Shown: piece after piece, positions 1-64,000 of the stretch
Layout: each line of letters starts with the position of its first letter
How positions within the stretch are numbered: position 1 is the first letter of the stretch
Assembly (NCBI GenBank): GCA_963630875.1
Contig: CAVGOI010000006.1
Coordinates: 2,531 to 66,530 of the forward strand
Length of the DNA stretch: 64,000 nt
Source of the DNA: Mycobacteriaceae bacterium
Lineage (GTDB): Bacteria > Bacteroidota > Bacteroidia > Bacteroidales > Paludibacteraceae
Direction: 5' to 3'
Program-made: the position numbers and the translations under genes
The notes under the pieces: generated by a model
Seen by the model: the letters and a program-made list of their open reading frames with translations, nothing else
Databases searched by the model: none
Told to the model about the DNA's origin: nothing

Positions 1-1
1 G

Positions 2-148
2 ACCGAACGGTTTGACATCACCGTCAGCGGGACGGCGCGTGTATATGACAACAACCTGCTGTTCGACCTCAAATACAGCGGCAAGTCGCAGACATCGGAG
101 CGCACACTCGTGAGCAGGGGCATAAGAATGCAGGCGAAAAAGAACTGA
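2..148 (+). CDS. 3' end of an unidentified CDS entering from upstream of the window
   Basis: Frame 2 is open from the window edge to TGA at 146-148 (TERFDITVSGTARVYDNNLLFDLKYSGKSQTSERTLVSRGIRMQAKKN*). It is too short to assign a family. Confidence 0.3.
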   Translation, partial: TERFDITVSGTARVYDNNLLFDLKYSGKSQTSERTLVSRGIRMQAKKN

Positions 149-222
149 TTGCTCCTTCTGCAAGCCAGGCATTTACCCGACAAAAATTGAAAAATCACAG
201 ATAGTACATTTCGAAAGCAATC

Positions 223-1716
223 GTGGAAATGAAACGAACGATATGGGTGCTGTGTGCGGCGATGAGCGCGTGTATGGCGGGAGCGCAAGTGCTGCCCCAA
301 CTGACACTGACCGATTGCCGGCAGATGGCACTGCAAAACGGCACTTCCGGCAAAATCAGCGCAGAGGCAGAAGCGGCTGCCGACCTGAACAAACAGGCGG
401 CATTGGCTGCCATGTTCCCCAAGGTGAGTGCGAACGCCGCGTACACATGGAACTCGAAGAATGCGACATTGCTTGCCAATCAGATGGACTTCGGTTTTGG
501 TACCGCCATTGTAGGTAAAGACGGCTCCTCGGCTTTTGAATGGAGCGAGAGTTCCTCCATCAACCAATTGGCACAGAAGACCTTTACCGACCCTACCCTA
601 TACAATCAGGTAACGGGGTTCCAAAACGAAGCCGGACAGATGATGGCCGATGCCTATCAGCAACTGTACAACGCACTGAACTTGGACATGACCCATGTCG
701 TGGTCGGGCAAGTGGGTATCACGCAGCCTATCTATGTAGGCGGGCGTCTGCGCGAATTGTACCGTATTGCCCAAGCCACCGAACAGATGGCAGTACTACA
801 GGGCGACAGCAAGCGTGATGACATCATTGTATCGGTGGACGAAGCCTATTGGCGCGTGGTCGCCGTACAAAGCAAGAAGACTTTGGCCACTCAATACTAC
901 GACCTGCTGATAAGGTTGGAAGGTGATGTTACCGAACTCGTGACCGAGGGAATGGCTACGCAAAGCGACCTGCTGAAAGTGAAAGCCAAACGGGGAGAGG
1001 CCGAAGTGAAGAAGATGCAGGCAGAGAACGGGCTTATCCTCTCCAAGATGGCGTTGTGCCAACTGTGCGGGCTGCCTTTGGACACGGATATCCATGTGGA
1101 CAGCACCGGTCTGGGCGAAATAGCCCTGCATGATACCATCGGCAATATGGAGTCCATTATTGACCGCCGCGCCGAAATGCGACTCTTGGAACAGGCTGAG
1201 AAGATAGCAAAGTCCAATACGCGTATCATGGCGGCAGGACTGCAACCCAACATCGTGGCATCGGCGAACTACATATACACCAACCCCAATGTGGATAACG
1301 GCTTCAGCAACGACTGGAAAGGCAAGGGGTTCTTCTCGGCAGGGGTGGTGGTAAACATACCTATCGCACATGCCGATGATATCCTGCGCGTGAAAGCCGC
1401 CAAACACGAGGCAGCGTTAGTAACGCTCAAGAAAGAGGAAGCCCGCGAGATGCTCAACCTGCAAATCATACAAGCCAACCAAAAACTGATGGAAGCCACA
1501 CAGAAAGTGGCAATGACCGAGACCGGTGTAAAGAACGCCGAAGAAGTGCTGCACTTCGCCACCGAAGCCTTTGCGGCAGGTATGGCTACCGCATCCGATG
1601 TGATGCAGGCACAGACCGCGTGGCTGTCGGCATCGAGCGACCATATTGACGCCAATGTAGAAGCAAAAGTGTGCGAGACCTATTTCCGGAAATATACATC
1701 CACATTGAGGTACTGA
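223..1716 (+). CDS. TolC-family outer membrane efflux protein
   Basis: 497 aa ORF with an N-terminal signal peptide (MKRTIWVLCAAMSACMAGAQ). It has the TolC-like start 'LTLTDCRQMALQNG' and two coiled, Ala/Gln-rich repeats. It is the first gene of a TolC-HlyD-permease-permease array. Confidence 0.8.
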   Translation: MEMKRTIWVLCAAMSACMAGAQVLPQLTLTDCRQMALQNGTSGKISAEAEAAADLNKQAALAAMFPKVSANAAYTWNSKNATLLANQMDFGFGTAIVGKDGSSAFEWSESSSINQLAQKTFTDPTLYNQVTGFQNEAGQMMADAYQQLYNALNLDMTHVVVGQVGITQPIYVGGRLRELYRIAQATEQMAVLQGDSKRDDIIVSVDEAYWRVVAVQSKKTLATQYYDLLIRLEGDVTELVTEGMATQSDLLKVKAKRGEAEVKKMQAENGLILSKMALCQLCGLPLDTDIHVDSTGLGEIALHDTIGNMESIIDRRAEMRLLEQAEKIAKSNTRIMAAGLQPNIVASANYIYTNPNVDNGFSNDWKGKGFFSAGVVVNIPIAHADDILRVKAAKHEAALVTLKKEEAREMLNLQIIQANQKLMEATQKVAMTETGVKNAEEVLHFATEAFAAGMATASDVMQAQTAWLSASSDHIDANVEAKVCETYFRKYTSTLRY

Positions 1717-1958
1717 AGGCTCCGTTAATGCCCATGCAGAACCCTTAAAATATGATAACAAAACAAGTACGATACGGGTGGTGAGGCGATAGGATATGAG
1801 AAGGCTACGGGGTGGATATGGGTAGCGTATCCCTTGTTCATCCCTTGCGTATCCCTTGCTGAAGGATAAGGGCTTGACAGAGAGAGTTCCCGACAGGATA
1901 CGGAGCGAATATGGTATTAAAAAAGATTAATAACGAACTTTTGATATAGAAAGAAGAG

Positions 1959-2951
1959 ATGTCAGTAAGTAAAGAGAAGAAAGGCAGTCTGCTGTTAGGT
2001 TTGGTGGCAATGCTCGCCGTAGTTGTAATCGTGGCAGTGGTAGGTGTGCTCGCCATAGAACCGGAGGAGGTGCTGATTACGGGCGAAGCCGAAGCCACTG
2101 AATACAGAGTGTCGGGCAAAGTACCCGGGCGTATCGAGATGTTCCTCGTGGAAGAGGGCGACAAGGTGAAGAAAGGCGACACCGTCGTGATTATCTACAG
2201 CCCCGAGGTGGAGGCGAAAATGGCACAAGCCCAAGCCGCACGCGCTGCCGCCGAAGCCATCAACGAAAAAGCCCAGAACGGCGCACAACATGAACAGATC
2301 GTCGGCGCTTACGAACTCTGGCAGAAAGCCAAAGCAGGCGAAGAGATATACCGCAAGAGTTATGAACGCGTACAACGCTTGTTCGAGAAAGGAGTCGTGT
2401 CGGAACAGAAACGCGATGAAGTGTATGCCCAATACAAAGCCGCTTCCGCTACCGTGAAAGCTGCGAAAAGCCAGTACGATATGGCTGTGGCAGGCGCGCG
2501 CGATGAGGACAAGGCTGCTGCGGCAGCCCAGTTGGCTCGCGTGGACGGCATTATCCAAGAGGTGGAGGCAGCAAGGGCAGAACGCTATTTGGTGTCGCCG
2601 GTAGATGGCGAGGTATCGGAACGATTCCCCAAGACCGGCGAGTTGGTGGGGCAAGGCAGCCCCGTGATGGCAATAGTGGACATGAATGATATTTGGTTTA
2701 CCTTTGCAGTGCGCGAAGATATGCTCGCGGACATTACGCCCGGCACCCGCCTCAAAGTGCGCATTCCTGCTTTGGGCGACGAACACTATACCGTGGAGGT
2801 AACTTACATCAAAGCCATGGGGAGTTACGCGACTTGGCGCAGCACCCGTTCCAACGGGCAGTATGATGTGCGCACCTTCGATGTAAAAGCGCGCCCCGTA
2901 CACCCGATTGACAATCTCAGACCCGGTATGACTGCCATCGTGATACGATAA
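1959..2951 (+). CDS. HlyD-family membrane fusion (periplasmic adaptor) protein
   Basis: 330 aa with a single N-terminal TM segment. It has a lipoyl-like hairpin (ITGEAEATEYRVSGKVPGRIEMFLVEEGDKVKKGDTVV), a long Ala-rich coiled coil, and a beta-barrel C-terminus (RPGMTAIV). Confidence 0.85.
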   Translation: MSVSKEKKGSLLLGLVAMLAVVVIVAVVGVLAIEPEEVLITGEAEATEYRVSGKVPGRIEMFLVEEGDKVKKGDTVVIIYSPEVEAKMAQAQAARAAAEAINEKAQNGAQHEQIVGAYELWQKAKAGEEIYRKSYERVQRLFEKGVVSEQKRDEVYAQYKAASATVKAAKSQYDMAVAGARDEDKAAAAAQLARVDGIIQEVEAARAERYLVSPVDGEVSERFPKTGELVGQGSPVMAIVDMNDIWFTFAVREDMLADITPGTRLKVRIPALGDEHYTVEVTYIKAMGSYATWRSTRSNGQYDVRTFDVKARPVHPIDNLRPGMTAIVIR

Positions 2952-4124
2952 ATGCCCGTATTCCGTAACATAGGCAGAGTGGCAAAGCGCGAACTGAGCC
3001 GTATGTTCGTGCGTCCGTTATACATCTTCGCTTCGGTGGGGGTGATGGTGCTGAGTACCTTCTTCTTTATCAGCATCATGAAGCACGGCACGCCTGAAAA
3101 TATACCCGTCGCCGTTGTTGACCAAGACCACTCTTCGATATCCCGCCGTCTTTGCCACGAGATGCAGGCTACCTCGGCGGTGAATATCACTTTGGTAACC
3201 ACGGACTTTGCCGAAGCCAGACGCGCTATGCAACGCGGAGAGGTGTTCGGTATCCTCCTCATACCCGAAGATTTCTATGCGAACCTAGCGGCTTTTAAGC
3301 GTCCGCAAATGGAGTTCTATGTGAACAATGCCTATACGGTGGGGGCAAGCACCGCCTACAAGCAGTTGCTCACCATGTGCAACCTCACCTCCGGTGCGTT
3401 TCAACGCGAGGTGCTGCGCAAGAAAGGACTCCCCGATGACCTCATTATGAAGCGCATCCAACCCATTACCATTGAGGCGCATTTCATTGCCAATCCGTGG
3501 AGCAACTATGCTATCTACTTGGTTTCTACTATCTTACCCGGTATATTGGCGTTGGTGGTGCTGATGCTTACCATCTTTGCTATCGGATACGAACTCAAGT
3601 GCAAGACCTGTCGCGAATGGTTGAGAGTTGCCGGCGGCAACTACACGGTAGCACTGATCGGGAAATTAATTCCCTACACTGTTCTGTTCTTGGTGCTGGG
3701 TATCGGGTGCGAGGTGATATTGTTTAAGTTTATGCATTTCCCCGTCAATGGTTCGTTGACGCGGCTAATGCTTTCGATGGTGCTGTTTGTTATTGCCGAA
3801 GAGGCTATGGGCATCTGTATCATCGGTGCGTTGCCCACACTGCGTGATGCCGTGTCGATTGGGGCGTTGTACGGGATGCTCGGTTTTTCGCTGTCGGGGT
3901 TCACTTACCCTGTGATGAATATGCTGCCTGCCATCCAAGCCTGGACGAACCTTGTTCCGCTGCGGCACTACTATCTTATCTATGTCAATGAGGCACTGTT
4001 GGCGGCTCCTGTCAGCAACTCCATACCGCATTGCCTCGCACTATGCGCTTTTTTGGTTATGCCGCTCATTGTGTTGCCGCGCCTGCATAACGCGATGCTC
4101 TATCAAAACTACCCGCTGAAATGA
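2952..4124 (+). CDS. ABC-2 type transporter permease (YhhJ/YbhR-like)
   Basis: 390 aa. One N-terminal TM segment, a large extracytoplasmic loop, then about five C-terminal TM segments. The start codon abuts the hlyD stop. Confidence 0.8.
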   Translation: MPVFRNIGRVAKRELSRMFVRPLYIFASVGVMVLSTFFFISIMKHGTPENIPVAVVDQDHSSISRRLCHEMQATSAVNITLVTTDFAEARRAMQRGEVFGILLIPEDFYANLAAFKRPQMEFYVNNAYTVGASTAYKQLLTMCNLTSGAFQREVLRKKGLPDDLIMKRIQPITIEAHFIANPWSNYAIYLVSTILPGILALVVLMLTIFAIGYELKCKTCREWLRVAGGNYTVALIGKLIPYTVLFLVLGIGCEVILFKFMHFPVNGSLTRLMLSMVLFVIAEEAMGICIIGALPTLRDAVSIGALYGMLGFSLSGFTYPVMNMLPAIQAWTNLVPLRHYYLIYVNEALLAAPVSNSIPHCLALCAFLVMPLIVLPRLHNAMLYQNYPLK

Positions 4125-5356
4125 GTAAAGTAAGTCGTTTTCTATATCATCAATGGCTGAAAGTCAAGGAGTTGGACTGGGTATTCTCCTTCGAATTCAA
4201 GCGCATATTCCGCGACCCGGGCGTATTGGTTATCTTTATCCTCGCGACTGTTGCCTACCCGATTCTGTATAATTGCATCTATTGGAAAGACACCATTGAG
4301 CATGTACCCGTTGCTGTTGTGGACAGAAGTAATTCGCCCGAGAGTCGTGATTTCCTGCATAAGTGGGGTGCGTGCCCCGATGTGAAGTTGGCGTACTTCT
4401 GTGCTTCGATGCAGGAAGCGGAGGAGTTGATGCGGGACCAGAAAGTGCACGGTATCATCTACTTTCCCTCCGACTATGCGGTTGCACTCAACTCCGGTTT
4501 GGAGCAGGCTCATATCTCACTCTACTGCGATATGTCGTCGTTTCTCTACATGAAAGCGGTGTATCTCAGTTGCAACCAAGTGATGTTGGAGAATATGCGC
4601 AATGTGCAGATAGACCGCTATGAGGCGATGGGCTATGGCAGCGAATTTGCGTGGTCGCTCGTGCAGGATGCGCCCTATACGGAAACGGCGTTGTTCTGTC
4701 CTACGGGCGGTTATGCTTCGTTCCTCATACCGGCGGTGCTTATGCTTATCCTGCACCAGACTCTGCTGTTCGGTATTTGTATGCTCGGAGGTACTGCGAG
4801 GGAGGAGAACAATGAACTCTATATTCTGCCCGGGCGGCGGCGTAGTGTGAGCGTATTCCGTATTATTCTCGGTCGTTCTGCGGCGTATTTCGTGCTGTAT
4901 ATGGCACTGGGTGCGTTGGATTTGATACTGATTCCGCGCCTTTTCGGTTTGCCGCATATCGGCAACCCGATGGATATTCTGCGCTTTATGGTGCCGTATC
5001 TGCTCGCCGTTATCTATTTCTCGATGTGTATCAGCGTCTTTACCCGTAATCGCGAGACAGGTTTGGTCACGCTGATTTCCAGTACGCTGATATTTCTGTT
5101 TATTGCCGGTGTGTCGTGGCCGCAGCAAATGCTGCCCAAGGCATGGCTGTACCTGAGTTATTTCATCCCCTACACTTGGGGGGTGCACGGTTATCTGCAC
5201 ATCTCTTCTATGGGGGCGACCCTTGCCTGCACCTCAAAAGAGTATTATGCGTTGTGGATACTGTCCGCCGTGTATTTTGTACTCGCCTGCGGTCTGCTGT
5301 GGGTACTAGGTTGGCGCGAGACCCGTCGCAGCAAGCAATCTGTTGCGGCGGCGTAG
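4121..5356 (+). CDS. ABC-2 type transporter permease (second subunit)
   Basis: 411 aa with the same topology as the preceding gene. ATGA start/stop overlap at 4121-4124 indicates translational coupling. Confidence 0.8.
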   Translation: MSKVSRFLYHQWLKVKELDWVFSFEFKRIFRDPGVLVIFILATVAYPILYNCIYWKDTIEHVPVAVVDRSNSPESRDFLHKWGACPDVKLAYFCASMQEAEELMRDQKVHGIIYFPSDYAVALNSGLEQAHISLYCDMSSFLYMKAVYLSCNQVMLENMRNVQIDRYEAMGYGSEFAWSLVQDAPYTETALFCPTGGYASFLIPAVLMLILHQTLLFGICMLGGTAREENNELYILPGRRRSVSVFRIILGRSAAYFVLYMALGALDLILIPRLFGLPHIGNPMDILRFMVPYLLAVIYFSMCISVFTRNRETGLVTLISSTLIFLFIAGVSWPQQMLPKAWLYLSYFIPYTWGVHGYLHISSMGATLACTSKEYYALWILSAVYFVLACGLLWVLGWRETRRSKQSVAAA

Positions 5357-5430
5357 CATCAGCGGGAGGGAGAAGTTCCGACGGCAGAAGGGAAAAAGCA
5401 GGGCGAAAACAGGGGAGTTGTTGGGTATTT

Positions 5431-5461
5431 CCGTCTTTTTGCGTAACTTTGCAGCGTTATT
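5431..5461 (+). promoter_or_regulatory. Bacteroidota sigma-A type promoter (TTG-N20-TAACTTTG)
   Basis: ttgggtatttccgtctttttgcgTAACTTTG matches the Bacteroides -33/-7 architecture (TTTG ... TAnnTTTG). It lies 62 nt upstream of the ATG at 5523. Confidence 0.5.
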
Positions 5462-5522
5462 TGTACAACCGCCGCAGCGTATGGGGGTTGTAGGAGGTTT
5501 TTGTATGGTTTAATCGCAGCGT

Positions 5523-6485
5523 ATGGATATTTCAATCGTAGTACCACTTTACAATGAAGAAGAGAGCTTGCCCGTTCTGTTTGCGTGGATAAAACGCGTG
5601 ATGACGGAACACGGCTATAGTTATGAAGTGCTGTTTGTGAATGACGGCTCCACCGATAATTCGTGGGAGGTGATTCGGCGTTTGCAGCAGGAGAACCCTA
5701 CCTCGGTGCGAGGTATTTGCTTCCGCCGTAACTATGGCAAGTCTGCAGCCTTGTACTGCGGCTTTAAGGCGGCGAAAGGGGATGTGGTCATCACTATGGA
5801 TGCCGACCTGCAAGATTCGCCCGACGAAGTTCCTGCCTTGTACCGTATGATACGCGAGGAAGGGTATGACCTCGTAAGTGGTTGGAAGCAGAAGCGATAC
5901 GATAACAAGATCACAAAGAATCTGCCCAGCAAACTGTTTAACGCCACAGCAAGACGCGTTACCGGTATTCGCTTGCACGATATGAATTGCGGGCTGAAAG
6001 CTTATAGGAAGGAAGTTGTCAAGAACATTGAAGTGTTCTCCGAGATGCACCGGTATATCCCCTATTTGGCGAAGAACGCAGGGTTTACAAAAATCGGTGA
6101 AAAGGTGGTGCAACACCGTAGGCGGGAATTTGGCGTTAGTAAGTTCGGAGTCAGTCGCTTCGTGAACGGGTATCTGGACTTGATGACACTGTGGTTCCTT
6201 AATAAGTTCGGCAAGCAACCCATGCATTTCTTCGGTTCTATCGGCAGTCTGATGTTTGTGTTGGGTTTTATTGCCATCATTGTTGTCGGCGCGATGAAAC
6301 TGCATGCCTTGCACCATGGTGTGCAGGCGATGTTGGTTAGCCAGAACCCTTATTTTCACCTGAGTATTCTGATGATGATATTAGGATGCATGCTGTTCCT
6401 GGCAGGGTTCCTCGGTGAATTGATTATCCGCAACTCTTCCGAGCGCAATAATTATCTTATCCAGGAAGTCCTCGGCGAAGAATGA
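5523..6485 (+). CDS. Family 2 glycosyltransferase (polyprenyl-phosphate glycosyltransferase, ArnC/DPM1-like)
   Basis: 320 aa. N-terminal GT-A motifs (ISIVVPLYNEEESL, VNDGSTD, MDADLQDSP) and two C-terminal TM helices, as in GtrB/ArnC-type enzymes. Confidence 0.85.
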   Translation: MDISIVVPLYNEEESLPVLFAWIKRVMTEHGYSYEVLFVNDGSTDNSWEVIRRLQQENPTSVRGICFRRNYGKSAALYCGFKAAKGDVVITMDADLQDSPDEVPALYRMIREEGYDLVSGWKQKRYDNKITKNLPSKLFNATARRVTGIRLHDMNCGLKAYRKEVVKNIEVFSEMHRYIPYLAKNAGFTKIGEKVVQHRRREFGVSKFGVSRFVNGYLDLMTLWFLNKFGKQPMHFFGSIGSLMFVLGFIAIIVVGAMKLHALHHGVQAMLVSQNPYFHLSILMMILGCMLFLAGFLGELIIRNSSERNNYLIQEVLGEE

Positions 6486-7444
6486 ACGCACGCGAGATAT
6501 TCGAGTACTACAGTTCCGCGCGGGTTCTAAGCAGCGAGGGACGACTAGATTTTGTATCCTGGGTGCAGGACGCACCGGATACGATGAAAGGTAGTATGGC
6601 GGTGGCAGGTATTTCCCTTTCGATGATAGAGCATGGGTGGGACGAAGACAAGGTGCGCCTGCTGGCTTCGGTCGTAAATGCCGATAATGTGCTGCGTATC
6701 CGACAGCGCGCTATGGCGGGATTGCTGCTTGTGTTGATGAACAATGACGGCTGGGTGCGTCGTACGGTGGACACCCCTCTGATGGAGGATGTGCAGGATG
6801 CCTTCGCTGTTGATCCGTCGCTCGCATTGGCGACCCTGCTCAGTTTGTTGCGTACCGATAAGGTGGACTGGGTTGAGTCCGCCGAAATGGCGTTGAGCCG
6901 GGAAATGATTCCGTTGCTGCAAGCAGGAAAGCAGGAAGAAGCAAACGCTGTCGTAGAAAGGCACAAGGATGAGATTCTGCGCGTGGAAAAATTGCAGTTG
7001 GATCGTACTTTCCTGCTTTTCAAGCGGTTTTACGATTCTCCTTTCTTCCGCGAATGTGCGGCGAACTGGCTGCTTCCGTGGGACGACCGTGCGTTGCAGA
7101 ATGCCGATGCGGACGACCGTGCGGCGTTGCAGCACCTGTTTTCCGCCGTTAAAATGTGCGACAGCGACCGATATGCCTTTCTATGCAGTCCGTTGCGGCA
7201 AGCCGTTTCGCAGATACCGGCTGCGGGGTTGGCGGGCATGTCGTCCGAGCGTCCGAGCGGGAAGAAAGGCAGTAGGTTCGAGACGGATAACTATATCCAG
7301 CAATTATACCGCTATTTCCGTTTGTCGTCGTTCACGCAAGCACGACCGTTCGAAGGGGTGAAGAACCTGCGCGATACCTTGGTGTATCGTTTGGTCGTGG
7401 TAGGCGAAGCGGCGCAGCGTCAGGCAGCGGCTTTCTTTTCATAG
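6482..7444 (+). CDS. Hypothetical protein, translationally coupled to the GT2 gene
   Basis: 320 aa ORF with an ATGA overlap at 6482-6485. Composition is alpha-helical-looking. I recognise no family motif. Confidence 0.55.
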   Translation: MNAREIFEYYSSARVLSSEGRLDFVSWVQDAPDTMKGSMAVAGISLSMIEHGWDEDKVRLLASVVNADNVLRIRQRAMAGLLLVLMNNDGWVRRTVDTPLMEDVQDAFAVDPSLALATLLSLLRTDKVDWVESAEMALSREMIPLLQAGKQEEANAVVERHKDEILRVEKLQLDRTFLLFKRFYDSPFFRECAANWLLPWDDRALQNADADDRAALQHLFSAVKMCDSDRYAFLCSPLRQAVSQIPAAGLAGMSSERPSGKKGSRFETDNYIQQLYRYFRLSSFTQARPFEGVKNLRDTLVYRLVVVGEAAQRQAAAFFS

Positions 7445-7455
7445 ACGATTTTTCG

Positions 7456-8190
7456 TTACGGCTGCGGCAACGGATGGAAGATGTCTATTCCGAACGCTGT
7501 AGTAAATGCATCGGCGGCGCGGAGTGCCTGCGGCGTATCCAAGACGATGCCCCGTTGCGGGGTCATAAGCAGGATACGATCGGAAAGAGCGAGCGCCAAT
7601 TCCAGTTCGTGCGTGGAAATAAGCACCAACTTGTGCTGTTCGTGCGCCAGACGGCGCAGGAGTTGCAGTACACGGATACGGTTGGGTAGGTCGAGGTGCG
7701 CTGTCGGCTCGTCCAACAGAACGACGGGCGTCTGCTGTGCGAGGGCCTTGGCTATCAGAATGCGCTGTTTTTCACCGTCGGAATGGCTGTTGAAGAAGGT
7801 TTCCGCTTCGTTGGATAAGCCGACCTCCTCCAACGATGCGGCGATGATGCGTTCGTCGTCCGCCGAAAGTTTGCCCAAGAAAGAAGTGTACGGGTACCGT
7901 CCCATGGCGACCACTTCACGGACGGTCGTCTGTCCGATACGGATGCTTCCGGTCAGCACTATGGCTGTTTGCATGGACAAAGGCAGTGCCTCCGCATGCG
8001 GAAAAGAATAGGTACCTGCCAGCGGCGGAAGCAGTGCGGCGAAGGTTCGTAGCAGCGTGGATTTCCCACAGCCGTTCTGCCCTAATACACAGACCATCTC
8101 GCCTTGCAGGAGCGAGAAAGAGAGGTCGGACTGTACTACCTGCGTGGGGTATCCGATAGAGAGGTGAGAACACTGAATCGCTGTATCCAT
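7456..8190 (-). CDS. ABC transporter ATP-binding protein (FepC/FecE-like)
   Basis: 244 aa with Walker A (GQNGCGKST), the ABC signature (HSDGEKQR), Walker B (VVLLDEPTAHLD) and an H-loop (STHE). Confidence 0.85.
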   Translation of the reverse strand: MDTAIQCSHLSIGYPTQVVQSDLSFSLLQGEMVCVLGQNGCGKSTLLRTFAALLPPLAGTYSFPHAEALPLSMQTAIVLTGSIRIGQTTVREVVAMGRYPYTSFLGKLSADDERIIAASLEEVGLSNEAETFFNSHSDGEKQRILIAKALAQQTPVVLLDEPTAHLDLPNRIRVLQLLRRLAHEQHKLVLISTHELELALALSDRILLMTPQRGIVLDTPQALRAADAFTTAFGIDIFHPLPQP

Positions 8191-8230
8191 GCTGCTGTTT
8201 TGGAGGGGTTACGGGGTCAATCCTTCGCGG

Positions 8231-10084
8231 TTACTCGTAGAAATAGACGCGGCGGACACGCCGTGAGATGGAAGTCAGTACCTCGTAGGGTATGGTTTCC
8301 AACTTGTCTGCCAGTTCCTGCAGACGGATATGCTCGCCGAATACTTCGACCGCGTCGCCCATTCGGGCGTCCGTTCCTGTGATGTCCACCATTGCCTGGT
8401 CCATACATATATTGCCCACGACAGGGCATCGCTTCCCCCGTACGAGGACTTCGCCCCGATAGTTGGACAGCCTTCGGTCGAAGCCATCGGCATATCCGAT
8501 GGGGATGACGGCTATTTGGCGCGGCGAAGTGAGGGCGGTGTGTCGTCCGTAGCCTATGGTTTCACCGGCGTTCACGGTCTTTACGCTCAGAATGGTGGTG
8601 CGGAGCGTACATACCTCGTGCAGTTTCGCACCGGCGAAGGATATACCGTACATGCCAATTCCCAGGCGGCACATGTCGTATTGGTACTCTGGAAAACGCT
8701 CGATGCCTGCTGAATTGCAGATATGCTTTGTGAGCGTGTACCCTAATCCCGTTTGCAGTGCCTCGGCGCAGTCGCGGAAGTAGTCCGCCTGTTGTCGGGT
8801 GAAGGCGTCAAACTGCGCCTCATCACTTCCGGCGAAATGCGAAAAGACACTCGTAGCCCGCACCGCCGTCTGCCGTTGCAGGCGGGCAATGAGTTCGGGC
8901 ATCTCTTCCCGATAGAAGCCTAATCGGTGCATGCCGGAATCTATTTTGATATGCACCGGATAGTTCTCCACCCCTTTTGCCGATGTGGCAGCAACGATGT
9001 TCTCCAACGATTGGAAGGAATATACATTGGGTTCGAGATTGTTCTCCAAGATGATATCGAGGGCGGCGATCTCCGGATCCATGACAATCACGGGGAGCGT
9101 GATCCCTGCGCGGCGCAACTCTACGCCCTCGTCGGCTACTGCTACCGCCAAACAATCGACCAAGCCGCTGCGTTGCAGCGCCTTGCTCACCTCGACGCTG
9201 CCCGCTCCGTACGCGAAGGCTTTTACCATGCAGGTCAGGCGTGTGGTCGGACGCAGGAGGGAGCGGAAATAGCGTACATTGTCGGTCAGTGCGGTGAGGT
9301 TTATTTGCAGCACCGTTTCATGGGTCTGGTTGAGAATACGGTGGGCTATCGTTTCCTCGTCGTAGCCCAACGCCCGCATCACCGCTGCACAGGTACGGAC
9401 ATTTTGGTGGGTGGGATCCTCGATGACGACCGGACAGTGGGCGAACAGACGCATCTTCTCCGCCCGTTTTGCCTCCAAGGAAGGAAAATTCTCGCCGTGT
9501 TCTGCTCCGATGTAGGTTATCACGCCGATGGTGGGGCGTATGATCGGCTCTAACCGCTCCATCTCCCCCGGTTCGGATATGCCCGCTTCGAAGATGGCAA
9601 GGTCGGTGTCCGTCGTCATTTGCCAGACGGATAGAGGTACGCCTATCTGTGAATTGTAGGACTTAGGTGATCGCGTTATACGGTAGTCTGTATGCAATAG
9701 TTCGTAGAGCCACTCCTTGACGACCGTTTTTCCGTTGGAGCCGGTAATGCCGATGACCGGACAATGGTAGAGGGAACGTTTGTGTGCAGCCAACGCTTGC
9801 AACGCCTGCAGTACCTCGCGCACAATCAGGACGCAGCCCGACAAAGGATGCGCGGCAAACTGTTCGTCGGTCATAACAAAAGTCTGCACCCCCCGTGCGT
9901 AGAGGGTAGGTGCGTAGTTCGCCCCATCGTCTTTGTTGGTTCGTAGTGCGAAGAAGAGGGTTTGTGCCGGCTGCGACCCTAACAGCCTGCTGTCGGTGAG
10001 CAGGTGGTCAATCGATGCGGTCGCGTCAAACTGACCCTCGATACGCAACGGGTGGATCGCTGCAATGACTTCTTGAAATTGCAT
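8231..10084 (-). CDS. alr: Fusion protein: Mur-ligase (MurF-like) N-terminal module + alanine racemase
   Basis: The N-terminal half carries a Mur ligase P-loop (GITGSNGKT) and NSQIGVPL. The C-terminal half is alanine racemase (PLP-Lys motif VKAFAYGAG, GYADG, VVGNICMDQAMVD). I chose the start at MQFQEV (10084) because the TACTTTTG -7 box covers the longer ORF's ATG at 10111. Confidence 0.8.
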   Translation of the reverse strand: MQFQEVIAAIHPLRIEGQFDATASIDHLLTDSRLLGSQPAQTLFFALRTNKDDGANYAPTLYARGVQTFVMTDEQFAAHPLSGCVLIVREVLQALQALAAHKRSLYHCPVIGITGSNGKTVVKEWLYELLHTDYRITRSPKSYNSQIGVPLSVWQMTTDTDLAIFEAGISEPGEMERLEPIIRPTIGVITYIGAEHGENFPSLEAKRAEKMRLFAHCPVVIEDPTHQNVRTCAAVMRALGYDEETIAHRILNQTHETVLQINLTALTDNVRYFRSLLRPTTRLTCMVKAFAYGAGSVEVSKALQRSGLVDCLAVAVADEGVELRRAGITLPVIVMDPEIAALDIILENNLEPNVYSFQSLENIVAATSAKGVENYPVHIKIDSGMHRLGFYREEMPELIARLQRQTAVRATSVFSHFAGSDEAQFDAFTRQQADYFRDCAEALQTGLGYTLTKHICNSAGIERFPEYQYDMCRLGIGMYGISFAGAKLHEVCTLRTTILSVKTVNAGETIGYGRHTALTSPRQIAVIPIGYADGFDRRLSNYRGEVLVRGKRCPVVGNICMDQAMVDITGTDARMGDAVEVFGEHIRLQELADKLETIPYEVLTSISRRVRRVYFYE

Positions 10085-10108
10085 GGTGTTTACTGCTGAT
10101 TCGGAGCG

Positions 10109-10139
10109 CAAAAGTAGGCTTTTATTTTGGAAAACGCAA
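10109..10139 (-). promoter_or_regulatory. Promoter TTG-N20-TACTTTTG for the murF-like/alr gene
   Basis: The minus strand reads ccTTGcgttttccaaaataaaagccTACTTTTG. The -7 box lies 25 nt upstream of the ATG at 10084. Confidence 0.55.
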
Positions 10140-10288
10140 GGAGGTGGTGGGGTTTGGGTGTTTTTTCGGGTCGGTATTCCTGCGAAATTGATGCGAATAT
10201 GTGTCGGATATCATAGGGAGTTATAAACGCCAATGGCGTAATTTTTAATGTTCAATGTTTAATGTTTAATTGAGGGAAGAGAGGAGGA

Positions 10289-10933
10289 TTAGCGTTTTTG
10301 GATAAGCGTCAGACCATCGCGGAGAGGGAGAATGACCTTGTCCAAACGGTCGTCCTGCGCTACACGGTCGTTGAAAGCACGAAGACCCTGCGTCTGACGA
10401 TCCCGATCATAAGACGCGTCCACAATATGTCCATCCCACAAAGTGTTGTCCGCTAATATCCATCCTCCCTTGCGCACCAACGGAAAGACTCCATCCAAAT
10501 AAGCACAATACGAACGCTTGTCGGCGTCCATAAAAACCAAATCATAACCCTCTCCCCCCAACGAAAGCGGCGTCTGCGCACGCAAGAAATCCTCCGCATC
10601 GGCGATGAACAAACGAATCTTATCACACAACGGGGACAAAGATAGGTTCTGGCGAATCGTATCCTCCAACTCGTCGTTATGCTCCACCGTGGTGAGCAGA
10701 CCATCCTCCGTCAGACCCTCCGCCAAACACAACGCCGAATAGCCCGTGAATGTGCCGAGTTCCAACACACGGCGGGGAGCAATCATCCTACTGAACAGGC
10801 TCAATACGCGACCTTGTATATGCCCCGATAACATGTGCGGGTTCAACACCTCCGTGTAAGTGCGGCGGGCAATGGTCTGCAAAACAGCACTCTCTGCGGA
10901 TGAATGTTGCTCTATGTATTCAGAAATCGTCAT
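10289..10933 (-). CDS. Class I SAM-dependent O-methyltransferase (caffeoyl-CoA OMT-like, family 3)
   Basis: SAM motif VLELGTFTGYSALCLA and FMDADKRSY. I chose the start at MTISEYIEQ, since the upstream extension to 11029 looks non-protein-like. Confidence 0.8.
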   Translation of the reverse strand: MTISEYIEQHSSAESAVLQTIARRTYTEVLNPHMLSGHIQGRVLSLFSRMIAPRRVLELGTFTGYSALCLAEGLTEDGLLTTVEHNDELEDTIRQNLSLSPLCDKIRLFIADAEDFLRAQTPLSLGGEGYDLVFMDADKRSYCAYLDGVFPLVRKGGWILADNTLWDGHIVDASYDRDRQTQGLRAFNDRVAQDDRLDKVILPLRDGLTLIQKR

Positions 10934-10980
10934 CTGCGTCCTGCAAAAATCACTTTTCGCGGACAAAAGTACAGGAAAAG

Positions 10981-11011
10981 TTGCACATCCACAAATAAAG
11001 ATGTACCTTTG
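10981..11011 (+). promoter_or_regulatory. Promoter TTG-N20-TACCTTTG for lrp-trpS
   Basis: ttgcacatccacaaataaagatgTACCTTTG, 25 nt upstream of the ATG at 11036. Confidence 0.55.
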
Positions 11012-11035
11012 CGGGTGAAATGAAGACAAAATGCT

Positions 11036-11512
11036 ATGGAGAATATAGAACGAATTGACGACATCGACCGTAAAATCTTACGCGTCATCACACTCAATGC
11101 CCGCATCCCCTTCAAAGATGTAGCCGAACAGGTAGGGCTCAGCCGCGCCGCCGTACACCAACGCGTGCAGAAAATGTTCGATAACGGCGTGATTACCGGC
11201 TCGTGCTATCAGGTAAACCCCAAAATGCTCGGCTACAACCTATGCGTGTATATCGGCATCACATTAGACAAGGGAAGTATGTACGAGTCGGTGAGCGCCG
11301 AGTTGGACAAGATACCCGAAGTGGTGGAAAGTCAGTTTACTTTGGGAACCTACTCGATGCTCGTGAAGTTGTATGCGCACGATGACCAACACCTGATGAG
11401 GCTGCTCAACCGACAGATACAGGAAATACCGGGCGTTGCCAACACAGAGACCCTCACGGCATTGGACAGGCGTATCAACCGTGCCCTGCCTATCAACTGC
11501 CAAGAAGAATAA
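11036..11512 (+). CDS. Lrp/AsnC family transcriptional regulator
   Basis: 158 aa with an N-terminal HTH (DDIDRKILRVITLNARIPFKDVAEQVGLSRAAVHQRVQKM) and a C-terminal RAM/AsnC_trans_reg domain. Confidence 0.9.
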   Translation: MENIERIDDIDRKILRVITLNARIPFKDVAEQVGLSRAAVHQRVQKMFDNGVITGSCYQVNPKMLGYNLCVYIGITLDKGSMYESVSAELDKIPEVVESQFTLGTYSMLVKLYAHDDQHLMRLLNRQIQEIPGVANTETLTALDRRINRALPINCQEE

Positions 11513-11523
11513 GATATAATCGT

Positions 11524-12513
11524 ATGGAAAAGGTAATCAGCGGCATACGCCCGACAGGCAACCTGCATTTGGGCAACTATTTCGGGGCAGTGAAAAGTTT
11601 CGTGAAGATGCAAGAGGAATACGACTGCATGTTCTTTATCGCCGATTGGCACTCCCTGACGACGCATCCTACACCAAGCAATATCCGCGACTCGGTGCGT
11701 ACGATTCTCTCCGAGTACCTCGCCTGCGGCATAGACCCTGCAAAGGCACCGATTTATGTGCAGAGCGATGTGAGGCAGGTGCTGGAACTGTACCTGTATT
11801 TCAACATGAATACCTATCTCGGCGAGTTGGAACGCGTAACAAGTTTCAAGGAGAAAGTGCGCCAAAACCCCAATAATGTGAACGCAGGACTGCTGACCTA
11901 CCCTACCCTGATGGCTGCCGATATATTGGTGCACCGCGCTGACAAGGTGCCTGTGGGCAAAGATCAGGAACAGAATATGGAGATGGCACGCCTCTGCGCA
12001 AGACGCTTTAACCGCATCTATCAGACCGAGTACTTCAAAGAACCCGAGTCGTTCCATTTCAACGACAAAGCCGTTAAGGTACCCGGACTGAATGGTACCG
12101 GCAAAATGGGCAAGTCGGAGGGCAATGCGATCTACCTCTGCGACGACGAGAAGACCATTCGCAAGAAGGTGATGAGTGCTGTAACCGACGCCGGTCCGAC
12201 CATGCTCAACCAAGAGAAACCGGAACCGATACGGAACCTGTTTACTCTGATGGAATTGGTGTCCGACAAGCAGACCTACGACTACTTCGACGACCAATAC
12301 AACCACATGACTATCCGCTACGGTGATATGAAGAAGCAGTTGGCAACCGATATCAACGCATTCTGCACGCCGATACGGGAGCGGATACTGCAATACCGCA
12401 ACGACGAGGCGTATCTCTCGCAGGTGGCTGCCGCAGGAGCCGAAGCCGCACGGACGAGCGCCGAAAAGACCCTCGAGGATGTGCGGGAGATAATAGGATT
12501 TCGCCGCTTGTAA
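11524..12513 (+). CDS. trpS: Tryptophan--tRNA ligase
   Basis: 329 aa. Class I aaRS HIGH-type motif (TGNLHLGNY) and KMSKS-type motif (KMGKSEGN), with typical TrpRS length. Confidence 0.95.
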   Translation: MEKVISGIRPTGNLHLGNYFGAVKSFVKMQEEYDCMFFIADWHSLTTHPTPSNIRDSVRTILSEYLACGIDPAKAPIYVQSDVRQVLELYLYFNMNTYLGELERVTSFKEKVRQNPNNVNAGLLTYPTLMAADILVHRADKVPVGKDQEQNMEMARLCARRFNRIYQTEYFKEPESFHFNDKAVKVPGLNGTGKMGKSEGNAIYLCDDEKTIRKKVMSAVTDAGPTMLNQEKPEPIRNLFTLMELVSDKQTYDYFDDQYNHMTIRYGDMKKQLATDINAFCTPIRERILQYRNDEAYLSQVAAAGAEAARTSAEKTLEDVREIIGFRRL

Positions 12514-12522
12514 CCCCGAAGT

Positions 12523-12759
12523 ATGAACCGACATTGTATATGGATAGGAGCAGGTTTGTGGGCAATGTTGCTGTTGCCGGCACTATGGGTACGCGCCGAT
12601 GTGTTTGTGGATGACGCCTATTACTGGTCGGACGGCACAAGCAGCGAGGCGGTCGAGGAGCAACCAGCATACAACAAGCGGGCACGCGAGTTGGTGTTCA
12701 TAGACGATACGGTGGCGCCAGTCGATACCGTGCGTATGCGCATAATAGAGCAACGATGA
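12523..12759 (+). CDS. Small hypothetical secreted/membrane protein
   Basis: 78 aa with a hydrophobic N-terminus (IWIGAGLWAMLLLPALWVRA). ATGA overlap with the following outer-membrane protein gene. No recognised family. Confidence 0.35.
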   Translation: MNRHCIWIGAGLWAMLLLPALWVRADVFVDDAYYWSDGTSSEAVEEQPAYNKRARELVFIDDTVAPVDTVRMRIIEQR

Positions 12760-14192
12760 AGCAGATAGGCTTTGGCATATTGATGGTGGCAATGTCCGTG
12801 GTGGCAGTACGCGCCCAAGACATACAGCGCTTCGCCCAACGCGACTTGTCGGGTTCAGCGCGCTATGTGGGTATGGGAGGAGCCATGACTGCTGTGGGCG
12901 GCGATGCTTCGGCGGTAACGGACAACCCTGCCGGCTTGGGCGTCTATCGGCGGCAAGAGTTGGCGGTAACAGGAGATTATATGTGGGACTACACGCACCC
13001 CGTAGGCGAGCGTACGAGCCAAAAAAAGGATCGGGGGTCGCTGCCGGAGTTGTCGTTGGTGTGGTCGTTTAGGCACACCAACCGCGAGCAGGGCGTGCTG
13101 TACAACAACCTGATGGTCAGTGCACACCGTCTCAAGACTTTCAACCGCTCCATATCCGTGCAGGGAGCCGGAACGGGGCTGTTGGAGACGATTTGCAAAA
13201 AGACCAACGGGCTGGAAGCGAGTGCGTTTGACAACGGCGATATAGACCAACTATGGAATAATACCGAACTCGGCTGGCTCAGCATATTGGGTTATGAGAA
13301 TTACCTCATCAATCCTGTGGACGGCGATGAACGGAAATGGGAACCCGCCACGCGCTTCACGGAAGCAACGCTGAACATTAAGGAGAGCGGTTATGTGGAG
13401 CAGTACACGCTGGCGTGGGCGATGAATATCAGCAATCAATGGTATGTGGGGTTGGGATTGAATATTCCCACCATGCACTATCAGAAAGTGACTACACTGA
13501 CCGAGAGCAACAACCGCCAAAACACCACGCTGACCAGCGAGTTGTATGCCAACGGTACGGGGGTCAGCGGCTCGATCGGACTGCTTTACCGCCCTTGTCA
13601 GTGGGTGCGTATCGGTGCTGCGTTCCAGACGCCTACGCTCATGGATATCAGTCTGCAGTCGGCGGGTACGATGACCGCAGAGATGGACTCCATCACCTCG
13701 TGGGATACGCCCGAGAGCGCAAGCGGCTACATGCGTTGGACACTGCCCATGCGCTCCAGCGTGGGAGTCGCCGTGCAGGTGAAGCAATACGCGCTCCTGT
13801 CGTTGCAGTGGGACTATGCGCACCAGTTCGGCAAGTTGGAAAAGACAGGCGTGATGGATGTGCACAGCCTGCGTGCGGGAGCAGAGGCGGCGGTGTGGAA
13901 AGGGCTGTATTTCAATGCCGGCTATGTGTATGAGTCCACGTTCCGAGAGGGCTTGGTCGCCGAGTTGGGCTATAATTCCGTGCGCACGGACACCGACTAC
14001 CGCCTGACGCCCTCCTCGCAAAACGCCACTTTCGGAGTCGGCTACCGCGGGAACTGGTTCCTATTCAATCTCGCCTACCAATACGGTTGGCAGCGTATCC
14101 GACAATACGCCACCGAGATGCAGACGGAGCCTTTCGACATCGCCACACGCACCCACCGCGTGGTATGCACGGTGGCATGGCGCTTCAATTAA
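12756..14192 (+). CDS. Outer-membrane beta-barrel protein (PorV/FadL-like, uncertain)
   Basis: 478 aa with a signal peptide (VVAVRAQ). N-terminal motif ARYVGMGGAMTAVGGDASAVTDNPAGLG, alternating beta-strand pattern, and an aromatic C-terminus (VAWRFN). Confidence 0.55.
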   Translation: MKQIGFGILMVAMSVVAVRAQDIQRFAQRDLSGSARYVGMGGAMTAVGGDASAVTDNPAGLGVYRRQELAVTGDYMWDYTHPVGERTSQKKDRGSLPELSLVWSFRHTNREQGVLYNNLMVSAHRLKTFNRSISVQGAGTGLLETICKKTNGLEASAFDNGDIDQLWNNTELGWLSILGYENYLINPVDGDERKWEPATRFTEATLNIKESGYVEQYTLAWAMNISNQWYVGLGLNIPTMHYQKVTTLTESNNRQNTTLTSELYANGTGVSGSIGLLYRPCQWVRIGAAFQTPTLMDISLQSAGTMTAEMDSITSWDTPESASGYMRWTLPMRSSVGVAVQVKQYALLSLQWDYAHQFGKLEKTGVMDVHSLRAGAEAAVWKGLYFNAGYVYESTFREGLVAELGYNSVRTDTDYRLTPSSQNATFGVGYRGNWFLFNLAYQYGWQRIRQYATEMQTEPFDIATRTHRVVCTVAWRFN

Positions 14193-14232
14193 CAAATCGT
14201 ACATCGTTAAGTCGTAAATCGTAAATAAACAC

Positions 14233-14427
14233 AGTGCTACATTGCTCAGAGACCGGAAAACTCAACAGTAAAATCAAAACGAGGTAAATGCCTTTCCAAT
14301 GGCGTGCCAATACTCTCCGCCGTGACCTGGTACAATCACAGTAGCGATGAGTCGGTTGGATTACAACGGGTTGGTACACCTCAAATCCTATTTTTAGGAG
14401 TTTTCTCGCGTACAGCAATGTAGCACT
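14233..14427. other. 195-nt element closed by a perfect 14-bp inverted repeat (candidate structured RNA or MITE)
   Basis: agtgctacattgct (14233-14246) is the exact reverse complement of agcaatgtagcact (14414-14427). A further internal pairing gaaaactc (14256-14263) / gagttttc (14398-14405) extends the helix. The element is intergenic. Confidence 0.3.
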
Positions 14428-14455
14428 TTTGTTAGTCTAATCATAAACTGATGCC

Positions 14456-15826
14456 ATGAATATCCGTGCTTACATTGCTGACAATCGCACCCGTTTTCTC
14501 GAAGAATGGGCAAGTCTTATCCGCATTCCGTCTGTCAGTTGCCAGCCCGAACATCGGGAGAATATGCAGCGTTGTGCCGAGCGTTGGCGCGACCTGCTGT
14601 CAGCGGCAGGCTGCCGGCGGGCAGAGGTCATGCCCTCCAATGGCAATCCCTTTGTCTATGCCGAGTATGAGCCTGCGACAGCGGCGGGCGAAAAAGTGCC
14701 GACCGTCCTCGTCTATGCCCACTACGATGTCATGCCGGCGGAGCCTTTGGAGCAGTGGTTGTCCGACCCGTGGGAGCCTTCCATCCGTGACGGTCGCCTC
14801 TATGCACGCGGTGCCGATGACGACAAGGGACAGGCGATGATTCAAGCCAAAGCCTTTGAGTATATGGTACGCGAAGGGTTGATGCGTTGTCGTGTCAAGT
14901 TCATTTTCGAGGGCGAAGAGGAGATAGGCAGCCCTTCCCTCGAAGCCTTTCTGCACAAGCACAAAGCCCTCTTGGCGTGCGACATCATCCTCGTGAGCGA
15001 CACTTCGATGATTGATAAAGACACCCCTTCTATCACTACGGGTCTGCGCGGGCTGGCGTATTGGCAAATCGAGGTGGACGGTCCGTGCCGCGACCTGCAC
15101 AGCGGGCATTTCGGCGGTGCGGTCAAGAACCCTGCCAATGCACTCTGTGAGATGCTTGCACAGGTGGTGGACAAGCACGGGCGCATTACCATTCCGCATT
15201 TCTACGACGATGTACTGCCTATTCCTGCGGCGGAACGCGGTATGATTGCCGAGATACCGTTTTCCGAAGAGGCATACTGCCGCGCCATTGATGTGGACGC
15301 CACTTTTGGTGAAGAGGGGTACTCCACTTTGGAGCGCAACTCCTGCCGCCCGTCGTTTGATATTTGCGGGATATGGGGCGGCTATACGGGCGAGGGGAGC
15401 AAGACGGTATTACCGTCCAAAGCCTTTGCCAAAGTCAGTTGCCGCTTGGTGGCGAACCAAGACCACGAGCGTATCAGTCGGGCTTTTGCCGATTATATGC
15501 AGCAACTCGCGCCGACGGGTGTGCGTGTCCGTGTAACGCCCATGCACGGCGGGCAGGGCTATGTCTGCCCGATTGACATACCCGCGTACAAGGCAGCAGA
15601 GAAGGGCTTTGAGGTCGCTTTCGGCAAACGCCCCTTGGCAGCACGGCGCGGTGGCAGTATTCCTATTATCTCTTCTTTCGAGCAAATCCTCGGCGTGAAG
15701 ACTATCCTTATGGGCTTCGGCTTGGAGCAGAACGCCATTCACTCGCCCAACGAGTCGATGGACCTCGATACTTGGGAGAACGGTATCGTGGCGGTTGCGG
15801 AATTTTACCGAAACCTCCCGCTATAA
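14456..15826 (+). CDS. M20-family dipeptidase/metallo-hydrolase
   Basis: 456 aa with metal-binding motifs YAHYDVMP and GADDDKGQ, plus an EGEEEIGS acidic pair. Confidence 0.85.
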   Translation: MNIRAYIADNRTRFLEEWASLIRIPSVSCQPEHRENMQRCAERWRDLLSAAGCRRAEVMPSNGNPFVYAEYEPATAAGEKVPTVLVYAHYDVMPAEPLEQWLSDPWEPSIRDGRLYARGADDDKGQAMIQAKAFEYMVREGLMRCRVKFIFEGEEEIGSPSLEAFLHKHKALLACDIILVSDTSMIDKDTPSITTGLRGLAYWQIEVDGPCRDLHSGHFGGAVKNPANALCEMLAQVVDKHGRITIPHFYDDVLPIPAAERGMIAEIPFSEEAYCRAIDVDATFGEEGYSTLERNSCRPSFDICGIWGGYTGEGSKTVLPSKAFAKVSCRLVANQDHERISRAFADYMQQLAPTGVRVRVTPMHGGQGYVCPIDIPAYKAAEKGFEVAFGKRPLAARRGGSIPIISSFEQILGVKTILMGFGLEQNAIHSPNESMDLDTWENGIVAVAEFYRNLPL

Positions 15827-15943
15827 CCGCCCTGTCTTTGTGCTGTTAAGTATAGGTGATTCGTAGGTGATTCCCGATAGGATATCGAAGGCATATCGTA
15901 GTTGTGTCATGTTTTGAACGAACTTTTATGGAGGACAGAGTCT

Positions 15944-16663
15944 ATGCGCATCATCATCATTGGTCGTGGCAATGTAGCCACTAATTTGGACTACGCCTTT
16001 CGTTGTAAGGGTGTGTCGTGTACAATGGTCAGTAGTCGTGAGGGGTTAGACCGCATTCCGCAGCATGCGGATGTGTATCTCTACGCCGTTCGGGACGAAG
16101 CGTTGGCGGAGGTTATCGCGCAGGTGCATGTTCCCGAGCGAGCACTTCACCTGCACACATCGGGGTCTGTACCGCTCTCGGTCTTTGGTGCGGACAAGCC
16201 CCACGCCGGTATCTTCTACCCTTTTCAGACTTTCAGCAAGGCGTATATCATAGAGGATTTCTCGGCAGTGCCTGTGTTTTTTGAAGCACGGGGCATTGAC
16301 GATGTGAGTGCGGTTTATTCCTTGGCTCTGATGATTACTTCGCATGTCTATGAAGCGAGCCAGCACGACCGCGAGCGGTTGCATGTAGCGGGGGTGTTTG
16401 CCAACAATTTCACCAATCTGATGTACGCTTTGTCGGCGGATATTTTACGCGATACGCATATCCCTTTCTCGGCACTTCTGCCGTTGATTGATGAAACAGC
16501 GAACAAGGTGCATACCCTCTCGCCGCACGATGCCCAAACGGGCCCTGCACGCCGTGGCGACACCAATATCCTGCACCACCACCTCTCCCTGTTGCAACAC
16601 ACACAGGCGTACGAGGTCTATCAACAACTGACAAAACTGCTACAGGAGCGTTATTCTCGGTAA
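15944..16663 (+). CDS. Rossmann-fold NAD(P)-binding / DUF2520-like protein
   Basis: The start MRIIIIGRGNVATNL is a dinucleotide-binding GxGxxA motif. Length is about 240 aa. The listed ORF start at 15902 is a TTG extension. Confidence 0.6.
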   Translation: MRIIIIGRGNVATNLDYAFRCKGVSCTMVSSREGLDRIPQHADVYLYAVRDEALAEVIAQVHVPERALHLHTSGSVPLSVFGADKPHAGIFYPFQTFSKAYIIEDFSAVPVFFEARGIDDVSAVYSLALMITSHVYEASQHDRERLHVAGVFANNFTNLMYALSADILRDTHIPFSALLPLIDETANKVHTLSPHDAQTGPARRGDTNILHHHLSLLQHTQAYEVYQQLTKLLQERYSR

Positions 16664-16668
16664 GCGCA

Positions 16669-17946
16669 TTACGACTCCCAAAGATGCTGTAGCCATGCAG
16701 CCATTTTCTGTTCTTGCGGACTGCCTTGTGCCGTCCAGAACCGAGTGCCGACAAGGTCGTCCGGTAAGAATTGCTGTTTGACAAAGTGATTGGGAAAGTT
16801 ATGGGCATATTGGTATCCCTCGCCATAACCTAACTCTTCCATAAGTTGTGTCGGAGCATTGCGCAAATGCAACGGTACGGGCAGATTGCCGGTATCCGCT
16901 ACGGTTTTAAGGGCGGCATCAATGGCTAAATAGGCGGAGTTGGATTTCTGCGAAGTCGCCAAATAAACGGTCGCCATTGCCAACGGTATGCGTCCTTCCG
17001 GCCAGCCTATCTTGGCGATAGTATCAAAGCAGGCATTGGCAACCAGTAGCGCATTCGGATTCGCCAATCCTATATCCTCACCGGCAGAAATAACCAAGCG
17101 GCGTGCAATGAATTTCGGGTCTTCTCCTGCGGTTATCATGCGGGCTAACCAATAGAGTGCTGCGTCGGGGTCACTCCCGCGTATAGACTTGATATAGGCG
17201 GAAATAATGTCGTAGTGCAACTCTCCGTCCTTATCGTAGGCAACAGGGTTTTGCTGCAGTTGTTGCGTAACGGTGTCATTGTCTAACACACGCACCCCCG
17301 CATTGGCAACCAACTCCACGATATTGAGCAACTTACGGGCATCGCCTCCCGCATAACGCAAGAGGCTATCCGTCTCCTTCACCTCCATAGACAGGGAGCG
17401 GAGATACTCGTCCTGTGTCAGTGCGCGCCGGAGCAGTCCCAGCATATCCTCTTTGCCCAAGGGCTTGAGCACATACACCTGACAACGACTCAACAGGGGA
17501 GTTATCACCTCGAAAGAGGGATTTTCGGTGGTTGCACCGATGAGGACAATTGTTCCGTCCTCCACCGCACCGAGCAGGCTGTCCTGTTGGGACTTGGAGA
17601 AACGGTGTATCTCATCGATAAACAAAATGGGGGGTCGGCGGTCGGAAGAGGCTGCGAATATGCCGCTATTCAGAGCCGAAGACCGTCTGGCTTTGTCTAT
17701 TACCTCACGCACCTCCTTTACGCCGCTTGTAACGGCAGACAGCGTATAGAACGGGCGTTCCAAGCGATGGGCAACAATACGGGCCAAGGTCGTCTTCCCT
17801 ACCCCGGGCGGACCCCACAAGATAAAACTGCTCAGGTTTCCCGTCTCTATCATCGTACGCAACACAGCCCCGGTGCCAACCAAGTGCTGCTGTCCGATAT
17901 ACTCGTCTAATGTCTGCGGCCGCAACCGCTCTGCCAATGGTAACAT
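16669..17946 (-). CDS. rarA: Replication-associated recombination protein A (AAA+ ATPase)
   Basis: MLPLAERLRPQTLDEYIGQQHL, Walker A GPPGVGKTT, Walker B LFIDEIHRF, and the MgsA C-terminal domain (HYDIISAYIKSIRGSDPDAALYW). The start at 17946 is supported by a promoter 23 nt upstream. The longer ORF to 18096 reads through a repeat element. Confidence 0.9.
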   Translation of the reverse strand: MLPLAERLRPQTLDEYIGQQHLVGTGAVLRTMIETGNLSSFILWGPPGVGKTTLARIVAHRLERPFYTLSAVTSGVKEVREVIDKARRSSALNSGIFAASSDRRPPILFIDEIHRFSKSQQDSLLGAVEDGTIVLIGATTENPSFEVITPLLSRCQVYVLKPLGKEDMLGLLRRALTQDEYLRSLSMEVKETDSLLRYAGGDARKLLNIVELVANAGVRVLDNDTVTQQLQQNPVAYDKDGELHYDIISAYIKSIRGSDPDAALYWLARMITAGEDPKFIARRLVISAGEDIGLANPNALLVANACFDTIAKIGWPEGRIPLAMATVYLATSQKSNSAYLAIDAALKTVADTGNLPVPLHLRNAPTQLMEELGYGEGYQYAHNFPNHFVKQQFLPDDLVGTRFWTAQGSPQEQKMAAWLQHLWES

Positions 17947-17968
17947 ACCTTTATTCCGTTTGCACGCG

Positions 17969-18000
17969 CAAAGATACAACAAATTTTTGGAAAAGGCAAA
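17969..18000 (-). promoter_or_regulatory. Promoter TTTG-N20-TATCTTTG for rarA
   Basis: The minus strand reads ccTTTGccttttccaaaaatttgttgTATCTTTG. Confidence 0.6.
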
Positions 18001-18016
18001 GGAAATAAAAACAGAG

Positions 18017-18132
18017 AATATAGGACCAATCAGCCACTCATCTCGCACGGATATCCATACCACATCCATAGCATATCCATAGCACATCCATAGCACTACC
18101 TTACCACCTATAACTCTTATAAGGGTTTTAGA
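18017..18132. repeat. Promoter-proximal intergenic repeat, copy A
   Basis: aatataggaccaatcagccact...atatccataccacatccatagca...ctaccttaccacctataactcttataagggttttaga aligns with 42373-42477. Confidence 0.7.
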
Positions 18133-18216
18133 GGGTGGTTAGACTGCCTTGTATTGTTAATTATGAATTAAGAATGACGAATTATAACGGATGAATGGGG
18201 TATGGTAAATTGGGCA

Positions 18217-19353
18217 TTAGGCTTGGGGCTTTGCGGCGGAGTGCTTTTCTATCCAACGGAGAAAGGGTCTTAATGTAGTTTCGTTGTAAGGAATAAAGGT
18301 TTTGCTATGACCTATCAATACTATCGGTATCGGCTCGGTAGCGTTACTGCCTGCTGCACCTGCATAGTGGGGACTCGTACTGCCTGCTGCAGTGGCGGGG
18401 GGCGTAGTTGTGCGGTTGGCGGCGGGTTGGGATTCTATGGTCGTTAGGCGGGATTCTATGTGGCGGAGCATGGCGATCAACTGACGGGAGCGTAGTTGAT
18501 TGAAGTCCATCTTCAACGGGCTGCGAGTGAAGAAACTGCGCAGCGTGATACGACGGTTATCCGCCTGCTCTATCCGCGGCTGTGGCACGGTTGCCTCCAC
18601 AGGGCGTTTATGGCGGTGTAACTTGGCACGGAGCATACGGTATAGGCGTATGGGACTGACGAAAGCGTAGAACGGACGCATCTCGGTGTATATTGGCAGT
18701 TCGGTGATAGCCCCCGCAGGGTCATAGTCGTTGATATTCCGAGCCGAGGCGGTGTAAGGCAAGAGATTGTCATAAGCCGTACGATAGTCGTAGCATACCG
18801 AGCCGCCCTGACAACCGCCCTTATAGACCGAAGTGTCGTGCGTAATACCGTACTCCGTCAGCACCTGATACAACGCAGGCGTGGGCATCATGCTCCAGTT
18901 AGCCGCACGAAAGAGCCACACTTTGTAGTCCGCCCGCACAGGTCGCAGCAACGCTTCGAGATAGCAGACGCACTCGCCCACCATCGCTCGGATACGCTCT
19001 ATGGGCAGTGCCGCCATGTTATAGTCTTCGATGCATTGGTCAAAGTGCTTGCCGTCCCATTCGGCACGGAAATAGGAGGAATGAATATGCAGTTGCACCT
19101 CATGCCCTCTACGAACGGCATCCCGTAGTTGCTCCTCTATCTCGGCGACATGAAAGTCATCACGCCCTGTCTGTTCCCGATAGCGTCGGAAACAGAGAAT
19201 CTCTGCCACATCTGCCATTATCACAAGGTGTTGCTTATAGTCCTCCAGCAAGTTCATTAGGCGATAGGTCGGCTCCACCATCAGTGCCTGCGGATTGCCG
19301 TCGCCATTGCCGTGTATCTCGTAATCCAAAGTGAAGAGCAGTTTATAGGTCAT
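18217..19353 (-). CDS. Polysaccharide deacetylase-like (CE4 / glycoside hydrolase-deacetylase fold) protein
   Basis: 378 aa. N-terminal FTLDYEIHGNG and a later QLHIHSSYF resemble the Asp/His metal motifs of CE4-superfamily enzymes. There is a low-complexity insert near the C-terminus. Confidence 0.5.
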   Translation of the reverse strand: MTYKLLFTLDYEIHGNGDGNPQALMVEPTYRLMNLLEDYKQHLVIMADVAEILCFRRYREQTGRDDFHVAEIEEQLRDAVRRGHEVQLHIHSSYFRAEWDGKHFDQCIEDYNMAALPIERIRAMVGECVCYLEALLRPVRADYKVWLFRAANWSMMPTPALYQVLTEYGITHDTSVYKGGCQGGSVCYDYRTAYDNLLPYTASARNINDYDPAGAITELPIYTEMRPFYAFVSPIRLYRMLRAKLHRHKRPVEATVPQPRIEQADNRRITLRSFFTRSPLKMDFNQLRSRQLIAMLRHIESRLTTIESQPAANRTTTPPATAAGSTSPHYAGAAGSNATEPIPIVLIGHSKTFIPYNETTLRPFLRWIEKHSAAKPQA

Positions 19354-19783
19354 AACAGAGTATTTTATCGGTTGGGAGTTGTTTGTAGAGCGAGAAACCG
19401 ACCTTTCGGTATAGGTTCTGCGCCCGAAGGTTGTTGTCTGCGACTACCAAATAGACCCGCTGAACTTTCCGCCGCCGTAGTTCGGCGATAAGGCGCTGCA
19501 TAAGTTCCGTGCCGTAGCCCTTCCCCCGCTGTACAGGGTCTATCCAAATATCGTACAGCCACCACGAGTAACGCTTTATCTCACGGCTGAACTTACGGCG
19601 TATCACCCCACAGCCAAGCAGCGTATTTCCTTCTTTAAGCAGCATAAAACAAGACGCATAAAGTCCTGATAATGAGAGTATTGCATACCCCCCCCTATTG
19701 GTGTACTTGCGTATCTCCTTATCAGGGAAATAGGCATGAACTACGGCATAATCCGCTTGGGTATACGGAACGAGTATCGGCAT
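19343..19783 (-). CDS. GNAT family N-acetyltransferase
   Basis: 146 aa with acetyl-CoA motif A (VQRGKGYGTELMQRL). Overlaps the downstream gene by 11 nt. Confidence 0.85.
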   Translation of the reverse strand: MPILVPYTQADYAVVHAYFPDKEIRKYTNRGGYAILSLSGLYASCFMLLKEGNTLLGCGVIRRKFSREIKRYSWWLYDIWIDPVQRGKGYGTELMQRLIAELRRRKVQRVYLVVADNNLRAQNLYRKVGFSLYKQLPTDKILCYDL

Positions 19784-19809
19784 AGTCGGTAAGTAGATAG
19801 AAATCGGAA

Positions 19810-20832
19810 TTACAATTTATTACTAAACAAACGAAGCAGTTTGCGCTGTGACAGCAAGAACCTTAGCAAGCGATACTTGGCGGGAGAGATGGCGATAGTT
19901 CCCCCTGTAAACTCACAATACGAACCGCCAAAACTACGCTTGAACGCATACACCCCATAAGCAGGATGGTCTTTGTCGGGCGATACGGGGACGCCCCCCA
20001 TATCGAAGCACGCCACTCCGTTCTCGTTATAGTAGCACAAGGCACGCCATAGCAAAAAGGCAGAACAACAGTACTTGCGGTTTAGTTCGTAATCACTGCC
20101 TCCCGAATAATAGTACACCGTGTCGCCCCCTTGCAGCATCAGTGCCACAGCGGCTACCCGGCTCTCTGCTTTCGCCACAAACAGCGTTGCTTTGGGGTCG
20201 GCAAACTTGGCGGCAAAGAAATCATCCGATTTGAGCAACATAGAGGCTTGCGCATGGTTGTGAATGGCGTGCTGTTGTGTGGCTTGGCGCAATCGTTGAA
20301 AGTCCAATAGATACGGCATAGCCTCTGCTCCCCGATACACCTCCACCACGACACCGTTTTTTTCTGCTTTGCGTATGCAGTTGCGTTGTTTTGATTCCAC
20401 CAACTGCCACAACTGCTCCTCCGTGGTATGCAAGTCGGTGCAGAATGTGGCTTCTTTTGTCGGGCTATCTATAGGCAAAGCGTTTCCCCGCACCCAATGG
20501 GTGAGATTGAGCATTGTGATATGCGAACGCTGCGCATACGCACGCACCGCAACGAGCAGTGGCGCGGCACATTGGCTTTCCCATTCCGTAGTCGCAAAGA
20601 CGGGATAACTATCGAAATAGACCGACTTGGCTATTAGGCGCACGAGTGGGACATTTCCACGCAGCGTGCCGACCCATCCGCCCACGACTTGCTCTCCGTC
20701 AAGCACGACCATACCCCACAACGAAGAGGCATAATGCACCGGCAGCATAGGGTTGCCCCAGCGAGTGGCTTGCACAAGCGAATAGTAAGCGGAATAGTAT
20801 TTCTCCGAAAGCGGAACAATCGACATAGCCAT
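19810..20832 (-). CDS. FemAB-family (aminoacyl-tRNA dependent) transferase-like protein
   Basis: 340 aa, duplicated GNAT-like fold length. The C-terminal region (YYYSGGSDYELNRKYCCSAFLLWRALCYYNENGVACFDMGGV, YAFKRSFGG) resembles the FemX/FemAB 'Y.GaS... fD.gG...gl..FK..FG' signature. Confidence 0.65.
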   Translation of the reverse strand: MAMSIVPLSEKYYSAYYSLVQATRWGNPMLPVHYASSLWGMVVLDGEQVVGGWVGTLRGNVPLVRLIAKSVYFDSYPVFATTEWESQCAAPLLVAVRAYAQRSHITMLNLTHWVRGNALPIDSPTKEATFCTDLHTTEEQLWQLVESKQRNCIRKAEKNGVVVEVYRGAEAMPYLLDFQRLRQATQQHAIHNHAQASMLLKSDDFFAAKFADPKATLFVAKAESRVAAVALMLQGGDTVYYYSGGSDYELNRKYCCSAFLLWRALCYYNENGVACFDMGGVPVSPDKDHPAYGVYAFKRSFGGSYCEFTGGTIAISPAKYRLLRFLLSQRKLLRLFSNKL

Positions 20833-20969
20833 AATTGAGAATCTTAAAAAACGACACTTTTATTTAGACAGGACTTGCTTACGAGTTGGTAACGAGTTCC
20901 TAACGAGTTGGTAACGAATTTTCAGAGACTGGTATAAGACTGCTATAAGAGAGATATAACGATTTCATC

Positions 20970-22058
20970 TTAAAAATTGACACTTTTCGTATATAGTTCA
21001 TAGAGCGTGTCTGCCACTACGGGCGTGGTATAACGGGCGGGCAATGCTGGCGACGACAAATGCCCTACCGCCATGGCTTGGCGCAAACAGTGCGCTACAT
21101 CGGCAGCCTCGTAAGTGCAGAGAAACGCATTCGGCACACCCGCCACGACCTCCCGCACATCGCCCACATCGGTCGATACCACAGGACAGCCACACGCCAC
21201 CGCCTCTTTGATAAACTGCGGGCTCCCCTCCGAGAACGAAGTCAGCAGCGCACAATCACACGCATTATATAGCAGCGGCATCTGCTCACGGGTATAGCCG
21301 AAGAGTTCTAGGAGAACAACACTACGACCACTCCAACCTCTCCTTACCCCTCCAGAGGAGGGGGATTCCGATGCGCTATTAGCCCCCTCTCTGAGGGGGA
21401 AGGGGGAGTCGGGAGCAGGGCTTGTGCTGTATACTATCTCCACCGCTTTCTTTGCCAATGGGTAGTTCTTCACACGGTCGGAGAACTCTTTCGAGAACAA
21501 GATATAGGTAGTATGCTCGTCCCACCCCAATCGCTTGCGGCACGCCGTTCTATCCATAGGGTGGAATGCCTCTGTATCCACCGAGCACGGCACGACTGCC
21601 GCATGACGCACCCGCCCCGCTTTCTGCAGCAGTTGCTCCGAGACAAAGATATTACAATCCGACAACCGCATCGCCAAACGAGATAACCACCTGACCGAAC
21701 CGCTATTCACATCGCTGCCGTGGAAAGTGGAGAATGTCTTAGTTGAGTGTTGAGAGTTGAGAGTTGAGAGAAGTGGAGAGTGGAGAGTTGAGCGTTTGGT
21801 ACAGAGTTTCGTGGTCAACGCTGCCACCAAACAGCACAGACCGCTATGCCCATGCACCATATCGGGGCGATACGAACGCACGGCTTTCGGTATGCCCCAC
21901 AACGCACGGACATACCCCCGCCAACCACCGGCAATCAGGTAGTACTCCACCTCCACCCCTTTGGCACGCAATGCCTGCACCTGCTCATAGATAAAAGGCG
22001 CAACATACTCCGTATACGGAGCATAATACCGACGACTGCAAACGATTAGTACTTTCAT
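20970..22058 (-). CDS. Family 4 (GT-B) glycosyltransferase, paralog 1, with in-frame repeat insertions
   Basis: 362 aa. MKVLIVCS start, VHGHSGLC, TFHGSDV, the EX7E-region SFSEGSPQFIKEAVACGCPVVSTDVGDV, and C-terminus TLYELYTKSVNF. Confidence 0.8.
   Translation of the reverse strand: MKVLIVCSRRYYAPYTEYVAPFIYEQVQALRAKGVEVEYYLIAGGWRGYVRALWGIPKAVRSYRPDMVHGHSGLCCLVAALTTKLCTKRSTLHSPLLSTLNSQHSTKTFSTFHGSDVNSGSVRWLSRLAMRLSDCNIFVSEQLLQKAGRVRHAAVVPCSVDTEAFHPMDRTACRKRLGWDEHTTYILFSKEFSDRVKNYPLAKKAVEIVYSTSPAPDSPFPLREGANSASESPSSGGVRRGWSGRSVVLLELFGYTREQMPLLYNACDCALLTSFSEGSPQFIKEAVACGCPVVSTDVGDVREVVAGVPNAFLCTYEAADVAHCLRQAMAVGHLSSPALPARYTTPVVADTLYELYTKSVNF
21329..21410. repeat. Palindromic element translated in-frame within GT4 paralog 1
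   Basis: Contains two 7-bp stem hairpins, cccctccagaggagggg and ccccctctctgaggggg. The outer arms actccaacctctccttacccctc / gagggggaagggggagt are imperfect complements. Encodes ...DSPFPLREGANSASESPSSGGVRRGW... Confidence 0.7.
21740..21795. repeat. Heptanucleotide array (TTGAGNG/TGGAGAG on + strand) within GT4 paralog 1
   Basis: tag ttgagtg ttgagag ttgagag ttgagag aag tggagag tggagag ttgagcg. Translated as KRSTLHSPLLSTLNSQHSTK just before the TFHGSD motif. Confidence 0.75.
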
Positions 22059-23431
22059 AACACAACTACCCTACTCGACCCAAGCGAGCAGGGAACCAAA
22101 TAGAACGGAAAACGAAACTTAATGCGCGAGGAGTGCCGAATAGATGGCTTGCAGCGTGCGTGCCACTTGCGGATTGGTAAGCCCCTGCGACAACAGACGC
22201 TCCCGTGCTTCGGTACGGAACTCCGAGGCAGCACTTTGCTGCTGCGAATATATGGGGGGGGGGTAAAATTAAGCACCATTCGTAGCAACATAGCGAGTTC
22301 GTGCGGGTCGCGACTGTTCGCCACGGCACAACCGGTAATACGCTCTATGCGTTCCCGCACATCGCCCACATCGACAGACACTATCGGGCACCCACACGCC
22401 ATCGCTTCTTTTATCACTTGCGGACTTCCCTCCTGCCGGCTTGTCAACAGCAAACAATCAGCCGCACACATCAACCGATTAACCGTAGAGCGAGAGAAAC
22501 CACGGAGTTCAATTAGACTCCCTCTCTCCCCCTCAAAGAGGGGGGATTCAGAGCATGCACATGCCCCCACTCTGAGGGGGAAAGAGGAGTCAGAGTTGCG
22601 TTTTGGAAGACATGCTATTACTTCCTCTGCTAATGCAGCGTCTTTGACCGAGTTATCAAAAGCGCCGGCAAAGAGAATAAGACGCCTATTCTGTATCTCG
22701 CTGAATGAATATACCTTACGCTCTTTACCGTCAGAAACAGTACACTGCAAGCTCATCTCTGCCAAGCGCCTGCGTGCCTCCGACCGAGAGAGCAGTTGCT
22801 CCTCCGAAAGCGTTACCCCGCACGGTAGCAGTGAGTAGTTATCGCCTCTATACGCCCAAAGAGCAAACCATTTCCCTTCGGCACGCGCCGTGCGTATGTT
22901 TGCCCTCGATACAAAGATATTCCATGCTGAGAGCCGCATTGCCCACCGCGACAGCCACAGTACACGAGGCGTGTTTATATCGCTCCCGTGGTAAGTGGTG
23001 ATAACTTTAGTTGAGCGTTGAGCGTTGAGCGTTGAGTGCAGTTTAGAGTTGAGAGAAGTTGAGCGTTGAGCGTTGAGCGTTGAGTGCAGTTGAGCGTTGA
23101 GAGTTGAGTGTTGAGTGCAGTTTAGAGAAGTTGAGCGTTGAGCGTTGAGTGTTGAGTGCAGTTTAGAGTGGATAGTGGATAGTTTAGCGTGTATCGTAGC
23201 CAGATTGGCAAGCAGACCGCAGAGCCCGTAGTGTGCATGGACGATATCCGGGCGCTCCGTGCATATAGTTTGCCGCAGGCGAGGTATCTCCCGCAGGTAA
23301 CCACGCACCCCTTTCCCCCGCACGGCATACCGCACGACCTCGTGCGAGAGGTCTTGCAACGCCTGCATTTGCTCCTCCACAAACGGAGCGAAATGCCCAC
23401 CTTTGTCCGCTGCCACTATCAGGATTTTCAT
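22055..23431 (-). CDS. Family 4 (GT-B) glycosyltransferase, paralog 2; C-terminus out of frame at a C10 tract as sequenced
   Basis: MKILIVAADKGG, VHAHYGLCGL, TYHGSDI and SRQEGSPQVIKEAMACGCPIVSVDVGDV. After the poly-C (22254-22263) the listed frame gives a basic, non-protein-like tail that runs into the next gene. The +1C frame ends at 22119 with a paralog-like C-terminus. Confidence 0.75.
   Translation of the reverse strand: MKILIVAADKGGHFAPFVEEQMQALQDLSHEVVRYAVRGKGVRGYLREIPRLRQTICTERPDIVHAHYGLCGLLANLATIHAKLSTIHSKLHSTLNAQRSTSLNCTQHSTLNAQLHSTLNAQRSTSLNSKLHSTLNAQRSTKVITTYHGSDINTPRVLWLSRWAMRLSAWNIFVSRANIRTARAEGKWFALWAYRGDNYSLLPCGVTLSEEQLLSRSEARRRLAEMSLQCTVSDGKERKVYSFSEIQNRRLILFAGAFDNSVKDAALAEEVIACLPKRNSDSSFPLRVGACACSESPLFEGERGSLIELRGFSRSTVNRLMCAADCLLLTSRQEGSPQVIKEAMACGCPIVSVDVGDVRERIERITGCAVANSRDPHELAMLLRMVLNFTPPPYIRSSKVLPRSSVPKHGSVCCRRGLPIRKWHARCKPSIRHSSRIKFRFPFYLVPCSLGSSRVVVL
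22254..22263. repeat. G10 (+ strand) / C10 (coding strand) homopolymer
   Basis: atat-gggggggggg-taaaatt, counted directly. Confidence 0.9.
22516..22591. repeat. Palindromic element translated in-frame within GT4 paralog 2
   Basis: gactccctctctccccctcaaagaggggggattcagagcatgcacatgcccccactctgagggggaaagaggagtc. The terminal arms are near-perfect reverse complements. It sits at the same position in the protein as the element in paralog 1 (...DSSFPLRVGACACSESPLFEGERGS...). Confidence 0.75.
23008..23185. repeat. Roughly 178-nt heptanucleotide array (TTGAGCG/TTGAGTG on + strand; CTCAACG on coding strand) within GT4 paralog 2
   Basis: Runs of 3-4 consecutive ttgagcg units are separated by cagtttagag blocks. 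Three units (21 nt) translate to the 7-aa period LNAQRST, seen three times in the protein. Confidence 0.85.
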
Positions 23432-23545
23432 TGTGCTGCTGTACTCCGCTAACGACGGTTATTTTCTCCATGCTGCCCATTAAAGGGCCATTAAAAGGCT
23501 GCGCATATAATTCCTAACTCCTAATTCCTAATTGTTATTGTTTTG

Positions 23546-25366
23546 TCAGAATGAGAACGAAAAAGCGACAGAGGCGGTGAAGTTGCGCCCCTGATAGAAG
23601 AGCGGGCAGTAAGCATTGAGGTAATCGGTAGCCGTTCCGTAGTACTCACTGCCGATAGCCGTGCCATTAGCCGTCGCCTCCTCCAAAGTATTATCAAAAC
23701 CCCGCGCATGGTTGTACGACAACGAGAGCGTGAGATACATATTGGGGTGCACCTCGTATATCCCGTTCAGACACACCTCGTCGTTACGGAAGATGGCACG
23801 GTCGAAAGGCTTGCGGGCTATGGTTTGCGAAATGCCGCCGTCGGCCCCACCTCCGCGCAAATAAGCATACGCGTTGTATTTGGTATCACCCGTGTAGGAC
23901 AAGCGCAACAGCATACCCCGTATCGGGCGATAGGCAAGTTCCGCATAAATAGACTGCGCATTATCGCCTAAATAATGCCCCATCGTATAGCCGTTACTCT
24001 TCCAAGTAAGCACCTCAACAGAATGGGTGTAACAAGCAATATACGAGCGCATAAACTCACCCCGCAGGCTCAAACCCGTGAGCGGCCAACCCGACCAGTT
24101 GAAACCCACAAGATAGGACACGGGATTATTCTCCGCATTGCTGCTTTTGAGCCGCGAGAGTTTGAACTCGTCCAGATAGAAAGAACCATAGAGTTGGATA
24201 TACCGCCATGGACGGACGGAGAGGGAGGCAAAAGCCTGTGAGTTCTGATTCTCGGTGCGCAGCCCTTTGGTCAGCAAGTGGTCAAGCGACTTATAGAACG
24301 CCACGGGGATAAAATACGCTGCCTGCGGTGTGCGCTCGGCATAGACGATGGAATTGCCAAACGAGAAAGAAAGATAGCGTATGGGCGTGAAAGTGAACAT
24401 ATTGGCTGCCATATACTTGCCAGCAGGGCGGTAATGGCGTTGCGTGGCTCCGGTGGTGGTGTTCTCGACATAGTAATTGGTGGAGTCCGTCACATTGGAC
24501 ACCAACCACGCATGGAAATAGTCAAACTGAAACCAACGGCAGGGTGTGAGTTGCAAAGACACCATCGGCACCGCCGGATTATGCCCCGACAGGATATTCG
24601 ATGCATGGTACGCATCGCCCCACCGGATACTCTCGCGCTGCACGGAAAGGCTGCCCCACCACGCATACAGACTGATACCGCCCTTGGAGTCGGAGAAGTC
24701 GCCACCGTAGTCGGCTTCCTTGTACTGCACACCGGCTATATTGCGCAAGGCAGGTTGTTTCTGCGAAGCCCCGTAGTGGATACGCGCACCGTTCATACGG
24801 TCTTTTTCGGTGGGGAAATAGGTCTTGTTCAGCCAGTTGCCGCTCCACGAGTTGTCGCGCAGCGAACCCCAGATACTGAGGTGGCGGGCAATATCCATCT
24901 GCAGTTCCGCCCCCCACCAGCGTTGGAGGATAGCCCCCTTTTTGCTTGCCGTAATATCGGCACCGAGGATAGGGCGGATACGCATCTTGAACAGGTTGTT
25001 GGGGGTGCGATACGAGAACTGCGGGTCCGCCAGCGAGAGGGAAAAGGTGCTGTGGTCGGTATATTGCACATAATTGCTTACCATCGTATCCCGCTCCAGC
25101 GCTAATTCGTTGCGGTAGAAAGCAAGGTCTTTGCGTTGCCTTGTGTTGAGCAGCGAGTCTGCCTGCTGCGCCTCGTCCAACATCTGCGCCACTTGCAGGC
25201 GCGTGTAGGGGCGTACTGCCGTCTGCGCTGTAATCACGCCGTCGGTAAGGAGTTCGTCCAAATAGTCGTACAGCCGTGTGTAGGTCAACGGGACGGGTAT
25301 GTTCTGTGCCTGCAGGGCAGCACTTGCCAACAGGAAGACAAGGATGTATCGTGTTGTGCGTTTCAT
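23546..25366 (-). CDS. Capsule-assembly Wzi-like outer membrane protein (uncertain)
   Basis: About 606 aa from the ATG at 25366 (MKRTTRYILVFLLASAALQAQ signal). N-terminal helical region LYDYLDELLTDGVI...VRPYTRLQVAQML resembles the Wzi N-terminus, followed by a beta-barrel-like alternating pattern ending in ...FSF. The listed start at 25381 is TTG. Confidence 0.5.
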   Translation of the reverse strand: MKRTTRYILVFLLASAALQAQNIPVPLTYTRLYDYLDELLTDGVITAQTAVRPYTRLQVAQMLDEAQQADSLLNTRQRKDLAFYRNELALERDTMVSNYVQYTDHSTFSLSLADPQFSYRTPNNLFKMRIRPILGADITASKKGAILQRWWGAELQMDIARHLSIWGSLRDNSWSGNWLNKTYFPTEKDRMNGARIHYGASQKQPALRNIAGVQYKEADYGGDFSDSKGGISLYAWWGSLSVQRESIRWGDAYHASNILSGHNPAVPMVSLQLTPCRWFQFDYFHAWLVSNVTDSTNYYVENTTTGATQRHYRPAGKYMAANMFTFTPIRYLSFSFGNSIVYAERTPQAAYFIPVAFYKSLDHLLTKGLRTENQNSQAFASLSVRPWRYIQLYGSFYLDEFKLSRLKSSNAENNPVSYLVGFNWSGWPLTGLSLRGEFMRSYIACYTHSVEVLTWKSNGYTMGHYLGDNAQSIYAELAYRPIRGMLLRLSYTGDTKYNAYAYLRGGGADGGISQTIARKPFDRAIFRNDEVCLNGIYEVHPNMYLTLSLSYNHARGFDNTLEEATANGTAIGSEYYGTATDYLNAYCPLFYQGRNFTASVAFSFSF

Positions 25367-25377
25367 ATTCAATTCGG

Positions 25378-26904
25378 TCAATGGCTATGGGCGTGTTTGA
25401 ATAATATGGTATAGACGATACGCCAGAAATACACAAAGTCCGTGAGCAGTGTACCCCGCTCCTCGCACATCGTGAGATAGCGCATCTCGGACGCTTGTAT
25501 CTCGTCCAAAGTCTTGGGCATATCGGCATAGAAAGGCGGCAGCAATCCGGGCTTATGCTTCACACGCTTGGCTTGCAACTCAGGCGAATAGAGCGAGAAA
25601 TACTGCTGTGAGATAGGGCGCACGCCTACCAGTTTCATATCCCCCTTGAGGAGATTGATGAGCATCGGCCACTCGTCTATCCAGTATTTGCGCATAAAGC
25701 GTCCTAAAGTGGTTACGCGTATATCGTGGCTGAACTTGCCTCCCTCCTGCAAGGCATACCGTTCATAGATATACGACTGCAGGAATTCGGAATACGGGTG
25801 CATGGTTCGGAACTTATAGACGCGGAACATCTTCCCGTTCATCCCCACCCGATTGAGCCGCACCAAGATACCGTACAAGCGTCTTTCGGTGATTTGCGGG
25901 CGGAATTTGCGCCGTGCAATGACATAGTCGAGGTTGCCTATCTTGCGTTCTGTAACAATCTCGAAGCCGCAGTAGCACAGCCGTCCCAGCACCTCCGCCT
26001 TGCTCAGGACGCGGTCTTTGCCTTCCGTGATATCGAAATACAGGCGCGAGGTCATAAACAACTTGGGCAGCACGCGCTTGTACAGGAAGAACAGCGTGTA
26101 ATACAGCCAGTTCAGCACCGGAGGATAGCGTTTGAGTATATCGCGTTTGGTAACCGATTGCGGCTCGTAGCAGCACACCCAAATACCCTCGTCGGGCAAC
26201 TTGTCGTTGACCAAGGTGAACATCTTGTTCACCCCCCGTATTTGGTTGAGCGGTGCAAAGTTCACCAAGGTGTCGAAGCGGTAGTCGGGCAGTTTGGCAA
26301 TGTTGTACAAGTCGGTGGAACGCAGGGTGAAGGTATTCGACGAGTAGAGTTCGATATGTCGTTCCAAGAAAGCAATCAGGCTTTCGGGTGCGAACGAGAG
26401 AATACTCCGGTGCAGGTTCTCGCGGGCTTCGGGCAAGAAGGGTTGCGGCGGATACAGCACCGCCTGTGTGCCGCGCTCGGGTGCCGCAATAGGTTCCTCG
26501 TCGGCATCGGAAGCATACCGGTAGGCATGCTTGGCAATAAGCATCGCCACCGACACCGCCAACATGACGAGCCATATCGTCAGCAGCACCCATATTGAGA
26601 AATTGCTACGGGCGTGCCACCACATATAGGCGTACATGGCAGCGAAAGTAAACAGAGCCGCCATGAGCAATCGCCACAGGTCCTTTCCCATCTTCATGTA
26701 CTTCACCGGTATGTAGCGGTGGCAGCCGTAACTGAACACGAGCCACACACCCGCGAAGACCAAGGCGAAGATATAGTATTTCTGGAACGGGACTTGGGTT
26801 GAGAGCGGGAATAACGCCAGCACAATCAGCACGCTTACCACCAATGCGATGGCATCGGCGATAATGTACTTTCCATAAGGATGATAAACTATGCGTCTTT
26901 TCAT
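25378..26904 (-). CDS. Polyprenyl-phosphate sugar-phosphate transferase (Bac_transf family, priming enzyme)
   Basis: 508 aa with about four N-terminal TM helices. The C-terminal motifs are YKFRTM and IDEWPMLINLLKGDMKLVGVRP. Confidence 0.8.
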   Translation of the reverse strand: MKRRIVYHPYGKYIIADAIALVVSVLIVLALFPLSTQVPFQKYYIFALVFAGVWLVFSYGCHRYIPVKYMKMGKDLWRLLMAALFTFAAMYAYMWWHARSNFSIWVLLTIWLVMLAVSVAMLIAKHAYRYASDADEEPIAAPERGTQAVLYPPQPFLPEARENLHRSILSFAPESLIAFLERHIELYSSNTFTLRSTDLYNIAKLPDYRFDTLVNFAPLNQIRGVNKMFTLVNDKLPDEGIWVCCYEPQSVTKRDILKRYPPVLNWLYYTLFFLYKRVLPKLFMTSRLYFDITEGKDRVLSKAEVLGRLCYCGFEIVTERKIGNLDYVIARRKFRPQITERRLYGILVRLNRVGMNGKMFRVYKFRTMHPYSEFLQSYIYERYALQEGGKFSHDIRVTTLGRFMRKYWIDEWPMLINLLKGDMKLVGVRPISQQYFSLYSPELQAKRVKHKPGLLPPFYADMPKTLDEIQASEMRYLTMCEERGTLLTDFVYFWRIVYTILFKHAHSH

Positions 26905-26919
26905 CCGGTGGGCGCAGGG

Positions 26920-27522
26920 TTACTTCCGTTTGGTGTTGTAGCGACGGTTCAGTCCGGCAACGACCTCGTTGGTAATATCGTATTGGTCGTCCGCCATAAG
27001 GATATTGTCTTTTGCGGTGTTGCTCAGGATGATTTGATAGCGTCCGTCAGCGTTGTAGTGTTGCAGGAACAGGGTCAGCGTGTCTGCCAACTGTTTGTTG
27101 AGGTTTTGGTTTTCAACCATTATCTCGTCGGTGAGTTTGGCTTCGAGGTCTTGCAAATCCTGTTGTTTTTTGAGCAGGCGCTGTTGTTCTTTTTCGGCGC
27201 GTTCACGGCTGAGGAAGGCATTGTTCTCCAACTTGCGTTGGAAATCCGCCATCTCGTTCTGCAAGGAGCGTGCTTTGGTGTTGAGTTTGAGGCGTGCATC
27301 TTCCTGTTTTTGCATGAGTCGCTCGCTGGCGTCCTGCGCAAAGGTATAGTGCAGCAGCAGGCTGTCCACATTCAGATAGGCAACGGGCAGCGTCTCAGCG
27401 GCTACAGCGGTTGCAGACGACCCTACAGCCTCTTTGGCGGGCTTATTGGAAAAGAAAATAGCAAATAATGCCGCTACGGCGGCTACCAAAACTACGTCAA
27501 CGACGATTTGAATTTTGTTCAT
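26920..27522 (-). CDS. OmpH/Skp-family periplasmic chaperone
   Basis: About 200 aa from MNKIQ, with an N-terminal anchor and a long coiled coil rich in Q/K/E/L (LQNEMADFQRKLENNAFLSRERAEKEQQRLLKKQQDLQ). Confidence 0.75.
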   Translation of the reverse strand: MNKIQIVVDVVLVAAVAALFAIFFSNKPAKEAVGSSATAVAAETLPVAYLNVDSLLLHYTFAQDASERLMQKQEDARLKLNTKARSLQNEMADFQRKLENNAFLSRERAEKEQQRLLKKQQDLQDLEAKLTDEIMVENQNLNKQLADTLTLFLQHYNADGRYQIILSNTAKDNILMADDQYDITNEVVAGLNRRYNTKRK

Positions 27523-27601
27523 AGATATACTTTGTTTTATGTACCAATCCATTTATTGTTTTGCGCGGAATATTCGGACAAATCCTTGCGACCTTTGACC
27601 G

Positions 27602-28846
27602 CTACTCCAGCGCATGTATCACCAACCCCGACCTCAGTTTGGGTTCGAACCAAGTGGCCTTGGGAGGCATGATATGACCGGTATCGGCAATGCGGATAAT
27701 CTGTTGCATGGTTACGGGATAGAGGGCCAGTGCGGCTTTCATTTCGCCGGAATCGACGCGTTGTTTGAGGGCGTCGAGTCCCCGCAGTCCGCCCACAAAG
27801 TCTATCCGTTTGTCTGTTCGCAGGTCTTTGATTCCCAGCAACTTGTCCAATATCAGCCGCGACGACACCGACACATCCAGCACGCCTATCGGGTCACTGT
27901 CGTCGTACCGTCCCGCACGCGTTGTGAGTTTGTACCATTTCCCGCCCGCATACAGCGAGAACTCGTGCAGTTTCTCCGGCCGATAGGGTTCCGTCCCTTT
28001 CTCTTCGACCTCAAAATCCTCCTCCAATGCTTTGAGGAACTGTCCGGTGGTCATGCCGTTGAGGTCGCGCACCACGCGGTTGTAATCCATCACATAGAGT
28101 TGATTGTCGGGGAAGCACACGGCGAGGAAGTAGTTATATTCTTCTTTCCCCGTGTGGTGCGGGTTTTGCCGTTTCATCTCATCGCCCACGAGTGCCGCAG
28201 CCGCGCTACGATGGTGTCCGTCGGCGATATACATGGCGGGTATTTTCGCCATGATTGCGGTAACGGAGTGTATGGTTTCGGGGTCTTTAATCACCCAGAA
28301 CCGGTGTTCGAACCCGTCGGGTTGCGACACGAAGTCGTATTCGGGCTTCCCGGCAGTTACTTTCGCCACCAAAGCGTCGAGGTCGGCTTGGTGGGGGTAG
28401 GCAAAGAAAACGGGCTCCATATTGGCACGGTTGATACGCACGTGCTTCATGCGGTCTTCTTCCTTGTCGCGTCGGGTGAGTTCGTGTTTTTTTATTCTCC
28501 CCGCCATATAGTCTTCCACCCATGCAGCGACCACCAATCCGTATTGCGTGCGTGTGCCCATGGTCTGCGCATAGACATAGTAGCAGTCTTCGGAGTCTTG
28601 TTTCAGCCAGCCTTCTTGGAGGAAGTGTTCAAACTGTTGTCGTGCGGCGTCATAGACTCTTTCGTCGTGTTCATCGGTGCCTTCGGGGAAGTTAATCTCG
28701 GGCTTGATGATATGGTAGAGGGACATCGCGTTGCCCTCGGCCTCGCGTCGTGCCTCGTCGGAGTTGAGCACATCGTACGGACGGCTGCTCACTTGTTCCA
28801 CGAGTTCTTGTGGCGGTCGTATTCCGCGGAAGGGTTTAACTTTCAT
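27602..28846 (-). CDS. DUF1015 family protein
   Basis: 414 aa. MKVKPFRGIRPPQELVEQVSSRPYDVLNSDEAR and ADGHHRSAAA match what I recall as DUF1015 hallmarks. Confidence 0.8.
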   Translation of the reverse strand: MKVKPFRGIRPPQELVEQVSSRPYDVLNSDEARREAEGNAMSLYHIIKPEINFPEGTDEHDERVYDAARQQFEHFLQEGWLKQDSEDCYYVYAQTMGTRTQYGLVVAAWVEDYMAGRIKKHELTRRDKEEDRMKHVRINRANMEPVFFAYPHQADLDALVAKVTAGKPEYDFVSQPDGFEHRFWVIKDPETIHSVTAIMAKIPAMYIADGHHRSAAAALVGDEMKRQNPHHTGKEEYNYFLAVCFPDNQLYVMDYNRVVRDLNGMTTGQFLKALEEDFEVEEKGTEPYRPEKLHEFSLYAGGKWYKLTTRAGRYDDSDPIGVLDVSVSSRLILDKLLGIKDLRTDKRIDFVGGLRGLDALKQRVDSGEMKAALALYPVTMQQIIRIADTGHIMPPKATWFEPKLRSGLVIHALE

Positions 28847-28872
28847 GGTGTGTTTTTGATATAGCGATCCCG

Positions 28873-29247
28873 TTACTTTTTGGGTGCGTTTTGCGGTTCA
28901 TTGGCGGCTTTGCCCATGGTGCAGGTTCCGTTGAACACGGCGTTGGGTTCCACCATGAGGGTTTGTGTGTTTATTTCGCCTTTTATGCGGCTTGTAGCGC
29001 GCAGTGCGAGGGTGTATTTGACATTTATTTTTCCATCCAGCGCCCCCATAATTTCCGCGCTTTGGCAGGCTACGGTGCCTTTGATAAATCCTTGTTCACC
29101 GATTACCAGTTTGCCGGAGCAGGTTACATCTCCCTCGATGATACCGTCCACCCGAATATCGCTGTCGGTAACGATGGTTCCGACAATTTTGCTGCCGGAG
29201 GTCAGTGCGTTGTACAGTGTGCCTGAGTTTTGTTGCGTTGTTGCCAT
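28873..29247 (-). CDS. Bactofilin family cytoskeletal protein
   Basis: About 124 aa from MATTQQ. Repetitive beta-helix pattern (IVGTIVTDSDIRVDGIIEGDVTCSGKLVIGEQGFIKGTVACQSAEIMGALDGKINV...). Confidence 0.8.
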   Translation of the reverse strand: MATTQQNSGTLYNALTSGSKIVGTIVTDSDIRVDGIIEGDVTCSGKLVIGEQGFIKGTVACQSAEIMGALDGKINVKYTLALRATSRIKGEINTQTLMVEPNAVFNGTCTMGKAANEPQNAPKK

Positions 29248-29342
29248 ATTATTTGTTTTAGCTAATCTGTTCGTTTTATTTTTTCTCTGTTTCCAAAGCC
29301 TTCCACCCCTCTTTACGGGGCATTCCACTCCAAAGTAGCGCG

Positions 29343-29373
29343 CAAAGGTAGTGATTTATTTGGAAGTATGCAA
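29343..29373 (-). promoter_or_regulatory. Promoter TTG-N20-TACCTTTG for bactofilin/DUF1015 (and probably downstream genes)
   Basis: The minus strand reads aacTTGcatacttccaaataaatcacTACCTTTG. Its position argues against the long ORF start at 29328. Confidence 0.55.
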
Positions 29374-29446
29374 GTTGCAGGCAATATGTACGCAATTTTT
29401 CCAAAAAAAATCAATGGTCAATTACATGGTAATTACAGTTGATGGG

Positions 29447-29639
29447 TTTATGGGTTTAGTTTATCCGTTTATGGGTTTATGCGTGGTTTAGTTGGTTTAT
29501 GGGTTTATCCGTTTATGGGTTGATGAGTTTATGCGTGGTTTAGTTGGTTTTGGGTTAAGGGGTTAAGCAGCAACTCTTTCACTTCTCAACCCACTAAACC
29601 CATTCAACCACGCATAAACGGATAAACTAAACCCATAAA
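29447..29639. repeat. 26-bp perfect inverted repeat separated by 141 nt, embedded in tandemly duplicated 'gtttatggg' word repeats
   Basis: tttatgggtttagtttatccgtttat (29447-29472) is the exact reverse complement of ataaacggataaactaaacccataaa (29614-29639). The left arm region is itself duplicated (29445-29498 and 29495-29550). Confidence 0.85.
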
Positions 29640-29651
29640 CTCATAAACAAC

Positions 29652-29693
29652 ACTCAACTTCCCCCCCTCTTTGAGGTGGGGGAAGGGGGAGTC
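29652..29693. repeat. Solo hairpin copy of the GT-borne palindromic element
   Basis: actcaacttccccccctc-ttt-gaggtgggggaagggggagtc. It shares the exact 16-mer gggggaagggggagtc with 21395-21410 and is followed by a T6 run. Confidence 0.7.
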
Positions 29694-29725
29694 TTTTTTA
29701 AAGATTTTGTCCCTTTTTCGCGCCA

Positions 29726-29757
29726 TTTGCACACCTGCCAAAAAAGTACTACCTTTG
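29726..29757 (+). promoter_or_regulatory. Promoter TTTG-N20-TACCTTTG
   Basis: caTTTGcacacctgccaaaaaagtacTACCTTTG, 34 nt upstream of the ATG at 29791. Confidence 0.6.
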
Positions 29758-29790
29758 CCGCGCGAAAATGCAGGCAAAAATCGAAAAGGG

Positions 29791-30000
29791 ATGAAAGAGG
29801 TATTGTTAACGCTCGGAGTGGTGGCACTCGCATTTATTTTGTTGAGTGTCCGCGTCTTGTTGAAGAAAAACGGGAAGTTCTCCTCGCAGCACATCGCGGA
29901 AAACAAGCGTATGCGTGAGCGGGGCATCGGTTGTGCCACCTCGCAGGATCGGGCGGCGCAGCGGGAGTCTGCCCATAAGATAGATGTGAATGCGCTGTAA
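29791..30000 (+). CDS. Small membrane protein (single TM)
   Basis: 69 aa: MKEVLLTLGVVALAFILLSVRVLLKKNGKFSSQHI...GIGCATSQD. It lies downstream of a consensus promoter and overlaps the next gene's start by 11 nt. The listed longer ORF from 29671 would start upstream of the promoter. Confidence 0.55.
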   Translation: MKEVLLTLGVVALAFILLSVRVLLKKNGKFSSQHIAENKRMRERGIGCATSQDRAAQRESAHKIDVNAL

Positions 30001-32059
30001 ACCAATCATATACATAGTAGGAAGGGCGGTCGTATCCGGCGGCTTGGTCGTGGTATGTCTGTGCCTTTCGTCGTGCAGCCTCACGGCCCGTCTGCGCAAG
30101 GCGGACAAGAAATACGCGATTGGAGAATACTACGACGCAGGAGAAATGTACCGCCAACTTTACAGCAAGGTGCCGCAGAAGCAGAAAGACCTGCGTGCGC
30201 AAGTAGCATTCAAGCAGGGCGAGTGCCAGCGTATCCTGAATAATACGCGGGCAACGACTGCCTACAAGAACGCCATCAAGTACCATTATCCCGACTCCAT
30301 CGTCTATTTGCGCTATGCACAAGCCTTGCAGTACCAAGGAAAGTACCGCGAGGCAGCGCAGCAGTACGACTTGTATCTGCAGGCATATCCCGACAGTTAT
30401 GTCGCGCAGGCGGGTCGTTATGCCTGCCATGTCGTGGGGGAGTGGCGCAAGTCGCCCACGCGTTACACGGTAACACCGGCGAAGGAGTTCAACACCAAGC
30501 GCACATCGAACTTGGCACCGGCTTTCACCGATGAGGAGGGTAGCAGCCTCGTCTTTACCTCCAACCGCACAGAGCAAACCAAGAGCAAGAAGAAAGTGCG
30601 CAATTCTCCCGTAACAGGAGCCTCCACCTTCAATCTGTATAGCGCGCGGAAGAACGCCGCCGGTCAATGGGAGGACATCGAACTTTGCGAGGGGTTATAC
30701 GAAGAGCAGGAAGCGGAAGCAAGCGGCGATGGGGAGGATAGCGGCACACAGCGCAAGACGAACTCGGCAGAGTTGGGCGTTTGCTGTTTCACGCCAGACG
30801 GACGCACGATGTACTTTACTTTCTCCTGCCCCGTAAACGGACAGGACTTGGGTACCAAAATCTATATGTCTTCGCGCACGGGAGGAGCGTGGGGCGAGGC
30901 ACAGGAGGTGAAACTCTTTGCCGACAGCAGTATAACGGTGGGTCATCCGGCACTCTGCCCTACGGGAGATACCTTGTACTTTGTATCCGACGCCCCAGGA
31001 GGTTTCGGGGGAAAAGACATCTACCGCGCGGTGGGTAGCGGCGCAGAGTGGAGCGACATCGAAAATTTAGGCGCGAAGATCAACACCGCCGATGATGAAC
31101 TCTACCCGTTTGTACGCGCGGACGGCAGACTGTTTTTCTCGTCAAAAGGACACCCGGGCTACGGAGGTTTGGACTTGTTTTACGCCAACCGCGTTGATAC
31201 GGCGTGGGAGGTATTCAACATGGGTATGCCGTTCAACTCGCAGTATGACGACTTCGGCATTGCTTTTGCGGGCAGCAGTGAGAGCGGCTTCTTCACATCC
31301 AACCGCGCAGATAAACAGAAGTACGACCAACTGTACCGGTTCGTTTTACCCGCCCTCGAATTTTTCGTGGAGGGCATCGTAGCAGATCCGCAGGGCGAAC
31401 CTGTCGCGGACGCTGCCATTCGCTTGGTAGGAGACGACGGCACCAATGTGCGTACACAGGTACGCCGCGACGGCACCTACCGGTTGCGCTTGCAGCAAGG
31501 CGTGCGCTACATCATGCTTTCCACGGCACGAGGCTACCTCAACACACGGGATTCGTTCAACACACTGCGCTTGAAAGACAGCAAGACCTACACACAGGAT
31601 TTCACCCTCGCTCCCATCAGTAAGCCCGTAACGATGAACAACATTTTTTACGAGTTCGGGAAATGGGACATTTCCCCTGCATCGGAACAGGGACTGCAAG
31701 CCTTGGTCAAACTGCTGAACGACAATCCAAACATCACCATCGAACTCTCTGCTCATACAGATATGAAGGGAGACTCTGTCTTCAACGCAACGCTGTCGGA
31801 CAAGCGAGCCAAGGCGGTCTGCGCCTATCTGATTCAGCAGGGTATCGATGCCGAGCGGCTCACGCCGGTGGGTTACGGCAAGCAGAAGCCGGTTACGGCA
31901 GACCAAGCCCTGCACAAGCAATATCCTTTCATTCCGGTAGGACAGGCGTTGGACGAAACTTTCATTCTTTCTCTGCCCGCCGACCAACAAGAGACCTGCA
32001 ATCAAATAAACCGCCGCACAGAATTCAAGGTGCTGCGAACCACCTACAAACTCTATTAG
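29990..32059 (+). CDS. OmpA-family lipoprotein with TPR, WD40-like (TolB-type) repeats and a CarboxypepD_reg-like domain
   Basis: 689 aa with lipobox LCLSSC. Repeated YFTFS / LYFVSD / LFFSSK / GFFTSNR propeller motifs. The C-terminal OmpA domain has [26 protein letters not shown] and NRRTEFKVL. Confidence 0.85.
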
Positions 32060-32069
32060 ACCTCGGAAT

Positions 32070-32864
32070 ATGCAACAATATCTTGATTTATGCCGACGCG
32101 TGTTGGCAGAGGGCGTACAGAAAGAAGACAGGACGGGTACCGGAACGCTGTCGGTCTTTGGACACCAAATGCGCTTTGCTATGGAGGATGGTTTTCCGCT
32201 TCTCACGACAAAGAAGTTGCACCTCAAATCCATCATCTACGAATTGTTGTGGTTTCTGCAGGGCGACACCAATGTGCATTACTTGCAAGAACACGGCGTG
32301 CATATCTGGGATGAGTGGGCGGATGCCAACGGCGACCTCGGACCCGTGTATGGTCATCAATGGCGCAGTTGGAGGGATTACGACGGAACCACGATTGACC
32401 AAATCCGCAATGTCGTCGCGCAGATACGCCAACATCCCGACTCGCGCCGACTGATTGTGAGCGCATGGAATGTCGCGGAGGTCGATACCATGGCGCTCCC
32501 GCCTTGCCATACCCTCTTTCAGTTCTATGTAGCACACGGGAAATTATCCCTACAACTCTACCAGCGTTCTGCGGACATCTTTTTGGGTGTGCCGTTCAAT
32601 ATAGCCTCCTACGCACTGCTGTTGCTCATGGTAGCACAGGTTTGCGGACTGCAAGCGGGCGATTTTGTACACACCTTCGGCGATGCGCATATCTACCTCA
32701 ATCACATCGACCAGGTACGCTTGCAACTCACCCGCACGCCGCGCCCGCTGCCTACGATGCACCTCAATCCCGCTGTACAGGATATTTTCAACTTTCATTA
32801 CGAGGACTTCCTGTTGGAGGGCTACGACCCGTATCCCCATATCGCAGGAGCCGTCAGCGTATAA
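32070..32864 (+). CDS. thyA: Thymidylate synthase
   Basis: 264 aa with [26 protein letters not shown] (catalytic Cys) and [19 protein letters not shown]. Confidence 0.97.
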
Positions 32865-32889
32865 CCCGCCGTTTGCCTTGTTATTGCCT

Positions 32890-33387
32890 ATGTTATCCCT
32901 TATAGTTGCCATCGACGAAAACTACGCCATCGGAAAAGCCGGCGGCCTGCTCTGTCACTTGCCCGATGATTTGCGCCACTTTCAAGCCATCACCCTCCAT
33001 TCAACGGTCATCATGGGGGAAAAGACCTTCTTCTCGCTGCCGCGCCACCCGCTGCCCAACCGCAGAAATATCGTCATCACAGACCGTGTGGACTTCGCGT
33101 TTGAAGGCACGGAAGCAGCCCGCTCCATCGAAGAGGCGATGGACAAGGTACGCACCGAACAGGAGGCATTTATCATCGGCGGAGGCAGCATCTACCGCCA
33201 AATGCTGCCCTACGCCCGAAAGTTGTACATCACGCATATCCACCACGCTTGGGAGGATGCCGATACCTTTTTCCCGCGCCTTCAACCCACCGACTGGCAA
33301 CTGCTGAACGAGGAACATCACCCCGCCGATGCACGCAACCCCTACCCCTATACCTTCGCCGAATACGCGAGGATAGACCCTCAATAG
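32890..33387 (+). CDS. folA: Dihydrofolate reductase
   Basis: 165 aa from MLSLIVAIDENYAIGKAGGLLCHLPDDLRHFQ..., GGGSIY. It immediately follows thyA. The listed ORF start at 32665 overlaps thyA out of frame. Confidence 0.9.
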   Translation: MLSLIVAIDENYAIGKAGGLLCHLPDDLRHFQAITLHSTVIMGEKTFFSLPRHPLPNRRNIVITDRVDFAFEGTEAARSIEEAMDKVRTEQEAFIIGGGSIYRQMLPYARKLYITHIHHAWEDADTFFPRLQPTDWQLLNEEHHPADARNPYPYTFAEYARIDPQ

Positions 33388-34953
33388 ATGATCAATACAA
33401 CCAATATGGAATTAAGCGAACAAGAACAAGTACGCAGACAGAGTCTGCAAACCCTGCGCGATATGGATATTGACCCGTATCCTGCCGCCGAGTATGTAGT
33501 TACCGGCTACTCAAAAGACATCAAAGACTCGTTTAAGGACGACGACCCCACCGCTGCTTGGTTTACGGGCAAGGAAGTACGCATCGCCGGGCGACTGATG
33601 TCCCGCCGCATTATGGGCAAAGCCTCGTTCATTGAGTTGCAAGACTCAAAGGGGCGCATTCAGGTGTATGTAAGTCGTGACGACATACAAGCCCCCACAG
33701 CCGAAAGCGAAACACCCACCACGGTAGAACAACAAATGTACAATGTGGTTTTCAAGAAGTTGCTTGATATCGGCGATTTCATCGGCATCGAGGGCTTCAC
33801 TTTCCGCACCCAAACGGGTGAGATTTCGGTACACGCCAAGCGTCTGACCGTATTGGCCAAGAGCCTGCGTCCGCTGCCTATCGTCAAATACAAAGACGGC
33901 GTGGCTTATGATGGTTTCAACGACCCGGAGCAACGCTATCGCCAACGCTACATTGACCTTGTGGTCAACGATGGCGTTAAAGAAACATTCCTCAAGCGGG
34001 CAACTATTATCCGCACGATGCGACAGGTGTTCGACGAAGCGGGCTACACAGAGGTAGAGACCCCCATTCTGCAACAGATTGCAGGCGGTGCATCGGCACG
34101 CCCGTTCATCACGCACCACAACGCACTCGATGTAGATATGTATCTGCGTATCGCTACCGAGCTGTATCTCAAGCGCTTGATTGTCGGCGGATTTGAGGGT
34201 GTGTACGAGATTGGGCGCAACTTCCGCAACGAGGGAATGGATCGCAGCCACAACCCCGAATTCACTTGTATGGAACTCTATGTGCAGTACAAAGACTACA
34301 ACTGGATGATGTCGTTCACCGAGCAGTTGTTGGAGCGTATTGCTATCGCCGTGAACGGAACAACCAAAGTGCAGATTGGCGACCACGAGGTAGATTTCAA
34401 AGCTCCCTATCGACGCTTGCCTATTCTTGATGCCATCAAAGAGAAAACCGGGCTTGACCTTAGCACAATGAGCGAAGACGAGATTCGCGAGGTTGCCAAG
34501 AAATACGGTGTAGAGGACACCGAGCATTTAGGCAAAGGCAAACTCATAGACGAGATATTCGGCGAGACCTGCGAGGGAAGTTTCATTCAGCCCACTTTCA
34601 TCACCGACTACCCTGTCGAGATGTCGCCACTCACCAAGATGCACCGCTCCAAACCCGGGCTGACCGAGCGTTTCGAGTTGATGGTCAATGGCAAGGAGTT
34701 AGCCAATGCATATAGCGAGTTAAATGACCCCATCGACCAATACAACCGCTTTGTAGAACAAATGAAGTTGGCAGACAAGGGCGACGATGAGGCTATGGTG
34801 ATAGACCACGACTTTATGCGTGCGCTCGAATACGGTATGCCGCCTACATCGGGTATCGGCATCGGCATCGACCGGTTAGCGATTCTCATGACCGGGCAAC
34901 CGACTATTCAAGAGGTGTTGCTTTTCCCCACCATGAAGCCGGAAGCGAATTAA
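33388..34953 (+). CDS. lysS: Lysine--tRNA ligase (class II)
   Basis: 521 aa with an OB-fold N-terminal domain. Class II motifs are present (ETPILQ, FRNEG, GIGIGIDRLAILM). An alternative start at MELSEQ (33406) is possible. Confidence 0.95.
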   Translation: MINTTNMELSEQEQVRRQSLQTLRDMDIDPYPAAEYVVTGYSKDIKDSFKDDDPTAAWFTGKEVRIAGRLMSRRIMGKASFIELQDSKGRIQVYVSRDDIQAPTAESETPTTVEQQMYNVVFKKLLDIGDFIGIEGFTFRTQTGEISVHAKRLTVLAKSLRPLPIVKYKDGVAYDGFNDPEQRYRQRYIDLVVNDGVKETFLKRATIIRTMRQVFDEAGYTEVETPILQQIAGGASARPFITHHNALDVDMYLRIATELYLKRLIVGGFEGVYEIGRNFRNEGMDRSHNPEFTCMELYVQYKDYNWMMSFTEQLLERIAIAVNGTTKVQIGDHEVDFKAPYRRLPILDAIKEKTGLDLSTMSEDEIREVAKKYGVEDTEHLGKGKLIDEIFGETCEGSFIQPTFITDYPVEMSPLTKMHRSKPGLTERFELMVNGKELANAYSELNDPIDQYNRFVEQMKLADKGDDEAMVIDHDFMRALEYGMPPTSGIGIGIDRLAILMTGQPTIQEVLLFPTMKPEAN

Positions 34954-34989
34954 ACAAGACAAACAATCATTTCTTTAAGGTACATAAAT

Positions 34990-36318
34990 ATGAAGGATAT
35001 TCAATTTTCCTACGCGAAAGCCGTGAGCGCGGACGCAGTAAGTGCGTACAAAGCCCCAATCGCCCACTGTCAGGAACAGTTGGTACAAGGCACGGGCAAA
35101 GGCAGTGATTTCTTGGGTTGGCTGACCTTGCCCGAAGACATCAAGCCGCAACTTCAAGACATTCAAGCCACAGCCGACCTGCTCCGCCGTGAGTGCGAGG
35201 TCATCGTTTGCATCGGCATAGGCGGCAGTTACTTGGGAGCGAAAGCCGTTATCGATGCACTTTCGAACTCCTTTGCATGGATTGAAAACAAAAAGCCGCT
35301 CATCGTCTATGCGGGACAGAACATCGGCGAGGACTACCTCTACGAGTTGCAGGAACTGCTGAAAGACAAACAATTCGGCCTCATCTGTATATCGAAATCA
35401 GGAACTACGACCGAACCTGCTCTCGCCTTCCGTCTGCTCAAGACGCAGTTGGAGAAGCAGCAGGGCGCAGCGGCGGCGCAAAAACGCATCGTCTGCATTA
35501 CGGACGCCAAGAAGGGAGCATTGCGCACCCTCGCCACGCAGGAGGGGTATAAGACCTTCGTCATCGAAGACAACATCGGCGGACGCTTCTCCGTCCTCTC
35601 GCCGGTGGGACTGCTACCTATCGCCTGCGCAGGGTTTGACATTCACGCCCTCATCGACGGCGCAGCGCGTATGGCAGCGATCTGCGGCATCGACACGCCT
35701 TTTGAGCAGAACCCTGCCGCCCTCTACGCAGCAGCCCGCAACAGCCTCTATTCGGAACAACACAAGAAGATCGAATTATTGGTGAATTTCCATCCCAAAC
35801 TCCACAATGTAAGCGAGTGGTGGAAACAACTCTACGGCGAATCGGAAGGCAAAGAGCATAAGGGGATATTCCCTGCCGGCGTTGACTTTACAACGGATCT
35901 GCACTCTATGGGTCAGTACATACAAGAGGGGGAACGCCATTTGTTCGAGACGGTTATTTCGGTCGAAGAGCCGAACCACAAGGTAGAGTTTCCCTACGAC
36001 GAAGCCAACTTGGACGGACTGAATTTCTTGGCCGGCAAACGCGTGGACGAAGTAAACAAGATGGCGGAACTTGGCACGATGCTGGCACATGTGGACGGCG
36101 GCGTCCCCAATATGAAGGTGACGCTTCCGAGACTTGACGAATATTACCTCGGCGAACTTATCTACTTCTTTGAGCGTGCCTGCGGCCTGTCGGGCTACTT
36201 GTTAGGAGTTAACCCGTTCAACCAACCGGGCGTCGAGGCTTACAAGAAGAACATGTTTGCCCTCCTCGACAAACCCGGCTACGAATCCGAGTCCAAAGCC
36301 CTTAAAGCGAGATTGTAA
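34990..36318 (+). CDS. pgi: Glucose-6-phosphate isomerase
   Basis: 442 aa with [26 protein letters not shown] and the SIS-domain C-terminal motifs. Confidence 0.95.
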
Positions 36319-36335
36319 GTCTCAAATTTATACAC

Positions 36336-36367
36336 AAAAAAGCGGCACCATAATGCCGCTTTTTTTA
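36336..36367. terminator. Bidirectional intrinsic terminator
   Basis: aaaaaa-AGCGGCA-ccataa-TGCCGCT-ttttttt: a 7-bp GC-rich stem flanked by A and T runs, between convergent pgi and the AT-rich gene. Confidence 0.8.
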
Positions 36368-36387
36368 TTGTTAGTATATTTCGAACT

Positions 36388-37470
36388 TTATATTTCGTCA
36401 TCATATAGATTTCTCTTTTTCATGCTATAGTAAGACACAATAATGTAGTACATTATGTCACCACCTTTACTTAATGATTTTTCAAATGATATTGTAATAG
36501 GTCTATATTCGTAATCATCTACAAATGCCCCACATGTACAGAATTTGTCATCTTCTTCATCTGTAAGTACTCTAAAATTAGAGTACTTTCTCTCATATTG
36601 AGATTTTACAGACTCGAAAAACATTAGAGCCTCTTCCTTTTTCCATGAATAAAATGGCTTTTGTAAATAGACCGAAACCAATTTTCCTTGTATAAAATAG
36701 AATGTTGCATACTGGTATGTTGTACCACCTATTTTTGTTTCATAGTAGTGTAACATATGTGAGTCAGAATCTAAAAGTCTATCGCTTTTGAGTCCTATGG
36801 TTCTACGCACTGTTTCCCTATCATCTCCAAACTTAACACCAGCAACTCCATATACTTTATTCTGTTCACAATAATCTGGCAAATTATTAAACTCATCCAC
36901 TAATTGTCTCAGTCCTGAAAAAAGGAGATTATAATACGTATCCTCACTAATGTATGAACAGCCAAATATAGAATCTGAAGAAGATGTCATTACTATTGTA
37001 TGTTCATCATGCCGAGACCATGTTTTAACACCCAAAAATTCTGCACTATCAGTAATTTGTTTAAATAAGAGTGTACTATCAGCAACCTCTAAACTTCCAT
37101 ATTTCTTATTCAATTTTTTTTGCACTATTTTTGTATATTGAATACAATCACCATTGCAACTATCTTGCATTAAGATTGCAAAGAAAGTATCATTCAAAAA
37201 GCTGACACCAATGGCATGAAATGTCTGCCCCTCGTGGTCATAGTCACCCTCGTAGTCGTATCTGGAGAAATGTATTTCATAAGTGTCATCATGGATAATA
37301 CTATCAATACTTTCGTGCAATTTGAAACCTTGTGCGGTTATTGCCTTTTGCACCTCCTCGGTTGTAGATTTACCCAAAGTACATCCGAAAAATGTGTTTT
37401 GAACACTCGTTTCTGCCAACATCGACAGGGTAGAAACCATTACAATGGCAAAAGATAAAAAATATCTCAT
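36388..37470 (-). CDS. Hypothetical secreted protein with two related domains, in an AT-rich islet
   Basis: 360 aa with signal peptide MRYFLSFAIVMVSTLSMLAETS. The two halves share a pattern (FFGCTLGKSTTEEVQKAI... / VYGVAGVKFGDDRETVRRTI..., each followed by an aromatic-rich sheet region and ...KKYG / ...RKYS). A hand count gives G+C of 18/60 at 36421-36480, against 31/60 at 36241-36300. Confidence 0.6.
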   Translation of the reverse strand: MRYFLSFAIVMVSTLSMLAETSVQNTFFGCTLGKSTTEEVQKAITAQGFKLHESIDSIIHDDTYEIHFSRYDYEGDYDHEGQTFHAIGVSFLNDTFFAILMQDSCNGDCIQYTKIVQKKLNKKYGSLEVADSTLLFKQITDSAEFLGVKTWSRHDEHTIVMTSSSDSIFGCSYISEDTYYNLLFSGLRQLVDEFNNLPDYCEQNKVYGVAGVKFGDDRETVRRTIGLKSDRLLDSDSHMLHYYETKIGGTTYQYATFYFIQGKLVSVYLQKPFYSWKKEEALMFFESVKSQYERKYSNFRVLTDEEDDKFCTCGAFVDDYEYRPITISFEKSLSKGGDIMYYIIVSYYSMKKRNLYDDEI

Positions 37471-37555
37471 ATGTATTTGATTTATTATATTTCTACATTA
37501 CAGCGAGCCACCTTGCGCAAGTATATATGGCATCACTACACATCCTTCTCGACTG

Positions 37556-37587
37556 CAAAGATACTGCTTTTCCAAAAAATATGCAAA
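37556..37587 (-). promoter_or_regulatory. Promoter TTTG-N20-TATCTTTG for the AT-rich gene
   Basis: The minus strand reads gtTTGcatattttttggaaaagcagTATCTTTG with a full TTTG at -33. It lies about 85 nt upstream of the ATG at 37470. Confidence 0.6.
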
Positions 37588-37660
37588 CAAAAGCCCATTC
37601 CGCTCGCAAAAAGCAACGACCCGCGAGAGACCCGCGACAAATTCACAATGTCCCCACTCG

Positions 37661-38194
37661 CTATTTGCGCATACGGATGACCCGTGCCGGATTGCCGGCG
37701 ACGATGGCATAATCCGGAACATCATGGGTAACAACCGACCCCGCACCGATAATGCTATGCGCTCCGATGCGTTTGCAGCCCGGCAGGACAATGGCACGCG
37801 CCCCTATCCACACATCACCGCCTATCTCCAAGGGTGTTTGCCGCTCGACTTCCGTTTCAGCCACAGCACCAATCGGCACATCGGGGTCTGCGAAGGAATG
37901 TGCCCCCCCCAGAAACAATACCTCTTCGCCCATCAACAGCCTGTCGTGTATCACCAACGGACGATTGTGGGTACAGAAATCTTTCCCTATGCCGACATGG
38001 TTGCCGACACGGATATTCTTGCCATTGCCGAAGTAGGCACCCTGCTCCACATTCACATCGTTGCCGCACGCCGCAAACAGATGCTTGGCACACCGATAGC
38101 GCAACCGATACGCCACACGCCCCAAGAGCGGTTTCGTGGATTTGGGCAAGTGCCGTGCAAAGGCGTAATACACTATCAACCAAACTGTTCTCAT
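37661..38194 (-). CDS. Hexapeptide-repeat (LbH) O-acetyltransferase (WcaF/maltose acetyltransferase-like)
   Basis: 177 aa with [49 protein letters not shown]-type overlap with fcl. Confidence 0.85.
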
Positions 38195-39132
38195 CTCTCG
38201 GCACGCATAGGATTGTGGAGAAAATCATCGTAGGTCAAGCGAATACCCTCTTCCAATTCGGTGCGGTAAGTCCAGCCGAGTGCCGCTGCTTTCGATACAT
38301 CGAGCAGTTTGCGTGGCGTGCCGTTCGGACGAGTGGTGTCCCATTCTATGCGTCCCGTATAGCCAACTACTTTGGCTACAAGTTCTGTCAGTTCTTCGAT
38401 GGTCAGTTCTTTCCCCGTACCCGCATTGACAGTCTCGTTGCCGGAGTAGTGGTTCATAAGGAAGACACATAGGTTAGCCAAGTCGTCCACATAGAGGAAC
38501 TCCCGCAGAGGAGAACCATCACCCCAACAAGTAACACACGCTGCCCCGCTCTCTTTCGCTTCGTGGAAGCGGCGTATCAGCGCAGGCAATACATGAGAGT
38601 GTTCGGGATGATAGTTGTCGTTGGGGCCATAGAGGTTGGTCGGCATTACGGAGATGTAGTCCGTCCCATACTGTCGGTTGAGGAACTCGCAGTATTTGAG
38701 CCCCGATATCTTCGCCAGCGCGTACGCTTCGTTGGTCTTTTCGAGAGCACCCGTCAGCAGACAATCTTCCGTCATCGGCTGGGGAGCAAGCCGTGGATAA
38801 ATACAACTCGACCCAAGAAACTCCAACTTCTTACAACCGTTCTGCCATGCTGCGTGAATTACATTCATTTCGAGAATCATGTTGTCGTACATGAAGTCGG
38901 CGAGCGCACTCTCGTTCGCTACAATTCCGCCTACTTTGGCAGCCGCAAGAAACACATACTCAGGCTTTTCCTCTCGGAAGAATTGTTCTACCGCCTCTTG
39001 CCGGCAGAGGTCTAACTCCTTGTGTGTGCGGGTAAGGATGTTCGTGTACCCTTGCCGTTCCAATTCTCGAACAATGGCGCTCCCGACCATACCACGGTGT
39101 CCCGCCACATAAATTTTGCTGTTCTTTTCCAT
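38191..39132 (-). CDS. fcl: GDP-L-fucose synthase
   Basis: 313 aa from [20 protein letters not shown] (GxxGxxG), [12 protein letters not shown] (YxxxK) and [28 protein letters not shown]. The upstream 75 codons of the listed ORF look non-coding. Confidence 0.9.
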
Positions 39133-39149
39133 ATCGGCTGTATATTTCC

Positions 39150-40322
39150 TTACTGACTGACTGCGCGGGAGGTTATGGTGTCTATGGGAAGTGTGAGCGT
39201 ATGCAGAATGGCTTCCGCTTGTCGCAAGGGCGTACGCTTCTTCTGCCCGGGTCCGAACTGGAAGGCTTCCGCCGTGATAACTTTTCCGTTTATGGGGTCC
39301 AGTCGGGTCAGGCTTACATAGGGACCTCCCATTGCCTCGCCGCCTTTCATCTTCCACAAGCCGCGTATCTCCACCGCATACTGTCCCTGCTGCACACTTA
39401 TCTCGCGCATGACAGGCGGCATAACCTTATACTCCGTGCCCATATGACTGCCCGCCACCGTTGCTGTAACCACGCGCCCTAAGACGGCGTCCCGCTGTCG
39501 GTTCAGGAAGTCTGCCGTAAAGGTTTCGGGATGAATATAGGGATACGCATAGACAACAAGGTCGCGTCGCATTGCGCCTTTGTCGTTGCAGCACCACAGG
39601 AGGTGTACCGCAGGCTCTGCTATGTCTTGCGCCCTCGTCAGGGACGGCATCGGCAAAACAGTATCCATGATGAGCATATAGTCTTCCGGAATGAGCATAT
39701 CGCAGTGCATCTGTTTGTTGAGGACAGCGCGTGCCGGTTTGTTGGTGCTTGCGCGGTAGAAGCGCATCTGCCGCTGCAACTCCTGCTGCACGAACCAATC
39801 GCGCACCTCCTCGCCATGCGCCAACCAATACGCCACAAAATCCGACTGAGAGGGCGTTTGGATACGGCATACGGCTTGCGGTTTCGACCAATAGTTGAGG
39901 GTCAATTTCCCCTTAGTCTGCGTATAGCGATTGGGGTCAATATCGACGATGAGGATATTGCGTGTCGGTTTCAGCACATCATCGAAAGCCGTCGGGCTGA
40001 CCTGCGTCAGTTTGAAATACGGTTCCACCTGTGGCAAGCACGGCATCGGAGCCCCCATGACAGCACGGACCAAGTCGTAGGTGGTGGCAATCGGCTCACT
40101 GTACGCCGATGCTCTGTCCACCAGCGCATACCGCCCCACCGAGTCCAACTCTTCTTGGTTAAGTGCCCCATTGGGTATCACGACCAAGCACTCGTACACC
40201 GACCCCGTAGCCGAGGTCAGGGTACGCTGTCCCGAAGGACGGCACCCCACCATGCCCACCACTGCCAACAAGGCAGCCACGGCGAACCCGAGCGCGGTCT
40301 TTCTCACAGGCGCATGCATCAT
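39150..40322 (-). CDS. Conserved lipoprotein (DUF4837-like, uncertain)
   Basis: 390 aa with signal plus lipobox (VGMVGC). I recognise no catalytic motif. Overlaps the fadD-like stop. Confidence 0.5.
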
Positions 40323-42220
40323 ACCGCCTCCATATTTTTCGCGTTGAACAAGTCTTTGCCCTCGGCGGTGTAGGCGTACTCAATCCGCGCCTTATAGTAC
40401 TCTTCTACCTTTCCGCGCACAATCTTCATTGTGGAATTGACCAAGTGGTTCTGTTCCGTGAACGGCTCCGGCAGCACGGCTATGGCTTTCGGCAGCCACA
40501 TTTCGGGGAACATACCGGCAAACTTCCCGTTCCGATACTCGTCCGCCTCGCTTTGTATCTTCTGCAGCATGGCACGCTTGCCATCCGCCGAAGCAGGGTT
40601 TAGCCCCTTGCCTTTAACCCATTCGCGCAAAGTGTCCTTGTTGGGAACAATCAGCACAATGGTGTAAGGGTCTTGGTTGTTGTGCAGCACGACCTGTTCG
40701 ATGTATTTGCTGCCATCGGTCAGGCTGTCCTCATAGCCTTCGGGGCTGTATTTCTCGCCATCGGAACTGATGAGCAGCGACTTGAAGCGTCCTACGACCC
40801 ACAAGTAGCCCGGGTGGTCCGTACGGATATAGCCCATGTCTCCCGTGTGCAACCAGCCGTCCACAATGGTCTTGGCGGTGGACTCGGGGTTCTTCCAATA
40901 GCCCGCCATCACATTCTCGCCGCGGATAACAATCTCGCCCTTCTGTCCTGCCGGCACTTCCTTGCCCTCTTCGTCGCATATTTTCAAGTCCATCTGCGAA
41001 ACAATCCTCCCGCTCGAACCGAAGATAGCATGTCCTGCGGAGTTGGCACAGATAATCGGTGTGGCTTCGCTCAAGCCGTATCCTTGGAACATCGGCATGC
41101 CCACTGCGCAGAAATACCGCTGCAACTCGATGTCGAGCAGTGCGCCTCCACCGACGAAGAACTTCATACGCCCGCCGAAGCCCTCGCGCACGGAGCGGAA
41201 TATCAGTCGGTCGAACAACTTGACCAACGGCGCACGCCATGCGTCTTTCCCGCCGCGATTCCAGTATTCTTTGTTATAGCGAATGGCATTGTTGAGGGCG
41301 AACCGGTAGAGTTTCTCCACGGTCTTGCCTTTCTGGTGTATGCCGCTTTCGATACTTTTGCGGAAGTTACGCGCCAAAGCCGGCACCGAAAGCATAACCA
41401 TCGGGCGCACTTCCCGAATGGATATGGGTATGTTTTTGAGGGTAGCCATAGCCGTCTTTCCCACCGGCACCGTCGCAATACTTCCGCAGTAGGACATCAT
41501 CGTATAGAAGCCTGCCACATGGGCAAAGCAGTGGTCTAACGGCAGAATGATGAGCATCACATCGTCCGGCTCCACGCCAATGATGGAGCGTGCCTGTTCC
41601 ACATTGGCGGTATAGTTCCTGTGCGTAAGCAGAATGCCTTTCGGGTCAGCCGTCGTACCGGAAGTGTAACTGATATTGGCATAGTCGTCGGGACCTACCG
41701 AGTGGTAGCGTTCCACAAACTTTTCCGGCTCTGCGGCGAGCAGCGCCCGTCCCTTTTCGAAGACCTCCTCAATGCTTATTTCACGGTCTTGGTATTCTTC
41801 GATGGGGTCAAAGACAATCACATATTTCACCTGCGGACACTCGGGAAGAATTTTGCGGATCTTGGGCAGTTGCTGCTCGGAAGTCATGATGTATTGTGCG
41901 TCCGAATGCTGAATGCGGAACAGCAAGTCGCCGGCTTCCGCCAACTTGATACTCAACGGCACATTCACACCGCCCGCGTAGAGGATACCCAACTCGCCCG
42001 TAACCCACAGGTTGCGTCCTTGTGACAGGAGGGCGGCCTTGTCGCCTTTTTTCATCCCCAATGCCATCAAGCCGGCACCGATGATATGGGCTTGTTCACG
42101 CGTTTGGGTATAGGTAGTTTCCGTCCAGACATCGCCTATTTTCTCGCGCAAGAAGACATGGTCGGCATACTGCGCGGTGTATTTTTCGACGAAATCAATA
42201 ATAGTTAATCGCTTGTTCAT
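40319..42220 (-). CDS. Long-chain-fatty-acid--CoA ligase (AMP-dependent synthetase)
   Basis: 633 aa with AMP-binding motif ISYTSGTTADPKGILLTH, YGLSEA, and GWLHTGDMGY...VVGRFKSLL. Confidence 0.85.
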   Translation of the reverse strand: MNKRLTIIDFVEKYTAQYADHVFLREKIGDVWTETTYTQTREQAHIIGAGLMALGMKKGDKAALLSQGRNLWVTGELGILYAGGVNVPLSIKLAEAGDLLFRIQHSDAQYIMTSEQQLPKIRKILPECPQVKYVIVFDPIEEYQDREISIEEVFEKGRALLAAEPEKFVERYHSVGPDDYANISYTSGTTADPKGILLTHRNYTANVEQARSIIGVEPDDVMLIILPLDHCFAHVAGFYTMMSYCGSIATVPVGKTAMATLKNIPISIREVRPMVMLSVPALARNFRKSIESGIHQKGKTVEKLYRFALNNAIRYNKEYWNRGGKDAWRAPLVKLFDRLIFRSVREGFGGRMKFFVGGGALLDIELQRYFCAVGMPMFQGYGLSEATPIICANSAGHAIFGSSGRIVSQMDLKICDEEGKEVPAGQKGEIVIRGENVMAGYWKNPESTAKTIVDGWLHTGDMGYIRTDHPGYLWVVGRFKSLLISSDGEKYSPEGYEDSLTDGSKYIEQVVLHNNQDPYTIVLIVPNKDTLREWVKGKGLNPASADGKRAMLQKIQSEADEYRNGKFAGMFPEMWLPKAIAVLPEPFTEQNHLVNSTMKIVRGKVEEYYKARIEYAYTAEGKDLFNAKNMEAV

Positions 42221-42253
42221 AATTACTCGTTGTAAATTTTACCTTTCGGGCGG

Positions 42254-42285
42254 CAAAGGTACACTTTTTTTGCGAACCCTGCAAA
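42254..42285 (-). promoter_or_regulatory. Promoter TTTG-N20-TACCTTTG for the acyl-CoA ligase operon
   Basis: The minus strand reads ggTTTGcagggttcgcaaaaaaagtgTACCTTTG, 34 nt upstream of the ATG at 42220. Confidence 0.6.
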
Positions 42286-42349
42286 CCTGTTTTTCATCGG
42301 ACTAAATAAAACCGTCCCCCCCCCATCTTAGTACCAAGCCCCAAAATAG

Positions 42350-42477
42350 TCAACCCCCAAACGGGACATAACAATATAGGACAAATCAGCCACTAATCAG
42401 CCACTTATATCCATACCACATCCTTAGCACTACCCTAGCACTACCTTAGCACCTATGACTCTTATATGGGTTTTAGA
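42350..42477. repeat. Promoter-proximal intergenic repeat, copy B (with cccccaaacgggacat head)
   Basis: Positions 42373-42477 align with 18017-18132. The head 42350-42369 (tcaacccccaaacgggacat) matches 48745-48764. Confidence 0.7.
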
Positions 42478-42516
42478 CCTCTTTTGAATGCCCTCTTGAC
42501 CTTTCCTTCCCATCCG

Positions 42517-42576
42517 TCAAAGATGCCTTTTACTATCCCTGTCCTTTCTTCAAAGATGCCTTTTACTATCCCTGTC
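42517..42576. repeat. 33-nt period tandem repeat (2 copies plus a degenerate third)
   Basis: tcaaagatgccttttactatccctgtc occurs at 42517-42543 and again exactly at 42550-42576. A degenerate copy, ccgaagatacccctgtcc, follows. Confidence 0.85.
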
Positions 42577-42640
42577 TTTTTTCCGAAGATACCCCTGTCC
42601 TACGATGCTTATTCTTCCATTGAGGGGTGTAGTATATAGC

Positions 42641-42671
42641 AAGACGCACCGTTGGAGGGGCGGTGCGTCTT
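42641..42671. terminator. Perfect 11-bp hairpin downstream of the ccsBA-like gene (possible terminator)
   Basis: aagacgcaccg-ttggagggg-cggtgcgtctt, 93 nt past the stop at 42764. There is no U-tract on either strand. Confidence 0.35.
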
Positions 42672-42763
42672 CGGGAAACAGCGTAAGGAAGTTTGCGCTA
42701 CTTATTGCCGGTATGTGCGCTACCGATTGCTCGTGTCTGTTCTACCGGCGGTGGGTATGCAGG

Positions 42764-43918
42764 CTACTTGTTGTAGGTGTGCATACTGTATGCGGCAGAG
42801 GGTAGGTAGTTTACGCCATACCAGGTTATCTGCATACTCGCAAAGGTGAACAGTAGCACGACTAAGATATACCAACCTTGTGCGTTGCTTTTGTGTGTCT
42901 TGGCGGGAAACGGTATATGGGTGCCTATGATGGTCAGGAGCCAGGTTACGGCTGCCCAACATTCTTTCGCATCCCACATCCAGTAGTCGCCCCATGCGTC
43001 CTTTGCCCATACCGAACCGCATAACATACCGGTAAGCAACAAGGAAGAGGCTGTGGTAAGCAGGCTCTGCGGCAGTGTCGCCCACCGTCCCTGCAAGGGG
43101 TGGATTAGGTTCCAAACGGCGGCTACCACTCCCAAGGCGAGTAGCGAATAGGCAACCATATAGACCAGAATGTGCGGGAAGAACCAAAGGCTGCGTAGCG
43201 CAGGCATCAGCGTACCGAGTTCCACCCGTGCCAACGAGGCGGCAGAGAAGACAGCCGCCAAGACCAACGACACAGGGAGAACATACCAACTATGCCACGC
43301 ACGGCAAGTCTGTACCAATGCACCCACAACCAGCAGCACAAAGCCGATATAGACTACGGGCAGCCACGGGTCGCGTACTACCTCGATAATGCAGAAATCA
43401 CCCTGTGCACGGTCGTAGTCGGACTGATATATCCACCACCCGTGGTAATGTGCGGGGTGGTTGACTGATGTTTCTACAATATCCCGCCCGTCTATCTCGA
43501 GGGTGGAGGTGTACTGCTTGGGGCTTTTGCCGTCTGCATAGTAGTCGATACGAAAGTCCTGCAAGCGTATCGCCATAGGCAACACAAAGGGGCGTCCCTG
43601 CTCGGTATAGGCCACTCGTTCCGTGGCGTGAGTGTCCACTACAATCTTCACATCGGTTTCGACCACTGCTCCTGCCATGCCGCCGAGCAGTACCGTGAAT
43701 AGCCCAAGGTGGCTCAACGCCGCTGTCCACCGCCTCCGGCGTAGGTCGCCTATGCCGGCCGTGAGCAGTAATATGGCGGCCAGCAGGGCTACCGAGACGA
43801 ACAACCATGAGTGGTAGAGGCGTACTGCCCAAGTACCCTCTATGATCAGTAACAGAACGAGCAGGAGCAGTGTAACTGCCCCTGCCCATCGCAGAATCGT
43901 AGTGCCTTTAGATTGCAT
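42764..43918 (-). CDS. Compact fused cytochrome c synthetase (ResB/CcsB-like N-terminus + CcsA)
   Basis: 384 aa. The N-terminal part has the ResB-type motif RLQDFRIDYYADGKSPKQYTSTLEIDG...VNHPAHYHGWWIYQSDY. The C-terminal part has the CcsA Trp-rich haem-handling motif WGDYWMWDAKECW. Overlaps the upstream di-haem gene by 11 nt. Confidence 0.7.
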   Translation of the reverse strand: MQSKGTTILRWAGAVTLLLLVLLLIIEGTWAVRLYHSWLFVSVALLAAILLLTAGIGDLRRRRWTAALSHLGLFTVLLGGMAGAVVETDVKIVVDTHATERVAYTEQGRPFVLPMAIRLQDFRIDYYADGKSPKQYTSTLEIDGRDIVETSVNHPAHYHGWWIYQSDYDRAQGDFCIIEVVRDPWLPVVYIGFVLLVVGALVQTCRAWHSWYVLPVSLVLAAVFSAASLARVELGTLMPALRSLWFFPHILVYMVAYSLLALGVVAAVWNLIHPLQGRWATLPQSLLTTASSLLLTGMLCGSVWAKDAWGDYWMWDAKECWAAVTWLLTIIGTHIPFPAKTHKSNAQGWYILVVLLFTFASMQITWYGVNYLPSAAYSMHTYNK

Positions 43919-45572
43919 TGATAAACGCTACTAATGCATCCCTGTCCTTTTTGGTCAGGTTGTAGAATTTCTTTACAGACTCCAAGGCGTCGCTCTCTTC
44001 GCTATAGCCATGCCACATGATTGCTTCGACGGTCGTACGGGCACGCGTATCGTGCAGGCGTGCTTCGTAGGCGTCGCCCGTGATTTTCTTGTGCAGTCCG
44101 CGTCCCCAGAGCGGTGTGGTGCGGCACCAACCCGTACGGATGTCCTTCTCCATGCAGAGTTTGTGCTGTACGAAGTCGGTATATGGCCAAATGGTTTGAT
44201 AAGGGTAGCGCGGCATATCGCTGTTGCGCTTGAAGAACTTGTTCGGGTCTTGAATATGGTCTGCACCCGTTGTCCACGACGGACGGTGGCACTCTGCACA
44301 ACCTATCTGCGTAAATAACTCGCGCCCACGCAGTACATTCTCGTCGTGTACATTACGCACTGCGGGTACGGCTAAGCCGCGGTGCCATACCATGAAGTCG
44401 GCGTATTCGTCGTCGGTCATCTCAACCGGCAGGTCGGTGCAGGTCAGGTAGTTGTAGATGTTCTGCTCCACATCGTCGGTGAACCAGTCTGCATGCTCGT
44501 GGTTGGGGTCAATCTTCTCGATGTAGGCGGGGAAACCGGCTTGTACTTCGGGGTCCTTCGACGAGATGGTAGCATAGTTGGTGCCTGCCAAGTCGAGATA
44601 GTGGTAGCGACGGTCGGAACGCGTTACATTGGTGATGTTCCAAATGGCGTTCGCACCTGCGGCATCCAACAACGGACCACGCGACATGGCATAGGTATAG
44701 CGGCGCACATACTTCGTGCCGTCCCCTTGTTTCGAGTTGGAGTAATAGGCACCGTCTTTCCAGTTGCCGCCCTCGAACCAAGCCGACTTCCAGTGCTTGA
44801 TATAGCCTTTGTTGTATGCCTGCTCCTCCTTTGCCCACTGTGCGGTAATGGAGTCGTCGGGAATGGCATCGGTAAGCCCCGTACCATACACACCGATGGT
44901 GTTCTCGAGGCGTACCTCGTAGTTGCCGAGGTCTAACAGTTCGTGTCCATAGACTGCGTCCTCGGGCATATTGACGGTCGGGTAGCGCAACTCAAAGGTC
45001 TCGCCGTCCTCGAACGCCATTTTGTTGTTGCTGGCAGCGCAGGTATTGACCGTATGCCATGTGACGGTTATCTTGCTTTCGTCAATCGGTGCTTTGAATG
45101 GCGCAACGGCATGCAGTTGGGGCATACCGGCTACCCAAGTCTTGTAGTTCTCCGTCGAAGGATCGAAGATAACGAGAAGTGTTCCGTTGCCGATCTCCTG
45201 TGTGTTGTAAGTGCCTTCTTCTACTGATTTACCATGTCCGTAACCCGGGTGGCAGTGCAAACACGAAGAGCGCACATAGACAGGACCCAAGCCGCCACGC
45301 GTACCCGTGGCGTTGCTCATAAACTGTTTCTCGAAGAGGGCTTCGCCCGCCTTGAACGACTCTAACCAGTTGCCGTTGTCGATAGAGGGTGTCGGTTGCT
45401 CGTACGCATTCGAGGCGGAAACAAACGATGTACCGAGTTGTCCGCCCGCATAGTACCAATCCGGCAGTTCCGTGTCCTTGTCGGTCGGTTCGTTGTTGTT
45501 ACTGTTGGTACGGCAACTTGCCAGCGCGATTACGCTGACAAGCATGCCTACCATTAGATATGATTTCTTCAT
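43908..45572 (-). CDS. Di-haem cytochrome c lipoprotein (DUF1111 / putative peroxidase-thiol oxidoreductase family)
   Basis: 554 aa with lipobox IALASC and two CxxCH motifs (SSCLHCHPG and GCAECHRPS). Confidence 0.8.
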   Translation of the reverse strand: MKKSYLMVGMLVSVIALASCRTNSNNNEPTDKDTELPDWYYAGGQLGTSFVSASNAYEQPTPSIDNGNWLESFKAGEALFEKQFMSNATGTRGGLGPVYVRSSCLHCHPGYGHGKSVEEGTYNTQEIGNGTLLVIFDPSTENYKTWVAGMPQLHAVAPFKAPIDESKITVTWHTVNTCAASNNKMAFEDGETFELRYPTVNMPEDAVYGHELLDLGNYEVRLENTIGVYGTGLTDAIPDDSITAQWAKEEQAYNKGYIKHWKSAWFEGGNWKDGAYYSNSKQGDGTKYVRRYTYAMSRGPLLDAAGANAIWNITNVTRSDRRYHYLDLAGTNYATISSKDPEVQAGFPAYIEKIDPNHEHADWFTDDVEQNIYNYLTCTDLPVEMTDDEYADFMVWHRGLAVPAVRNVHDENVLRGRELFTQIGCAECHRPSWTTGADHIQDPNKFFKRNSDMPRYPYQTIWPYTDFVQHKLCMEKDIRTGWCRTTPLWGRGLHKKITGDAYEARLHDTRARTTVEAIMWHGYSEESDALESVKKFYNLTKKDRDALVAFINAI

Positions 45573-45599
45573 ACTAATGAGATTATTATGTGTTTTTGT

Positions 45600-46793
45600 T
45601 TAGTCTTGTGCACTCAATTTGGCATTTACCTTCTCGAGTACAGTAACGAGGTCTGTTCCTACTACCTCTACTGCCTTGGTGGCTGCTTCGCCTTTGGCAT
45701 TGGCATCGAGTGCAAACGGCTCTGCTATCTTACCGATGGCCTCAATGGCGTTCGTAATAGCCGTACGGCACTCCGTATCCAGCGAAGCATCCACGGACTT
45801 GATATAGTCGGAGATAGAAGCATCGCCCGAGTTGCTGCCGCAATATGCGTTTTGGATAGAACGGATATTGTCTTGGAAATCCTCAATCGAGTTGAGCGCG
45901 TACGGACTCTCGATATAGTTGCGGTCTTCGGCAGAGGTAGCACTGTTCGGACGACCAATCTTGGTGTTTCCTACCTCGTCGGCAATGTCGATGCAGCCTT
46001 GGATAACCTCTTCGGCAGCCTCTTGGTAAGTAGAGTAGGTACCACCGGTAGCCACTTTCATGTACGAGCCGTAGCCCTTAACGAACTCTACACCGTAGTC
46101 AATCTCAGCCTCTTCGAGAATGGTTTGTTTCTCCTCGCTGATATTGTCCACACCAGCCCAAGAAGCCTCGAGCGCAACGGTCTGGTTGCGCAAGTCCTCT
46201 GCCACTGCCACGAGATAGACCAATTCTGCACGGGTGTAGGTGGTAATATCGTGGGTGCGGACATTGCTTTTATCTGCATTGTCGGTAGCGTAGAGCATGT
46301 ACTCGATAGCGTGGAACCCAAGTAGACCATAGCCGAGTTTCGTGCCTACATAGTCTGCACCCTGCTCTTCGATTTGCTTCATCTGCTCCTCATTGCCGAG
46401 CATAGCGTCCATACCGTCTTTGTCGAGAGGCCATGAGTCGATATGCGGGTCAATGTTGTGGTTGGCTGCGGGACCGTAGAGGAATGCCTCGCTCAACTCC
46501 CAATAACGACGAGCGGTTGTCCACGAGGTAGCGGCTGCCTGTACATCGGCATCGGTCAATGTTTTTGCCTCAAACTTGGTGAATATGTTCTCGCAGTTCT
46601 CATAGAGCGTAACGGTTGCGTCCGAGAGGCTCTTATAGGTCGGAATGACCGTGTTGTCCACATACGGAGTCATGGCTGCCTTAAGGGCTTGCTCTTTGGG
46701 CGAATCAACATCTGAATTGTTCTTGTTCTCGCACGATGCGAGACCGAGAGTGGCTACTGAAAGTAGCGTTGCGTAAAAGAAAATCTTTTTCAT
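45600..46793 (-). CDS. Imelysin-like (peptidase M75 / IrpA-EfeO-like) lipoprotein
   Basis: 397 aa with lipobox LGLASC. Imelysin GxHxxE motif (LLGFHAIEYMLY) and the second conserved block (YIESPYALNSIEDFQDN). Confidence 0.8.
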   Translation of the reverse strand: MKKIFFYATLLSVATLGLASCENKNNSDVDSPKEQALKAAMTPYVDNTVIPTYKSLSDATVTLYENCENIFTKFEAKTLTDADVQAAATSWTTARRYWELSEAFLYGPAANHNIDPHIDSWPLDKDGMDAMLGNEEQMKQIEEQGADYVGTKLGYGLLGFHAIEYMLYATDNADKSNVRTHDITTYTRAELVYLVAVAEDLRNQTVALEASWAGVDNISEEKQTILEEAEIDYGVEFVKGYGSYMKVATGGTYSTYQEAAEEVIQGCIDIADEVGNTKIGRPNSATSAEDRNYIESPYALNSIEDFQDNIRSIQNAYCGSNSGDASISDYIKSVDASLDTECRTAITNAIEAIGKIAEPFALDANAKGEAATKAVEVVGTDLVTVLEKVNAKLSAQD

Positions 46794-46914
46794 TATGTAT
46801 TGTAAATTATTATTGTTGCTTTGTGGGGCTATCCGTTCGCTATCCCTTGCGTATGGGTTGCTTATCCCTTGCTGCAGAGGAAAGAAACGATAGTACTTGA
46901 ATGGTTAATCTGTT

Positions 46915-46976
46915 TTAGTTATAGTTCGAAGAAGCCGCTGTAGGGAATTAGTTATAGTTCGAAGAAACCGCTGTAG
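46915..46976. repeat. Tandem duplication (33-nt period) of the 3' end of the porin-like gene
   Basis: ttagttatagttcgaagaagccgctgtag (46915-43) against ttagttatagttcgaagaaaccgctgtag (46948-76), one mismatch. The second copy encodes the real C-terminus ...YSGFFEL*. Confidence 0.85.
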
Positions 46977-48424
46977 TTGATGCTCAACGCAATATACGGC
47001 TCGTTGTTGTATTTCGTGTCGGAGTGGGGGTTTTGGTTCAGAATACCGTAGCCAAACTCACCTTTGACCACTATCTGCGGGATAGGGAAATAGTTGAAGC
47101 CGCACGACACTTTCTGCCGCCCCGTCCAATAACTGCGGGTCGATGCGACTTTGGCCTGTGCATCATAGATGTCGTAGCGCGCAAAGAGGTAGAACTGCTG
47201 TTGCTTATCACGCAGGGTCTTGCTCAACGAGAAGAAGTCGTATCCTATCTCCGCCCCCACGCTATAGGCATCGCTCGCTACGGCTTGGCGCTTGGAGACG
47301 GAGGTCTTGGGCATAGACATATTGTAGGCGGTAATTTTGTCGGCGTCCGAGAGGTGTCCGTAGAGCGCAGAGCCGCGGAAAATCACGCCGTGCCCCTTGT
47401 AGCGCCAATCGAATGCCCCGAGGCTGACAAGCCCGTACACACCTTTGTATTTGCTCGAGTTGGTCGGTTGCAGATTGTTGTGGAACGAAGTACCGGTATA
47501 GCCGCTCAAGGAGAGACGCAGTGCATCCGAACCTTTCTTATTAAGCGGGTAGAAATCGAGGCGTACCAAACCCGCATAGCAGTTGGCGAGTTTGAACTCG
47601 TAGGAAGATGCCGAGCCGTATTGTATCCAATTCTTCTTGCCGAAAAGGGCACTCTCAAGTCCGGGAAGGAACTGCGCCGTGTATCCGAGCCACTTGTAGC
47701 GACCATGGAACTGCAATCCCACATCGTGCCAAGTGCAAGGGATAATGGTGTTATCACCCTCGGGACGATAGACACCGAAGAATTGGTCAGGTTCGTGGTG
47801 GGCATTGGTGCCTCCGAGAGGAACGATAATCATACCCGCACGAATGTTGGCGTAGGGGTTGAACGACTTTTGGAGCCAGAACTGCTCGAGTGCGACCTCG
47901 CCGCCACGCTCAACCTCGGTTTCATACTCGCCGCCCTCTTCGTCCTCTATCTCTACGGCTGCTTCCGTACCGCCGTGTTCGAACTCAATCTCCGAGCCCA
48001 TCGACCAGCCTTTGCCGAAATCGTAGCCCATATAGACTACCACATGCGGGAGATCGAACTCGCCGTATTGGTCGTCCTTGTAGGTGTCGGGGGAGGTGTA
48101 GCGCAGGTAGTTGTTGGAGTAAAAGCAGCGTTTCATAGCCGCCTCGCCGTAGCCGCCTATTGTGAAGCGGTGTTTGCGCTCGGTCTTTACAGGGGTTACA
48201 TTGGCATCCGGTGCTACTTGTTGTGCTCCCGTACTCGCCATTTGTTGGGATGGCTCTGCTTCTTTCTGCGCTGCGCATCGTGCATTGGCGGTTGTGCCTT
48301 GCTCGAGACGCTCCACGCGTTCGATAAGTGCTTTGAGGTCTGCTTGTGAGACGAGAATGGAGTCCTCGGCATGCAGGACAAGTGTCCCCGCCAGCAGACA
48401 AAGCGTGTAAATATATCTTTTCAT
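46952..48424 (-). CDS. Putative outer-membrane porin/beta-barrel protein
   Basis: 490 aa with a signal peptide, an N-terminal coiled segment (DLKALIERVERLEQ), then a Gly/aromatic-rich alternating pattern. It is the first gene of the imelysin cluster. Confidence 0.5.
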   Translation of the reverse strand: MKRYIYTLCLLAGTLVLHAEDSILVSQADLKALIERVERLEQGTTANARCAAQKEAEPSQQMASTGAQQVAPDANVTPVKTERKHRFTIGGYGEAAMKRCFYSNNYLRYTSPDTYKDDQYGEFDLPHVVVYMGYDFGKGWSMGSEIEFEHGGTEAAVEIEDEEGGEYETEVERGGEVALEQFWLQKSFNPYANIRAGMIIVPLGGTNAHHEPDQFFGVYRPEGDNTIIPCTWHDVGLQFHGRYKWLGYTAQFLPGLESALFGKKNWIQYGSASSYEFKLANCYAGLVRLDFYPLNKKGSDALRLSLSGYTGTSFHNNLQPTNSSKYKGVYGLVSLGAFDWRYKGHGVIFRGSALYGHLSDADKITAYNMSMPKTSVSKRQAVASDAYSVGAEIGYDFFSLSKTLRDKQQQFYLFARYDIYDAQAKVASTRSYWTGRQKVSCGFNYFPIPQIVVKGEFGYGILNQNPHSDTKYNNEPYIALSINYSGFFEL

Positions 48425-48665
48425 ACTAATACCTTATTTACCATTGCTGTTTGAGAAATTGGGGATATGAACTGTTTGGCTATGCCGGTTGTCTGTCGCG
48501 ACACACTATCCGCATGGCTAATTGTCTCCGGCGAGACTCCTGTGCCTTGCGCGGGCGGTTCTGTGCTGTTTGTAATGGGGAGTACCATGTGATGGTTTTC
48601 GTCGCCTCAGAACCGCCGCAGCAAGACTGTGTACAATTCAATAAACCTTCTTTCAAAAAACAGTG

Positions 48666-48696
48666 CAAAGGTACTGCCTTTTCGTTCCCTCCGCAA
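48666..48696 (-). promoter_or_regulatory. Promoter TTG-N20-TACCTTTG for the porin-imelysin-dihaem-ccsBA cluster
   Basis: The minus strand reads gaTTGcggagggaacgaaaaggcagTACCTTTG. It lies about 240 nt upstream of the ATG at 48424. Confidence 0.5.
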
Positions 48697-48744
48697 TCCC
48701 GCATAGTGGGTAAACTCCTATCCCTATTTTTGGCGATAGTCTTG

Positions 48745-48830
48745 GTCACCCCCAAACGGGACATGACCACATGCAGGATTCCTACTACTAACTCCCGATC
48801 ATATCCGACACATAACCGACACATATTCGA
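48745..48830. repeat. Promoter-proximal intergenic repeat, diverged copy C
   Basis: gtcacccccaaacgggacatgaccacatgcagga... then atatccgacacataaccgacacat. It parallels the layout of 42350-42420 (tcaacccccaaacgggacataacaatatagga...atatccataccacatcc). Confidence 0.5.
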
Positions 48831-48995
48831 ATCAACTTCGCAGGAATATCGATACGATTTCGCAAGCATTTCCTGCCTGTTGCATCGCACGCTACTCGGA
48901 CCTACCTTTTTCCATCCCACATTTGCCCATCCCAAAAGAAAAGTATAATTTCGCAGCGTAAAATCGTTTAGCCAACCCGCAAACAGCCTCTATAT

Positions 48996-50573
48996 ATGTT
49001 GTATCGAACGCTTTCCTCCCTTCGCGCCACCAACGCCATGACCGACAAACAGTTGCGACACACCGCTACGCACCACCGCAACAGCCTGTACCTGCTGCTT
49101 GTGCTTTTGTGCTTGTCCGCCTGCGCATCCTCTGCCTCGCCAACAACGGAGGAACCGACTTACACGGTCGCAATCAGTCAGGTGGGCGATGAAGCGTGGT
49201 TCCAAAAGATGGACGCGGAAATGCGTCAGGAAGCCCTCTTTCATCCGGAACTACGCCTTGTCTTCCGCAATGCACATTACAACTACGACCTACAGTGCCG
49301 GCAAATAGATTCGTTCATTGCGGAAAGGGTTGACCTGCTGATTGTAGGTCCCAATGACATCCCCAAACTCTGTGAAGCGTCCAATCGAGCCTACGATGCC
49401 GGTATTCCAGTGGTTCTGACAGCCAACTACAACATCGGGGAGAAATACAACGCATTTGTCTGTATGTCTAACTACGACATAGGGTCTACCATCGCCGACT
49501 ATCTGGGCAAGGTGGCAGGCATGGAGAACTGCACACCACAACACCCACTACAAGTTATCGAAGTCATCGGACCGCGATACATTCTTCCTACGGAACTGCG
49601 CAGTCAAGGGCTGCACGAGCGACTGTGCCATTATCCGGCAGTGAAAGTCGTAGCCACCTGCGCCGCCGGTTGGCACCGTCAGGAAGCCCACGAAAAGGTC
49701 GATTCGCTGTTGGCATTGTATCCAGGGGTAAGGGCAATAGCCGCGCAAAACGACGAGATGGCAATAGGAGCAGCCGAGGCGTGCAAAGGGACTCCGCACC
49801 CCGTGCATATCACGGGCGTAGATGCCATGACGGGCAAAGGCGCGGGCATCGAAGCCATTCTAAATCGGGAAATAGAAGCGTCCGTCATGAGTACAAGTCG
49901 CGGAGATTTGGTCATCCGTACGGCAGCGGACATTCTCAACAACCGTCCCTACGAAGCACAGCAATACCTGCCTGTGGTTTTGGTAGAGGAATCGTCGCCC
50001 CAACTGATGTTGCGCCTGTCGGAAGACATCAACAGCAGTCAGGACGCCATCAAGACCTTGCAGAAACACATGGACAACTCGCAACTGACGAAGAGTTCAC
50101 GACTTGGTATTATTTTACTATCGGTTTTTCTATTGGCAGCCGTCCTCACAGCGGCTTGGTTTGTATTCCGCAATGTGCAGCACAATCGGAGGCGGGTACA
50201 AGAACGCTTGGATATGCTCACGGAGGAACTGGCAAAGAACACGGCGGCATCTTCACTCAACGAGCAGTTTGTGCAGAAACTGCAATCGTACATTGAACTC
50301 CATTTGGCGGACACTCACCTAACGGTCGAACAGTTACAGAAACACCTGGGTGTCAGCCGCACACAATTGTTCCGCAAGACAAAAGAAACCTTGGGAACAA
50401 CGCCCATCGACCTGATACGGCATATCCGTCTTCACCGCGCGCAGCAAATGCTCAAGACCACCGATCTAACCATTCAGGAAATAGCCTACTCGGTGGGATT
50501 TACCTCTCCCTCATATTTTACCAAGTGTTACCGTGCGGAATTCGGAGAAAGTCCGAACAAGCAACGCACCTGA
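48996..50573 (+). CDS. Membrane-spanning regulator: periplasmic sugar-binding (PBP type 1) domain - TM - AraC-family HTH
   Basis: 525 aa. N-terminal signal/anchor with LLCLSAC, a periplasmic-binding-protein-like domain of about 300 aa (YTVAISQVGDEAWFQKM..., AQNDEMAIGAAEA), a TM helix LGIILLSVFLLAAVLTAAWFVF, and a C-terminal AraC HTH (IQEIAYSVGFTSPSYFTKCYRAEFGESP). Confidence 0.8.
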   Translation: MLYRTLSSLRATNAMTDKQLRHTATHHRNSLYLLLVLLCLSACASSASPTTEEPTYTVAISQVGDEAWFQKMDAEMRQEALFHPELRLVFRNAHYNYDLQCRQIDSFIAERVDLLIVGPNDIPKLCEASNRAYDAGIPVVLTANYNIGEKYNAFVCMSNYDIGSTIADYLGKVAGMENCTPQHPLQVIEVIGPRYILPTELRSQGLHERLCHYPAVKVVATCAAGWHRQEAHEKVDSLLALYPGVRAIAAQNDEMAIGAAEACKGTPHPVHITGVDAMTGKGAGIEAILNREIEASVMSTSRGDLVIRTAADILNNRPYEAQQYLPVVLVEESSPQLMLRLSEDINSSQDAIKTLQKHMDNSQLTKSSRLGIILLSVFLLAAVLTAAWFVFRNVQHNRRRVQERLDMLTEELAKNTAASSLNEQFVQKLQSYIELHLADTHLTVEQLQKHLGVSRTQLFRKTKETLGTTPIDLIRHIRLHRAQQMLKTTDLTIQEIAYSVGFTSPSYFTKCYRAEFGESPNKQRT

Positions 50574-50752
50574 TACAGCCGCACACCCTACCTGCTTTAA
50601 CGCCCACCACCTGCCATAGCGGCATACAGCACCTACCATAGCCGCATTACGATACATCGTGTAGCGGCATACGACACCGCTACGCACCACCTCCCCACCT
50701 TCCAAAAACCGCAGTTTGTATTATTATACTACTGTTTGGTACGATTGTTATA

Positions 50753-50781
50753 GGGGGGGGGTATTTTTTATAGTACTTTTG
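50753..50781 (+). promoter_or_regulatory. -7 box TACTTTTG (50774-50781) preceded by a G9 tract (50753-50761)
   Basis: tag-ggggggggg-tattttttatagTACTTTTGcagcg. The -7 box is 24 nt upstream of the susC-like ATG at 50805. Confidence 0.5.
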
Positions 50782-50804
50782 CAGCGTCTTTTAACATCAG
50801 TACT

Positions 50805-53800
50805 ATGAAGAAAAAAGTCTTACTTACATGTTTCATTGCAACGGTTGCCATAGTAGTGTCGGCTCAAGGTTTTACCATCACAGGTAAGGTCGTGGACGCT
50901 GCAACGAATGAACCGTTAATAGGAGTGAGTGTTTCCAACGCAAAATCGTATGCGGGGACCATCACGGATTACACCGGTGCATTCTCTTTGCAAGCCGACA
51001 AAGGGGATGTACTGCAATTCTTCTATGTCGGCTACCGCAGCGACAGCCTTCGCGTCAGCAGCAGCCAAAGTATCGTGATACGCTTGGCGGAAGAGGTACA
51101 GCAAATCGATGAGGTCGTCGTAGTCGGTGCGGCTATGAAGAAGTCCGACCTTACCGGTGCGATAGGCAGCGTCAGTGCCGAAGAACTGACTGACATACCT
51201 ACGGTGAACCTCAACCAAGCATTGCAAGGAAAAGTAGCGGGCGTATTTGTAGTAAGCAGTCCGCAACCCGGCACCAACGCATCCATCAAAATTCGTGGTA
51301 ACAACTCTATCTCATACGGCACGAACCCGCTCTATGTGATAGACAATATTATGATTGACGGCTCTGACATCTCTACCATCAATCCGAACGACATTGCCAG
51401 TATCGAAGTGCTGAAAGATGCCAGTGCTACCGCATTGTACGGTGCGCGTGCAGCAAACGGTGTCATCGTCATCACAACCAAAAAGGGACAGAAAGGCAAA
51501 GGAAAAGTAACCTACGACGGCTGGGTAGGTTGGAAGAACTTTGCCAATACGGTACCGACGATGAGCGGAAGAGAGGTATGGGATTTCCGTGTAAACGCCT
51601 TTATCAACGGCGAAATGGACACTTTCCGAGAGAAAAACCCGGGCAAAGACGAGGAGTACTTCCAGAATTACCGCGACTACTATATCAACCGGTATCTTGT
51701 TTGCGGCAGTTCACAAAGCGAAAAGTATTCCGATCCGAGGTTCATAGACACCAACAAGGCTTTTATGGACTGGGAGATTGCTGCCTACGAGGCCAATCAG
51801 ACCTACAACTGGGTGGACGCTATCGCACAACAGGGCTTCTCACAGAACCACAATCTCACCTTTTCGGGGGCTACAGATGCAGCCAACTACTATCTTTCGT
51901 TTGGCCTCTCGGATGAGAAAGGACAAATCAAGAAAACCGACTATCGCCGTTACAACGGTAAGGTGAACTTGGACTTCAAGGTAAACAAGTGGCTGAAAGT
52001 CGGCACCAACAATTCGTTGGCATTCTCCCAGTCGAACCCGTTGGTACAGGACAACATGTACTTGCTGGCATTTCGGGCAAACCCGCTGTTCCCGATTACA
52101 AGCGACGAGTATTACATGTGGGATGGCAAGTTGGAGAGTCAAGCCTTCCACAACCCGTTGCGCTCGTTGGAAACAGTAACCAAAGATGTGGACAAGTTCC
52201 GCTTTCTCACTTCCGATTACATCAACATCAACCCCGTAAAAGGATTGGATATCCGTTCCACCTTCTCGTTTGATTTTGCGCAGCAGGAAAACAACACCTA
52301 CTATGGTGTAGAGAGTACGGAGTGCCACGGCAGCAACACAGCAGGGCAAGCCACACAATACCGCACGCGTTCCATGAACTGGCAGTGGGACAACACCGTT
52401 TCTTACAACACAACGATACGAGAAAAGCACCGCATCGGGGCGATGGCAGGTATGAACATGTCCTACCACAGCGATAACTACAACACCATAACAGCCTTGG
52501 ATTTCGGCAACGACTTGTTCACCTACAAGAGCATACAAAGTGCTACCGACAAAGAGCATTCTTCCTTCTATTCAGGCTACACCTCCTATTCACTGATGTC
52601 TGCCTATTTGCGGCTCAATTATGTATATGACTCACGCTACTATGTTACCCTTACCGGTCGTGCGGATGGCAGTAGCAAATTCAGCCAAAACAACAAGTGG
52701 GGGTATTTCCCGTCTGTGGCTTTAAGTTGGAACATAACAGGCGAGCAATTCATGAAAGACCAGCATGCGGTTGATAACCTCCGCCTGCGCTTGGGCTACG
52801 GATTAGTCGGCAACCAGAATATCCCGAACTATAGTTACTACACCTTATTCTCACCGACTACCACATTGGACAGTTACATCTTGCGAAACAGCGGCGTTTA
52901 CGGGAATCCCAATTTGAAATGGGAAACGCAGAAGCAAGCAAACATCGGTCTTGATATGGGCTTTTGGCACAATCGCATAGATATGACCTTGGACTACTTC
53001 TATACACGGAATGAGGACTTGCTCATGCAACGCAGTTTGGCGTCTTCCTATGGCTATTCATACATGATAGACAATGTAGGTTGTCTGGAAAACCAGGGGG
53101 TGGAGTTCACTTTCAATTTGGAAGCCATCCAAACCAAGGATTGGAATTGGAACATCGGTTTCAACCTCTCGCACGATAAGAACAAAATTATCTCGCTCTA
53201 CGACAATGTGGATGCCATCTATAGTTCCTCAGGTACTTCTATTAACCGTTACGGTAATTTATTCGTCGGTCAGCCGCTGAACAACATCTATGTATATGAG
53301 TTTGACCATATCATGCAGGATACGCCCGAAGACTGGGAGTATGTGAACAGCATGGACTTCGGTGGTACAACGGTTATGCCGGGGGATATCATTCCGAAAG
53401 ACCGCAACGGCGACGGAAAAATCAGTGATGCAGACAAATATGTCTATGGCAAAACCGACCCGATTATCTACGGCGCATTACAAACCGACTTGAGTTGGAA
53501 AGGTATTACCCTGCAGGTGATATGCAACTATTCCTATGGCGCACACAAGGTAAGTTCCCTGTATGAAAGTCTGATGTCCTCCACCGGTACATCCGCTACG
53601 CACACAGACAATCTGAACAGTTGGTCGCCCACCAACACCAATACCAACATACCCCGCGCTTACTATACGACCTCCGGAAAGAGCCGTTATTCATTGAGTT
53701 CCGTGGATTTGGGCATTCAAGATGCTTCGTTTTTCAAGTTGTCGGCGGTAACGCTGTCGTATGATTTCCCGCGCACTTGGATGAACAAGATACACTTCGA

Positions 53801-53930
53801 CCATATCCGCGTTTACTTCACGGGCAACAACTTGGCTTGCGCCACCAAATACAAGGGCTACGACCCGGAAAGCGGCGATGACTATCCGTCATCCCGCACC
53901 TATGTCGTAGGCTTAAACATCGGATTCTAA
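50805..53930 (+). CDS. SusC/RagA-family TonB-dependent outer membrane transporter
   Basis: 1041 aa. Signal peptide, CarboxypepD_reg domain (FTITGKVVDAATNEPLIGVSVS), plug domain (IEVLKDASATALYGARAANGVIVITTKKG), and C-terminus ...VVGLNIGF. Confidence 0.95.
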   Translation: MKKKVLLTCFIATVAIVVSAQGFTITGKVVDAATNEPLIGVSVSNAKSYAGTITDYTGAFSLQADKGDVLQFFYVGYRSDSLRVSSSQSIVIRLAEEVQQIDEVVVVGAAMKKSDLTGAIGSVSAEELTDIPTVNLNQALQGKVAGVFVVSSPQPGTNASIKIRGNNSISYGTNPLYVIDNIMIDGSDISTINPNDIASIEVLKDASATALYGARAANGVIVITTKKGQKGKGKVTYDGWVGWKNFANTVPTMSGREVWDFRVNAFINGEMDTFREKNPGKDEEYFQNYRDYYINRYLVCGSSQSEKYSDPRFIDTNKAFMDWEIAAYEANQTYNWVDAIAQQGFSQNHNLTFSGATDAANYYLSFGLSDEKGQIKKTDYRRYNGKVNLDFKVNKWLKVGTNNSLAFSQSNPLVQDNMYLLAFRANPLFPITSDEYYMWDGKLESQAFHNPLRSLETVTKDVDKFRFLTSDYININPVKGLDIRSTFSFDFAQQENNTYYGVESTECHGSNTAGQATQYRTRSMNWQWDNTVSYNTTIREKHRIGAMAGMNMSYHSDNYNTITALDFGNDLFTYKSIQSATDKEHSSFYSGYTSYSLMSAYLRLNYVYDSRYYVTLTGRADGSSKFSQNNKWGYFPSVALSWNITGEQFMKDQHAVDNLRLRLGYGLVGNQNIPNYSYYTLFSPTTTLDSYILRNSGVYGNPNLKWETQKQANIGLDMGFWHNRIDMTLDYFYTRNEDLLMQRSLASSYGYSYMIDNVGCLENQGVEFTFNLEAIQTKDWNWNIGFNLSHDKNKIISLYDNVDAIYSSSGTSINRYGNLFVGQPLNNIYVYEFDHIMQDTPEDWEYVNSMDFGGTTVMPGDIIPKDRNGDGKISDADKYVYGKTDPIIYGALQTDLSWKGITLQVICNYSYGAHKVSSLYESLMSSTGTSATHTDNLNSWSPTNTNTNIPRAYYTTSGKSRYSLSSVDLGIQDASFFKLSAVTLSYDFPRTWMNKIHFDHIRVYFTGNNLACATKYKGYDPESGDDYPSSRTYVVGLNIGF

Positions 53931-53957
53931 AGGGAACTTCTATAAATTCTTACGATT

Positions 53958-55481
53958 ATGAAAAGAGTACAAATCATATTCCTATCCATTTTGGCGGTAA
54001 TGGTATCTTCTTGTGATGACTTCCTCACACAAGATCCTCAAAACAGCCTGTCCATTGAGCAGATTTTTGCGGACTTGAACAACATACAACCCTACCTGAA
54101 CAACATCTACTACGATTTCCGTGCCGTACACTCCGACCGTGCAGGCTTCTACACCCGTATGGGAACGGATGAGATACGCATTGGCGATTGTCAATGCCAG
54201 ATTGCCAACGAGGGTGCATTGAACTACTACAATGGACTTTACAACACAGAGAACACCTGCATTGCCTCAATGTGGAAGTCGCGTTGGCCGGTAGTGGTGC
54301 AGTCGGCACAAGCCATCGATGCCTTGGCGGGAAGAACGGGTACTGACGACAAGGAGCAACAGACGATAAACTTCTATATCGCGCAGGCAAAGTTCTACCG
54401 CGGAGCCGTGCTGTTCGAATTGGCACAATACTGGGGCGCATTGCCCTTAACCCAAGTGGAGAACGGCTCGATTATCCTTTCCGCCCGCAAGACGATACAA
54501 GAGACTTACCAACAGATTGTAACCGACTTGGAAGCTGCAGCCGCAGAGCTGCCCGTAAAGCGGCAGGAGGATGGGCGTATTCCTACGGCGTGGGCGGCAA
54601 AAGCCATGTTGGCGCGTGTGTATATGTCCGCACCCCAAGAGTCCGGATACCAATCATGGCAAAAGGCCTCGGATGTCCTGCAAGAGATTATAGATAGCAA
54701 GGTATATCAATTGATGCCCAACTATTCGGATTTGTGGGATCCTGCCGTTAGTTGCACGGATGAGGCTATATTTACGCTGTATTTCAACAATGTATGGCCG
54801 GACTTGGCTGTTATGCAGTGGTACACAGGTTCACGCGCTGTATCCGGCAAGACGACTTGCCCCTTTGGCGGCTATGAATTGGTCTTGCCTACCGAATGGG
54901 CTTATAGCAAGACAACCCAAGGCGGTGTTTGGGAAGAAGGCGACTTGCGCTACGACGAGACGATTCGTACCGACTTTACCTACAAGGGGCAAAAGGCGGT
55001 GGCGGTTGCTGGCTTTGGCGATGACCAATTAGACCCTCACATCAAAAAGTACGAAGACAATCGTATAGAAGATGTTTACTCCATCTGGTACGCCGGCAAG
55101 AATATCTATTACTTACGCTATGCCGATGTGTTGCTGTTGCAAGCCGAATGCAAAGCCCAATTAGGGAAAGAAGATGAAGCCGTTGCACTCGTCAATCAAG
55201 TGCGCAAGCGTGGATTCGGAGAAAACTGGACAGATGCCCAAGCGTGGACTTCGTATAGTATCGAAACGCTTATGGATGAGCGCACACGCGAGTTCTGCTG
55301 CGAGGAATGGCGTAGAATAGACCTGAAACGCAGCGGGTTATTCATTGACCGAGTAAAAAAATACAACAAGTGGGCCAAGGAGAACAACACATTGGATGAG
55401 CATCATTTACTCTATCCGTTCCCACAAACAGAAACCAAAATCAACCCCAATCTCTCGGGCGTACAAAATCCGGGCTATTGA
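53958..55481 (+). CDS. SusD/RagB-family nutrient-binding lipoprotein
   Basis: 507 aa with lipobox MVSSCDDFL. TPR-like helices and motifs RAMLARVYM-like (KAMLARVYM), YLRYADVLLLQAEC and ERTREFCCEEWRRIDLKR. Confidence 0.9.
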   Translation: MKRVQIIFLSILAVMVSSCDDFLTQDPQNSLSIEQIFADLNNIQPYLNNIYYDFRAVHSDRAGFYTRMGTDEIRIGDCQCQIANEGALNYYNGLYNTENTCIASMWKSRWPVVVQSAQAIDALAGRTGTDDKEQQTINFYIAQAKFYRGAVLFELAQYWGALPLTQVENGSIILSARKTIQETYQQIVTDLEAAAAELPVKRQEDGRIPTAWAAKAMLARVYMSAPQESGYQSWQKASDVLQEIIDSKVYQLMPNYSDLWDPAVSCTDEAIFTLYFNNVWPDLAVMQWYTGSRAVSGKTTCPFGGYELVLPTEWAYSKTTQGGVWEEGDLRYDETIRTDFTYKGQKAVAVAGFGDDQLDPHIKKYEDNRIEDVYSIWYAGKNIYYLRYADVLLLQAECKAQLGKEDEAVALVNQVRKRGFGENWTDAQAWTSYSIETLMDERTREFCCEEWRRIDLKRSGLFIDRVKKYNKWAKENNTLDEHHLLYPFPQTETKINPNLSGVQNPGY

Positions 55482-55525
55482 TTGAGGATGTAAATAGCAA
55501 TAATAACTCTTAAATTTTTTGCAGT

Positions 55526-57229
55526 ATGAAAAAAGTATTTCTATTTGCAGCAGCCTGCCTGACATCCCTGATGATGCAGGCGGCGATTACTCCTGTTACA
55601 TGGCAGGCAATGTCTGATCCTTTTGTAGGCGGCACACCCGCTATGGCAGCGCGCAGTTTTATCTATGGCGATTACAACAACGATGGTTTGTTGGATGTCT
55701 TTGTGTATGGGGGCTCTTCGGCATCGGACGCAACGGCGCAATTATGGAAAAACACAGGCAACGGCACTTGGGAACAAGTAGAACTGCCGTTCTGCGTCAT
55801 CACGATGTATCTGGCATGTGCCACATGGATTGATTACAACAACGACGGGTATCTGGATCTTGTTTGCACCGGCACATCCGATGGTGTATTCAACAGCACA
55901 TTGGTGTTGAAGAACCTTGGAGCGAACAGCGATGATATTTTCGAAGAAGATAGCGACAATTTCCTCTATGGCACCAACTGTGAAGGAGCCGACTATTCGA
56001 ATATCATGCTTACTCCCCTCGATTACGACAATGACGGTTGGACGGATCTTCTGATTAATGGCATGGCAGACGGCTTGTGGGATGGTACGCATAGTCGTAT
56101 GGTTGCCATCTATCACAATGACCACGGTGTATTCTCCTTGGATAAGTCGGTAGCCATCGGTTCGGAGACATTTATACCCATCAATGGCGGTATGGCAACC
56201 CTCGGCGATATCAACAACGATGGGTATGTGGATGTCCTTGTTTCCGGTTACCAAGACGGCGAGGGCAACGAGAATGTTACTTTCTTGTATATCAATAATC
56301 AGAAAGGCGGGTTCACCCAAGTTACAGGGATTCCGTTCCAAGGTGCTTTCAATGGTGCAGGATTAATCATGGATCTCAACAACGACGGATATATGGATAT
56401 CGTGGAATACGGTCGCGATATCAAACAGAGTTGGGCAGATTTTGCCAATGTCTTCCTCAATAATGGCGATGGTACCTTTTCGAAAGTAGCAACACCGGGT
56501 ATCCCGGGTGGTGGCGGAATCTGCACAACAGGAGATATCAACAACGACGGTTTCATTGACTTTATCTATGCCGGTTGGCCGAATCAGATGTATTGCTACA
56601 GCAATGGTGACGGCACCTTTACAACGCAATCCTATACCGACACCAAGATAGATATTATGTCCGCTCGTAGCGGGTCGGTCAATCTTGTGGATTTGAACGG
56701 TGACAATGTGTTGGATGTGGAACAAGGAGGCTACAGCAACGCTATCGGTGATTTCTGCGGTGGTTTACTACTAAATGCCGGAACGACCAACGCGGCTCCA
56801 TCAGCACCTGACAATCTGCAACTTGTCAAAGAGGACGACAAAGTAACGCTCACATGGAATGCGGTTACCGATGATGACAAGACCCCCGCTGTGGCTATGC
56901 GCTACAATGTGTATGCCAAGACGGCTGACGGCAAAGTGTTCTGCCTCACGCCTGCAGAGCCGGCTACGGGGAAACAGAAAGTAGCAGGGGGTGTGCCTTA
57001 CTACTTGAATACGACCTCCTACACCTTCCATTCAACCGAGTTCGTAGAGTTCGGTGTACAAGCGATAGACGGTTGCTACGCCCCCTCGGCTTTCACCTCA
57101 ATAGCCACAGGGACGGACAATGTTCGCATGGATACCCAAGCCGCTATCCACAAGCACATTGAAAACGGTCAATTGTATATCCTGCGCAACGGCAACAAAT
57201 ACACCGTAACAGGACAAAATGCACAATAA
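55526..57229 (+). CDS. FG-GAP/VCBS seven-bladed propeller protein with FN3-like domain and short C-terminal tail motif (copy 1)
   Basis: 567 aa with a signal peptide. Seven Ca-binding-type motifs are present (DYNNDGLLD, DYNNDGYLD, DYDNDGWTD, DINNDGYVD, DLNNDGYMD, DINNDGFID, DLNGDNVLD), then APSAPDNLQLV...LTWNAVTDDD, then the tail IENGQLYILRNGNKYTVTGQ. Confidence 0.8.
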   Translation: MKKVFLFAAACLTSLMMQAAITPVTWQAMSDPFVGGTPAMAARSFIYGDYNNDGLLDVFVYGGSSASDATAQLWKNTGNGTWEQVELPFCVITMYLACATWIDYNNDGYLDLVCTGTSDGVFNSTLVLKNLGANSDDIFEEDSDNFLYGTNCEGADYSNIMLTPLDYDNDGWTDLLINGMADGLWDGTHSRMVAIYHNDHGVFSLDKSVAIGSETFIPINGGMATLGDINNDGYVDVLVSGYQDGEGNENVTFLYINNQKGGFTQVTGIPFQGAFNGAGLIMDLNNDGYMDIVEYGRDIKQSWADFANVFLNNGDGTFSKVATPGIPGGGGICTTGDINNDGFIDFIYAGWPNQMYCYSNGDGTFTTQSYTDTKIDIMSARSGSVNLVDLNGDNVLDVEQGGYSNAIGDFCGGLLLNAGTTNAAPSAPDNLQLVKEDDKVTLTWNAVTDDDKTPAVAMRYNVYAKTADGKVFCLTPAEPATGKQKVAGGVPYYLNTTSYTFHSTEFVEFGVQAIDGCYAPSAFTSIATGTDNVRMDTQAAIHKHIENGQLYILRNGNKYTVTGQNAQ

Positions 57230-59346
57230 TGTATAGAGCCTTTCATATTCTATTCGCACTTACACTGGCACTCAGTGTGAGTGCGAATACCTACACCGCA
57301 GGTCCCTGGCAGTTGGAGGTGGCGACTACAAATGGTCAAGTCTCCCTTTCTAAGAACGGCACGCCACTGCTGAAAAACAGTTGTGCCGTCGTGCGAATCG
57401 GCAATACCGATTATCGATTATCCAACCAAACGACCTGCCGTATTACGGAATCTGACCTGTCGGATGCTTTCGGTACAGGCAAACAGATTGCCATTGTCTA
57501 TACCCTTGCAGATACCACGATAACCCAAACCTACAATCTCTACTCCACGCTCGACTATATTATTACCCGCGTACAGATTGACGCACCGGTGGTGATACAG
57601 TCCAATTACATAGCACCGATTGCCTCGAATAGTGCTGTAGTGCCTTTGCCTACAGGGGATTTACGCGACCTGTTTGTTCCGTTTGACAACGATGGCTGGG
57701 TGTCGTATAATTCCTATACCTTTGGCAATAATGTTACCAGTAACGAGGTGGGGCTGCTTTATAATGCAGTTACCCGCGACGGCTATGTCATCGGCTCCAT
57801 CGAACATACCGATTGGAAGACCGGCATCATAACCCAAACGAATTCCAACGGCAGCGTTTCCTCGATTACAGCCTATTGCGGACATACGAATGAGTGGACA
57901 CACGATGTATTGCCGCATGGTGCTCTCCGTGGTAAAAGCATTGCATCTGCTCCTATCTTCGTGGGGCGTTTCGCAGATTGGCGGACTGCTATGGAGACCT
58001 ACGGTGATGCCAATGCCATTGTAGCACCGAAAGCCAAGTGGGACAAAGGGAAGCCCTTTATTTGGAACTCGTGGGGAGTACTCATGAAAGAGTGCAACTA
58101 TGCCAAAGCCGCCCAAAATGCGATATTCATTGCGGACAGTTTGGTTACACGCGGCTATCACAACGATGGGACGGTGTATGTGGACTTGGACTCGTGGCAC
58201 AACTTGAGTGCTGCGCAAGAAACGACTTTCACAACGACTATCTGCAATCCGCGTGGACTAAAGACAGGTCTGTATTGGTGCCCATGGAGCGATTGGGGTA
58301 AAAACGGAGATGTGCAAGTGCCGGGAGCCCCCGAATACACTTACAAAGATATTTGGCTTTATGCCAATGGTAAGCCGATTGAGAGAACAGAAGGGGCTTA
58401 TAGTTGCGATCCGACACACCCCGGCACCAAGAAGCGTGCGGAAGCCGAGTTCAAGAAACTGCATGCAAACGGTTATGAGTTCCTCAAAATAGATTTTATG
58501 ACGCACGGCATCTACGAGGCAGACTCTTGGTACGACACAACCATTACAACCGGTATGCAGGCCTATAACTATGGTATGCGGTATTTGGATAGTTTAGCGG
58601 ATGGTATCTATCTGAATCTCAGTATAGCTTCCCTGTTCCCTGCCAACTACACGCAAGGTCGTCGTATTGCTTGTGATGCATGGGGATCATTGGGAGATGC
58701 CAAATATGTACTCAATTCCACGACCTTTGGCTGGTGGCTTGACCATGTTTACTCTTATAATGACGGCGATGAATTGGTGTTCAAAAACCAAACCGAAGCC
58801 GTTAATCGGATTCGGCTTATCTCCGGACTTATCACGGGAATCCCTTGCTTGGGAGATGATTATTCCAATTATGGCGATGATATTGCAAAGAAGCGTGCAA
58901 AGAAACTCCTGAATAATCCCGAGTTGATGCAGATGGCACGCGAGACGAAAGCATTCCGCCCTATGGGAACGACCTCCGGCACGGATTGCGCAACGATGTA
59001 TTACACCAAAGTGGCAGACACCGCTTTCGTGGCGTTATTCAATTTCACAACGGTTCGCACCACTTACAGTTTTGCCATGACCGATGTGGAGATGCTAGCG
59101 GGTACGCCCTATACCGTGAAGGAACTGATGGATAAAAAGACCTATACATTCACCGACTCGGTGTCTATAAACATGCGTCAAAACGCGTTGGTACTGAAGA
59201 TATATCCTTACGACCCTGCGGCCGTTGAAGATACTTATTCGTCATCGACCGACAAGACGCAAAAGTTCATTATGCAGAATCAACTCTACATTCGTCGTAG
59301 CAACCAAGTGTACAACGCGTTGGGACAACCGGTAAAAGTGCAGTAG
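57229..59346 (+). CDS. Clan GH-D-like (GH27/GH36 melibiase-fold) glycoside hydrolase, copy 1
   Basis: 705 aa with a signal peptide. FIWNSWG resembles the GH27 GWNSW motif, YEFLKIDFM resembles YLKYDNC, and GRRIACDAWG resembles WRxxxD. The C-terminal tail is FIMQNQLYIRRSNQVYNALGQ. The family assignment is from motif resemblance only. Confidence 0.65.
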   Translation: MYRAFHILFALTLALSVSANTYTAGPWQLEVATTNGQVSLSKNGTPLLKNSCAVVRIGNTDYRLSNQTTCRITESDLSDAFGTGKQIAIVYTLADTTITQTYNLYSTLDYIITRVQIDAPVVIQSNYIAPIASNSAVVPLPTGDLRDLFVPFDNDGWVSYNSYTFGNNVTSNEVGLLYNAVTRDGYVIGSIEHTDWKTGIITQTNSNGSVSSITAYCGHTNEWTHDVLPHGALRGKSIASAPIFVGRFADWRTAMETYGDANAIVAPKAKWDKGKPFIWNSWGVLMKECNYAKAAQNAIFIADSLVTRGYHNDGTVYVDLDSWHNLSAAQETTFTTTICNPRGLKTGLYWCPWSDWGKNGDVQVPGAPEYTYKDIWLYANGKPIERTEGAYSCDPTHPGTKKRAEAEFKKLHANGYEFLKIDFMTHGIYEADSWYDTTITTGMQAYNYGMRYLDSLADGIYLNLSIASLFPANYTQGRRIACDAWGSLGDAKYVLNSTTFGWWLDHVYSYNDGDELVFKNQTEAVNRIRLISGLITGIPCLGDDYSNYGDDIAKKRAKKLLNNPELMQMARETKAFRPMGTTSGTDCATMYYTKVADTAFVALFNFTTVRTTYSFAMTDVEMLAGTPYTVKELMDKKTYTFTDSVSINMRQNALVLKIYPYDPAAVEDTYSSSTDKTQKFIMQNQLYIRRSNQVYNALGQPVKVQ

Positions 59347-59423
59347 CACGACGGCTTTCTAAGCGTATAGGCTATGGATTCGTATGAATATGTAAATTAC
59401 AAATCTAATAACAAACAAGTAAA

Positions 59424-61136
59424 ATGAAAAAGCATTTCTTCTTTGTAGCGTTTGCCCTATTAGGTGCATCGCTGCTTCAAGCGGCCGGCAATCCGGCGAC
59501 ATTTACAAAAATAGCCGATCCTGTCAAGGATGGGGCTCTGCCCACGGCAGGTATAACGAGTGCCGTTACCATTTTTGGGGATTACAACAACGACGGTTTG
59601 TTGGATATTTTCTATGTGGGCGGTGAGGATGTATATAACACACATATCGGATTGCTCAAGAATAACGGGAACAGTCAATGGGAACCCGTTGCTCTCCCCA
59701 CAGACGCCACGCCCTTGGCGCAAGCCTCTGCTATATGGATAGATTATAACAACGATGGGTATCTCGACTTGATTGTATCGGGGCTTAGCGCAGACAGCAC
59801 CTCTACGATGTACGCGTTAAAAAACTTAGGCGGTGATAATGGCTTTGCCATAGACACCACCTGTAGTTTCGGTTGGGGCGTATATCATGAAAATAACAAT
59901 ATTCAAGGTATGTCCGTCATAGATTACAACAACGATGGTTGGATGGATTTCGTTATCACCGGCACACCCAGTAGTTGGGATATGTGTTGGGATTGGCGTT
60001 GCACCGCTATTTACATCAACCAAAAGGGATACTTTAGCAAGGATCAAAAATACACTTCTTTCAACAAACGCAATGGCAATGTCTTCGTATGTGATGCCAA
60101 TAGCGACGGGTTATTCGATGTATTCAACACGGGTTATGGCGATAATGGTCTGGGTTATGGTGCCAATGGGCACCTGAATACGGGCGATGGATTCTCTAAC
60201 TTTAGTGGCGTAACTTTCCTAGGTTATTCAGGTTGGGCAGCACCCGTAGGGGCAGCCTTCTCCGTAGATGTAAATAATGACGGGTTGCAGGATATTATTC
60301 AAATAACACGCAATCCTGCTGATAGTTGGTCAAACTATGCCGCTGTTTGGCTCTATGATGGCACAACCTATTCACAAAAGCAGAATTGCGGCATCACGGG
60401 CGGTGATGCTATCGTGTCGGTAGGGGATGTCAACAACGATGGCTACCTTGATATTTTCTATAGCGGCTACCCGAATGTGCGTTTGGCATACGGCAACGGG
60501 GACGGGACATTCACCGAGTGCGCCTTTACGGATGACTTAGCCGAATTAGGCAGTCGGGGCGGTATGATAAATTTAGTGGATTTCAATGGCGATAATCTGT
60601 TGGATATTCAGGCCAACGGCTATAACGGCACGAAGGGAGGTTATTGCAATGCTTTGGCAAAGAATGTCAGCACGGATATGACCAACGAGGCTCCTACGGC
60701 TCCAACCAATCTCACGATAACCACCACCGACAAAGGCTACAAACTCACATGGGAAGCCGGTACGGATGACAAGACCCCCACAAAAGCATTGCGCTATAAT
60801 GTCATTGCAACAACGGACGATAACAAGGTATTTGCCATCAATCTGGCAGACCTGAATACCGGCAAACAGAAAGTAGCCGGAGGCTATACGGCGTATCTCA
60901 ACACCTTGTCCTACGAGATGTATTCACAGGAGTTCACCACTTTCTATGTACAGACGATTGACGGTGCCAATGCAGGTTCTGAATTTGTATCCAAGAAAGT
61001 GGATAAAACCCCTACGGCTTATGACGAAGTAAATGCGACCCCTATCGCCAAGAAGATAATCCGCAACGGACAGATGTTTATTCTGAAAGACGGTAATTAC
61101 TACAACGCCTTGGGTACTTCTGTGAAGAACTTATAA
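59424..61136 (+). CDS. FG-GAP/VCBS seven-bladed propeller protein (copy 2)
   Basis: 570 aa, collinear with 55526-57229. It has seven D-x-N-x-D-G-x-x-D motifs, an FN3-like segment APTAPTNLTITT...LTWEAGTDD, and the tail IIRNGQMFILKDGNYYNALGT. Confidence 0.8.
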   Translation: MKKHFFFVAFALLGASLLQAAGNPATFTKIADPVKDGALPTAGITSAVTIFGDYNNDGLLDIFYVGGEDVYNTHIGLLKNNGNSQWEPVALPTDATPLAQASAIWIDYNNDGYLDLIVSGLSADSTSTMYALKNLGGDNGFAIDTTCSFGWGVYHENNNIQGMSVIDYNNDGWMDFVITGTPSSWDMCWDWRCTAIYINQKGYFSKDQKYTSFNKRNGNVFVCDANSDGLFDVFNTGYGDNGLGYGANGHLNTGDGFSNFSGVTFLGYSGWAAPVGAAFSVDVNNDGLQDIIQITRNPADSWSNYAAVWLYDGTTYSQKQNCGITGGDAIVSVGDVNNDGYLDIFYSGYPNVRLAYGNGDGTFTECAFTDDLAELGSRGGMINLVDFNGDNLLDIQANGYNGTKGGYCNALAKNVSTDMTNEAPTAPTNLTITTTDKGYKLTWEAGTDDKTPTKALRYNVIATTDDNKVFAINLADLNTGKQKVAGGYTAYLNTLSYEMYSQEFTTFYVQTIDGANAGSEFVSKKVDKTPTAYDEVNATPIAKKIIRNGQMFILKDGNYYNALGTSVKNL

Positions 61137-61150
61137 TTCCGACCCTAAGA

Positions 61151-63094
61151 ATGATTTGCACCTCACGATTTAAAAGTGTCGTTATTCTCCTTTGTGGTAT
61201 CGCCACCGCCTCTTGTTCCCGAGGCGGTTGGCGTACCCTTTTGATTGACAGGAACACGCCAGTTGTAGTTGTTGACGGAACACCTTATCATTTGAATTCT
61301 GCCACACACTACCAACGGACACAAACGACCTTCTCTAACGCCTTAGGCTCCGGAGAAGAAATACATATTACAGGGGCCGTGACTTCCTCTGTTTCCTTTG
61401 AGCAAGTTTATTACATTCCGAAGGATGCACCCTATTTCCTGACACGCCTGACGCTCATTTCCGCAGAACCGATATCGTCCAACTATATCGCGCCGCTTTG
61501 CGTTGTTCCCCCTACAGACTTACTGCCGCAAGATAGTACGAACCGTGTACTCTTCGTACCGTATGACAACGACGAGTGGATTACCTACTCTTCCAACCTT
61601 TTCGGCGGTACGCAAAACAGTTACGAAGTCGGAGCGCTCTACTCTGCCACGACCCATCAAGGGCTTATCTTGGGCTCTATTGAGCATACGGATTGGAAAT
61701 CGGCACTCACATCCACGACGGAGGCAGACGGCACCCTATCTGCCCTTACCCTCTATGCCGGAGCCGCCGACTCTATCACACGCGACAGTATTCCACACGG
61801 TGCATTGCGGGGGAAAACCCTTTCTTCACCGCTGATGTGGATCGGCAAATTCGATGATTGGCGCACGGGCATGGAAGTCTATGCAGACCAATGTGCCCGA
61901 CACGCGCAACCTGCCAAACTATCGAACCCCGCCAAACCTTTTCTGTGGAACTCATGGGGCGTGATAGCGGGAAAACTCAATCGGGATAATGCCTTTCAGA
62001 GTGCCGAATTTATCTACACCCATCTCTACAAAAACGGCTTTCAAAACGAAGGCACCTGCTATGTCGGCTTGGATTCTTTCTGGGACCACATGAGCGAAGA
62101 GGAACTCACTGCCTTTGCCCACTACTGCACTTCGCATGGTATGCAAGCCGGTATTTATTGGACGCCTTTCGTGGATTGGAATACCCGTCCGAATCGTGAG
62201 GTTGAAGGGGCACCCGGGGTGCGCTATAGCGATATATGGCTGTATCGCAACGGGCGACCCGTCAAACGCAACAACGCCTGTGCCTTAGACCCTACGCACC
62301 CCGCTACGCGGGCGCGGGCGATTTACTACATGAATAAGTTTATCAACTGGGGCTATACCTATCTCAAGATGGACTTTATGATACACGGGGCTCTTGAGGC
62401 GGATTCGTGGTATAATCCCGCCATCACAACGGGGATGCAGGCCTACAACTATGGCATGCATTATTTGGACAGTTTGTCCGATGGTCGTCTGTTCCTCAAT
62501 CTCAGTATAGCCCCCGTTTTCCCTGCCAACTATGCGCAAGGACGCCGTATTGCGTGTGATGCATGGGCAGGACTGAAAGATGCCAAATACACGCTAAACG
62601 CTACCACCTACTCGTGGTGGTTGGACCATGTCTATTCCTACAACGACGGAGATCATGTCGTACTGAAAGGACAACCCGAAAACATCAACCGGTTGCGTAT
62701 TGCCTCATCGGTTATTACGGGTGCCTACTGCCTTGGCGATGACTTCAGCCAAAAGGGGGAAGAGGCTGCCAAAGAAAAAGCGGTGCGTTTAGCCACCAAT
62801 CCGCTCCTGCTCGCTATGGCGCACGACACCAAGGCATTCCGGCCGGTATCTACTCCCATCGGCAACGAGCCTGCCAATGAGTACTACTACGCCACCCCGA
62901 CTGCAACCTACCTTGCCTGTTTCAATTTCGACGACCAACCTCGTAAGGTAGAACTGCCGCTCAAGGATTTGGGCGTGCCGCACCCGACCGTCATCACGGA
63001 ACTTTGGTCGGGTAGCGTTCTCCACGCTCAAGGCTCCACGCTCCATAGTACCATTCCCCCTCAGGATTGCTTTATTTACAAAATAGAAGATTAA
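61151..63094 (+). CDS. Clan GH-D-like glycoside hydrolase, copy 2
   Basis: 647 aa, collinear with 57229-59346. Shared blocks are WNSWGV, LDPTHPA, YLKMDFM, EADSWY, ITTGMQAYNYGM, GRRIACDAW and WWLDHVYSYNDGD. It lacks the C-terminal tail motif. Confidence 0.65.
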   Translation: MICTSRFKSVVILLCGIATASCSRGGWRTLLIDRNTPVVVVDGTPYHLNSATHYQRTQTTFSNALGSGEEIHITGAVTSSVSFEQVYYIPKDAPYFLTRLTLISAEPISSNYIAPLCVVPPTDLLPQDSTNRVLFVPYDNDEWITYSSNLFGGTQNSYEVGALYSATTHQGLILGSIEHTDWKSALTSTTEADGTLSALTLYAGAADSITRDSIPHGALRGKTLSSPLMWIGKFDDWRTGMEVYADQCARHAQPAKLSNPAKPFLWNSWGVIAGKLNRDNAFQSAEFIYTHLYKNGFQNEGTCYVGLDSFWDHMSEEELTAFAHYCTSHGMQAGIYWTPFVDWNTRPNREVEGAPGVRYSDIWLYRNGRPVKRNNACALDPTHPATRARAIYYMNKFINWGYTYLKMDFMIHGALEADSWYNPAITTGMQAYNYGMHYLDSLSDGRLFLNLSIAPVFPANYAQGRRIACDAWAGLKDAKYTLNATTYSWWLDHVYSYNDGDHVVLKGQPENINRLRIASSVITGAYCLGDDFSQKGEEAAKEKAVRLATNPLLLAMAHDTKAFRPVSTPIGNEPANEYYYATPTATYLACFNFDDQPRKVELPLKDLGVPHPTVITELWSGSVLHAQGSTLHSTIPPQDCFIYKIED

Positions 63095-63122
63095 CCCAAT
63101 AGAAGATTAACCCCCATTCCGT

Positions 63123-64000
63123 ATGAACCGTTTCTTGCTTCTGTGCATAGCACTCTTGCCAATCAGTCTGTGGGCAAACACCACCATTCGCATCTCCACT
63201 GCCGAAACAGACCTCATTTATCGTGTAGGCGATAACCAGCGTCTTTACCAATGTTACTTGGGTGCAAAACTCCTGCACGAGGAGGACATTCCCTCATTGT
63301 CTCAAGGCACGGAGGCGTATTTAACGCATGGTATGGAAGACTATTTTGAGCCGGCATTGGATGTACGGCATGCGGATCACAACGCTTCTACACTCTTGCT
63401 CTATGTATCCCATTCGGTTACGGGAAACCGGACGGATATTACCCTGCGAGACCCTGTATATCAAACGACGGTCATCTTGCACTACCTCGTATTTCCGGAG
63501 GAGAATGTCATCCAGTCATGGACGACCATTACCAACAGTGAGAAGAAGCCCATTCATTTAGCCAAATATGCGAGCAGTATGCTGCATTTTCCGACAGGCG
63601 ATTATTACCTAACTTCCTTTTCTGGCAACTGGGCACGCGAGGTAGAGCCCGCTACGGAACACCTGACTTTCGGCAAGAAGCAATTGGACAGCAAATTGGG
63701 AGCGCGTGTTAATCTGATGATGCCGCCCATGTTCCAACTCTCGATAAATGCGCCTGCTACCGAAACCGAAGGCACCGTTCTATTGGGTCAATTGGGTTGG
63801 ACGGGTAACTACCGCTTTACTTTTGAGGTGATAGATGACAAGTCTTTGCGCGTTATCAGCGGCATCAATCCCTATTTCTCGGAATACGAACTCGCCAAGG
63901 GGGCCTCTTTCACCACACCGGAGTTCTATTTCACACTCTCCACGCAGGGGCTTGGACACGCCTCGCGCTCCCTGCACGATTGGGCGCGGCGTTACCAACT
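63123..64000 (+). CDS. GH36-like alpha-galactosidase, N-terminal part (runs off the window)
   Basis: Open frame from the ATG at 63123 to the window end, translated by hand (not in the ORF track): MNRFLLLCIALLPISLWANTTIRI...VILHYLVFPEENVIQSWTTITN...SFSGNWAREVEP...LGWTGNYRFTFEV...GLGHASRSLHDWARRYQ. This resembles the GH36 N-terminal domain pattern. Confidence 0.65.
   Translation, partial: MNRFLLLCIALLPISLWANTTIRISTAETDLIYRVGDNQRLYQCYLGAKLLHEEDIPSLSQGTEAYLTHGMEDYFEPALDVRHADHNASTLLLYVSHSVTGNRTDITLRDPVYQTTVILHYLVFPEENVIQSWTTITNSEKKPIHLAKYASSMLHFPTGDYYLTSFSGNWAREVEPATEHLTFGKKQLDSKLGARVNLMMPPMFQLSINAPATETEGTVLLGQLGWTGNYRFTFEVIDDKSLRVISGINPYFSEYELAKGASFTTPEFYFTLSTQGLGHASRSLHDWARRYQ

What the first reader, a model, noticed from the sequence alone, without database searches (positions are those of the whole stretch)
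21329..22591. Palindromic element translated in-frame in both GT4 paralogs (analogous to Rickettsia palindromic elements)
Elements of about 76-82 nt at 21329-21410 and 22516-22591 have complementary G/C-rich termini (gactcc..tccccctc / gagggggaa.g.ggagtc) and internal 7-bp hairpins. They lie at equivalent positions, between the AxxV strand and the L(I/L)EL(R/F)G strand. They are translated as ..DSPFPLREGANSASESPSSGGVRRGW.. and ..DSSFPLRVGACACSESPLFEGERGS.. A third, hairpin-only copy is intergenic (29652-29693), so this is a repeat family and not just a protein motif. In-frame palindromic repeats inside coding genes are known from Rickettsia (RPEs). I am not aware of them being described for Bacteroidota.
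Basis: partly seen in the sequence, partly recalled or inferred. Interest (0 to 1): 0.75.

Follow-up and report, generated by a model that had tools for sequence, protein, structure and literature searches.

The report
Triplex-motif DNA repeats translated inside genes
The two inserts are copies of a short, widely scattered DNA repeat (a hairpin plus a mirror-image G-rich tail) that in a group of uncultured gut Bacteroidales often sits in frame inside working genes, including essential ones, and is read through as a floppy protein loop.

Summary
Both GT4 genes carry a 76-82 nt palindromic insert at equivalent positions, and a single unit lies in an intergenic region. The interpretation also holds. 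Distant GT orthologs (about 309 aa) lack the peptide, and near-identical strains differ in whether units are present. A pattern scan found the unit in more than 115 loci, mostly uncultured gut and rumen Bacteroidales MAGs.

The unit is about 31 nt: C-rich arm, 3-nt loop, G-rich arm, 2 nt, then a G-rich tail that mirrors the second arm, then TC. Stem and tail co-vary strictly (type A 98/98, type B 27/27), and five further stem variants follow the same rule. This is the layout of a purine-motif intrastrand triplex motif, as in E. coli BoxC/PIT/TM_ECO repeats. The GT inserts are inverted pairs of such units.

About 38% of unit clusters lie inside long ORFs, against 61% of random positions. These include LigA, PolA, DnaX, DapB, QueA, RsgA and GH3. 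Four reading frames are used, and the frame that carries TGA is avoided. In the AlphaFold model of GT1 the insert is the only disordered segment, and the gene core has dN/dS of about 0.1.

The means of spread is unknown; no RAYT-type gene was seen. I class it as a new variant of known kinds (BoxC/REP architecture with RPE-like in-frame insertion).

The parts
20970..22058 (-). GT1, a GT4-family glycosyltransferase gene (362 aa) that hosts element 1
   Evidence: ORF. Pfam Glyco_transf_4 and Glycos_transf_1. AlphaFold2 model with pLDDT 86.7 and a GT-B fold matching MshA, BshA and PglA. Core dN/dS is 0.08-0.12 against orthologs.
22055..23431 (-). GT2, the paralogous GT4 gene (458 aa as read) that hosts element 2. 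It is 38% identical to GT1.
   Evidence: The 3' end contains a C10 homopolymer (22254-22263) that sets the C-terminal reading frame.
21329..21410 (.). Element 1: an inverted pair of units (type B reversed plus type A forward). It is translated as DSPFPLREGANSASESPSSGGVRRGWS.
   Evidence: It corresponds to aa 214-243 of GT1, the only segment with pLDDT below 50. It is absent from distant orthologs.
21383..21410 (+). Type A unit of element 1. Pyrimidine arm CCCCCTC (21383-89), loop TCT, purine arm GAGGGGG (21393-99), linker AA, mirror tail GGGGGAG (21402-08), then TC.
   Evidence: Exact match to the three-block pattern, with 0 expected by chance. nhmmer E = 1e-7.
21329..21363 (-). Type B unit of element 1, read on the minus strand. 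Hairpin CCCCTCC/GGAGGGG (21347-53/21357-63), with a partly decayed tail in which 6 of 7 positions remain mirror-consistent.
   Evidence: I3. Type B is defined.
22516..22591 (.). Element 2: an inverted pair of two type A units, translated as DSSFPLRVGACACSESPLFEGERGS. As RNA it folds into an 82-nt hairpin at -52.4 kcal/mol, z = -5.85.
22516..22544 (-). Left unit of element 2, read on the minus strand. Hairpin at 22528-34/22538-44, tail AGAGAGGGAGTC.
   Evidence: I4. nhmmer E = 1e-5.
22564..22591 (+). Right unit of element 2. Arm CCCCCAC (one mismatch), loop TCT, arm GAGGGGG, tail AAAGAGGAGTC, which is decayed.
29661..29693 (+). Single intergenic unit. Arm CCCCCCCTC, loop TTT, arm GAGGTGGGGG, linker AA, tail GGGGGAG, then TC. 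It lies in a divergent intergenic region beside 8-nt-period arrays.

Best explanation
The inserts are copies of an interspersed, non-coding DNA repeat family of an uncultured gut/rumen Bacteroidales clade. The unit is about 31 nt: a 7-nt pyrimidine arm, a 3-nt loop, the complementary 7-nt purine arm, about 2 nt, then a 7-nt purine tail that mirrors the purine arm, followed by TC. On a single DNA strand this can fold into a hairpin whose purine strand is covered by the tail. That is a purine-motif (G*G.C, A*A.T, T*A.T) intrastrand triplex, the architecture of E. coli BoxC/PIT/TM_ECO repeats. Units occur alone or as inverted pairs, often one type A and one type B, and the two GT inserts are such pairs.

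Shown: the family has many copies with unrelated flanks. Copies are gained and lost between near-identical strains. More than a third of clusters lie inside intact ORFs of conserved proteins. Only stop-free frames are seen. In GT1 the insert sits in a surface helix-to-strand loop that is predicted to be disordered.

Inferred: copies enter coding DNA as readily as intergenic DNA, and selection then removes those that break the frame, bring the loop's TGA into frame, or hit structured parts of the protein. The survivors are translated as Pro/Ser/Gly/Glu-rich loops. The non-B-DNA fold promotes replication slippage and repair errors, which would explain why the two GT loops are hypervariable.

Inferred and least certain: spread is a copy-and-paste of the folded single strand by a trans-acting enzyme of the REP/RAYT (HUH tyrosine nuclease) type, or by template switching between copies.
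For: Density is about 60-70 units per Mb. Conservation is confined to about 31 nt.

Triplex architecture: stem and tail are strictly coupled, type A CCCCCTC with GGGGAGTC in 98 of 98 cases and type B CCCCTCC with GGGAGGTC in 27 of 27. When anchored on the hairpin, a hairpin's own mirror tail is a perfect 7/7 match in 111 cases (A) and 21 cases (B), against 3 and 3 for the other type's tail. Five further stem variants (one in Bacteroidales, four in Burkholiderales-type loci) keep A or T at the mirrored positions. The block layout equals the published TM_ECO pattern.

Insertion rather than protein motif: distant orthologs lack it. Orthologs carry a dimer, a single unit or a remnant. Strains with about 99% identical flanks differ in unit presence. 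Four reading frames are used (16, 14, 13 and 10 cases), and the TGA frame appears only twice.

Intragenic and functional hosts: 53 of 141 clusters lie in ORFs open for at least 60 codons on both sides, against 61% of random positions. Pfam domains were found in 18 of 20 tested ORFs, including LigA, PolA, DnaX, DapB, QueA, RsgA, U32, GH3, GH20, TonB receptors and ABC-F. GT1 core dN/dS is 0.08-0.12.

Loop location: aa 214-243 is the only segment with pLDDT below 50, in a GT-B fold.

Inverted pairs of types A and B.
Against: No triplex was measured. The fold is inferred from covariation only. For TM_ECO, the authors themselves could not show stable triplex formation in vivo (PMC4666352). Stems are 7 nt, the length at which chance motifs are common in that paper's scans. 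The A/B coupling could partly reflect descent from two master copies. No mobilising enzyme was found: no HUH/Y1-motif ORF in 0.94 Mb of element-bearing loci. No target-site duplication was found either. Translation of the inserts is inferred from intact frames and purifying selection, not from protein data. The loci were chosen by a perfect-hairpin pattern, so copy counts and hairpin integrity are biased. About 30% of the 'inside ORF' calls are not independently verified.
Confidence: 0.75

Rival explanations
1. It is an ordinary REP/REPIN-type element. Only the hairpin matters, the G-rich tail is just the recognition or cleavage tag of a RAYT transposase, and the mirror symmetry is incidental.
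For: The units are 20-40 nt palindromic repeats, occurring as singles and inverted dimers of two subtypes, as in E. coli BIMEs. Intragenic REPs are documented in other phyla, often in replication and repair genes (PMC3733652), as seen here (LigA, PolA, DnaX). Bacteroidetes have their own RAYT subclass (2.6), flanked by atypical structures (PMC6006769).
Against: There is no GTAG or CGTC tag at the unit ends. No RAYT-like ORF was found in 0.94 Mb. Seven different stems in two phyla all keep a mirror-consistent tail, including A-to-T replacement at the mirrored positions. A simple sequence tag would not predict that.
Confidence: 0.15
2. It is a conserved protein segment of these glycosyltransferases whose DNA happens to be palindromic.
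For: Both paralogs carry a similar peptide at the equivalent position.
Against: Orthologs at or below 57% identity lack it. The same DNA occurs in intergenic regions and in dozens of unrelated proteins, in four frames and both orientations. It is predicted to be disordered. GT1 and GT2 are only 38% identical, yet their elements are far more alike at the DNA level.
Confidence: 0.01
3. It is a selected cis-acting element, such as an mRNA hairpin for stability or translational pausing, or a protein-binding or recombination site. Under this view it is kept in coding regions for that function rather than merely tolerated.
For: Hairpins remain perfect in GT1 orthologs separated by dS of about 0.96. 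Coding copies have hairpins about as intact as non-coding ones, 57% against 71% perfect. The dimers form very stable RNA hairpins. Forward orientation is favoured 27 to 14 among single units in ORFs.
Against: There is no common gene class, position or orientation. No Rfam family matches. Presence varies between near-identical strains. Decayed copies exist (el2 right unit; L004 remnant). PIT elements showed no promoter or terminator activity in E. coli (PMC4666352). Hairpin preservation can also come from recent re-insertion or gene conversion between copies.
Confidence: 0.07
4. It is an assembly or binning artefact of metagenome-assembled genomes.
For: All sources are MAGs or short-read assemblies, and several record titles are clearly mislabelled.
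Against: Identical GT1 with the element is found in three independent assemblies (NCBI MAG and two Logan runs). Relatives are found in ENA and NCBI assemblies. The inserts keep frame between conserved domains on both sides.
Confidence: 0.01

Closest known systems
E. coli BoxC / PIT elements / TM_ECO intrastrand triplex motif repeats (Hoyne & Maher 2000, cited from memory and through PMC4666352; Holder et al. 2015, PMC4666352)
   Same: Three consecutive blocks lie on one strand: C-rich stem, loop of 3-6 nt, G-rich stem, short loop, second G-rich stem (class II, purine motif). Both are G/C-rich and highly conserved, with tens to hundreds of copies. Both occur as singles and as inverted 'palindromic' pairs. 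Neither is linked to known transposons or phages (3 viral hits here). Both are associated with local hypervariability between close strains.
   Different: Stems here are 7 nt, not 9 nt. The TM_ECO consensus is absent from all Bacteroidales loci. The host phylum is different. TM_ECO is reported as always intergenic in E. coli, whereas about 38% of clusters here are inside ORFs and translated.
Rickettsia palindromic elements (RPE; Ogata et al. 2000, as summarised in PMC10969869)
   Same: Both are palindromic repeat DNA inserted in frame in many unrelated, functional genes, including housekeeping genes. The encoded peptide sits where the fold tolerates it.
   Different: RPEs are about 150 bp and each family encodes one conserved peptide. 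Here the unit is about 31 nt (dimers 75-82 nt) and G/C-rich, and it is read in four frames and both orientations. The two share no sequence relation or host lineage.
Intragenic GTAG/CGTC-tagged REPs (Di Nocera et al. 2013, PMC3733652) and BIME/REPIN doublets
   Same: Both are short stem-loop repeats that occur as singles and head-to-head dimers. In both, a minority lies inside ORFs and encodes 10-30 aa, notably in DNA replication and repair genes. Here the hosts include LigA, PolA and DnaX. The pairing of two subtypes (A/B) recalls the Y/Z REPs of BIMEs.
   Different: There is no GTAG or CGTC tag. No RAYT was seen. The mirror-repeat third block is not a REP feature. The intragenic fraction is much higher.
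BrickBuilt MITE of Porphyromonas gingivalis (Klein et al. 2015, via PMC10969869)
   Same: It is a small repeat element of a Bacteroidota species associated with a minisatellite. Here, short-period arrays often lie next to units.
   Different: BrickBuilt is reported as strictly intergenic and has terminal inverted repeats. Here there are no TIR/TSD structures, and many copies are intragenic.

Membership tests
Intrastrand triplex motif repeats (BoxC/PIT/TM, class II purine motif) | Three blocks on one strand: Y block, R block that is its reverse complement, and a second R block that mirrors the first R block, with loops of 1-6 nt | tested here: met
   Type A 98/98 and type B 27/27 stem-tail coupling. 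Own-mirror tail is a perfect 7/7 match in 111 and 21 cases, against 3 and 3 for the other type's tail. Five more stem variants obey the rule. Exact match at 21383-21408.
Intrastrand triplex motif repeats (BoxC/PIT/TM, class II purine motif) | Match to the TM_ECO consensus CCCTCNCCC-N3-6-GGGNGAGGG-N3-GGGNGAGGG (9-nt stems) | tested here: not met
   No match in the window or in any Bacteroidales locus. The single match is in a Piscinibacter locus, L090. Stems here are 7 nt.
Intrastrand triplex motif repeats (BoxC/PIT/TM, class II purine motif) | Many conserved copies per genome with unrelated flanks, as singles and inverted pairs | tested here: met
Intrastrand triplex motif repeats (BoxC/PIT/TM, class II purine motif) | Intergenic location (TM_ECO is always intergenic in E. 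coli MG1655) | tested here: not met
   53 of 141 clusters lie inside long ORFs. Pfam domains confirmed in 18 of 20 tested.
Intrastrand triplex motif repeats (BoxC/PIT/TM, class II purine motif) | The single strand actually forms a triplex (CD, NMR, melting) | not testable with these tools
   ViennaRNA models only Watson-Crick and wobble pairs. The only evidence here is three-way covariation.
REP / BIME / REPIN | High-copy imperfect palindrome of 20-40 nt, often in inverted doublets | tested here: met
REP / BIME / REPIN | Conserved GTAG or CGTC tetranucleotide at one end of the palindrome | tested here: not met
   The information profile of 112 units shows only a weak TCTG 5' of the hairpin and GGGGGAGTC 3' of it.
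REP / BIME / REPIN | A cognate RAYT (Y1 HUH transposase) gene flanked by the repeats | tested here: inconclusive
   No ORF with HUH plus Y-x-x-N-P/Q motifs in 0.94 Mb of fetched loci. Whole genomes could not be searched.
Rickettsia palindromic elements (RPE) | Palindromic repeat inserted in frame in unrelated functional protein genes | tested here: met
Rickettsia palindromic elements (RPE) | One conserved encoded peptide per family, element of about 100-150 bp, Rickettsia lineage | tested here: not met
   Four frames give four peptides. Unit is 31 nt, dimer 75-82 nt. Hosts are Bacteroidales. RPE size is taken from PMC10969869.
MITE | Terminal inverted repeats of a parent IS plus target-site duplication | tested here: not met
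   No duplication flanks the units at filled versus empty sites or in the flank profile. No IS-like partner was seen.

The most novel reading that the evidence does not exclude
The triplex-motif units are an active insertion system that repeatedly writes short disordered loops into essential and surface-glycan proteins. It would be driven either by an unknown enzyme that recognises the folded hairpin-plus-third-strand, or by the non-B DNA itself through replication template switching. In the two GT4 genes it would act together with the in-frame heptamer arrays and the poly-C tract as a contingency mechanism that diversifies or switches glycosyltransferase loops between strains.
Probability: 0.15. 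Interest if true: 0.85.

Novelty: new variant of a known kind. Interest (0 to 1): 0.62.

Why it matters
This work links two literatures that have been separate. One concerns G/C-rich intrastrand-triplex repeats (BoxC/PIT/TM), whose function and mode of spread are still unknown and which were described as intergenic. The other concerns 'selfish DNA inside protein genes' (RPEs and intragenic REPs).

A clade of abundant but uncultured gut and rumen Bacteroidales appears to carry about 150-250 such units per genome. A third or more are read through in proteins such as DNA ligase, Pol I, DnaX and DapB. Three consequences follow.
- It gives a large natural data set of tolerated loop insertions.
- It explains odd low-complexity Pro/Gly/Ser stretches and gene-length differences in MAG annotations.
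- It offers stem/tail covariation across phyla as the first comparative evidence that the third strand is under constraint.

It also flags the two GT4 genes as a strain-variable hotspot.

Tried and rejected
- Rfam at gathering thresholds on the whole window found nothing, and there are no tRNA genes.
- RAYT/HUH-Y1 motif scans over all six-frame ORFs of all fetched loci were run with strict and relaxed patterns and a debugging run. They gave zero candidates.
- The viral contig scan gave only 3 hits, so the element is not phage-borne.
- The TM_ECO consensus is absent from Bacteroidales loci.
- nhmmer iteration from type A seeds did not recruit type B units, so type B was added by pattern.
- Target-site duplication around units was not seen at the GT1 and GT2 filled and empty sites or in the flank profile.
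- I tested whether inversion of the whole element explains the swapped A/B hairpin order between the window and L006. This was rejected by eye, because the spacer is colinear and not inverted.
- Gene conversion of a larger GT1/GT2 segment would explain 'same site in both paralogs'. This is not supported, because the flanks share only protein-level similarity (38%).
- Cluster look-ups to name the organism returned no names.
- The excess of tandem arrays near units is modest: 32% against 18% of random non-coding positions. I treat the arrays as a separate feature.
- DapB (L034) shows no net length change against a solved homologue, so not every intragenic copy is a clean insertion.
Full report
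**1. What is in the window**

Two adjacent minus-strand genes encode GT4/GT-B glycosyltransferases: GT1 at 20970-22058 and GT2 at 22055-23431. They are 38% identical.

Element 1 (21329-21410) has two perfect 7-bp hairpins, CCCCTCC/GGAGGGG and CCCCCTC/GAGGGGG. Element 2 (22516-22591) has CCCCCTC/GAGGGGG and CCCCCAC/GAGGGGG, with outer GACTCC/GGAGTC termini. A third copy lies in a divergent intergenic region at 29661-29693.

These motifs do not arise by chance. The hairpin pattern gives 4 hits against 0.00 expected, the tail pattern gives 3 against 0.06, and the full three-block pattern gives 1 against 0.00.

**2. The stretches are inserted DNA, not a conserved protein segment**

GT1 has 3073 homologues with E at or below 1e-5. 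The typical ortholog is about 309 aa, against 362 aa here. In the alignment, orthologs at or below 57% identity lack both extra segments. One segment is in the N-domain ('site 1'). The other is the palindromic element in the C-domain ('site 2').

Closer orthologs vary at site 2. The window and L006 carry a dimer, L005 a single unit, and L004 only a remnant, while L004 has a unit at site 1 instead.

Strains whose flanks are about 99% identical also differ. At GT1 site 1, L123 has nothing, the window has a 45-nt heptamer array, and L122 has another array plus a unit. At GT2 site 1, the window and L001 have arrays that differ by 48 nt, while L123 has two units in place of part of the array.

The GT1 core is under strong purifying selection, with dN/dS of 0.08-0.12, so the host gene is functional.

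**3. The repeat family**

I scanned one genome per species (185,579 species) with CCCCCTCNNNGAGGGGGN{4,7}GGAGTC. Ninety-four of these are from uncultured gut, rumen or Hadza Bacteroidales MAGs, and several genomes contribute 5 to 17 or more loci each. One of them is GCA_963619585.1, which carries an identical GT1.

Conservation is confined to about 31 nt plus a weak TCTG upstream, and the flanks are unrelated. A profile search finds 175 units in the fetched DNA. Leaving out the seed hits, density is about 70 units per Mb, and in the window it is 62 per Mb. Viral contigs hold only 3 matches, and Rfam has no matching family.

**4. Anatomy of the unit**

The unit has this order: a pyrimidine arm (7 nt), a loop (mostly TTT or TCT), the complementary purine arm, about 2 nt, a purine tail, then TC. 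The tail is the mirror image of the purine arm, for example GAGGGGG followed by GGGGGAG.

Two subfamilies exist, and in both the stem and the tail change together. Stem CCCCCTC always goes with tail GGGGAGTC (98 of 98). Stem CCCCTCC always goes with tail GGGAGGTC (27 of 27). When the analysis is anchored on the hairpin alone, the hairpin's own mirror tail is a perfect 7/7 match in 111 type A and 21 type B cases. The other type's tail is perfect in only 3 and 3 cases.

A look-alike family in Burkholderiales (Piscinibacter, Comamonas, Ideonella) keeps the same rule with four other stems. Examples are GAGAGGG with GGGAGAG or GGGTGAG, and GAGGAGG with GGTGGTG. In every case A or T sits exactly at the mirrored A positions.

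Watson-Crick pairing cannot explain a mirror repeat. It is the requirement for an antiparallel purine-motif third strand, forming G*G.C, A*A.T and T*A.T triads. The block order matches the published class II intrastrand triplex motif TM_ECO, earlier called BoxC or PIT elements. That motif is C stem, loop of 3-6 nt, G stem, loop of 3 nt, G stem (PMC4666352). The TM_ECO sequence itself does not occur in the Bacteroidales loci, so the architecture is shared but the family is different.

The GT inserts are inverted pairs of units. Across loci the pairs are usually one type A and one type B unit, which recalls the Y/Z REP pairs in E. coli BIMEs. As RNA the pairs can also fold into one long hairpin, at -42.5 and -52.4 kcal/mol, the latter with z = -5.85.

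In the window, only the type A unit of element 1 and the intergenic unit have a perfect tail. The other three units are 5/7 to 6/7 mirror-consistent, which means they are partly decayed.

**5. Coding against intergenic copies**

Of 141 unit clusters in Bacteroidales loci, 53 (38%) lie in a frame open for at least 60 codons on both sides. The figure for random positions in the same loci is 61%.

Twenty of these ORFs were scanned against Pfam, and 18 have domains. In most of them the unit lies inside or between the matched domains. The hosts include:
- peptidase U32, QueA, GH3, an O-methyltransferase and NAD-dependent DNA ligase;
- GSCFA, GH20, DNA polymerase I (two genomes) and RsgA;
- TonB-dependent receptors, an ABC-F protein, DnaX and DapB.

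One case is not a clean insertion. DapB shows no net length change against a solved homologue. The O-methyltransferase carries a 78-aa insertion of which the unit encodes only the end.

The unit is read in four main frames. Forward, it gives xPSLRGxGES (16 cases) and SPLSEGVGGV (14). Reverse, it gives TPPTPSKRG (13) and DSPxPLxEG (10). The forward frame that brings the loop's TGA into frame appears only twice, both times with variant loops. This is the pattern expected when DNA insertions are filtered by selection.

**6. Position on the fold**

The AlphaFold2 model of GT1 (120-sequence alignment, pLDDT 86.7, pTM 0.84) has a single segment with pLDDT below 50. It spans aa 214-243, which maps to window positions 21330-21419 and so coincides with element 1. 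The segment lies between helix 199-211 and strand 247-251 of the C-terminal Rossmann domain.

Site 1 (aa about 93-106) is a second low-confidence loop, between helix 73-92 and strand 107-112. The model matches solved GT4 enzymes MshA, BshA, PglA and PimA.

**7. How it most likely works**

Shown:
- It is a multi-copy DNA repeat with a Y-R-R(mirror) unit.
- Copies turn over between close strains.
- Frame-preserving copies are frequent in functional genes.
- In GT1 the copy lies in a surface loop.

Inferred:
- The copies are translated as disordered loops.
- Selection removes disruptive insertions.
- The non-B fold, which would form on single-stranded DNA during replication or transcription, promotes slippage and repair errors. 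This was proposed for TM_ECO, and it would explain why the two GT loops are hypervariable.

One unexplained point is that all four hairpins stay perfect in GT1 orthologs separated by dS of about 0.96. Coding copies also have hairpins about as intact as non-coding ones. This implies either constraint on the DNA structure or ongoing replacement by other family members.

The means of spread is unknown. I found no RAYT-like gene, no target-site duplication, and no phage link.

**8. Comparison with what is known, and novelty**

By architecture the closest known system is BoxC/PIT/TM_ECO. By behaviour the closest are RPEs and intragenic REPs. The element fails the defining sequence features of each:
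- it has no TM_ECO consensus;
- it has no GTAG or CGTC tag;
- it does not encode a single conserved peptide.

It also breaks the 'always intergenic' description of TM_ECO. Searches of the paper library found no report of such elements in Bacteroidales. The only Bacteroidota MITE mentioned, BrickBuilt, is strictly intergenic.

I therefore class it as a new variant of known kinds. It is interesting mainly for three reasons: the high intragenic fraction in essential genes, the cross-phylum stem/tail covariation, and the strain-variable GT hotspot.

Noticed in passing
window 21741-21796 (GT1) and 23009-23169 (GT2): In-frame tandem arrays of a 7-nt unit (GTTGAG[A/C] on the plus strand, read as ..STLNSQ/LNAQRST..) lie at the equivalent N-domain loop of both GT paralogs. 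Distant orthologs lack them, and array length and content vary between near-identical strains. L123 has none in GT1, and the window and L001 differ by 48 nt in GT2. The arrays seem to grow from the local sequence ACTCAAC.
   Followed up: partly
window 22254-22263: A homopolymer tract lies near the 3' end of GT2: C10 on the sense strand here, C13 in L001 and L002, and C8 in L004. Only C8 or C11 gives the conserved C-terminus (..SEFRTEARERLLSQGLTNPQVARTLQAIYSALLAH*). C10 and C13 both give a shifted frame that reads on to overlap the GT1 start. This could be a phase-variation or slippage tract, or an assembly error.
   Followed up: partly
window 20833-20969: The GT1-FemAB spacer is a roughly 127-nt insert made of 11-nt-period arrays. 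It is bounded by a direct duplication of about 21 nt of the target AAAAGTGTC[G/A]TTTTTTAAGAT. L123 and L005 have the compact, uninterrupted junction, while L004 shares the insert.
   Followed up: partly
window 18051-18107, 20881-20950, 29414-29650, 42384-42590 and others; also the Bacteroidales loci: Intergenic regions are full of short tandem arrays with periods of 7, 8 and especially 11 nt. Each array has its own sequence. There are 254 arrays in 0.8 Mb of related loci. At 29438-29650 an array is followed by its own inverted copy. The origin is unexplained.
   Followed up: partly
L017, L030, L032, L044, L086, L090, L097 (Piscinibacter MAG); L012, L069 (Comamonas); L015 (Ideonella): A look-alike repeat family exists in Burkholderiales (..GAGCCCCCTCTCGGAGGGGGCGCGGGGGAGTCGTGCG..). 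It often sits next to a second unit with a different stem, and it obeys the same mirror-tail rule. One copy matches the E. coli TM_ECO consensus.
   Followed up: partly
window 23432-25381 compared with L001, L123, L004: The gene upstream of GT2 differs between close relatives. It is Wzi-like here, MlaD-like in L001 and L123, and a hexapeptide or epimerase gene in L004. GT1 is identical or nearly identical across these, so a rearrangement boundary lies next to the GT pair.
   Followed up: no
L013, L029, L031, L051, L071, L094: In several genomes the units sit in the same longer conserved context: GCAACGCCCGACAC..(unit)..TTGGTTTCTTTTCTTTTGGTCAGGCAAAAGAAAAGAAAG. This suggests a larger composite repeat or an RNA gene end.
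   Followed up: no
L024, L047, L091, L107 (CAVEXR01), L037, L079, L011 and others: Record titles in one MAG project name unrelated taxa: 'Azospirillum sp. CAG:239', 'Dialister sp. CAG:486', 'uncultured Clostridium sp.' and 'Bacteroides uniformis'. The contigs carry Bacteroidales-type genes (SusD, TonB receptors) and this repeat, so the taxonomy labels are probably wrong.
   Followed up: no
L024 1235-1300, L107, L092, L073, L077, L014, L076: The unit tail, or half-unit plus tail, is often tandemly duplicated together with a few following bases, for example GGGGGAGTCTGAATGGGGGGAGTCTGAAGGGGGGAGTC. This may be a footprint of slippage or of the insertion chemistry.
   Followed up: no

Follow-up and report, generated by a model that had tools for sequence, protein, structure and literature searches.

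A variable poly-C tract in a GT4 glycosyltransferase gene as a probable slipped-strand phase switch in an uncultured gut Bacteroidales

A run of ten cytosines in the coding strand of a GT4-family glycosyltransferase gene is best read as a slipped-strand contingency tract, and we put the probability of this reading at roughly 80%. The enzyme has a GT-B fold with an EX7E motif, and its gene belongs to a small surface-polysaccharide cluster of an uncultured gut Bacteroidales; the window referred to throughout is the whole 64,000-nt stretch of DNA analysed. Tracts of C8, C9, C10, C11 and C13 occupy the same spot in near-identical relatives, and a reversible on/off mutation switch is therefore the most likely explanation. 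Replication slippage would add or remove cytosines in the tract. At lengths of n = 2 mod 3 (8, 11) translation would continue through a Pro-rich disordered linker into the C-terminal helices to give a complete enzyme (ON), whereas at 9, 10, 12 or 13 the helices would be replaced by an unrelated tail (OFF). The copy in the window would represent the OFF state, and a cell population would be mixed for one sugar addition. Reversibility within a clone and a glycan phenotype are what we infer from these comparisons of sequence. Simple-sequence repeat (SSR) phase variation of the Campylobacter or Neisseria style is of a well-known kind, and this is most likely a case of it in Bacteroidales, for which the literature searched gave no description.

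An earlier note on this DNA had claimed that the tract puts the second of two GT4 paralogs out of frame, and that 11 C (or 8 C) would restore a paralog-like C-terminus. The first claim follows from the G10 read directly on the plus strand (Table 1), the second from frame arithmetic on the minus strand, which leads to the TAA listed there, and from a BLASTP alignment of the C11/C8 product with paralog 1 that runs end to end, C-terminus included (35% identity, E 2e-63). The ON-frame product (C8/C11) is 436/437 aa long and ends in a conserved C-terminus (...SAASEFRTEARERLLSQGLTNPQVARTLQAIYSALLAH), which C9, C10, C12 and C13 exchange for alternative tails. As sequenced, the C10 tail is 65 aa long after the tract and Cys/Arg/Ser-rich (...MVLNFTPPPYIRSSKVLPRSSVPKHGSVCCRRGLPIRKWHARCK...SRVVVL), and it does run into the next gene as proposed, its TGA (22057-22055) overlapping the ATG (22058-22056); the full product is identical to protein P0243. 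Only the reading of PPPP for C11 has to be corrected to T-PPP-IY, with Thr-Pro-Pro-Pro encoded by the tract itself, within the linker. The run shares two defining features of SSR contingency loci, in that it is an uninterrupted G/C run of at least about 8 (here C10) inside an ORF and changes in its length toggle between the full-length frame and a frameshifted product. G/C runs of at least 9 in the window gave 4 matches (3 tracts) against 0.34 expected from dinucleotide shuffles, and the run in the GT4 gene is not a chance feature. A poly-C run stands at the orthologous position in relatives with 60-97% protein identity.

Table 1. Positions of the tract, the glycosyltransferase genes and associated features in the window.
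Feature	Position	Strand	Remarks
Poly-C tract	22254-22263	minus (C10 coding; G10 on plus)	hypermutable simple-sequence repeat, judged from sequence; orthologous tracts C8-C13
GT4 gene (paralog 2), as sequenced	22055-23431	minus	OFF frame, 458 aa; Pfam Glyco_transf_4 + Glyco_trans_1_4/Glycos_transf_1
ON-frame tail	22119-22253	minus	with C8 or C11 only; variable linker + two C-terminal helices; TAA 22119-22121
ATGA overlap	22055-22058	minus	C10/C13-frame stop overlaps paralog 1 start codon
Downstream GT4 gene (paralog 1)	20970-22058	minus	362 aa, intact
FemAB-like/Acetyltransf_6 gene	19810-20832	minus	same polysaccharide cluster
GNAT acetyltransferase gene	19343-19783	minus	in-frame coding G8 (plus-strand C8 19688-19695); second candidate switch
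Wzi-like outer-membrane protein gene	23546-25381	minus	upstream in cluster
Initiating polyprenyl-phosphate sugar transferase gene (Bac_transf)	25378-26904	minus	upstream in cluster
Hexapeptide-repeat acyltransferase gene	37661-38194	minus	in-frame coding G8 (plus-strand C8 37903-37910); third candidate switch

Further evidence comes from tract length among close relatives, measured between assemblies. Ten assemblies with proteins more than 90% identical (tract lengths taken from DNA in five and inferred from protein in five) carry C8, C9, C10, C11 or C13, three being ON and seven OFF with all three reading frames represented; all sequences compared come from metagenomes assembled from short reads, in part at ~5x coverage, in which long G/C runs are somewhat error-prone. 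The ON lengths are C8 (P0245) and C11 (L081/P0007, P0241), and the OFF lengths are C9 (L001, L082/P0017, P0246), C10 (window/P0243, P0242) and C13 (L003/P0001, P0244). Seven OFF to three ON is what random drift over three frames would produce, so the ratio alone is no sign of selection. Where DNA could be compared (five assemblies), differences number 0-1 over 600 nt downstream of the tract and 4-24 over 600 nt upstream; repeat number is thus polymorphic between near-identical flanks, as SSR contingency loci require. More distant clades behave alike, with C8 ON in L086/L087 vs C9 OFF in L083, and in another clade C8 ON in L002 vs C9 OFF in L004 and L007. The tract, judged from these sequences, is hypermutable, which goes beyond a one-off error. 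The earlier note had suggested comparing the orthologous tract in relatives and had offered a pair of readings, an ON/OFF slipped-strand switch or a homopolymer sequencing error; with lengths of C8-C13 among relatives and no fixed length carrying the same altered tail, the comparative data speak for the switch and disfavour the error. The tract lengths of 8-13 also match those for which switching rates of 1e-4 to 1.6e-3 per division are given in C. jejuni poly-G tracts (PMC8355987), and we count this in favour of phase variation. Among JGI metagenome contigs, an exact-flank gap-pattern scan for tract lengths returned 0 matches and a protein-guided scan only relatives of at most 48% identity, all without the tract; that collection thus lacks the close clade.

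The run has also been kept over long evolutionary distances. It is retained uninterrupted in lineages whose four-fold sites are 39-55% identical to those of the window, which is near saturation, and CCC makes up 35% of Pro codons in window genes. G/C runs of at least 8 occur at 2.31 per 10 kb in the loci of this clade vs 0.10 per 10 kb in other Bacteroidales loci (23-fold). By four-fold sites and run density alike, the pure tract is kept beyond neutral expectation, a further requirement of SSR contingency loci. Substitutions have locked the frame ON in L168/L169 (CCCACCCCC) and OFF in L084 (CCCTCCCCC). In L170 a C9 tract is combined with an indel in the linker that compensates for it and puts the C-terminal helices back in frame, which argues that the enzyme requires its helices and tolerates variation in the linker.

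Where the tract falls in the protein fold indicates what a frameshift would do. Three Pfam families match above their gathering scores (PF13439, 36.0 bits against 28.5; PF13692, 56.4 against 27; PF00534, 38.0 against 26.4). The AlphaFold model (pLDDT 85, pTM 0.80) and Foldseek searches against the PDB, with the GT4 enzymes BshA, MshA, GlgM and PimA as best matches (E 1e-12 to 1e-9), show a two-Rossmann-domain GT-B fold with C-terminal helices. In the model the Pro run (residues 391-393) falls in a low-confidence linker (388-408) that follows the last Rossmann helix and precedes helices H409-415 and H420-436. That the last helix packs on the N-domain is assumed from what is known of GT-B folds. 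The frameshift removes the two C-terminal helices and we infer that the enzyme is probably inactivated by it. The EX7E motif, E334-GSPQVIK-E342, is invariant across the 64-sequence alignment A1 and lies upstream of the tract, and is therefore present in OFF products as well; these retain the whole catalytic core, so residual activity is possible. We also considered the alternative tails as functional proteins in their own right and rejected this idea, as they are Cys/Arg-rich and overlap the conserved ON-frame helices and nothing supports a function.

The genes around the switch belong to a polysaccharide cluster (Table 1), and the order of the two upstream genes, Wzi-like and Bac_transf, is the same in L081. 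Among relatives the glycosyltransferase occurs in at least three different gene neighbourhoods, and in some relatives the hexapeptide-repeat acyltransferase gene stands directly upstream of it. The runs in the two acetyltransferase genes of the window are found in both ON and OFF lengths. For the GNAT gene, G8 gives an intact product of 146 aa in the window, L002, L003, L004 and L082, and G7 cuts the product short at 48-59 aa in L005, L007 and L086, in the last of which the gene is called as two pieces. For the hexapeptide-repeat gene, the window and five relatives have G8 and a product of 177 aa, and G9 in L006 truncates the product at 107 aa. With two genes of the same pathway carrying shorter G8 runs of like behaviour, the surface glycan is probably varied combinatorially. 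Elsewhere in the window no ORF-breaking homopolymers were found, its other coding runs (C8, C8, T8) leaving their ORFs intact. Two intergenic G9 runs are also present. An Rfam search of the window returned no match and hence no rRNA for taxonomy; by LysS homology, MAGs of Paludibacteraceae are the closest relatives that carry a name. We considered a poor assembly full of errors as well and rejected it in view of a coding density of 89% and the intact ORFs at the other homopolymers of the window.

Several other explanations for the out-of-frame tract have to be weighed. Long G/C runs are classic miscall sites and a single added C is enough to give a perfect C-terminus of the paralog type, as would be expected if the true length were 11 (or 8) and the gene intact in this genome. 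However, five lengths covering all three frames are found in independent assemblies with near-identical flanks, the same C10 frame recurs in another assembly (P0242), and the other coding homopolymers of the window show no such damage; the tract would also remain polymorphic across strains even if this one record were wrong. We therefore regard a sequencing or assembly error as unlikely. A non-adaptive mutational hotspot, with a dispensable glycosyltransferase decaying in many strains and breaking first at the run, is quite unlikely. It would fit the OFF state in seven of the ten close relatives, the interrupted and out-of-frame run of L084, a further frameshift downstream in L085 and the scatter of the gene over several neighbourhoods. 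Against decay, every lineage, OFF ones included, has conserved the C-terminus of the ON frame (..RERLLSQGLTNPQVARTL..), OFF genes carry no further stops or decay upstream of the tract, and the run stays pure despite saturated synonymous sites; the compensating indel of L170 and the conserved runs at fixed positions in two more pathway genes point the same way.

Homopolymer runs of at least 9 are capable of transcriptional slippage in bacteria, which could make the OFF state less distinct. Slippage of RNA polymerase on C10/G10, or frameshifting by the ribosome, would then supply some full-length enzyme and make the gene weakly constitutively ON. Programmed recoding sites, however, keep one fixed slippery run with the same out-of-frame arrangement in orthologs, whereas lengths here vary from 8 to 13 and in many orthologs the gene reads directly in frame or its run carries an in-frame interruption. 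Such a correction at the level of expression is very unlikely.

Both OFF frames are open as far as the start of paralog 1, a feature that we leave unexplained. The C9/C12-frame stop lies at 22066-22068 and the ON-frame stop 60 nt upstream of the paralog 1 ATG, and this stop/start arrangement is kept in relatives despite tail lengths of 44-76 codons. It could reflect a three-state switch, in which stop-free non-ON frames would bring OFF ribosomes to the paralog 1 ATG (at ATGA, or -10/+20 nt), Rho-type polarity would be avoided, translation of paralog 1 and of the acyltransferase genes behind it would through coupling be maintained or raised, and the cell would toggle between two paralogous transferases or glycan structures, beyond the loss of one sugar. 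This reading as a whole seems rather unlikely to us. In the window the alternative frames run without a stop for 61 and 65 codons, in longer-tailed relatives for 83-104, and one of them always ends exactly at the ATGA overlap. In other window genes both off-frames are open for at least 60 codons at 1.8% of positions and for at least 86 at 0.2%, and both are open at the 3' end in 0 of 40. Codon shuffling per lineage gave P values of 0.005-0.09 and synonymous resampling 0.011-0.039, and a review on Campylobacter mentions a possible effect of SSRs at the end of an ORF on the gene that follows (PMC8355987). On the other side, the observation is post hoc and the lineages are non-independent, one alternative frame of L005 has an early stop, and in L168 the frames stay open with no paralog behind the gene. 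The genome holds many long spurious ORFs, and composition therefore accounts for part of the openness. If true, the three-state device would, together with the two acetyltransferase G-runs, form the first SSR "phasome" for gut Bacteroidales polysaccharides. OFF frames that stay open as far as the following gene suggest, as an idea open to experiment, how a switch inside an operon avoids polar effects.

Slipped-strand switching of the GT4 gene can be set beside several known systems. Homopolymer slippage in the glycosyltransferases of Neisseria and Helicobacter pylori is in part established knowledge. It acts on lgtA/lgtC/lgtD (poly-G), lgtG and siaD (poly-C) in the former and on futA/futB (poly-C) in the latter, the targets being LOS, capsule or Lewis antigen, and adjacent paralogous transferases likewise stand in one operon (PMC11868660). 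Most of those tracts lie in the 5' half of their genes with early truncation, and they are experimentally validated in pathogens, whereas the present one is near the 3' end in an uncultured gut commensal. The LOS/capsule glycosyltransferase tracts of Campylobacter jejuni (wlaN/cj1139, cgtA, cgtB, cj1145) are alike in being intragenic G/C runs of ~8-13 nt in which one-base changes switch between a full-length and a frameshifted surface-glycan enzyme, in strain-to-strain length polymorphism with identical flanks, and in the several such genes per glycan locus that allow combinatorial variation (PMC8355987). Unlike C. jejuni, a member of the Campylobacterota, the Bacteroidota system described here is known from sequence alone, has its tract in a disordered linker close to the 3' end, retains the catalytic core in the OFF product and has OFF frames open to the next gene with no early stop. 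For the G8 runs of the GNAT and hexapeptide-repeat genes the closest parallels are neuO of E. coli K1, a polysaccharide O-acetyltransferase switched by coding repeat number, and other phase-variable O-acetyltransferases (PMC3090145), although neuO has heptanucleotide (7-nt) repeats and is phage-borne, and the runs here are mononucleotide and chromosomal. The invertible promoters of Bacteroides capsular polysaccharides (Mpi-type invertases) share the purpose and the bacterial order (PMC11868660; PMC10994844), but there site-specific inversion switches whole loci, and here slippage during replication of a homopolymer within a gene would switch individual modification steps. In the literature searched we found no description of SSR phase variation in Bacteroidales polysaccharide genes, Prevotella or Paludibacteraceae, and the only related item was speculation on a run of C in an acetyltransferase of B. 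fragilis (PMC3090145).

Surface-polysaccharide variation of gut Bacteroidales has been attributed to invertible promoters (PMC11868660). Conserved poly-G/C switches in one glycosyltransferase and two acetyltransferases would form a second and finer layer of variation, with ON and OFF states spread across metagenomes and acting on single modification steps, not whole loci. PhaseFinder and similar inversion-finding tools are blind to change of the slippage type, and in MAGs such genes are annotated as aberrantly long or split ORFs, as with the 458-470 aa products in databases. Switches of this kind would bear on how uncultured gut lineages escape phages and antibodies.

The GT4 glycosyltransferase gene carrying the C tract (GT) is read, with the ten C of the record, as a 458-aa product matching protein record P0243. 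After ...MVLNF-T-PPP this frame continues into YIRSSKVLPRSSVPKHGSVCCRRGLPIRKWHARCK...SRVVVL, and its TGA shares an ATGA overlap with the ATG (22058) of the next gene, a GT4 paralog. With 11 or 8 C translation yields 437 or 436 aa, ends in ...SAASEFRTEARERLLSQGLTNPQVARTLQAIYSALLAH and stops at 22119-22121 (ON), and 9 or 12 C lead into a third tail, ...PPHIFAAAKCC...ARLGRVG, terminating at 22066. The repaired (C11/C8) protein aligns with the paralog over its whole length (35% identity, E 2e-63). Frame translation and this alignment bear out the earlier note's claim that C10 puts GT out of frame (OFF) and that C11 or C8 restores a paralog-like C-terminus; its description was otherwise correct, apart from one proline too many (C11 encodes PPP, not PPPP).

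Tract length varies among close relatives. Five sequences with identical 30-nt and 40-nt tract flanks carry C10 (the window), C9 (assemblies L001 and L082), C11 (L081) and C13 (L003), and differ from one another at 0-1 positions over 600 nt downstream and at 4-24 over 600 nt upstream. Protein records from the same 90% clusters add two ON forms, P0245 (TPPIY, C8) and P0241 (C11), and three OFF forms, P0242 (C10), P0244 (C13) and P0246 (C9). Together, ten close assemblies show five tract lengths, 3 ON and 7 OFF, a count in which some Logan and NCBI entries possibly share a source sample. More distant clades also vary, with C8 (ON) in L086 and L087 vs. C9 (OFF) in L083, and C8 (ON) in L002 vs. 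C9 (OFF) in L004 and L007. A length of 10 is in frame in the L005/L006 clade, where L005 (C10) and L006 (C9 then T) are both ON and record P0016 is OFF. All GT relatives in the protein search were Bacteroidales MAGs from gut and rumen.

The earlier note had left two readings, a slipped-strand ON/OFF switch or a homopolymer sequencing error. The comparative evidence, namely length polymorphism among near-identical sequences and a pure, old run, supports the switch. It is quite improbable that the length was miscounted in this one record, and even such a miscount would leave the nature of the tract unchanged. Sequence comparison shows that the run is old and has stayed pure. At four-fold degenerate sites of GT the window is only 39-40% identical to L005/L006 and 53-55% identical to L002/L004/L007, but all these lineages have an unbroken C8-C10 run in the same codon positions. 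Only 35% of the Pro codons used by genes of the window are CCC. The run is absent at this position from GT relatives of ≤50% identity. The density of G/C runs of at least 8 nt is 2.31 per 10 kb for close-clade loci vs. 0.10 per 10 kb in ~1.09 Mb of other Bacteroidales loci. In some lineages the site is "fixed": L168/L169 carry CCCACCCCC (Pro-Thr-Pro, in frame), whose protein motif recurs in P0002, P0004, P0005 and P0008; L084 carries CCCTCCCCC, out of frame; and L170 (C9) enters the alternative frame and returns to that of ...SEFRTEARERLLSQGLTNPQVARTL... through a compensating indel inside the linker, a case that speaks for C-terminal helices being required and for a linker that can vary freely.

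Features of the window and of the GT protein model
Feature	Position	Strand	Remarks
Bac_transf initiating sugar-phosphate transferase	25378-26904	-	First in cluster order
Wzi-like protein	23546-25381	-	Between Bac_transf and GT
GT	22055-23431	-	After Wzi-like gene
C10 tract	22254-22263	-	Inside GT ORF; G10 on + strand
GT4 paralog	20970-22058	-	After GT
FemAB-like/Acetyltransf_6 protein	19810-20832	-	After paralog
GNAT acetyltransferase	19343-19783	-	After FemAB-like gene
G8 run, GNAT gene	19688-19695	+	G8 on coding strand, C8 on + strand; 146 aa intact in window, L002, L003, L004, L082
378-aa protein		-	No family match; after GNAT gene
Hexapeptide-repeat acyltransferase	37661-38194		177 aa in window and five relatives
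G8 run on coding strand (C8 on + strand), acyltransferase gene	37903-37910	+	
Intergenic G9 run	42316-42324	-	~95 nt upstream of ATG of AMP-binding enzyme gene (40319-42220, -)
Intergenic G9 run	50753-50761		13 nt upstream of Bacteroidetes-type -7 box TACTTTTG (50774-50781); 44 nt before ATG of SusC-like TonB-dependent receptor gene (50805-53930)
Intergenic tandem arrays	10239-10270, 14194-14226, 18051-18107, 20881-20950, 23508-23533, 29414-29556, 42384-42590, 48800-48825		
Last helix of C-terminal Rossmann domain	aa 376-387		AlphaFold2 model
Pro run	aa 391-393		In low-confidence linker 388-408, block pLDDT ~50
Helices after linker	aa 409-415, 420-436		pLDDT ~90; second is terminal

In both GT and the paralog, the GT4 N-terminal domain and Glycos_transf_1 score above their Pfam thresholds. 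The AlphaFold2 model of GT (64-sequence alignment; mean pLDDT 85.2, pTM 0.80) has a GT-B fold, and Foldseek matched it to GT4 enzymes in the PDB such as BshA, GlgM, MshA, PimA, PglA, and WaaG. The EX7E motif (E334...E342), invariant in the alignment, lies upstream of the tract and both terminal helices lie downstream, therefore the frameshift spares the catalytic core and removes these two helices. Since the final helix of GT-B enzymes folds back against the N-terminal domain, the OFF product is likely to lack activity. The N-terminal domains of both paralogs also hold an in-frame insert (23009-23169 in GT, 21741-21796 in the paralog) made of a repeated heptanucleotide, coding-strand CTCAACG, which translates as ...HSTLNAQRST...; in GT it is modeled as a low-confidence helical excursion (residues ~100-140). 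Its length and content vary among relatives >90% identical, some of which have "SPSLRGQGGS", an unrelated insert, in its place. The window has three GC-rich palindromes of the form CCCCCTC-N-GAGGGGG (22528-22544, 21383-21405, 29663-29688), where shuffled sequence would be expected to have 0. Two are in-frame insertions in a disordered loop (aa 282-300, pLDDT <50) of GT and its paralog, and the third is apparently between genes; they are reminiscent of in-frame palindromic elements in Rickettsia.

Between the tract and the paralog's start both non-ON frames of GT are open. One reaches the ATGA overlap after 65 codons; the other covers 61 and stops 10 nt short of the ATG. Relatives with tails of 62-76 codons have 83-104 open codons in these frames, and again one frame stops precisely at the ATGA overlap, the second at -10 or +20; in L005 one alternative frame meets an early stop. 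Among the window's other genes both off-frames stay open for at least 60 codons at 1.8% of positions and at least 86 at 0.2%, and none of 40 is likewise open at its 3' end. Codon shuffling gives P 0.005-0.09 per lineage and synonymous resampling P 0.011-0.039, with lineages that are not independent. The genome is rich in long spurious ORFs, and antisense ORFs of 238-416 aa overlie real genes at 22122-22838, 24278-25105, 25726-26598, and 27614-28864 (all +). Such ORFs result from a composition with few off-frame stops, a point to weigh when alternative frames are found open. A review on Campylobacter points out that a downstream gene may be influenced by an SSR at the end of an ORF (PMC8355987). 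A plausible reading of the open frames, though one of low probability, is that OFF-state ribosomes stay on the mRNA until they reach the paralog's ATG, which would prevent polar effects and maintain coupling.

The window holds three G/C tracts of at least 9 nt (4 matches vs. 0.34 expected), and GT's is its only ORF-disrupting homopolymer. The other two are intergenic. The one before the SusC-like gene, which a SusD-like gene follows, could be a promoter-region length switch; the one before the AMP-binding enzyme gene lies upstream of a promoter-like pair, TTTG-N20-TACCTTTG. Shorter runs in two further genes of this pathway also vary: with G7 the GNAT gene stops after 48-59 aa in L005, L007, and L086 (called as two pieces in L086), and with G9 the hexapeptide-repeat acyltransferase of L006 stops at 107 aa. 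The latter gene is directly upstream of GT in L083 and L168.

The genes around GT form a small surface-polysaccharide cluster, and MAG proteins labelled "Paludibacteraceae bacterium" share ~90% identity with the window's LysS. Close relatives (L081, L082, L083, L085, L168, L170, compared with window 19343-26904) show at least three GT upstream contexts, Bac_transf-Wzi, Epimerase-Hexapep, and an MlaD-like gene, which suggests that GT was moved between loci by recombination. In L168 GT is the last gene, with no paralog behind it and an interrupted run locked ON. Many short tandem arrays (periods 7, 11 or 33 nt) lie between genes, including TAATTCC x3.7 immediately ahead of the start of GT.

In several bacterial groups it is textbook knowledge that surface-glycan glycosyltransferase genes undergo poly-G/C slippage. 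For wlaN, cgtA, and cgtB of Campylobacter, rates of 1e-4 to 1.6e-3 per division have been measured, and a bias maintains tracts at ~G8-G11 (PMC8355987), and Neisseria, Helicobacter, and Haemophilus are also established cases (PMC11868660). For Bacteroides the same review gives only invertase-mediated variation (PMC11868660), a C-run in a B. fragilis acetyltransferase is a matter of speculation in one paper (PMC3090145), and we found no description in the literature of an SSR switch in Bacteroidales polysaccharide genes. From the comparative data we put the probability that the GT tract is a slipped-strand switch at about 0.8, with within-clone switching, activity loss, and a glycan phenotype all putative. 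It would be a known kind of SSR system in a group where that kind lacks documentation, with a pair of sister tracts beside it and OFF frames that are unusual in staying open.

Follow-up and report, generated by a model that had tools for sequence, protein, structure and literature searches.

The heptamer-type tandem array translated inside a glycosyltransferase gene of the window (the whole stretch of 64,000 nucleotides that was analysed) is, in our estimate with a probability of about 0.7, a coding minisatellite tolerated in a permissive loop, where selection filters the reading frame and the encoded peptide is passive. A non-triplet repeat in a surface-polysaccharide gene usually suggests phase variation; this array is instead in frame and stable. 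Our comparisons single out another repeat of the same gene, a poly-C tract, as its likely real switch.

The locus of the host gene is a surface-polysaccharide (capsule/LPS) locus. A Wzi-like gene and a WbaP-like sugar transferase lie upstream (Pfam), and a second glycosyltransferase gene, a FemAB-like gene and a GNAT acetyltransferase lie downstream. The two glycosyltransferases are called paralog 1 and paralog 2 here:

22055..23431, minus strand: GT4 glycosyltransferase paralog 2, the host of the array (458-aa open reading frame; Pfam, Foldseek, homologues)
20970..22058, minus strand: GT4 glycosyltransferase paralog 1 (362 aa; 37% identical to paralog 2)

Paralog 2 is predicted to be a retaining GT4 glycosyltransferase with a GT-B fold. 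The two Rossmann-like domains that define this fold are recovered by Pfam, AF2 and Foldseek: the N-terminal domain matches Glyco_transf_4 (residues 30-92) and Glyco_trans_4_4, the C-terminal domain matches Glyco_trans_1_4 and Glycos_transf_1 (residues 250-387), and Foldseek relates the model to BshA, MshA, WbnH, PglA and PimA with a probability of 1.0. The catalytic E-x7-E is present (E334 and E342, EGSPQVIKE) and invariant in an alignment of 88 sequences, in which the other invariant columns are also intact. The protein exceeds the family norm by about 115 aa.

The array itself consists of a body and a leader, and part of the body is organized in longer blocks:

23009..23166, minus strand: imperfect tandem array of 20 CT[C/A]AAC units (TRF, pattern search, unit parse)
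23167..23187, minus strand: array leader, CTAAAC followed by (ATCCACT) x2.4, encoding KLSTIHS (TRF and sequence)
23009..23103, minus strand: 48-nt higher-order block in two copies (TRF period 48, 2.0 copies, 95% matches)

The initial annotation had reported runs of a CTCAACG heptamer translated within paralog 2. The repeat and its translation are real (23009-23187, by TRF and by translation of the open reading frame), but the array is an interrupted composite of 7- and 10-nt units, not a clean heptamer tract. The open reading frame reads through it as ...HSTLNAQRSTSLNCTQHSTLNAQLHSTLNAQRSTSLNSKLHSTLNAQRSTKVITTYHGSD, and its body encodes a low-complexity peptide of the STLNAQR type at residues ~89-141. 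With slashes separating the segments, the coding strand of 23009-23187 starts with CTAAAC (ATCCACT)x2.4 / CTAAACTGCA / CTCAACA CTCAACG CTCAACG CTCAACT / TCT, goes on with CTAAACTGCA / CTCAACA CTCAACT CTCAACG CTCAACTGCA / CTCAACGx3 CTCAACT / TCT, and ends with CTCAACT CTAAACTGCA / CTCAACGx3 CTCAACT / AAAGTT. The 20 units (GTT[G/T]AG) follow one another at 19 spacings, thirteen of 7 nt and six of 10 nt (7 plus GCA or TCT). GCA/TCT and C>A variants break the array every 2-4 units; perfect heptamer tracts reach at most 27 nt, or 3.86 units, a length that occurs twice. TRF describes 23010-23156 as a period of 7 with 18.9 copies, 74% matches and 19% indels, and the leader (23167-23183) as a period of 7 with 100% matches; it also finds higher-order periods of 24, 41, 48, 72 and 79. 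The 48-nt block is made of four heptamers and two decamers, i.e., six units, and is in frame. The three-unit pattern CTCAACNCTCAACNCTCAAC, with at most two mismatches, has 11 matches in the window, all in the two GT4 paralogs, versus 0.00 expected (100 shuffles). No RNA structure was found in the heptamer array (MFE -6.4 kcal/mol, z = +1.44), which is not palindromic. A unit of either length, 7 or 10 nt, moves the codon phase by +1, and the frame survives only where the unit number changes by a multiple of three (3n); the earlier statement that gain or loss of one or two units would shift it is arithmetically true.

The array is contained in an expanded loop between two conserved motifs:

22997..23218, minus strand: expanded loop from HAHYGLC to TYHGSD, residues 72-145, 222 nt (motif spacing, AF2)

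In ~118 of the ~160 related loci that a motif-based search took from genome and metagenome collections, 42 nt (14 aa; in some cases 45 nt) separate H-x-H-x-G-L-[CS] from T-[YF]-H-G-S-D, and 42 nt is the ancestral loop length. The 222 nt of the window loop exceed it by 180 nt, or 60 aa. An insert of about 55 aa in a normally short loop had been claimed; the comparison with the 14-aa norm bears this out, but the size has to be corrected to 60 aa. Motif spacing, Pfam and AF2 agree with its described position between HAHYGLC and TYHGSD of a GT-B enzyme.

The AF2 model (88-sequence alignment) gives the GT-B core a pLDDT >90. For the window allele it draws a helix at residues 69-103, a coil, a helix at 120-136 and a strand at 142-147, so that the insert appears as a low-confidence helical hairpin between the first helix and the strand (pLDDT 51-60 at residues 101-140). 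The insert site is modelled as a helix-to-strand connection of the N-terminal Rossmann-like domain. Loops of this type are found on the side of the domain away from the strand C-termini, which make up the substrate cleft. Judging from the DSSP string and from Rossmann topology, the protrusion would face away from the catalytic cleft, and we infer that the Ser/Thr/Leu/Asn/Gln-rich peptide is a weakly structured protrusion without a role of its own.

Loop lengths are all 0 mod 3 in both paralogs across the ~160 related loci. The expanded alleles, about 20 in number with at least 15 distinct lengths, range from 51 to 222 nt: 222, 210, 174, 171 (two sequences), 132, 108, 99, 96, 84, 78, 75, 72, 69 and 51 nt in paralog 2, and 168, 150, 135, 108, 105 and 60 nt in paralog 1. 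No out-of-frame loop allele was found in either paralog (~160 loci, ~20 expanded), in a set of majority-consensus metagenome assemblies where minority out-of-frame cells would stay invisible, and with gene callers and a motif-based search that favour intact alleles. Under frame-neutral change one third of the alleles would be in frame, which for 15 independent alleles gives an expectation of ~(1/3)^14. The values of dN/dS, for pairs that span divergences from 2% to saturation, are 0.05-0.16 upstream of the array (residues 1-78) and 0.13-0.26 downstream (142-388). Because they are low on both sides, the protein is read through the array. These allele comparisons show an array that purifying selection keeps in frame.

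The comparison of array length among strains that the initial annotation had proposed does reveal a difference (222 versus 174 nt), but one of a single in-frame 48-nt block. A 90%-identity protein cluster comprises six proteins from different assemblies, with a loop of 222 nt in four of them and of 174 nt in two; the shorter allele (L002/P0001/P0152) lacks one 48-nt block and is the sole strain-level length variant. Three assemblies with different flanking genes (L001, L168, L169) have base-identical arrays, and their poly-C tracts are C9, C8 and C10. An assembly artefact is an unlikely source of the array, because these three independent assemblies share one identical 222-nt array. The window loop differs from theirs by six substitutions and no length change, with ~1.3% divergence over the remaining gene. 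Among these strains the array changes far less than the poly-C tract of paralog 2 does.

Among the open reading frames retrieved with the N-terminal 101 residues as query, none had been cut short by a simple frameshift within the array. Two candidates for such truncation were rejected. One, P0017 (290 aa, 94% identity), had the look of a frameshifted, N-terminally truncated allele but results from an N-run scaffold gap beside the array in L080. The other, P0134 (L162), has an internal deletion of nearly all of paralog 2 in which the array is not involved. One Logan contig (L161/P0121) departs from the gene 37 nt past the array into unrelated sequence at the contig end. A scan of metagenome contigs returned only relatives of at most 52% identity, which added loop-length statistics and no alleles of this array. 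Contigs break at the array, with consequences for MAG assembly.

The poly-C tract lies further downstream in paralog 2:

22254..22263, minus strand: poly-C tract, C10 on the coding strand and G10 on the plus strand (allele comparison, AF2)

Its length goes from C8 to C13 among relatives, near-identical strains included, and all three frames are found downstream of it, with the caveat that short-read assemblies can miscall homopolymers. With the C10 of the window, the canonical ...LTNPQVARTLQAIYSALLAH helix falls out of frame and the C-terminal ~65 aa are non-canonical. The canonical ...RTEARERLLSQGLTNPQVARTLQAIYSALLAH end is found in 11 of 17 close database proteins; within the 90% cluster, P0150 and P0153 have it, and it is absent from the window, P0001, P0151 and P0152. 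In AF2 the C-terminal helix has a pLDDT >90 in P0003, a natural allele with a short loop and the canonical frame, and the window tail has ~30. The window allele thus lacks the C-terminal helix that completes the GT4 fold, a peculiarity of this allele and not of the gene family. Going by these alleles, the poly-C tract probably decides whether the enzyme is complete and looks like a more credible switch of paralog 2 than the heptamer array. Any on/off or C-terminal switching of paralog 2 would, we infer, come from 22254-22263 and not from the heptamers.

Two further repeat features of the window lie in these genes:

21741..21796, minus strand: shorter CTCAACN/CTCCACT heptamer array in the homologous loop of paralog 1 (loop of 105 nt) (TRF)
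22510..22590, minus strand: second in-frame insert of paralog 2, a G/C-rich palindrome of ~75 nt translated SDSSFPLRVGACACSESPLFEGERGS (RNA fold)

The palindrome has an RNA fold of -52.7 kcal/mol (z = -5.65), and its core has four matches in the window versus 0.18 expected. The corresponding insert (residues ~279-304) is also predicted to lie in a helix-to-strand connection, with a pLDDT <50 at residues 282-295. In other lineages, the GT4 loop contains an octamer array, (AAATTTAC)x3.6, translated YKFTNLQI (L011, L013, L015, L091, L092), or a palindrome, CCCCCTCTTTGAGGGGG (L006, L007, L008, L010, L163, L167); in L006, L007, L008 and L010 the palindrome is given as CCCCCTCTTTGAGGGGGCAAGGGGGGAGTC, translated SPSLRGQGGS, and in L163 and L167 it comes after a heptamer array. 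In L008, a truncated paralog 1 is followed by a second N-terminus similar to that of paralog 2, which looks like a mixture produced by MAG assembly.

The DNA of the two paralogs can be aligned essentially in the inserts and in the DVGDVRE motif alone. Their loop cassettes are 82-93% identical, versus 37% for the proteins. In L167 the cassettes of both paralogs are 82% identical over 95 nt and the flanking coding DNA is 54-60% identical, and paralog 2 of the window shares 40 of 43 nt with paralog 1 of L006 at the array leader. Since the cassettes are closer than their flanks, they would either postdate the split of the paralogs or be homogenized by gene conversion. This likeness hints at ongoing exchange, for which a purely passive picture has no need.

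The wider sequence context is also rich in repeats. TRF finds 17 tandem arrays with a score >=40 in the window, versus 0.7 in Markov shuffles; 15 of the 17 are intergenic and periods 7 and 11 dominate. Related loci have 2.6-5.5 tandem arrays per 10 kb. The lineage is an uncultured group of gut Bacteroidales in whose genomes tandem repeats of 7, 8 and 11 nt are unusually abundant, and our literature searches found no description of these repeats in Bacteroidales. The CTCAACN array is confined to the two paralogs in the 64-kb window and to L001, L002 and L080 among 162 loci; the other arrays of the window use other units.

The tolerated minisatellite probably arose from a local 7-nt seed, with 10-nt variants, that expanded by replication slippage or unequal exchange. 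The site of expansion would be the permissive helix-to-strand loop in the N-terminal Rossmann domain of a GT4 enzyme, where selection would remove changes other than those of 3n units and let an in-frame low-complexity protrusion persist. Array length would then change rarely, as blocks of 24, 48 or 72 nt. The repeat load of the lineage and the variety of repeat classes in one loop count for such passive expansion in a tolerant loop.

The proposal of the initial annotation that the array is a phase-variation site, i.e., a contingency locus where slipped-strand mispairing of the heptamers reversibly switches the glycosyltransferase off and on, did not hold up, and we regard it as unlikely. It is attractive because the unit is not a multiple of 3, because the surface-polysaccharide locus has Wzi, a WbaP-like transferase and GT4 genes, and because intragenic heptanucleotide SSRs were proposed to be phase-variable in Haemophilus influenzae, where a permissive threshold of three units would also admit the two perfect 27-nt tracts described here (PMC2651432). 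Array length does vary between relatives, and the adjacent paralog has a second array at the same site. Yet, the ~20 expanded alleles of the ~160 loci include none out of frame, the length changes that were seen are in-frame blocks, and the search with the N-terminal fragment returned no simple frameshift truncation. The array is also base-identical in three strains whose poly-C tracts differ, and its perfect tracts have at most 3.86 units, versus 6-38 in the H. influenzae proposals. Another possibility, that paralog 2 is on its way to becoming a pseudogene and that repeat, palindrome and shifted C-terminus are all accumulated damage, seems to us very improbable. Gene decay had been named as an outcome that would undo the functional interpretation, and some observations point that way: the window allele has its canonical C-terminal helices out of frame and a tail pLDDT of ~30, the protein is much longer than its family norm, and L162/P0134 has lost almost all of paralog 2 by internal deletion. 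But dN/dS is 0.05-0.26 either side of the array, the frame is strictly kept across it in every allele, and E-x7-E and the other invariant columns are intact within a confidently predicted core fold. The C-terminal shift is moreover reversible in kind, since the near-identical P0150 and P0153 end in the canonical frame.

The protrusion could instead have been selected as an adaptive module, such as a spacer, an interaction surface or a membrane-association arm, or the arrays could serve as homology patches for exchange between paralogs; we hold this to be rather unlikely. The persistence of the expanded loop in the clade down to ~50% protein identity, the helical hairpin, and not pure coil, given by AF2 and the excess similarity of the paralog cassettes over flanks and proteins would all be expected from it. 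It is harder to reconcile with an insert whose sequence and repeat class (heptamer, octamer, palindrome) vary between lineages, with a pLDDT of just 51-60, and with a family that for the most part does without the insert and keeps a 42-nt loop. Chimeric paralog 2/paralog 1 genes joined at the arrays, which exchange might produce, were not seen. A related and equally doubtful idea is that the lineage has an active process that seeds and homogenizes repeat cassettes at helix-to-strand loops of enzymes. It is raised because one GT4 loop took three repeat classes and because paralogs of 37% identity share cassettes of 82-93% identity. If it were true, gene conversion or targeted insertion could remodel or recombine paralogous glycosyltransferases, beyond what passive slippage does.

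Tolerance of an in-frame minisatellite, the reading we prefer, has practical consequences. Automated predictions of phase-variable genes (phasomes) for uncultured gut Bacteroidales should demand tract perfection and alleles that toggle the frame before a switch is called. The 7-, 8- and 11-nt arrays and in-frame palindromes of this little-studied lineage affect MAG assembly, gene calling and the annotation of protein length. Three points deserve mention in their own right: one loop serves as a repeat hot spot, the paralogs share cassettes, and the repeat load extends across the lineage.

Among known systems, the simple sequence repeats of H. influenzae share with this array a 7-nt unit inside the ORF of a surface-structure gene, where a single-unit change shifts the frame. 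Intragenic examples include (AATTTTG)14 in hmw1A and (AACAACC)8-13 in a TonB-dependent receptor gene; heptanucleotide loci proposed as phase-variable have 6-38 units (detection threshold of three units), with perfect tracts of 8-14 units within genes and 13-38 in promoters, and strains differ in frame (PMC2651432). Those tracts are long and perfect, whereas this array has at most 3.9 perfect units, 3-nt spacers and no out-of-frame allele. Put in terms of what defines a contingency repeat, there is a non-triplet unit inside an ORF (7 and 10 nt), but the longest uninterrupted slippage-prone stretch is 27 nt (3.86 units) and strain lengths, all 0 mod 3, do not toggle the frame. With two of these three features absent, the array appears to work unlike a contingency SSR. 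It is the poly-C tract of paralog 2 that behaves like a classical homopolymer contingency tract.

Long heptanucleotide repeats are over-represented in some bacteria and depleted from coding DNA (Mrazek et al. 2007 via PMC4679880 and PMC4692102; PMC3315296), and the repeat load of this lineage fits that pattern. Also described are heptamer families in cyanobacteria, GGGNATC in Xanthomonas and Nostoc, and TAACTGA in Beggiatoaceae, Cyanobacteria and some Bacteroidetes (PMC4679880, PMC4692102). As in those dispersed families, 7-nt periods prevail in this lineage and short arrays of 2-6 units are abundant and mostly intergenic. However, the families reuse one motif genome-wide, whereas here the unit changes from locus to locus and the array is coding, with 20 units that are translated. 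As its motif is not dispersed, the array is not a member of these families.

The palindromic elements of Rickettsia (RPEs), MITE-like repeats found in frame inside protein genes (PMC10969869), resemble the array in placing repeat DNA in frame at a permissive site of a conserved enzyme whose gene is under purifying selection. They are dispersed, palindromic and of fixed length, whereas the heptamer array is non-palindromic and confined to two paralogs; it is not an RPE- or MITE-like element. The 75-nt palindrome at 22510-22590, with its four copies in the window, is the better analogue. The closest parallel lies in the in-frame coding VNTRs of bacterial surface proteins, with which the array shares a frame-preserving length polymorphism of a low-complexity segment. 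Their units are multiples of 3 and their hosts are surface proteins built of repeats, whereas here the units have 7 or 10 nt, the frame is kept through blocks of 3n units (24, 48, 72 nt) and the host is the core domain of an enzyme of the cytoplasmic face. The most fitting description of the array is that of an in-frame coding VNTR whose units are not triplets, which makes it a variant of known repeat types and not a new system.

The most plausible site of phase variation in paralog 2, the GT4 glycosyltransferase gene at 22055-23431 on the minus strand, is not the heptamer array (23009-23187, minus strand), which the initial annotation had put forward as a potential site. A poly-C tract in the same gene is the better candidate:

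22254-22263: homopolymer tract in paralog 2 (coding strand C10, plus strand G10)

This tract ranges from C8 to C13 across relatives, near-identical strains included, and sets which of three frames the last ~45-65 amino acids of paralog 2 fall in. In the window allele the canonical C-terminal helices are missing, and the ORF continues until it overlaps the start of paralog 1 (20970-22058, minus strand), the adjacent GT4 glycosyltransferase gene. The window contains four more G/C homopolymer tracts, of 8-9 nt (19688-19695, 37903-37910, 42316-42324 and 50753-50761), one of them within a GNAT acetyltransferase gene of the polysaccharide locus and two in intergenic spacers.

The heptamer array, whose 7/10-nt repeats are translated inside the loop between HAHYGLC and TYHGSD, hampers short-read MAG assembly in practice, because assemblies stop or are filled with N right there (~2370-2680 in L080 and 3030-3076 in L161, both related loci from other assemblies); directly past it, one Logan contig departs from the gene. 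Repeat inserts at this loop were compared between the paralogs (window paralog 2 array against paralog 1 arrays; L006 2644-2686; L167 loops) and showed 82-93% DNA identity, far more than the coding sequence around them (37% identity at the protein level); this points to gene conversion, or to parallel seeding once the duplication had taken place.

The polysaccharide locus also appears to have a recombination boundary at paralog 2, as argued by the onset of homology near the start of this gene and by its differing neighbours. In the closest genomes (upstream comparison with L001, L002, L080, L161, L163, L167 and L169), nucleotide homology begins at, or at most ~65 nt from, its start codon (upstream being from 23432 in the window). 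Upstream, the window and L168 have Wzi/WbaP genes, and other genomes have genes of MlaD-like, RhuM-like or epimerase/hexapeptide-transferase type; L169 differs on the downstream side as well, where the paralog is replaced. Some strains can apparently dispense with paralog 2, since one relative, L162, retains a 113-aa remnant (897-1238) in which residue 47 is joined to a shifted C-terminal tail; the adjoining paralog 1 has a loop of just 60 nt.

Short tandem arrays with periods of 7, 8 or 11 nt occupy nearly all intergenic spacers of the window (17 arrays vs 0.7 in shuffles), and their unit differs from locus to locus:

1825, 10239, 14194, 15853, 18051, 20881, 20926, 23508: tandem arrays
29414-29648, 32873, 42384-42590, 48800, 63082: tandem arrays

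Related Bacteroidales and Paludibacteraceae-like MAG loci have an equal density (2.6-5.5 per 10 kb). Separately, positions 36001-38000, around an ORF at 36388-37470 (minus strand), have a G+C of 41.5% vs ~52% elsewhere and may be foreign DNA by composition.

Both paralogs contain in frame a G/C-rich palindrome of ~75 nt, with CCCCCTCnnnGAGGGGG cores between GACTCC...GGAGTC flanks:

~22510-22590: copy in paralog 2
~21360-21420, core 21383-21399: copy in paralog 1
29663-29679: further occurrence, intergenic

The core has 4 matches in the window vs 0.18 expected, and the folding energy is -52.7 kcal/mol (z = -5.65). The palindrome is also present at the heptamer-array loop in other lineages, and it is similar to the Rickettsia palindromic elements.

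Follow-up and report, generated by a model that had tools for sequence, protein, structure and literature searches.

A 64,000-nucleotide stretch of a gut Bacteroidales draft genome (here called the window) contains a four-gene cluster whose last gene encodes a 384-aa protein, in which a ResB-like half is fused to a CcsA core. Judged from its sequence and a predicted structure, this protein is probably a functional, stripped-down CcsBA that acts as the organism's only haem-attachment enzyme and serves the di-haem lipoprotein (DHOR/DUF1111) encoded directly upstream. The protein is less than half the length of the CcsBA enzymes of Helicobacter hepaticus and Bacteroides thetaiotaomicron, and it retains the residues that have been shown to matter in those enzymes.

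Organization of the cluster and its three upstream genes

All four genes are co-directional in the ORF list and lie on the minus strand. The first encodes a porin-like outer membrane protein (OMP; 46952 to 48424; 490 aa) with a signal peptide and is followed by the genes for an imelysin-like lipoprotein (45600 to 46793; 397 aa; lipobox LASC, Cys21), for DHOR (43908 to 45572; 554 aa; lipobox LASC, Cys20), the proposed synthetase substrate, and for the compact CcsBA (42764 to 43918). The imelysin carries the GxHxxE motif as GFHAIE (residues 159 to 164; 46302 to 46319), and the two CxxCH motifs of DHOR are CLHCH (residues 104 to 108; 45249 to 45263) and CAECH (residues 425 to 429; 44286 to 44300). 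A first-pass annotation had described this operon from the DNA letters and their ORFs; its ORFs and all of its quoted motifs were confirmed, and profile searches matched each of the four Pfam families that it had proposed checking (ResB, Cytochrom_C_asm, DHOR/DUF1111, and Peptidase_M75). The 11-nt overlap that it had reported is also present (atgcaatctaa; 43908 to 43918), joining the DHOR stop to the synthetase start. Overlaps of this type occur in 8 of 10 related loci, and the overlap may couple translation of the two genes. Across positions 42000 to 49200, scans for sigma-70-type promoters and for terminators returned no more sites than shuffled sequences did, and an Rfam scan gave no match at an E value of ≤0.1.

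The imelysin (PF09375; E = 1.8e-49) matches the solved structures 3n8u (Bacteroides ovatus PIBO) and 4ecg over its full length; the match to the latter places it in the canonical, non-permuted type. DHOR was assigned to PF06537 with an E value of 2.4e-34 (119 bits; cut-off, 22). The OMP has no Pfam match; its language-model features are closest to those of Porin_O_P-type porins, which we treat as a lead only, and it is kept upstream of the imelysin in nine other Bacteroidales genomes (34 to 81% identity). PDB sequence searches with the OMP and DHOR retrieved no solved relative. The combination of a GxHxxE imelysin lipoprotein with a DUF1111 di-haem protein is also found in Pseudomonas aeruginosa (PA4370 to PA4373) and in the PIBO locus of B. 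ovatus, and a role of such proteins in iron acquisition has been claimed in the literature (PMC3143127). The cluster described here adds the porin-like OMP and the synthetase, while that study (Xu et al. 2011) mentions no biogenesis, ResB, CcsA, or porin.

Conserved residues and predicted fold of the compact CcsBA

The 384-aa protein matched ResB (PF05140; residues 62 to 171; E = 1.1e-20) and Cytochrom_C_asm (PF01578; residues 208 to 372; E = 1.2e-18), both above the curated cut-offs, while its score against the NCBIfam CcsB equivalog TIGR03144 (69.9 bits) was far under the cut-off of 187.6. The ResB segment VNHPAHYHGWWIYQSDY corresponds to residues 152 to 168, and WGDYWMWDAKE corresponds to residues 309 to 319. 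In the AlphaFold2 model (pLDDT, 86; pTM, 0.80), the CcsB/ResB-like half (residues 1 to 208; 43295 to 43918, minus strand, as are all features below) consists of three transmembrane (TM) helices, a beta-cap, and a fourth TM helix. The strands of the periplasmic beta-cap fall within residues 88 to 182 (43373 to 43657), which include the plug-loop residues F122/Y127 and the ResB motif VNHP...YQS. The CcsA core (residues 209 to 384; 42767 to 43294), which includes Y382, supplies five further helices. In the predicted topology, nine TM helices carry a single beta-rich domain in the periplasm, with the N terminus in and the C terminus out. The two membrane histidines then lie at the cytoplasmic ends of helices, and the WWD and both P-His residues lie on the periplasmic side; the Arg-rich loop at residues 60 to 63 agrees with the positive-inside rule.

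The first-pass annotation had made its reading depend on the haem-ligand histidines, and all four of them are retained on alignment. The CcsB-side membrane histidine H70 (43709 to 43711) aligns with a conserved histidine of B. thetaiotaomicron CcsBA (LIFHG) and of the large Bacteroidales CcsBAs. In the CcsA core, P-His1 (H249; 43172 to 43174) and P-His2 (H380; 42779 to 42781) align with H. hepaticus H761 and H897, the CcsA-side membrane histidine H334 (42917 to 42919) aligns with H858, and Y382 aligns with Y899. The gate Trp W304 and the WWD (42962 to 43012) align with W828/W833, with W309 to D316 corresponding to WGRYWGWD. F122/Y127 align with F240/Y245, which are the beta-cap residues named in PMC10663686. 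These counterparts are the residues shown to matter in the H. hepaticus and B. thetaiotaomicron enzymes. In 30 homologues (45 to 90% identity), H70, H249, H334, H380, W304, W309, G310, W313, W315, D316, Y382, F122, and Y127 are all invariant. In sequence searches with phmmer, the protein matched B. thetaiotaomicron CcsBA (25VK) and H. hepaticus CcsBA (7S9Y). Its model was matched by Foldseek with a probability of 1.0 (TMq, 0.69), and the VIA alignment to 7S9Y covered 360 of the 384 residues (Z = 20.7; rmsd, 4.0 Å), with the next unrelated entries at Z < 10. From its sequence and model, the fusion appears to be an active System II synthetase.

The enzymes of H. hepaticus (7S9Y/7S9Z; 936 aa) and B. 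thetaiotaomicron (25VK; 828 aa) likewise have an N-terminal CcsB and a C-terminal CcsA part, and they share with the compact protein both His pairs, the WWD, the gate Trp, the Tyr after P-His2, and the plug loop. However, the compact protein has only 41 to 46% of their length, and about 400 central residues (approximately 323 to 735 in H. hepaticus and 220 to 614 in B. thetaiotaomicron) have no counterpart in it. It lacks their second periplasmic domain and the chamber, and nine TM helices are predicted compared with the 13 reported for B. thetaiotaomicron CcsBA; the missing stretch would thus correspond to that domain plus about four TM helices. In fused CcsBAs, this chamber is believed to control how substrates gain access. 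The open-access literature yielded no compact CcsBA, only enzymes of 828 to 936 aa, and such proteins may be described elsewhere.

Genome content and distribution of the compact family

In the 97-contig draft genome (97.3% complete), we found one PF01578 match and one PF05140 match. The second ccsBA that the first-pass annotation had suggested looking for was therefore not found, and neither was System I, since PF01578 also covers CcmC and CcmF. No second DHOR was found, and DHOR itself gave the single Cytochrom_C-like match; genome-wide profile searches with PF00034, PF03150, and PF02335 gave nothing beyond it (i.e., no NrfA and no CCP). A six-frame census of 127 CxxCH ORFs left 28 non-shadow candidates, nine of which were inspected. 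Six of these were not cytochromes (an M49 peptidase, a 5'-nucleotidase, a DUF5074 protein, a rubredoxin/FMN-binding protein, MetRS, and Cas1), and the other three, Arg/His/Leu-rich and without a family, are most likely non-coding frames. Given that no other synthetase or recognizable c-type cytochrome was found, the sole synthetase adjoins its sole apparent substrate, although unassembled sequence could hide a second synthetase or cytochrome in a draft assembly. A DsbD/CcdA-type thiol reductant gene is located elsewhere in the genome.

A synthetase downstream of imelysin and DHOR is not peculiar to this genome. The arrangement is conserved in Bacteroidales, where the CcsBA is normally a full-size enzyme of 641 to 742 aa: six genomes carry the four-gene cluster with a large CcsBA, and three others carry variants. 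NrfA and CCP were both absent in four of the five tested genomes with the large-CcsBA cluster. These large enzymes occupy the same slot directly downstream of DHOR and apparently perform the same task, but they form a separate clade in the CcsA-core tree (SH-aLRT, 100), have only 31 to 34% identity to the compact protein, and keep the central region of about 360 residues. Aligned with large Bacteroidales CcsBAs, the compact protein shows the same gap as against the two solved enzymes.

The window's enzyme belongs to a distinct compact family that was matched in 288 species genomes. Its nearest relatives, both in the CcsA-core tree and by identity (36 to 48%), are split pairs of a small ResB (244 to 404 aa) and a CcsA (255 to 307 aa) from other Bacteroidales, which adjoin a tri-haem CCP or NrfHA. 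The split pairs share its signature motifs and likewise tend to adjoin a cytochrome gene, but they are encoded by two genes, and each half has about 60 to 110 more N-terminal residues than the fusion. Members of the compact family mostly occur near a tri-haem peroxidase or alone, i.e., mostly outside the OMP-imelysin-DHOR cluster. Among 80 loci from different species' genomes, the compact gene lies near a CxxCH protein (DHOR or tri-haem CCP) in 38 and directly downstream of DHOR in 10, which form one clade. About half of the family is away from any cytochrome gene, so linkage is not a general family property. No extra conserved neighbour was found across the three context types.

A 377-aa CcsBA adjoins DHOR in a congener (G044); it derives from the large clade and not from the window's family. 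A single origin of all CcsBAs of about 380 aa, a group chosen for the AU test after a quick tree had been seen, was rejected (P = 6.8e-10). In another congener (G181), tblastn and blastn searches downstream of DHOR detected no remnant of a compact gene. In the window's lineage, a compact-family gene occupies the slot that holds a 641- to 742-aa CcsBA in other Bacteroidales, and it may have replaced that gene.

Alternative readings, proposed mechanism, and implications

The position of the synthetase gene within the cluster and its overlap with the cytochrome gene had suggested to the first-pass annotation a private maturation route, i.e., an enzyme additional to a general system that DHOR is unable to use. 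Substrate-dedicated System II synthetases do exist elsewhere, such as NrfI of Wolinella. The tight coupling to the DHOR gene stands, but the absence of any further PF01578 or PF05140 match, System I included, and of any other recognized c-type cytochrome leaves no general route in the draft genome beside which this one could be private, and we consider this reading highly improbable.

The remaining alternatives concern what the protein lost together with its central region. With about 400 residues gone, the second periplasmic domain included, and with a sub-threshold equivalog score, it might have no synthetase activity and instead be a CcmC-like haem handler or exporter, a membrane haem reductase, or a decaying gene, with haem attachment to DHOR being spontaneous or due to another factor. 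Its fold neighbours below CcsBA include CcmC (Z = 9.8) and the haem-binding reductases STEAP and cytochrome b561 (Z = 8 to 9, a range common for helical bundles). However, the ligation and capping residues (F122/Y127, W304, the P-His pair, and Y382) are invariant in a family that is widespread and co-occurs with CxxCH proteins in nearly half of the loci, and the genome has no other candidate lyase; loss of activity is therefore unlikely. We hold it to be equally doubtful that the protein is one subunit whose missing TM helices and periplasmic domain are supplied in trans by an unrecognized protein. Natural System II does occur as split CcsB and CcsA, and such pairs branch closest to the compact family as outgroups, yet the genome contains no second ResB- or CcsA-like ORF, and an extra partner is not apparent among the conserved neighbours.

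Under the favoured reading of a self-sufficient compact CcsBA, the Sec system would export the DHOR apoprotein in the form of a lipoprotein precursor. In the inner leaflet, H70 and H334 of the synthetase would bind haem between them. The haem would then travel along a channel in the core helices until it reaches the WWD site in the periplasm; there, beneath the beta-cap (F122/Y127), H249 and H380 would serve as its ligands. The enzyme would then attach haem to both CxxCH motifs of DHOR, and the overlap would tie synthesis of the enzyme to that of its substrate. Mature DHOR, the imelysin lipoprotein, and the porin-like OMP may then take part in an envelope redox process that is probably iron-linked. 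No ferrochelatase was found in the genome, which makes haem import probable, and it is therefore not self-evident that the cell needs a channel taking haem from the cytoplasm to the periplasm.

Studies of System II have been based on enzymes of 828 to 936 residues (PMC10663686 and PMC13645880). A natural CcsBA of 384 residues that has retained all residues of known importance, in a compact form that arose twice, makes it possible to test directly which parts are essential, including the part of the chamber in substrate access, capping, and release, and is a much smaller target for structure determination and reconstitution. The suggestion of the first-pass annotation that such a minimal CcsBA would be attractive for mechanistic work is supported; as the sole system of its genome, it appears to be a natural minimal model rather than a second private pathway. 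We lean, by a small margin, towards a broader view: that an enzyme of about 380 residues is fully able to export haem and to attach it to cytochrome c, and is built from the universal core only (in the field's view, the core TM helices, the WWD, both His pairs, and the beta-cap), that the second periplasmic domain with its chamber and about four helices are dispensable, and that this same module was lost independently at least twice beside DHOR within one genus. If true, the double loss would point to a relaxed requirement when the cell has a single simple substrate. Imelysin/DUF1111 clusters in Bacteroidales come with a porin-like OMP and a haem-attachment enzyme of their own, and in several small genomes the cluster seems to be the only reason for keeping cytochrome c biogenesis. 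Therefore, the function of the cluster is likely to be important, and it is probably one of envelope iron or redox handling in gut anaerobes.

A four-gene cluster and its CcsBA-type protein

Four open reading frames lie in tandem on the minus strand of the window. They encode, in cluster order, a porin-like outer membrane protein (OMP) with a signal peptide (490 amino acids [aa]; positions 46952 to 48424), an imelysin-like lipoprotein (397 aa; 45600 to 46793), a DHOR/DUF1111 di-haem lipoprotein (554 aa; 43908 to 45572), and a ResB + CcsA membrane protein (384 aa; 42764 to 43918). The successive genes are spaced by 158 nt and 27 nt and then overlap by 11 nt (atgcaatctaa). The Peptidase_M75 (imelysin) and DHOR domains were confirmed by Pfam above the curated cut-offs, as were ResB (residues 62 to 171) and Cytochrom_C_asm (residues 208 to 372) in the 384-aa protein. 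Pfam thus agrees with the domain calls of the first-pass annotation, and every motif quoted there was found in its place. No Pfam family matched the 490-aa OMP; its language-model features resemble those of Porin_O_P-type porins, which we take as a lead only.

The AMP-binding enzyme gene located 543 nt downstream of the cluster seems unrelated. Upstream, divergent, and likewise seemingly unrelated (48996 to 53930, plus strand) are genes for a 525-aa regulator (periplasmic-binding domain and AraC HTH) and a 1041-aa SusC-like TonB-dependent receptor, probably a separate polysaccharide-utilisation locus. Across positions 42000 to 49200, promoter (sigma-70-type) and terminator scans returned sites no more often than chance, and an Rfam scan was empty. 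One TACCTTTG match to the Bacteroides -7 motif TAnnTTTG (48666 to 48673, minus strand; about 0.14 matches expected by chance) lies in an unusually long 570-nt intergenic region, approximately 240 nt before the OMP gene begins, and is only a lead. The G+C content is 0.415 at positions 36001 to 38000 of the window versus approximately 0.52 to 0.55 in the surroundings.

The only solved proteins matched by the sequence of the 384-aa protein were the CcsBAs of Bacteroides thetaiotaomicron (25vk; 828 aa) and Helicobacter hepaticus (7s9y/7s9z). On alignment with the H. hepaticus enzyme, H249 corresponds to H761 (P-His1), H380 to H897 (P-His2), H334 to H858 (i.e., the CcsA-side membrane histidine), W304 and W309 to W828 and W833, Y382 to Y899, and F122 and Y127 to F240 and Y245 in the beta-cap loop; in the B. 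thetaiotaomicron enzyme, the counterpart of H70 is the conserved membrane histidine on the CcsB side. Published CcsBA work assigns these residues the roles of haem ligand, gate, and plug. None of them varies among 30 homologues (45 to 90% identity), and the haem-ligand histidines, on which the first-pass annotation had staked its assignment, are all retained.

An AlphaFold model built from the 30-homologue alignment was confident (pLDDT, 86; pTM, 0.80) and comprised nine long helices and a single beta-rich domain (residues 88 to 182). Foldseek ranked 7s9y and 7s9z at the top (probability, 1.0; TMq, 0.69), and VIA-align superposed 360 of the 384 residues on the CcsBA structure (Z, 20.7; rmsd, 4.0 Å), with all unrelated folds at a Z of 10 or less. 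The model suggests that the N terminus is inside, which would place both membrane histidines at cytoplasmic helix ends, the Arg-rich loop (residues 60 to 63) inside, and the beta-cap, P-His1, WWD, and P-His2 in the periplasm. The TIGR03144 CcsB equivalog (NCBIfam) scored 69.9 bits, below its cut-off of 187.6. Domains, fold, and conserved residues bear out the proposal of a very compact CcsBA. The architecture is a new variant, of predicted function, of a well-known enzyme; no description of a compact CcsBA was found in open-access papers.

One synthetase and one apparent substrate

The first-pass annotation had proposed a private maturation route for the DHOR protein. In the 2.2-Mb draft genome (97 contigs; 97.3% complete), PF01578 and PF05140 each matched once, both within the 384-aa gene, and the search returned no second CcsBA. 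Since PF01578 includes CcmC and CcmF, System I was likewise not found in the draft. The genome holds one DHOR copy, profile searches detected neither NrfA nor CCP/MauG, and the only Cytochrom_C-like signal lies inside DHOR. A six-frame census of CxxCH-containing ORFs in the draft yielded only ordinary non-cytochrome proteins and three apparently noncoding frames. A DsbD/CcdA-type gene is present elsewhere in the genome. The coupling of the CcsBA to DHOR stands. A private pathway additional to a general one is ruled against by the single PF01578/PF05140 gene and the single apparent cytochrome c of the draft: the genome pairs a lone synthetase with a lone apparent substrate, so the enzyme is dedicated in effect as the sole system.

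A search of the 97.3%-complete draft for ferrochelatase (PF00762) came up empty, which suggests that the organism is a haem auxotroph. This presumed auxotroph still carries a synthetase of the haem-exporting type, in which both membrane histidines are present.

The imelysin is of the canonical, nonpermuted type, with a full-length match to 4ecg. The pairing of imelysin with DUF1111 has been tied to Fur-regulated iron uptake (Xu et al. 2011; PMC3143127), and by analogy with that literature the cluster may have a role in iron acquisition. The words "biogenesis," "ResB," "CcsA," and "porin" are absent from that paper.

Synthetase-cytochrome coupling in Bacteroidales

DHOR is present in 28 of 301 evenly sampled Bacteroidales genomes. 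Its coordinates were cross-matched with CcsBA matches, and the loci were then retrieved. The OMP-imelysin-DHOR-CcsBA order recurs with a 681- to 742-aa CcsBA in six genomes (G119, G002, G020, G124, G244, and G255). An expanded cluster with a 641- to 654-aa CcsBA occurs in three others (G259 [L062:4604-13890], G140 [L063], and G161 [L064]), where a Porin_O_P protein (~455 aa) and a ~241-aa protein that has a single CxxCH and matches no Pfam family are encoded between DHOR and CcsBA. A further 379- to 402-aa ORF adjoins CcsBA, between the mono-haem gene and CcsBA in G161 and just past CcsBA in G259 and G140. NrfA and CCP were both absent in four of the five cluster genomes tested (four with a large CcsBA, plus G044 from the genus of the window). 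In other Bacteroidales, split small ResB and CcsA genes adjoin a tri-haem peroxidase gene (Haem_bd + CCP_MauG) or follow nrfHA. Such adjacency of synthetase and cytochrome genes is thus general in the order, and a CcsBA coupled to imelysin-DHOR is widespread.

In the protein database the compact family has 781 matches, and both domains are present in every one of the best 120 (352 to 450 aa). A pattern scan limited to a single genome for each species recovered 288 compact relatives, nearly all from uncultured gut Bacteroidales MAGs. Among the best 80 compact-family loci, DHOR lies directly upstream in 10 and a ~450-aa protein with three CxxCH motifs is encoded directly downstream in 28, while in 42 the nearest 6 kb are free of cytochrome genes; contig look-ups gave the same three context types.

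Two loci carrying the cluster at 82 to 98% identity come from records titled "Dialister sp. CAG:486" (L074) and "Firmicutes bacterium CAG:95" (L082); their content is clearly Bacteroidales, and the bin labels are probably wrong.

A 2023 review (PMC10663686) reports both transmembrane histidines in all CcsBA proteins. Asn and Phe replace both in two DHOR-linked CcsBAs of 681 to 682 aa (L059:5800-7845 in G124 and L060:7463-9511 in G244), and Cys/Arg and Tyr/Pro occupy these positions in two divergent ResB + CcsA fusions of 327 to 342 aa (L071:6611-7594 in G294 and L072:5753-6781 in G043). All four keep P-His1, P-His2, and WWD. Synthetases of this kind may acquire their haem on the periplasmic side instead of exporting it, as would befit haem auxotrophs.

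Origin of the compact architecture and the missing module

We built an unrooted maximum-likelihood tree of the CcsA core (100 rows). The window protein is one of 81 fused compact proteins that group together (SH-aLRT, 99); the nearest outgroups of this clade are split small CcsA genes, and the 11 DHOR-linked compact proteins form a single subclade (99). A long branch leads to a separate clade (100) made up of the large DHOR-linked CcsBAs. Within the large-CcsBA clade falls a 377-aa CcsBA from G044, encoded directly after DHOR (L053:7951-9084), which keeps all four histidines and WWD, has both domains by Pfam, and misses the same alignment columns as the window protein. Placing all ~380-aa CcsBAs in a single clade costs 104.7 log-likelihood units in a 38-row tree (AU test, P = 6.8e-10; the constrained group had been chosen with the first tree already in view, and the 38 rows exclude two very long branches). 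Judged from sequence, the same central module has been lost at least two times, the loss in G044 being independent.

In G181, a third member of the genus and the closest one sampled, the OMP, imelysin, and DHOR genes are kept at 81 to 86% identity (L054; contig C1), neither a CcsBA nor a remnant of one lies downstream of DHOR, and a 697-aa CcsBA is encoded on another contig (L055:5850-7943; contig C12). Since the window, G044, and G181 differ, one genus holds three solutions. On the unrooted tree, the compact gene of the window may have replaced a large gene in place or been acquired once the large gene was gone.

Residues ~323 to 735 of the H. hepaticus enzyme and ~220 to 614 of the B. thetaiotaomicron enzyme have no counterpart in the 384-aa protein, and the same ~360 alignment columns are missing relative to the 641- to 742-aa Bacteroidales CcsBAs. 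Nine helices are modelled in the window protein, whereas the B. thetaiotaomicron enzyme has 13. Published work assigns to the absent region the second of the periplasmic domains that fused CcsBAs possess, parted from the first by two helices. The universal CcsBA features listed in the 2023 review (PMC10663686) are the core helices, WWD, both histidine pairs, and the beta-cap. The compact protein keeps these features and lacks the chamber. Its practical value would be as a natural minimal enzyme for probing the role of the System II periplasmic chamber.
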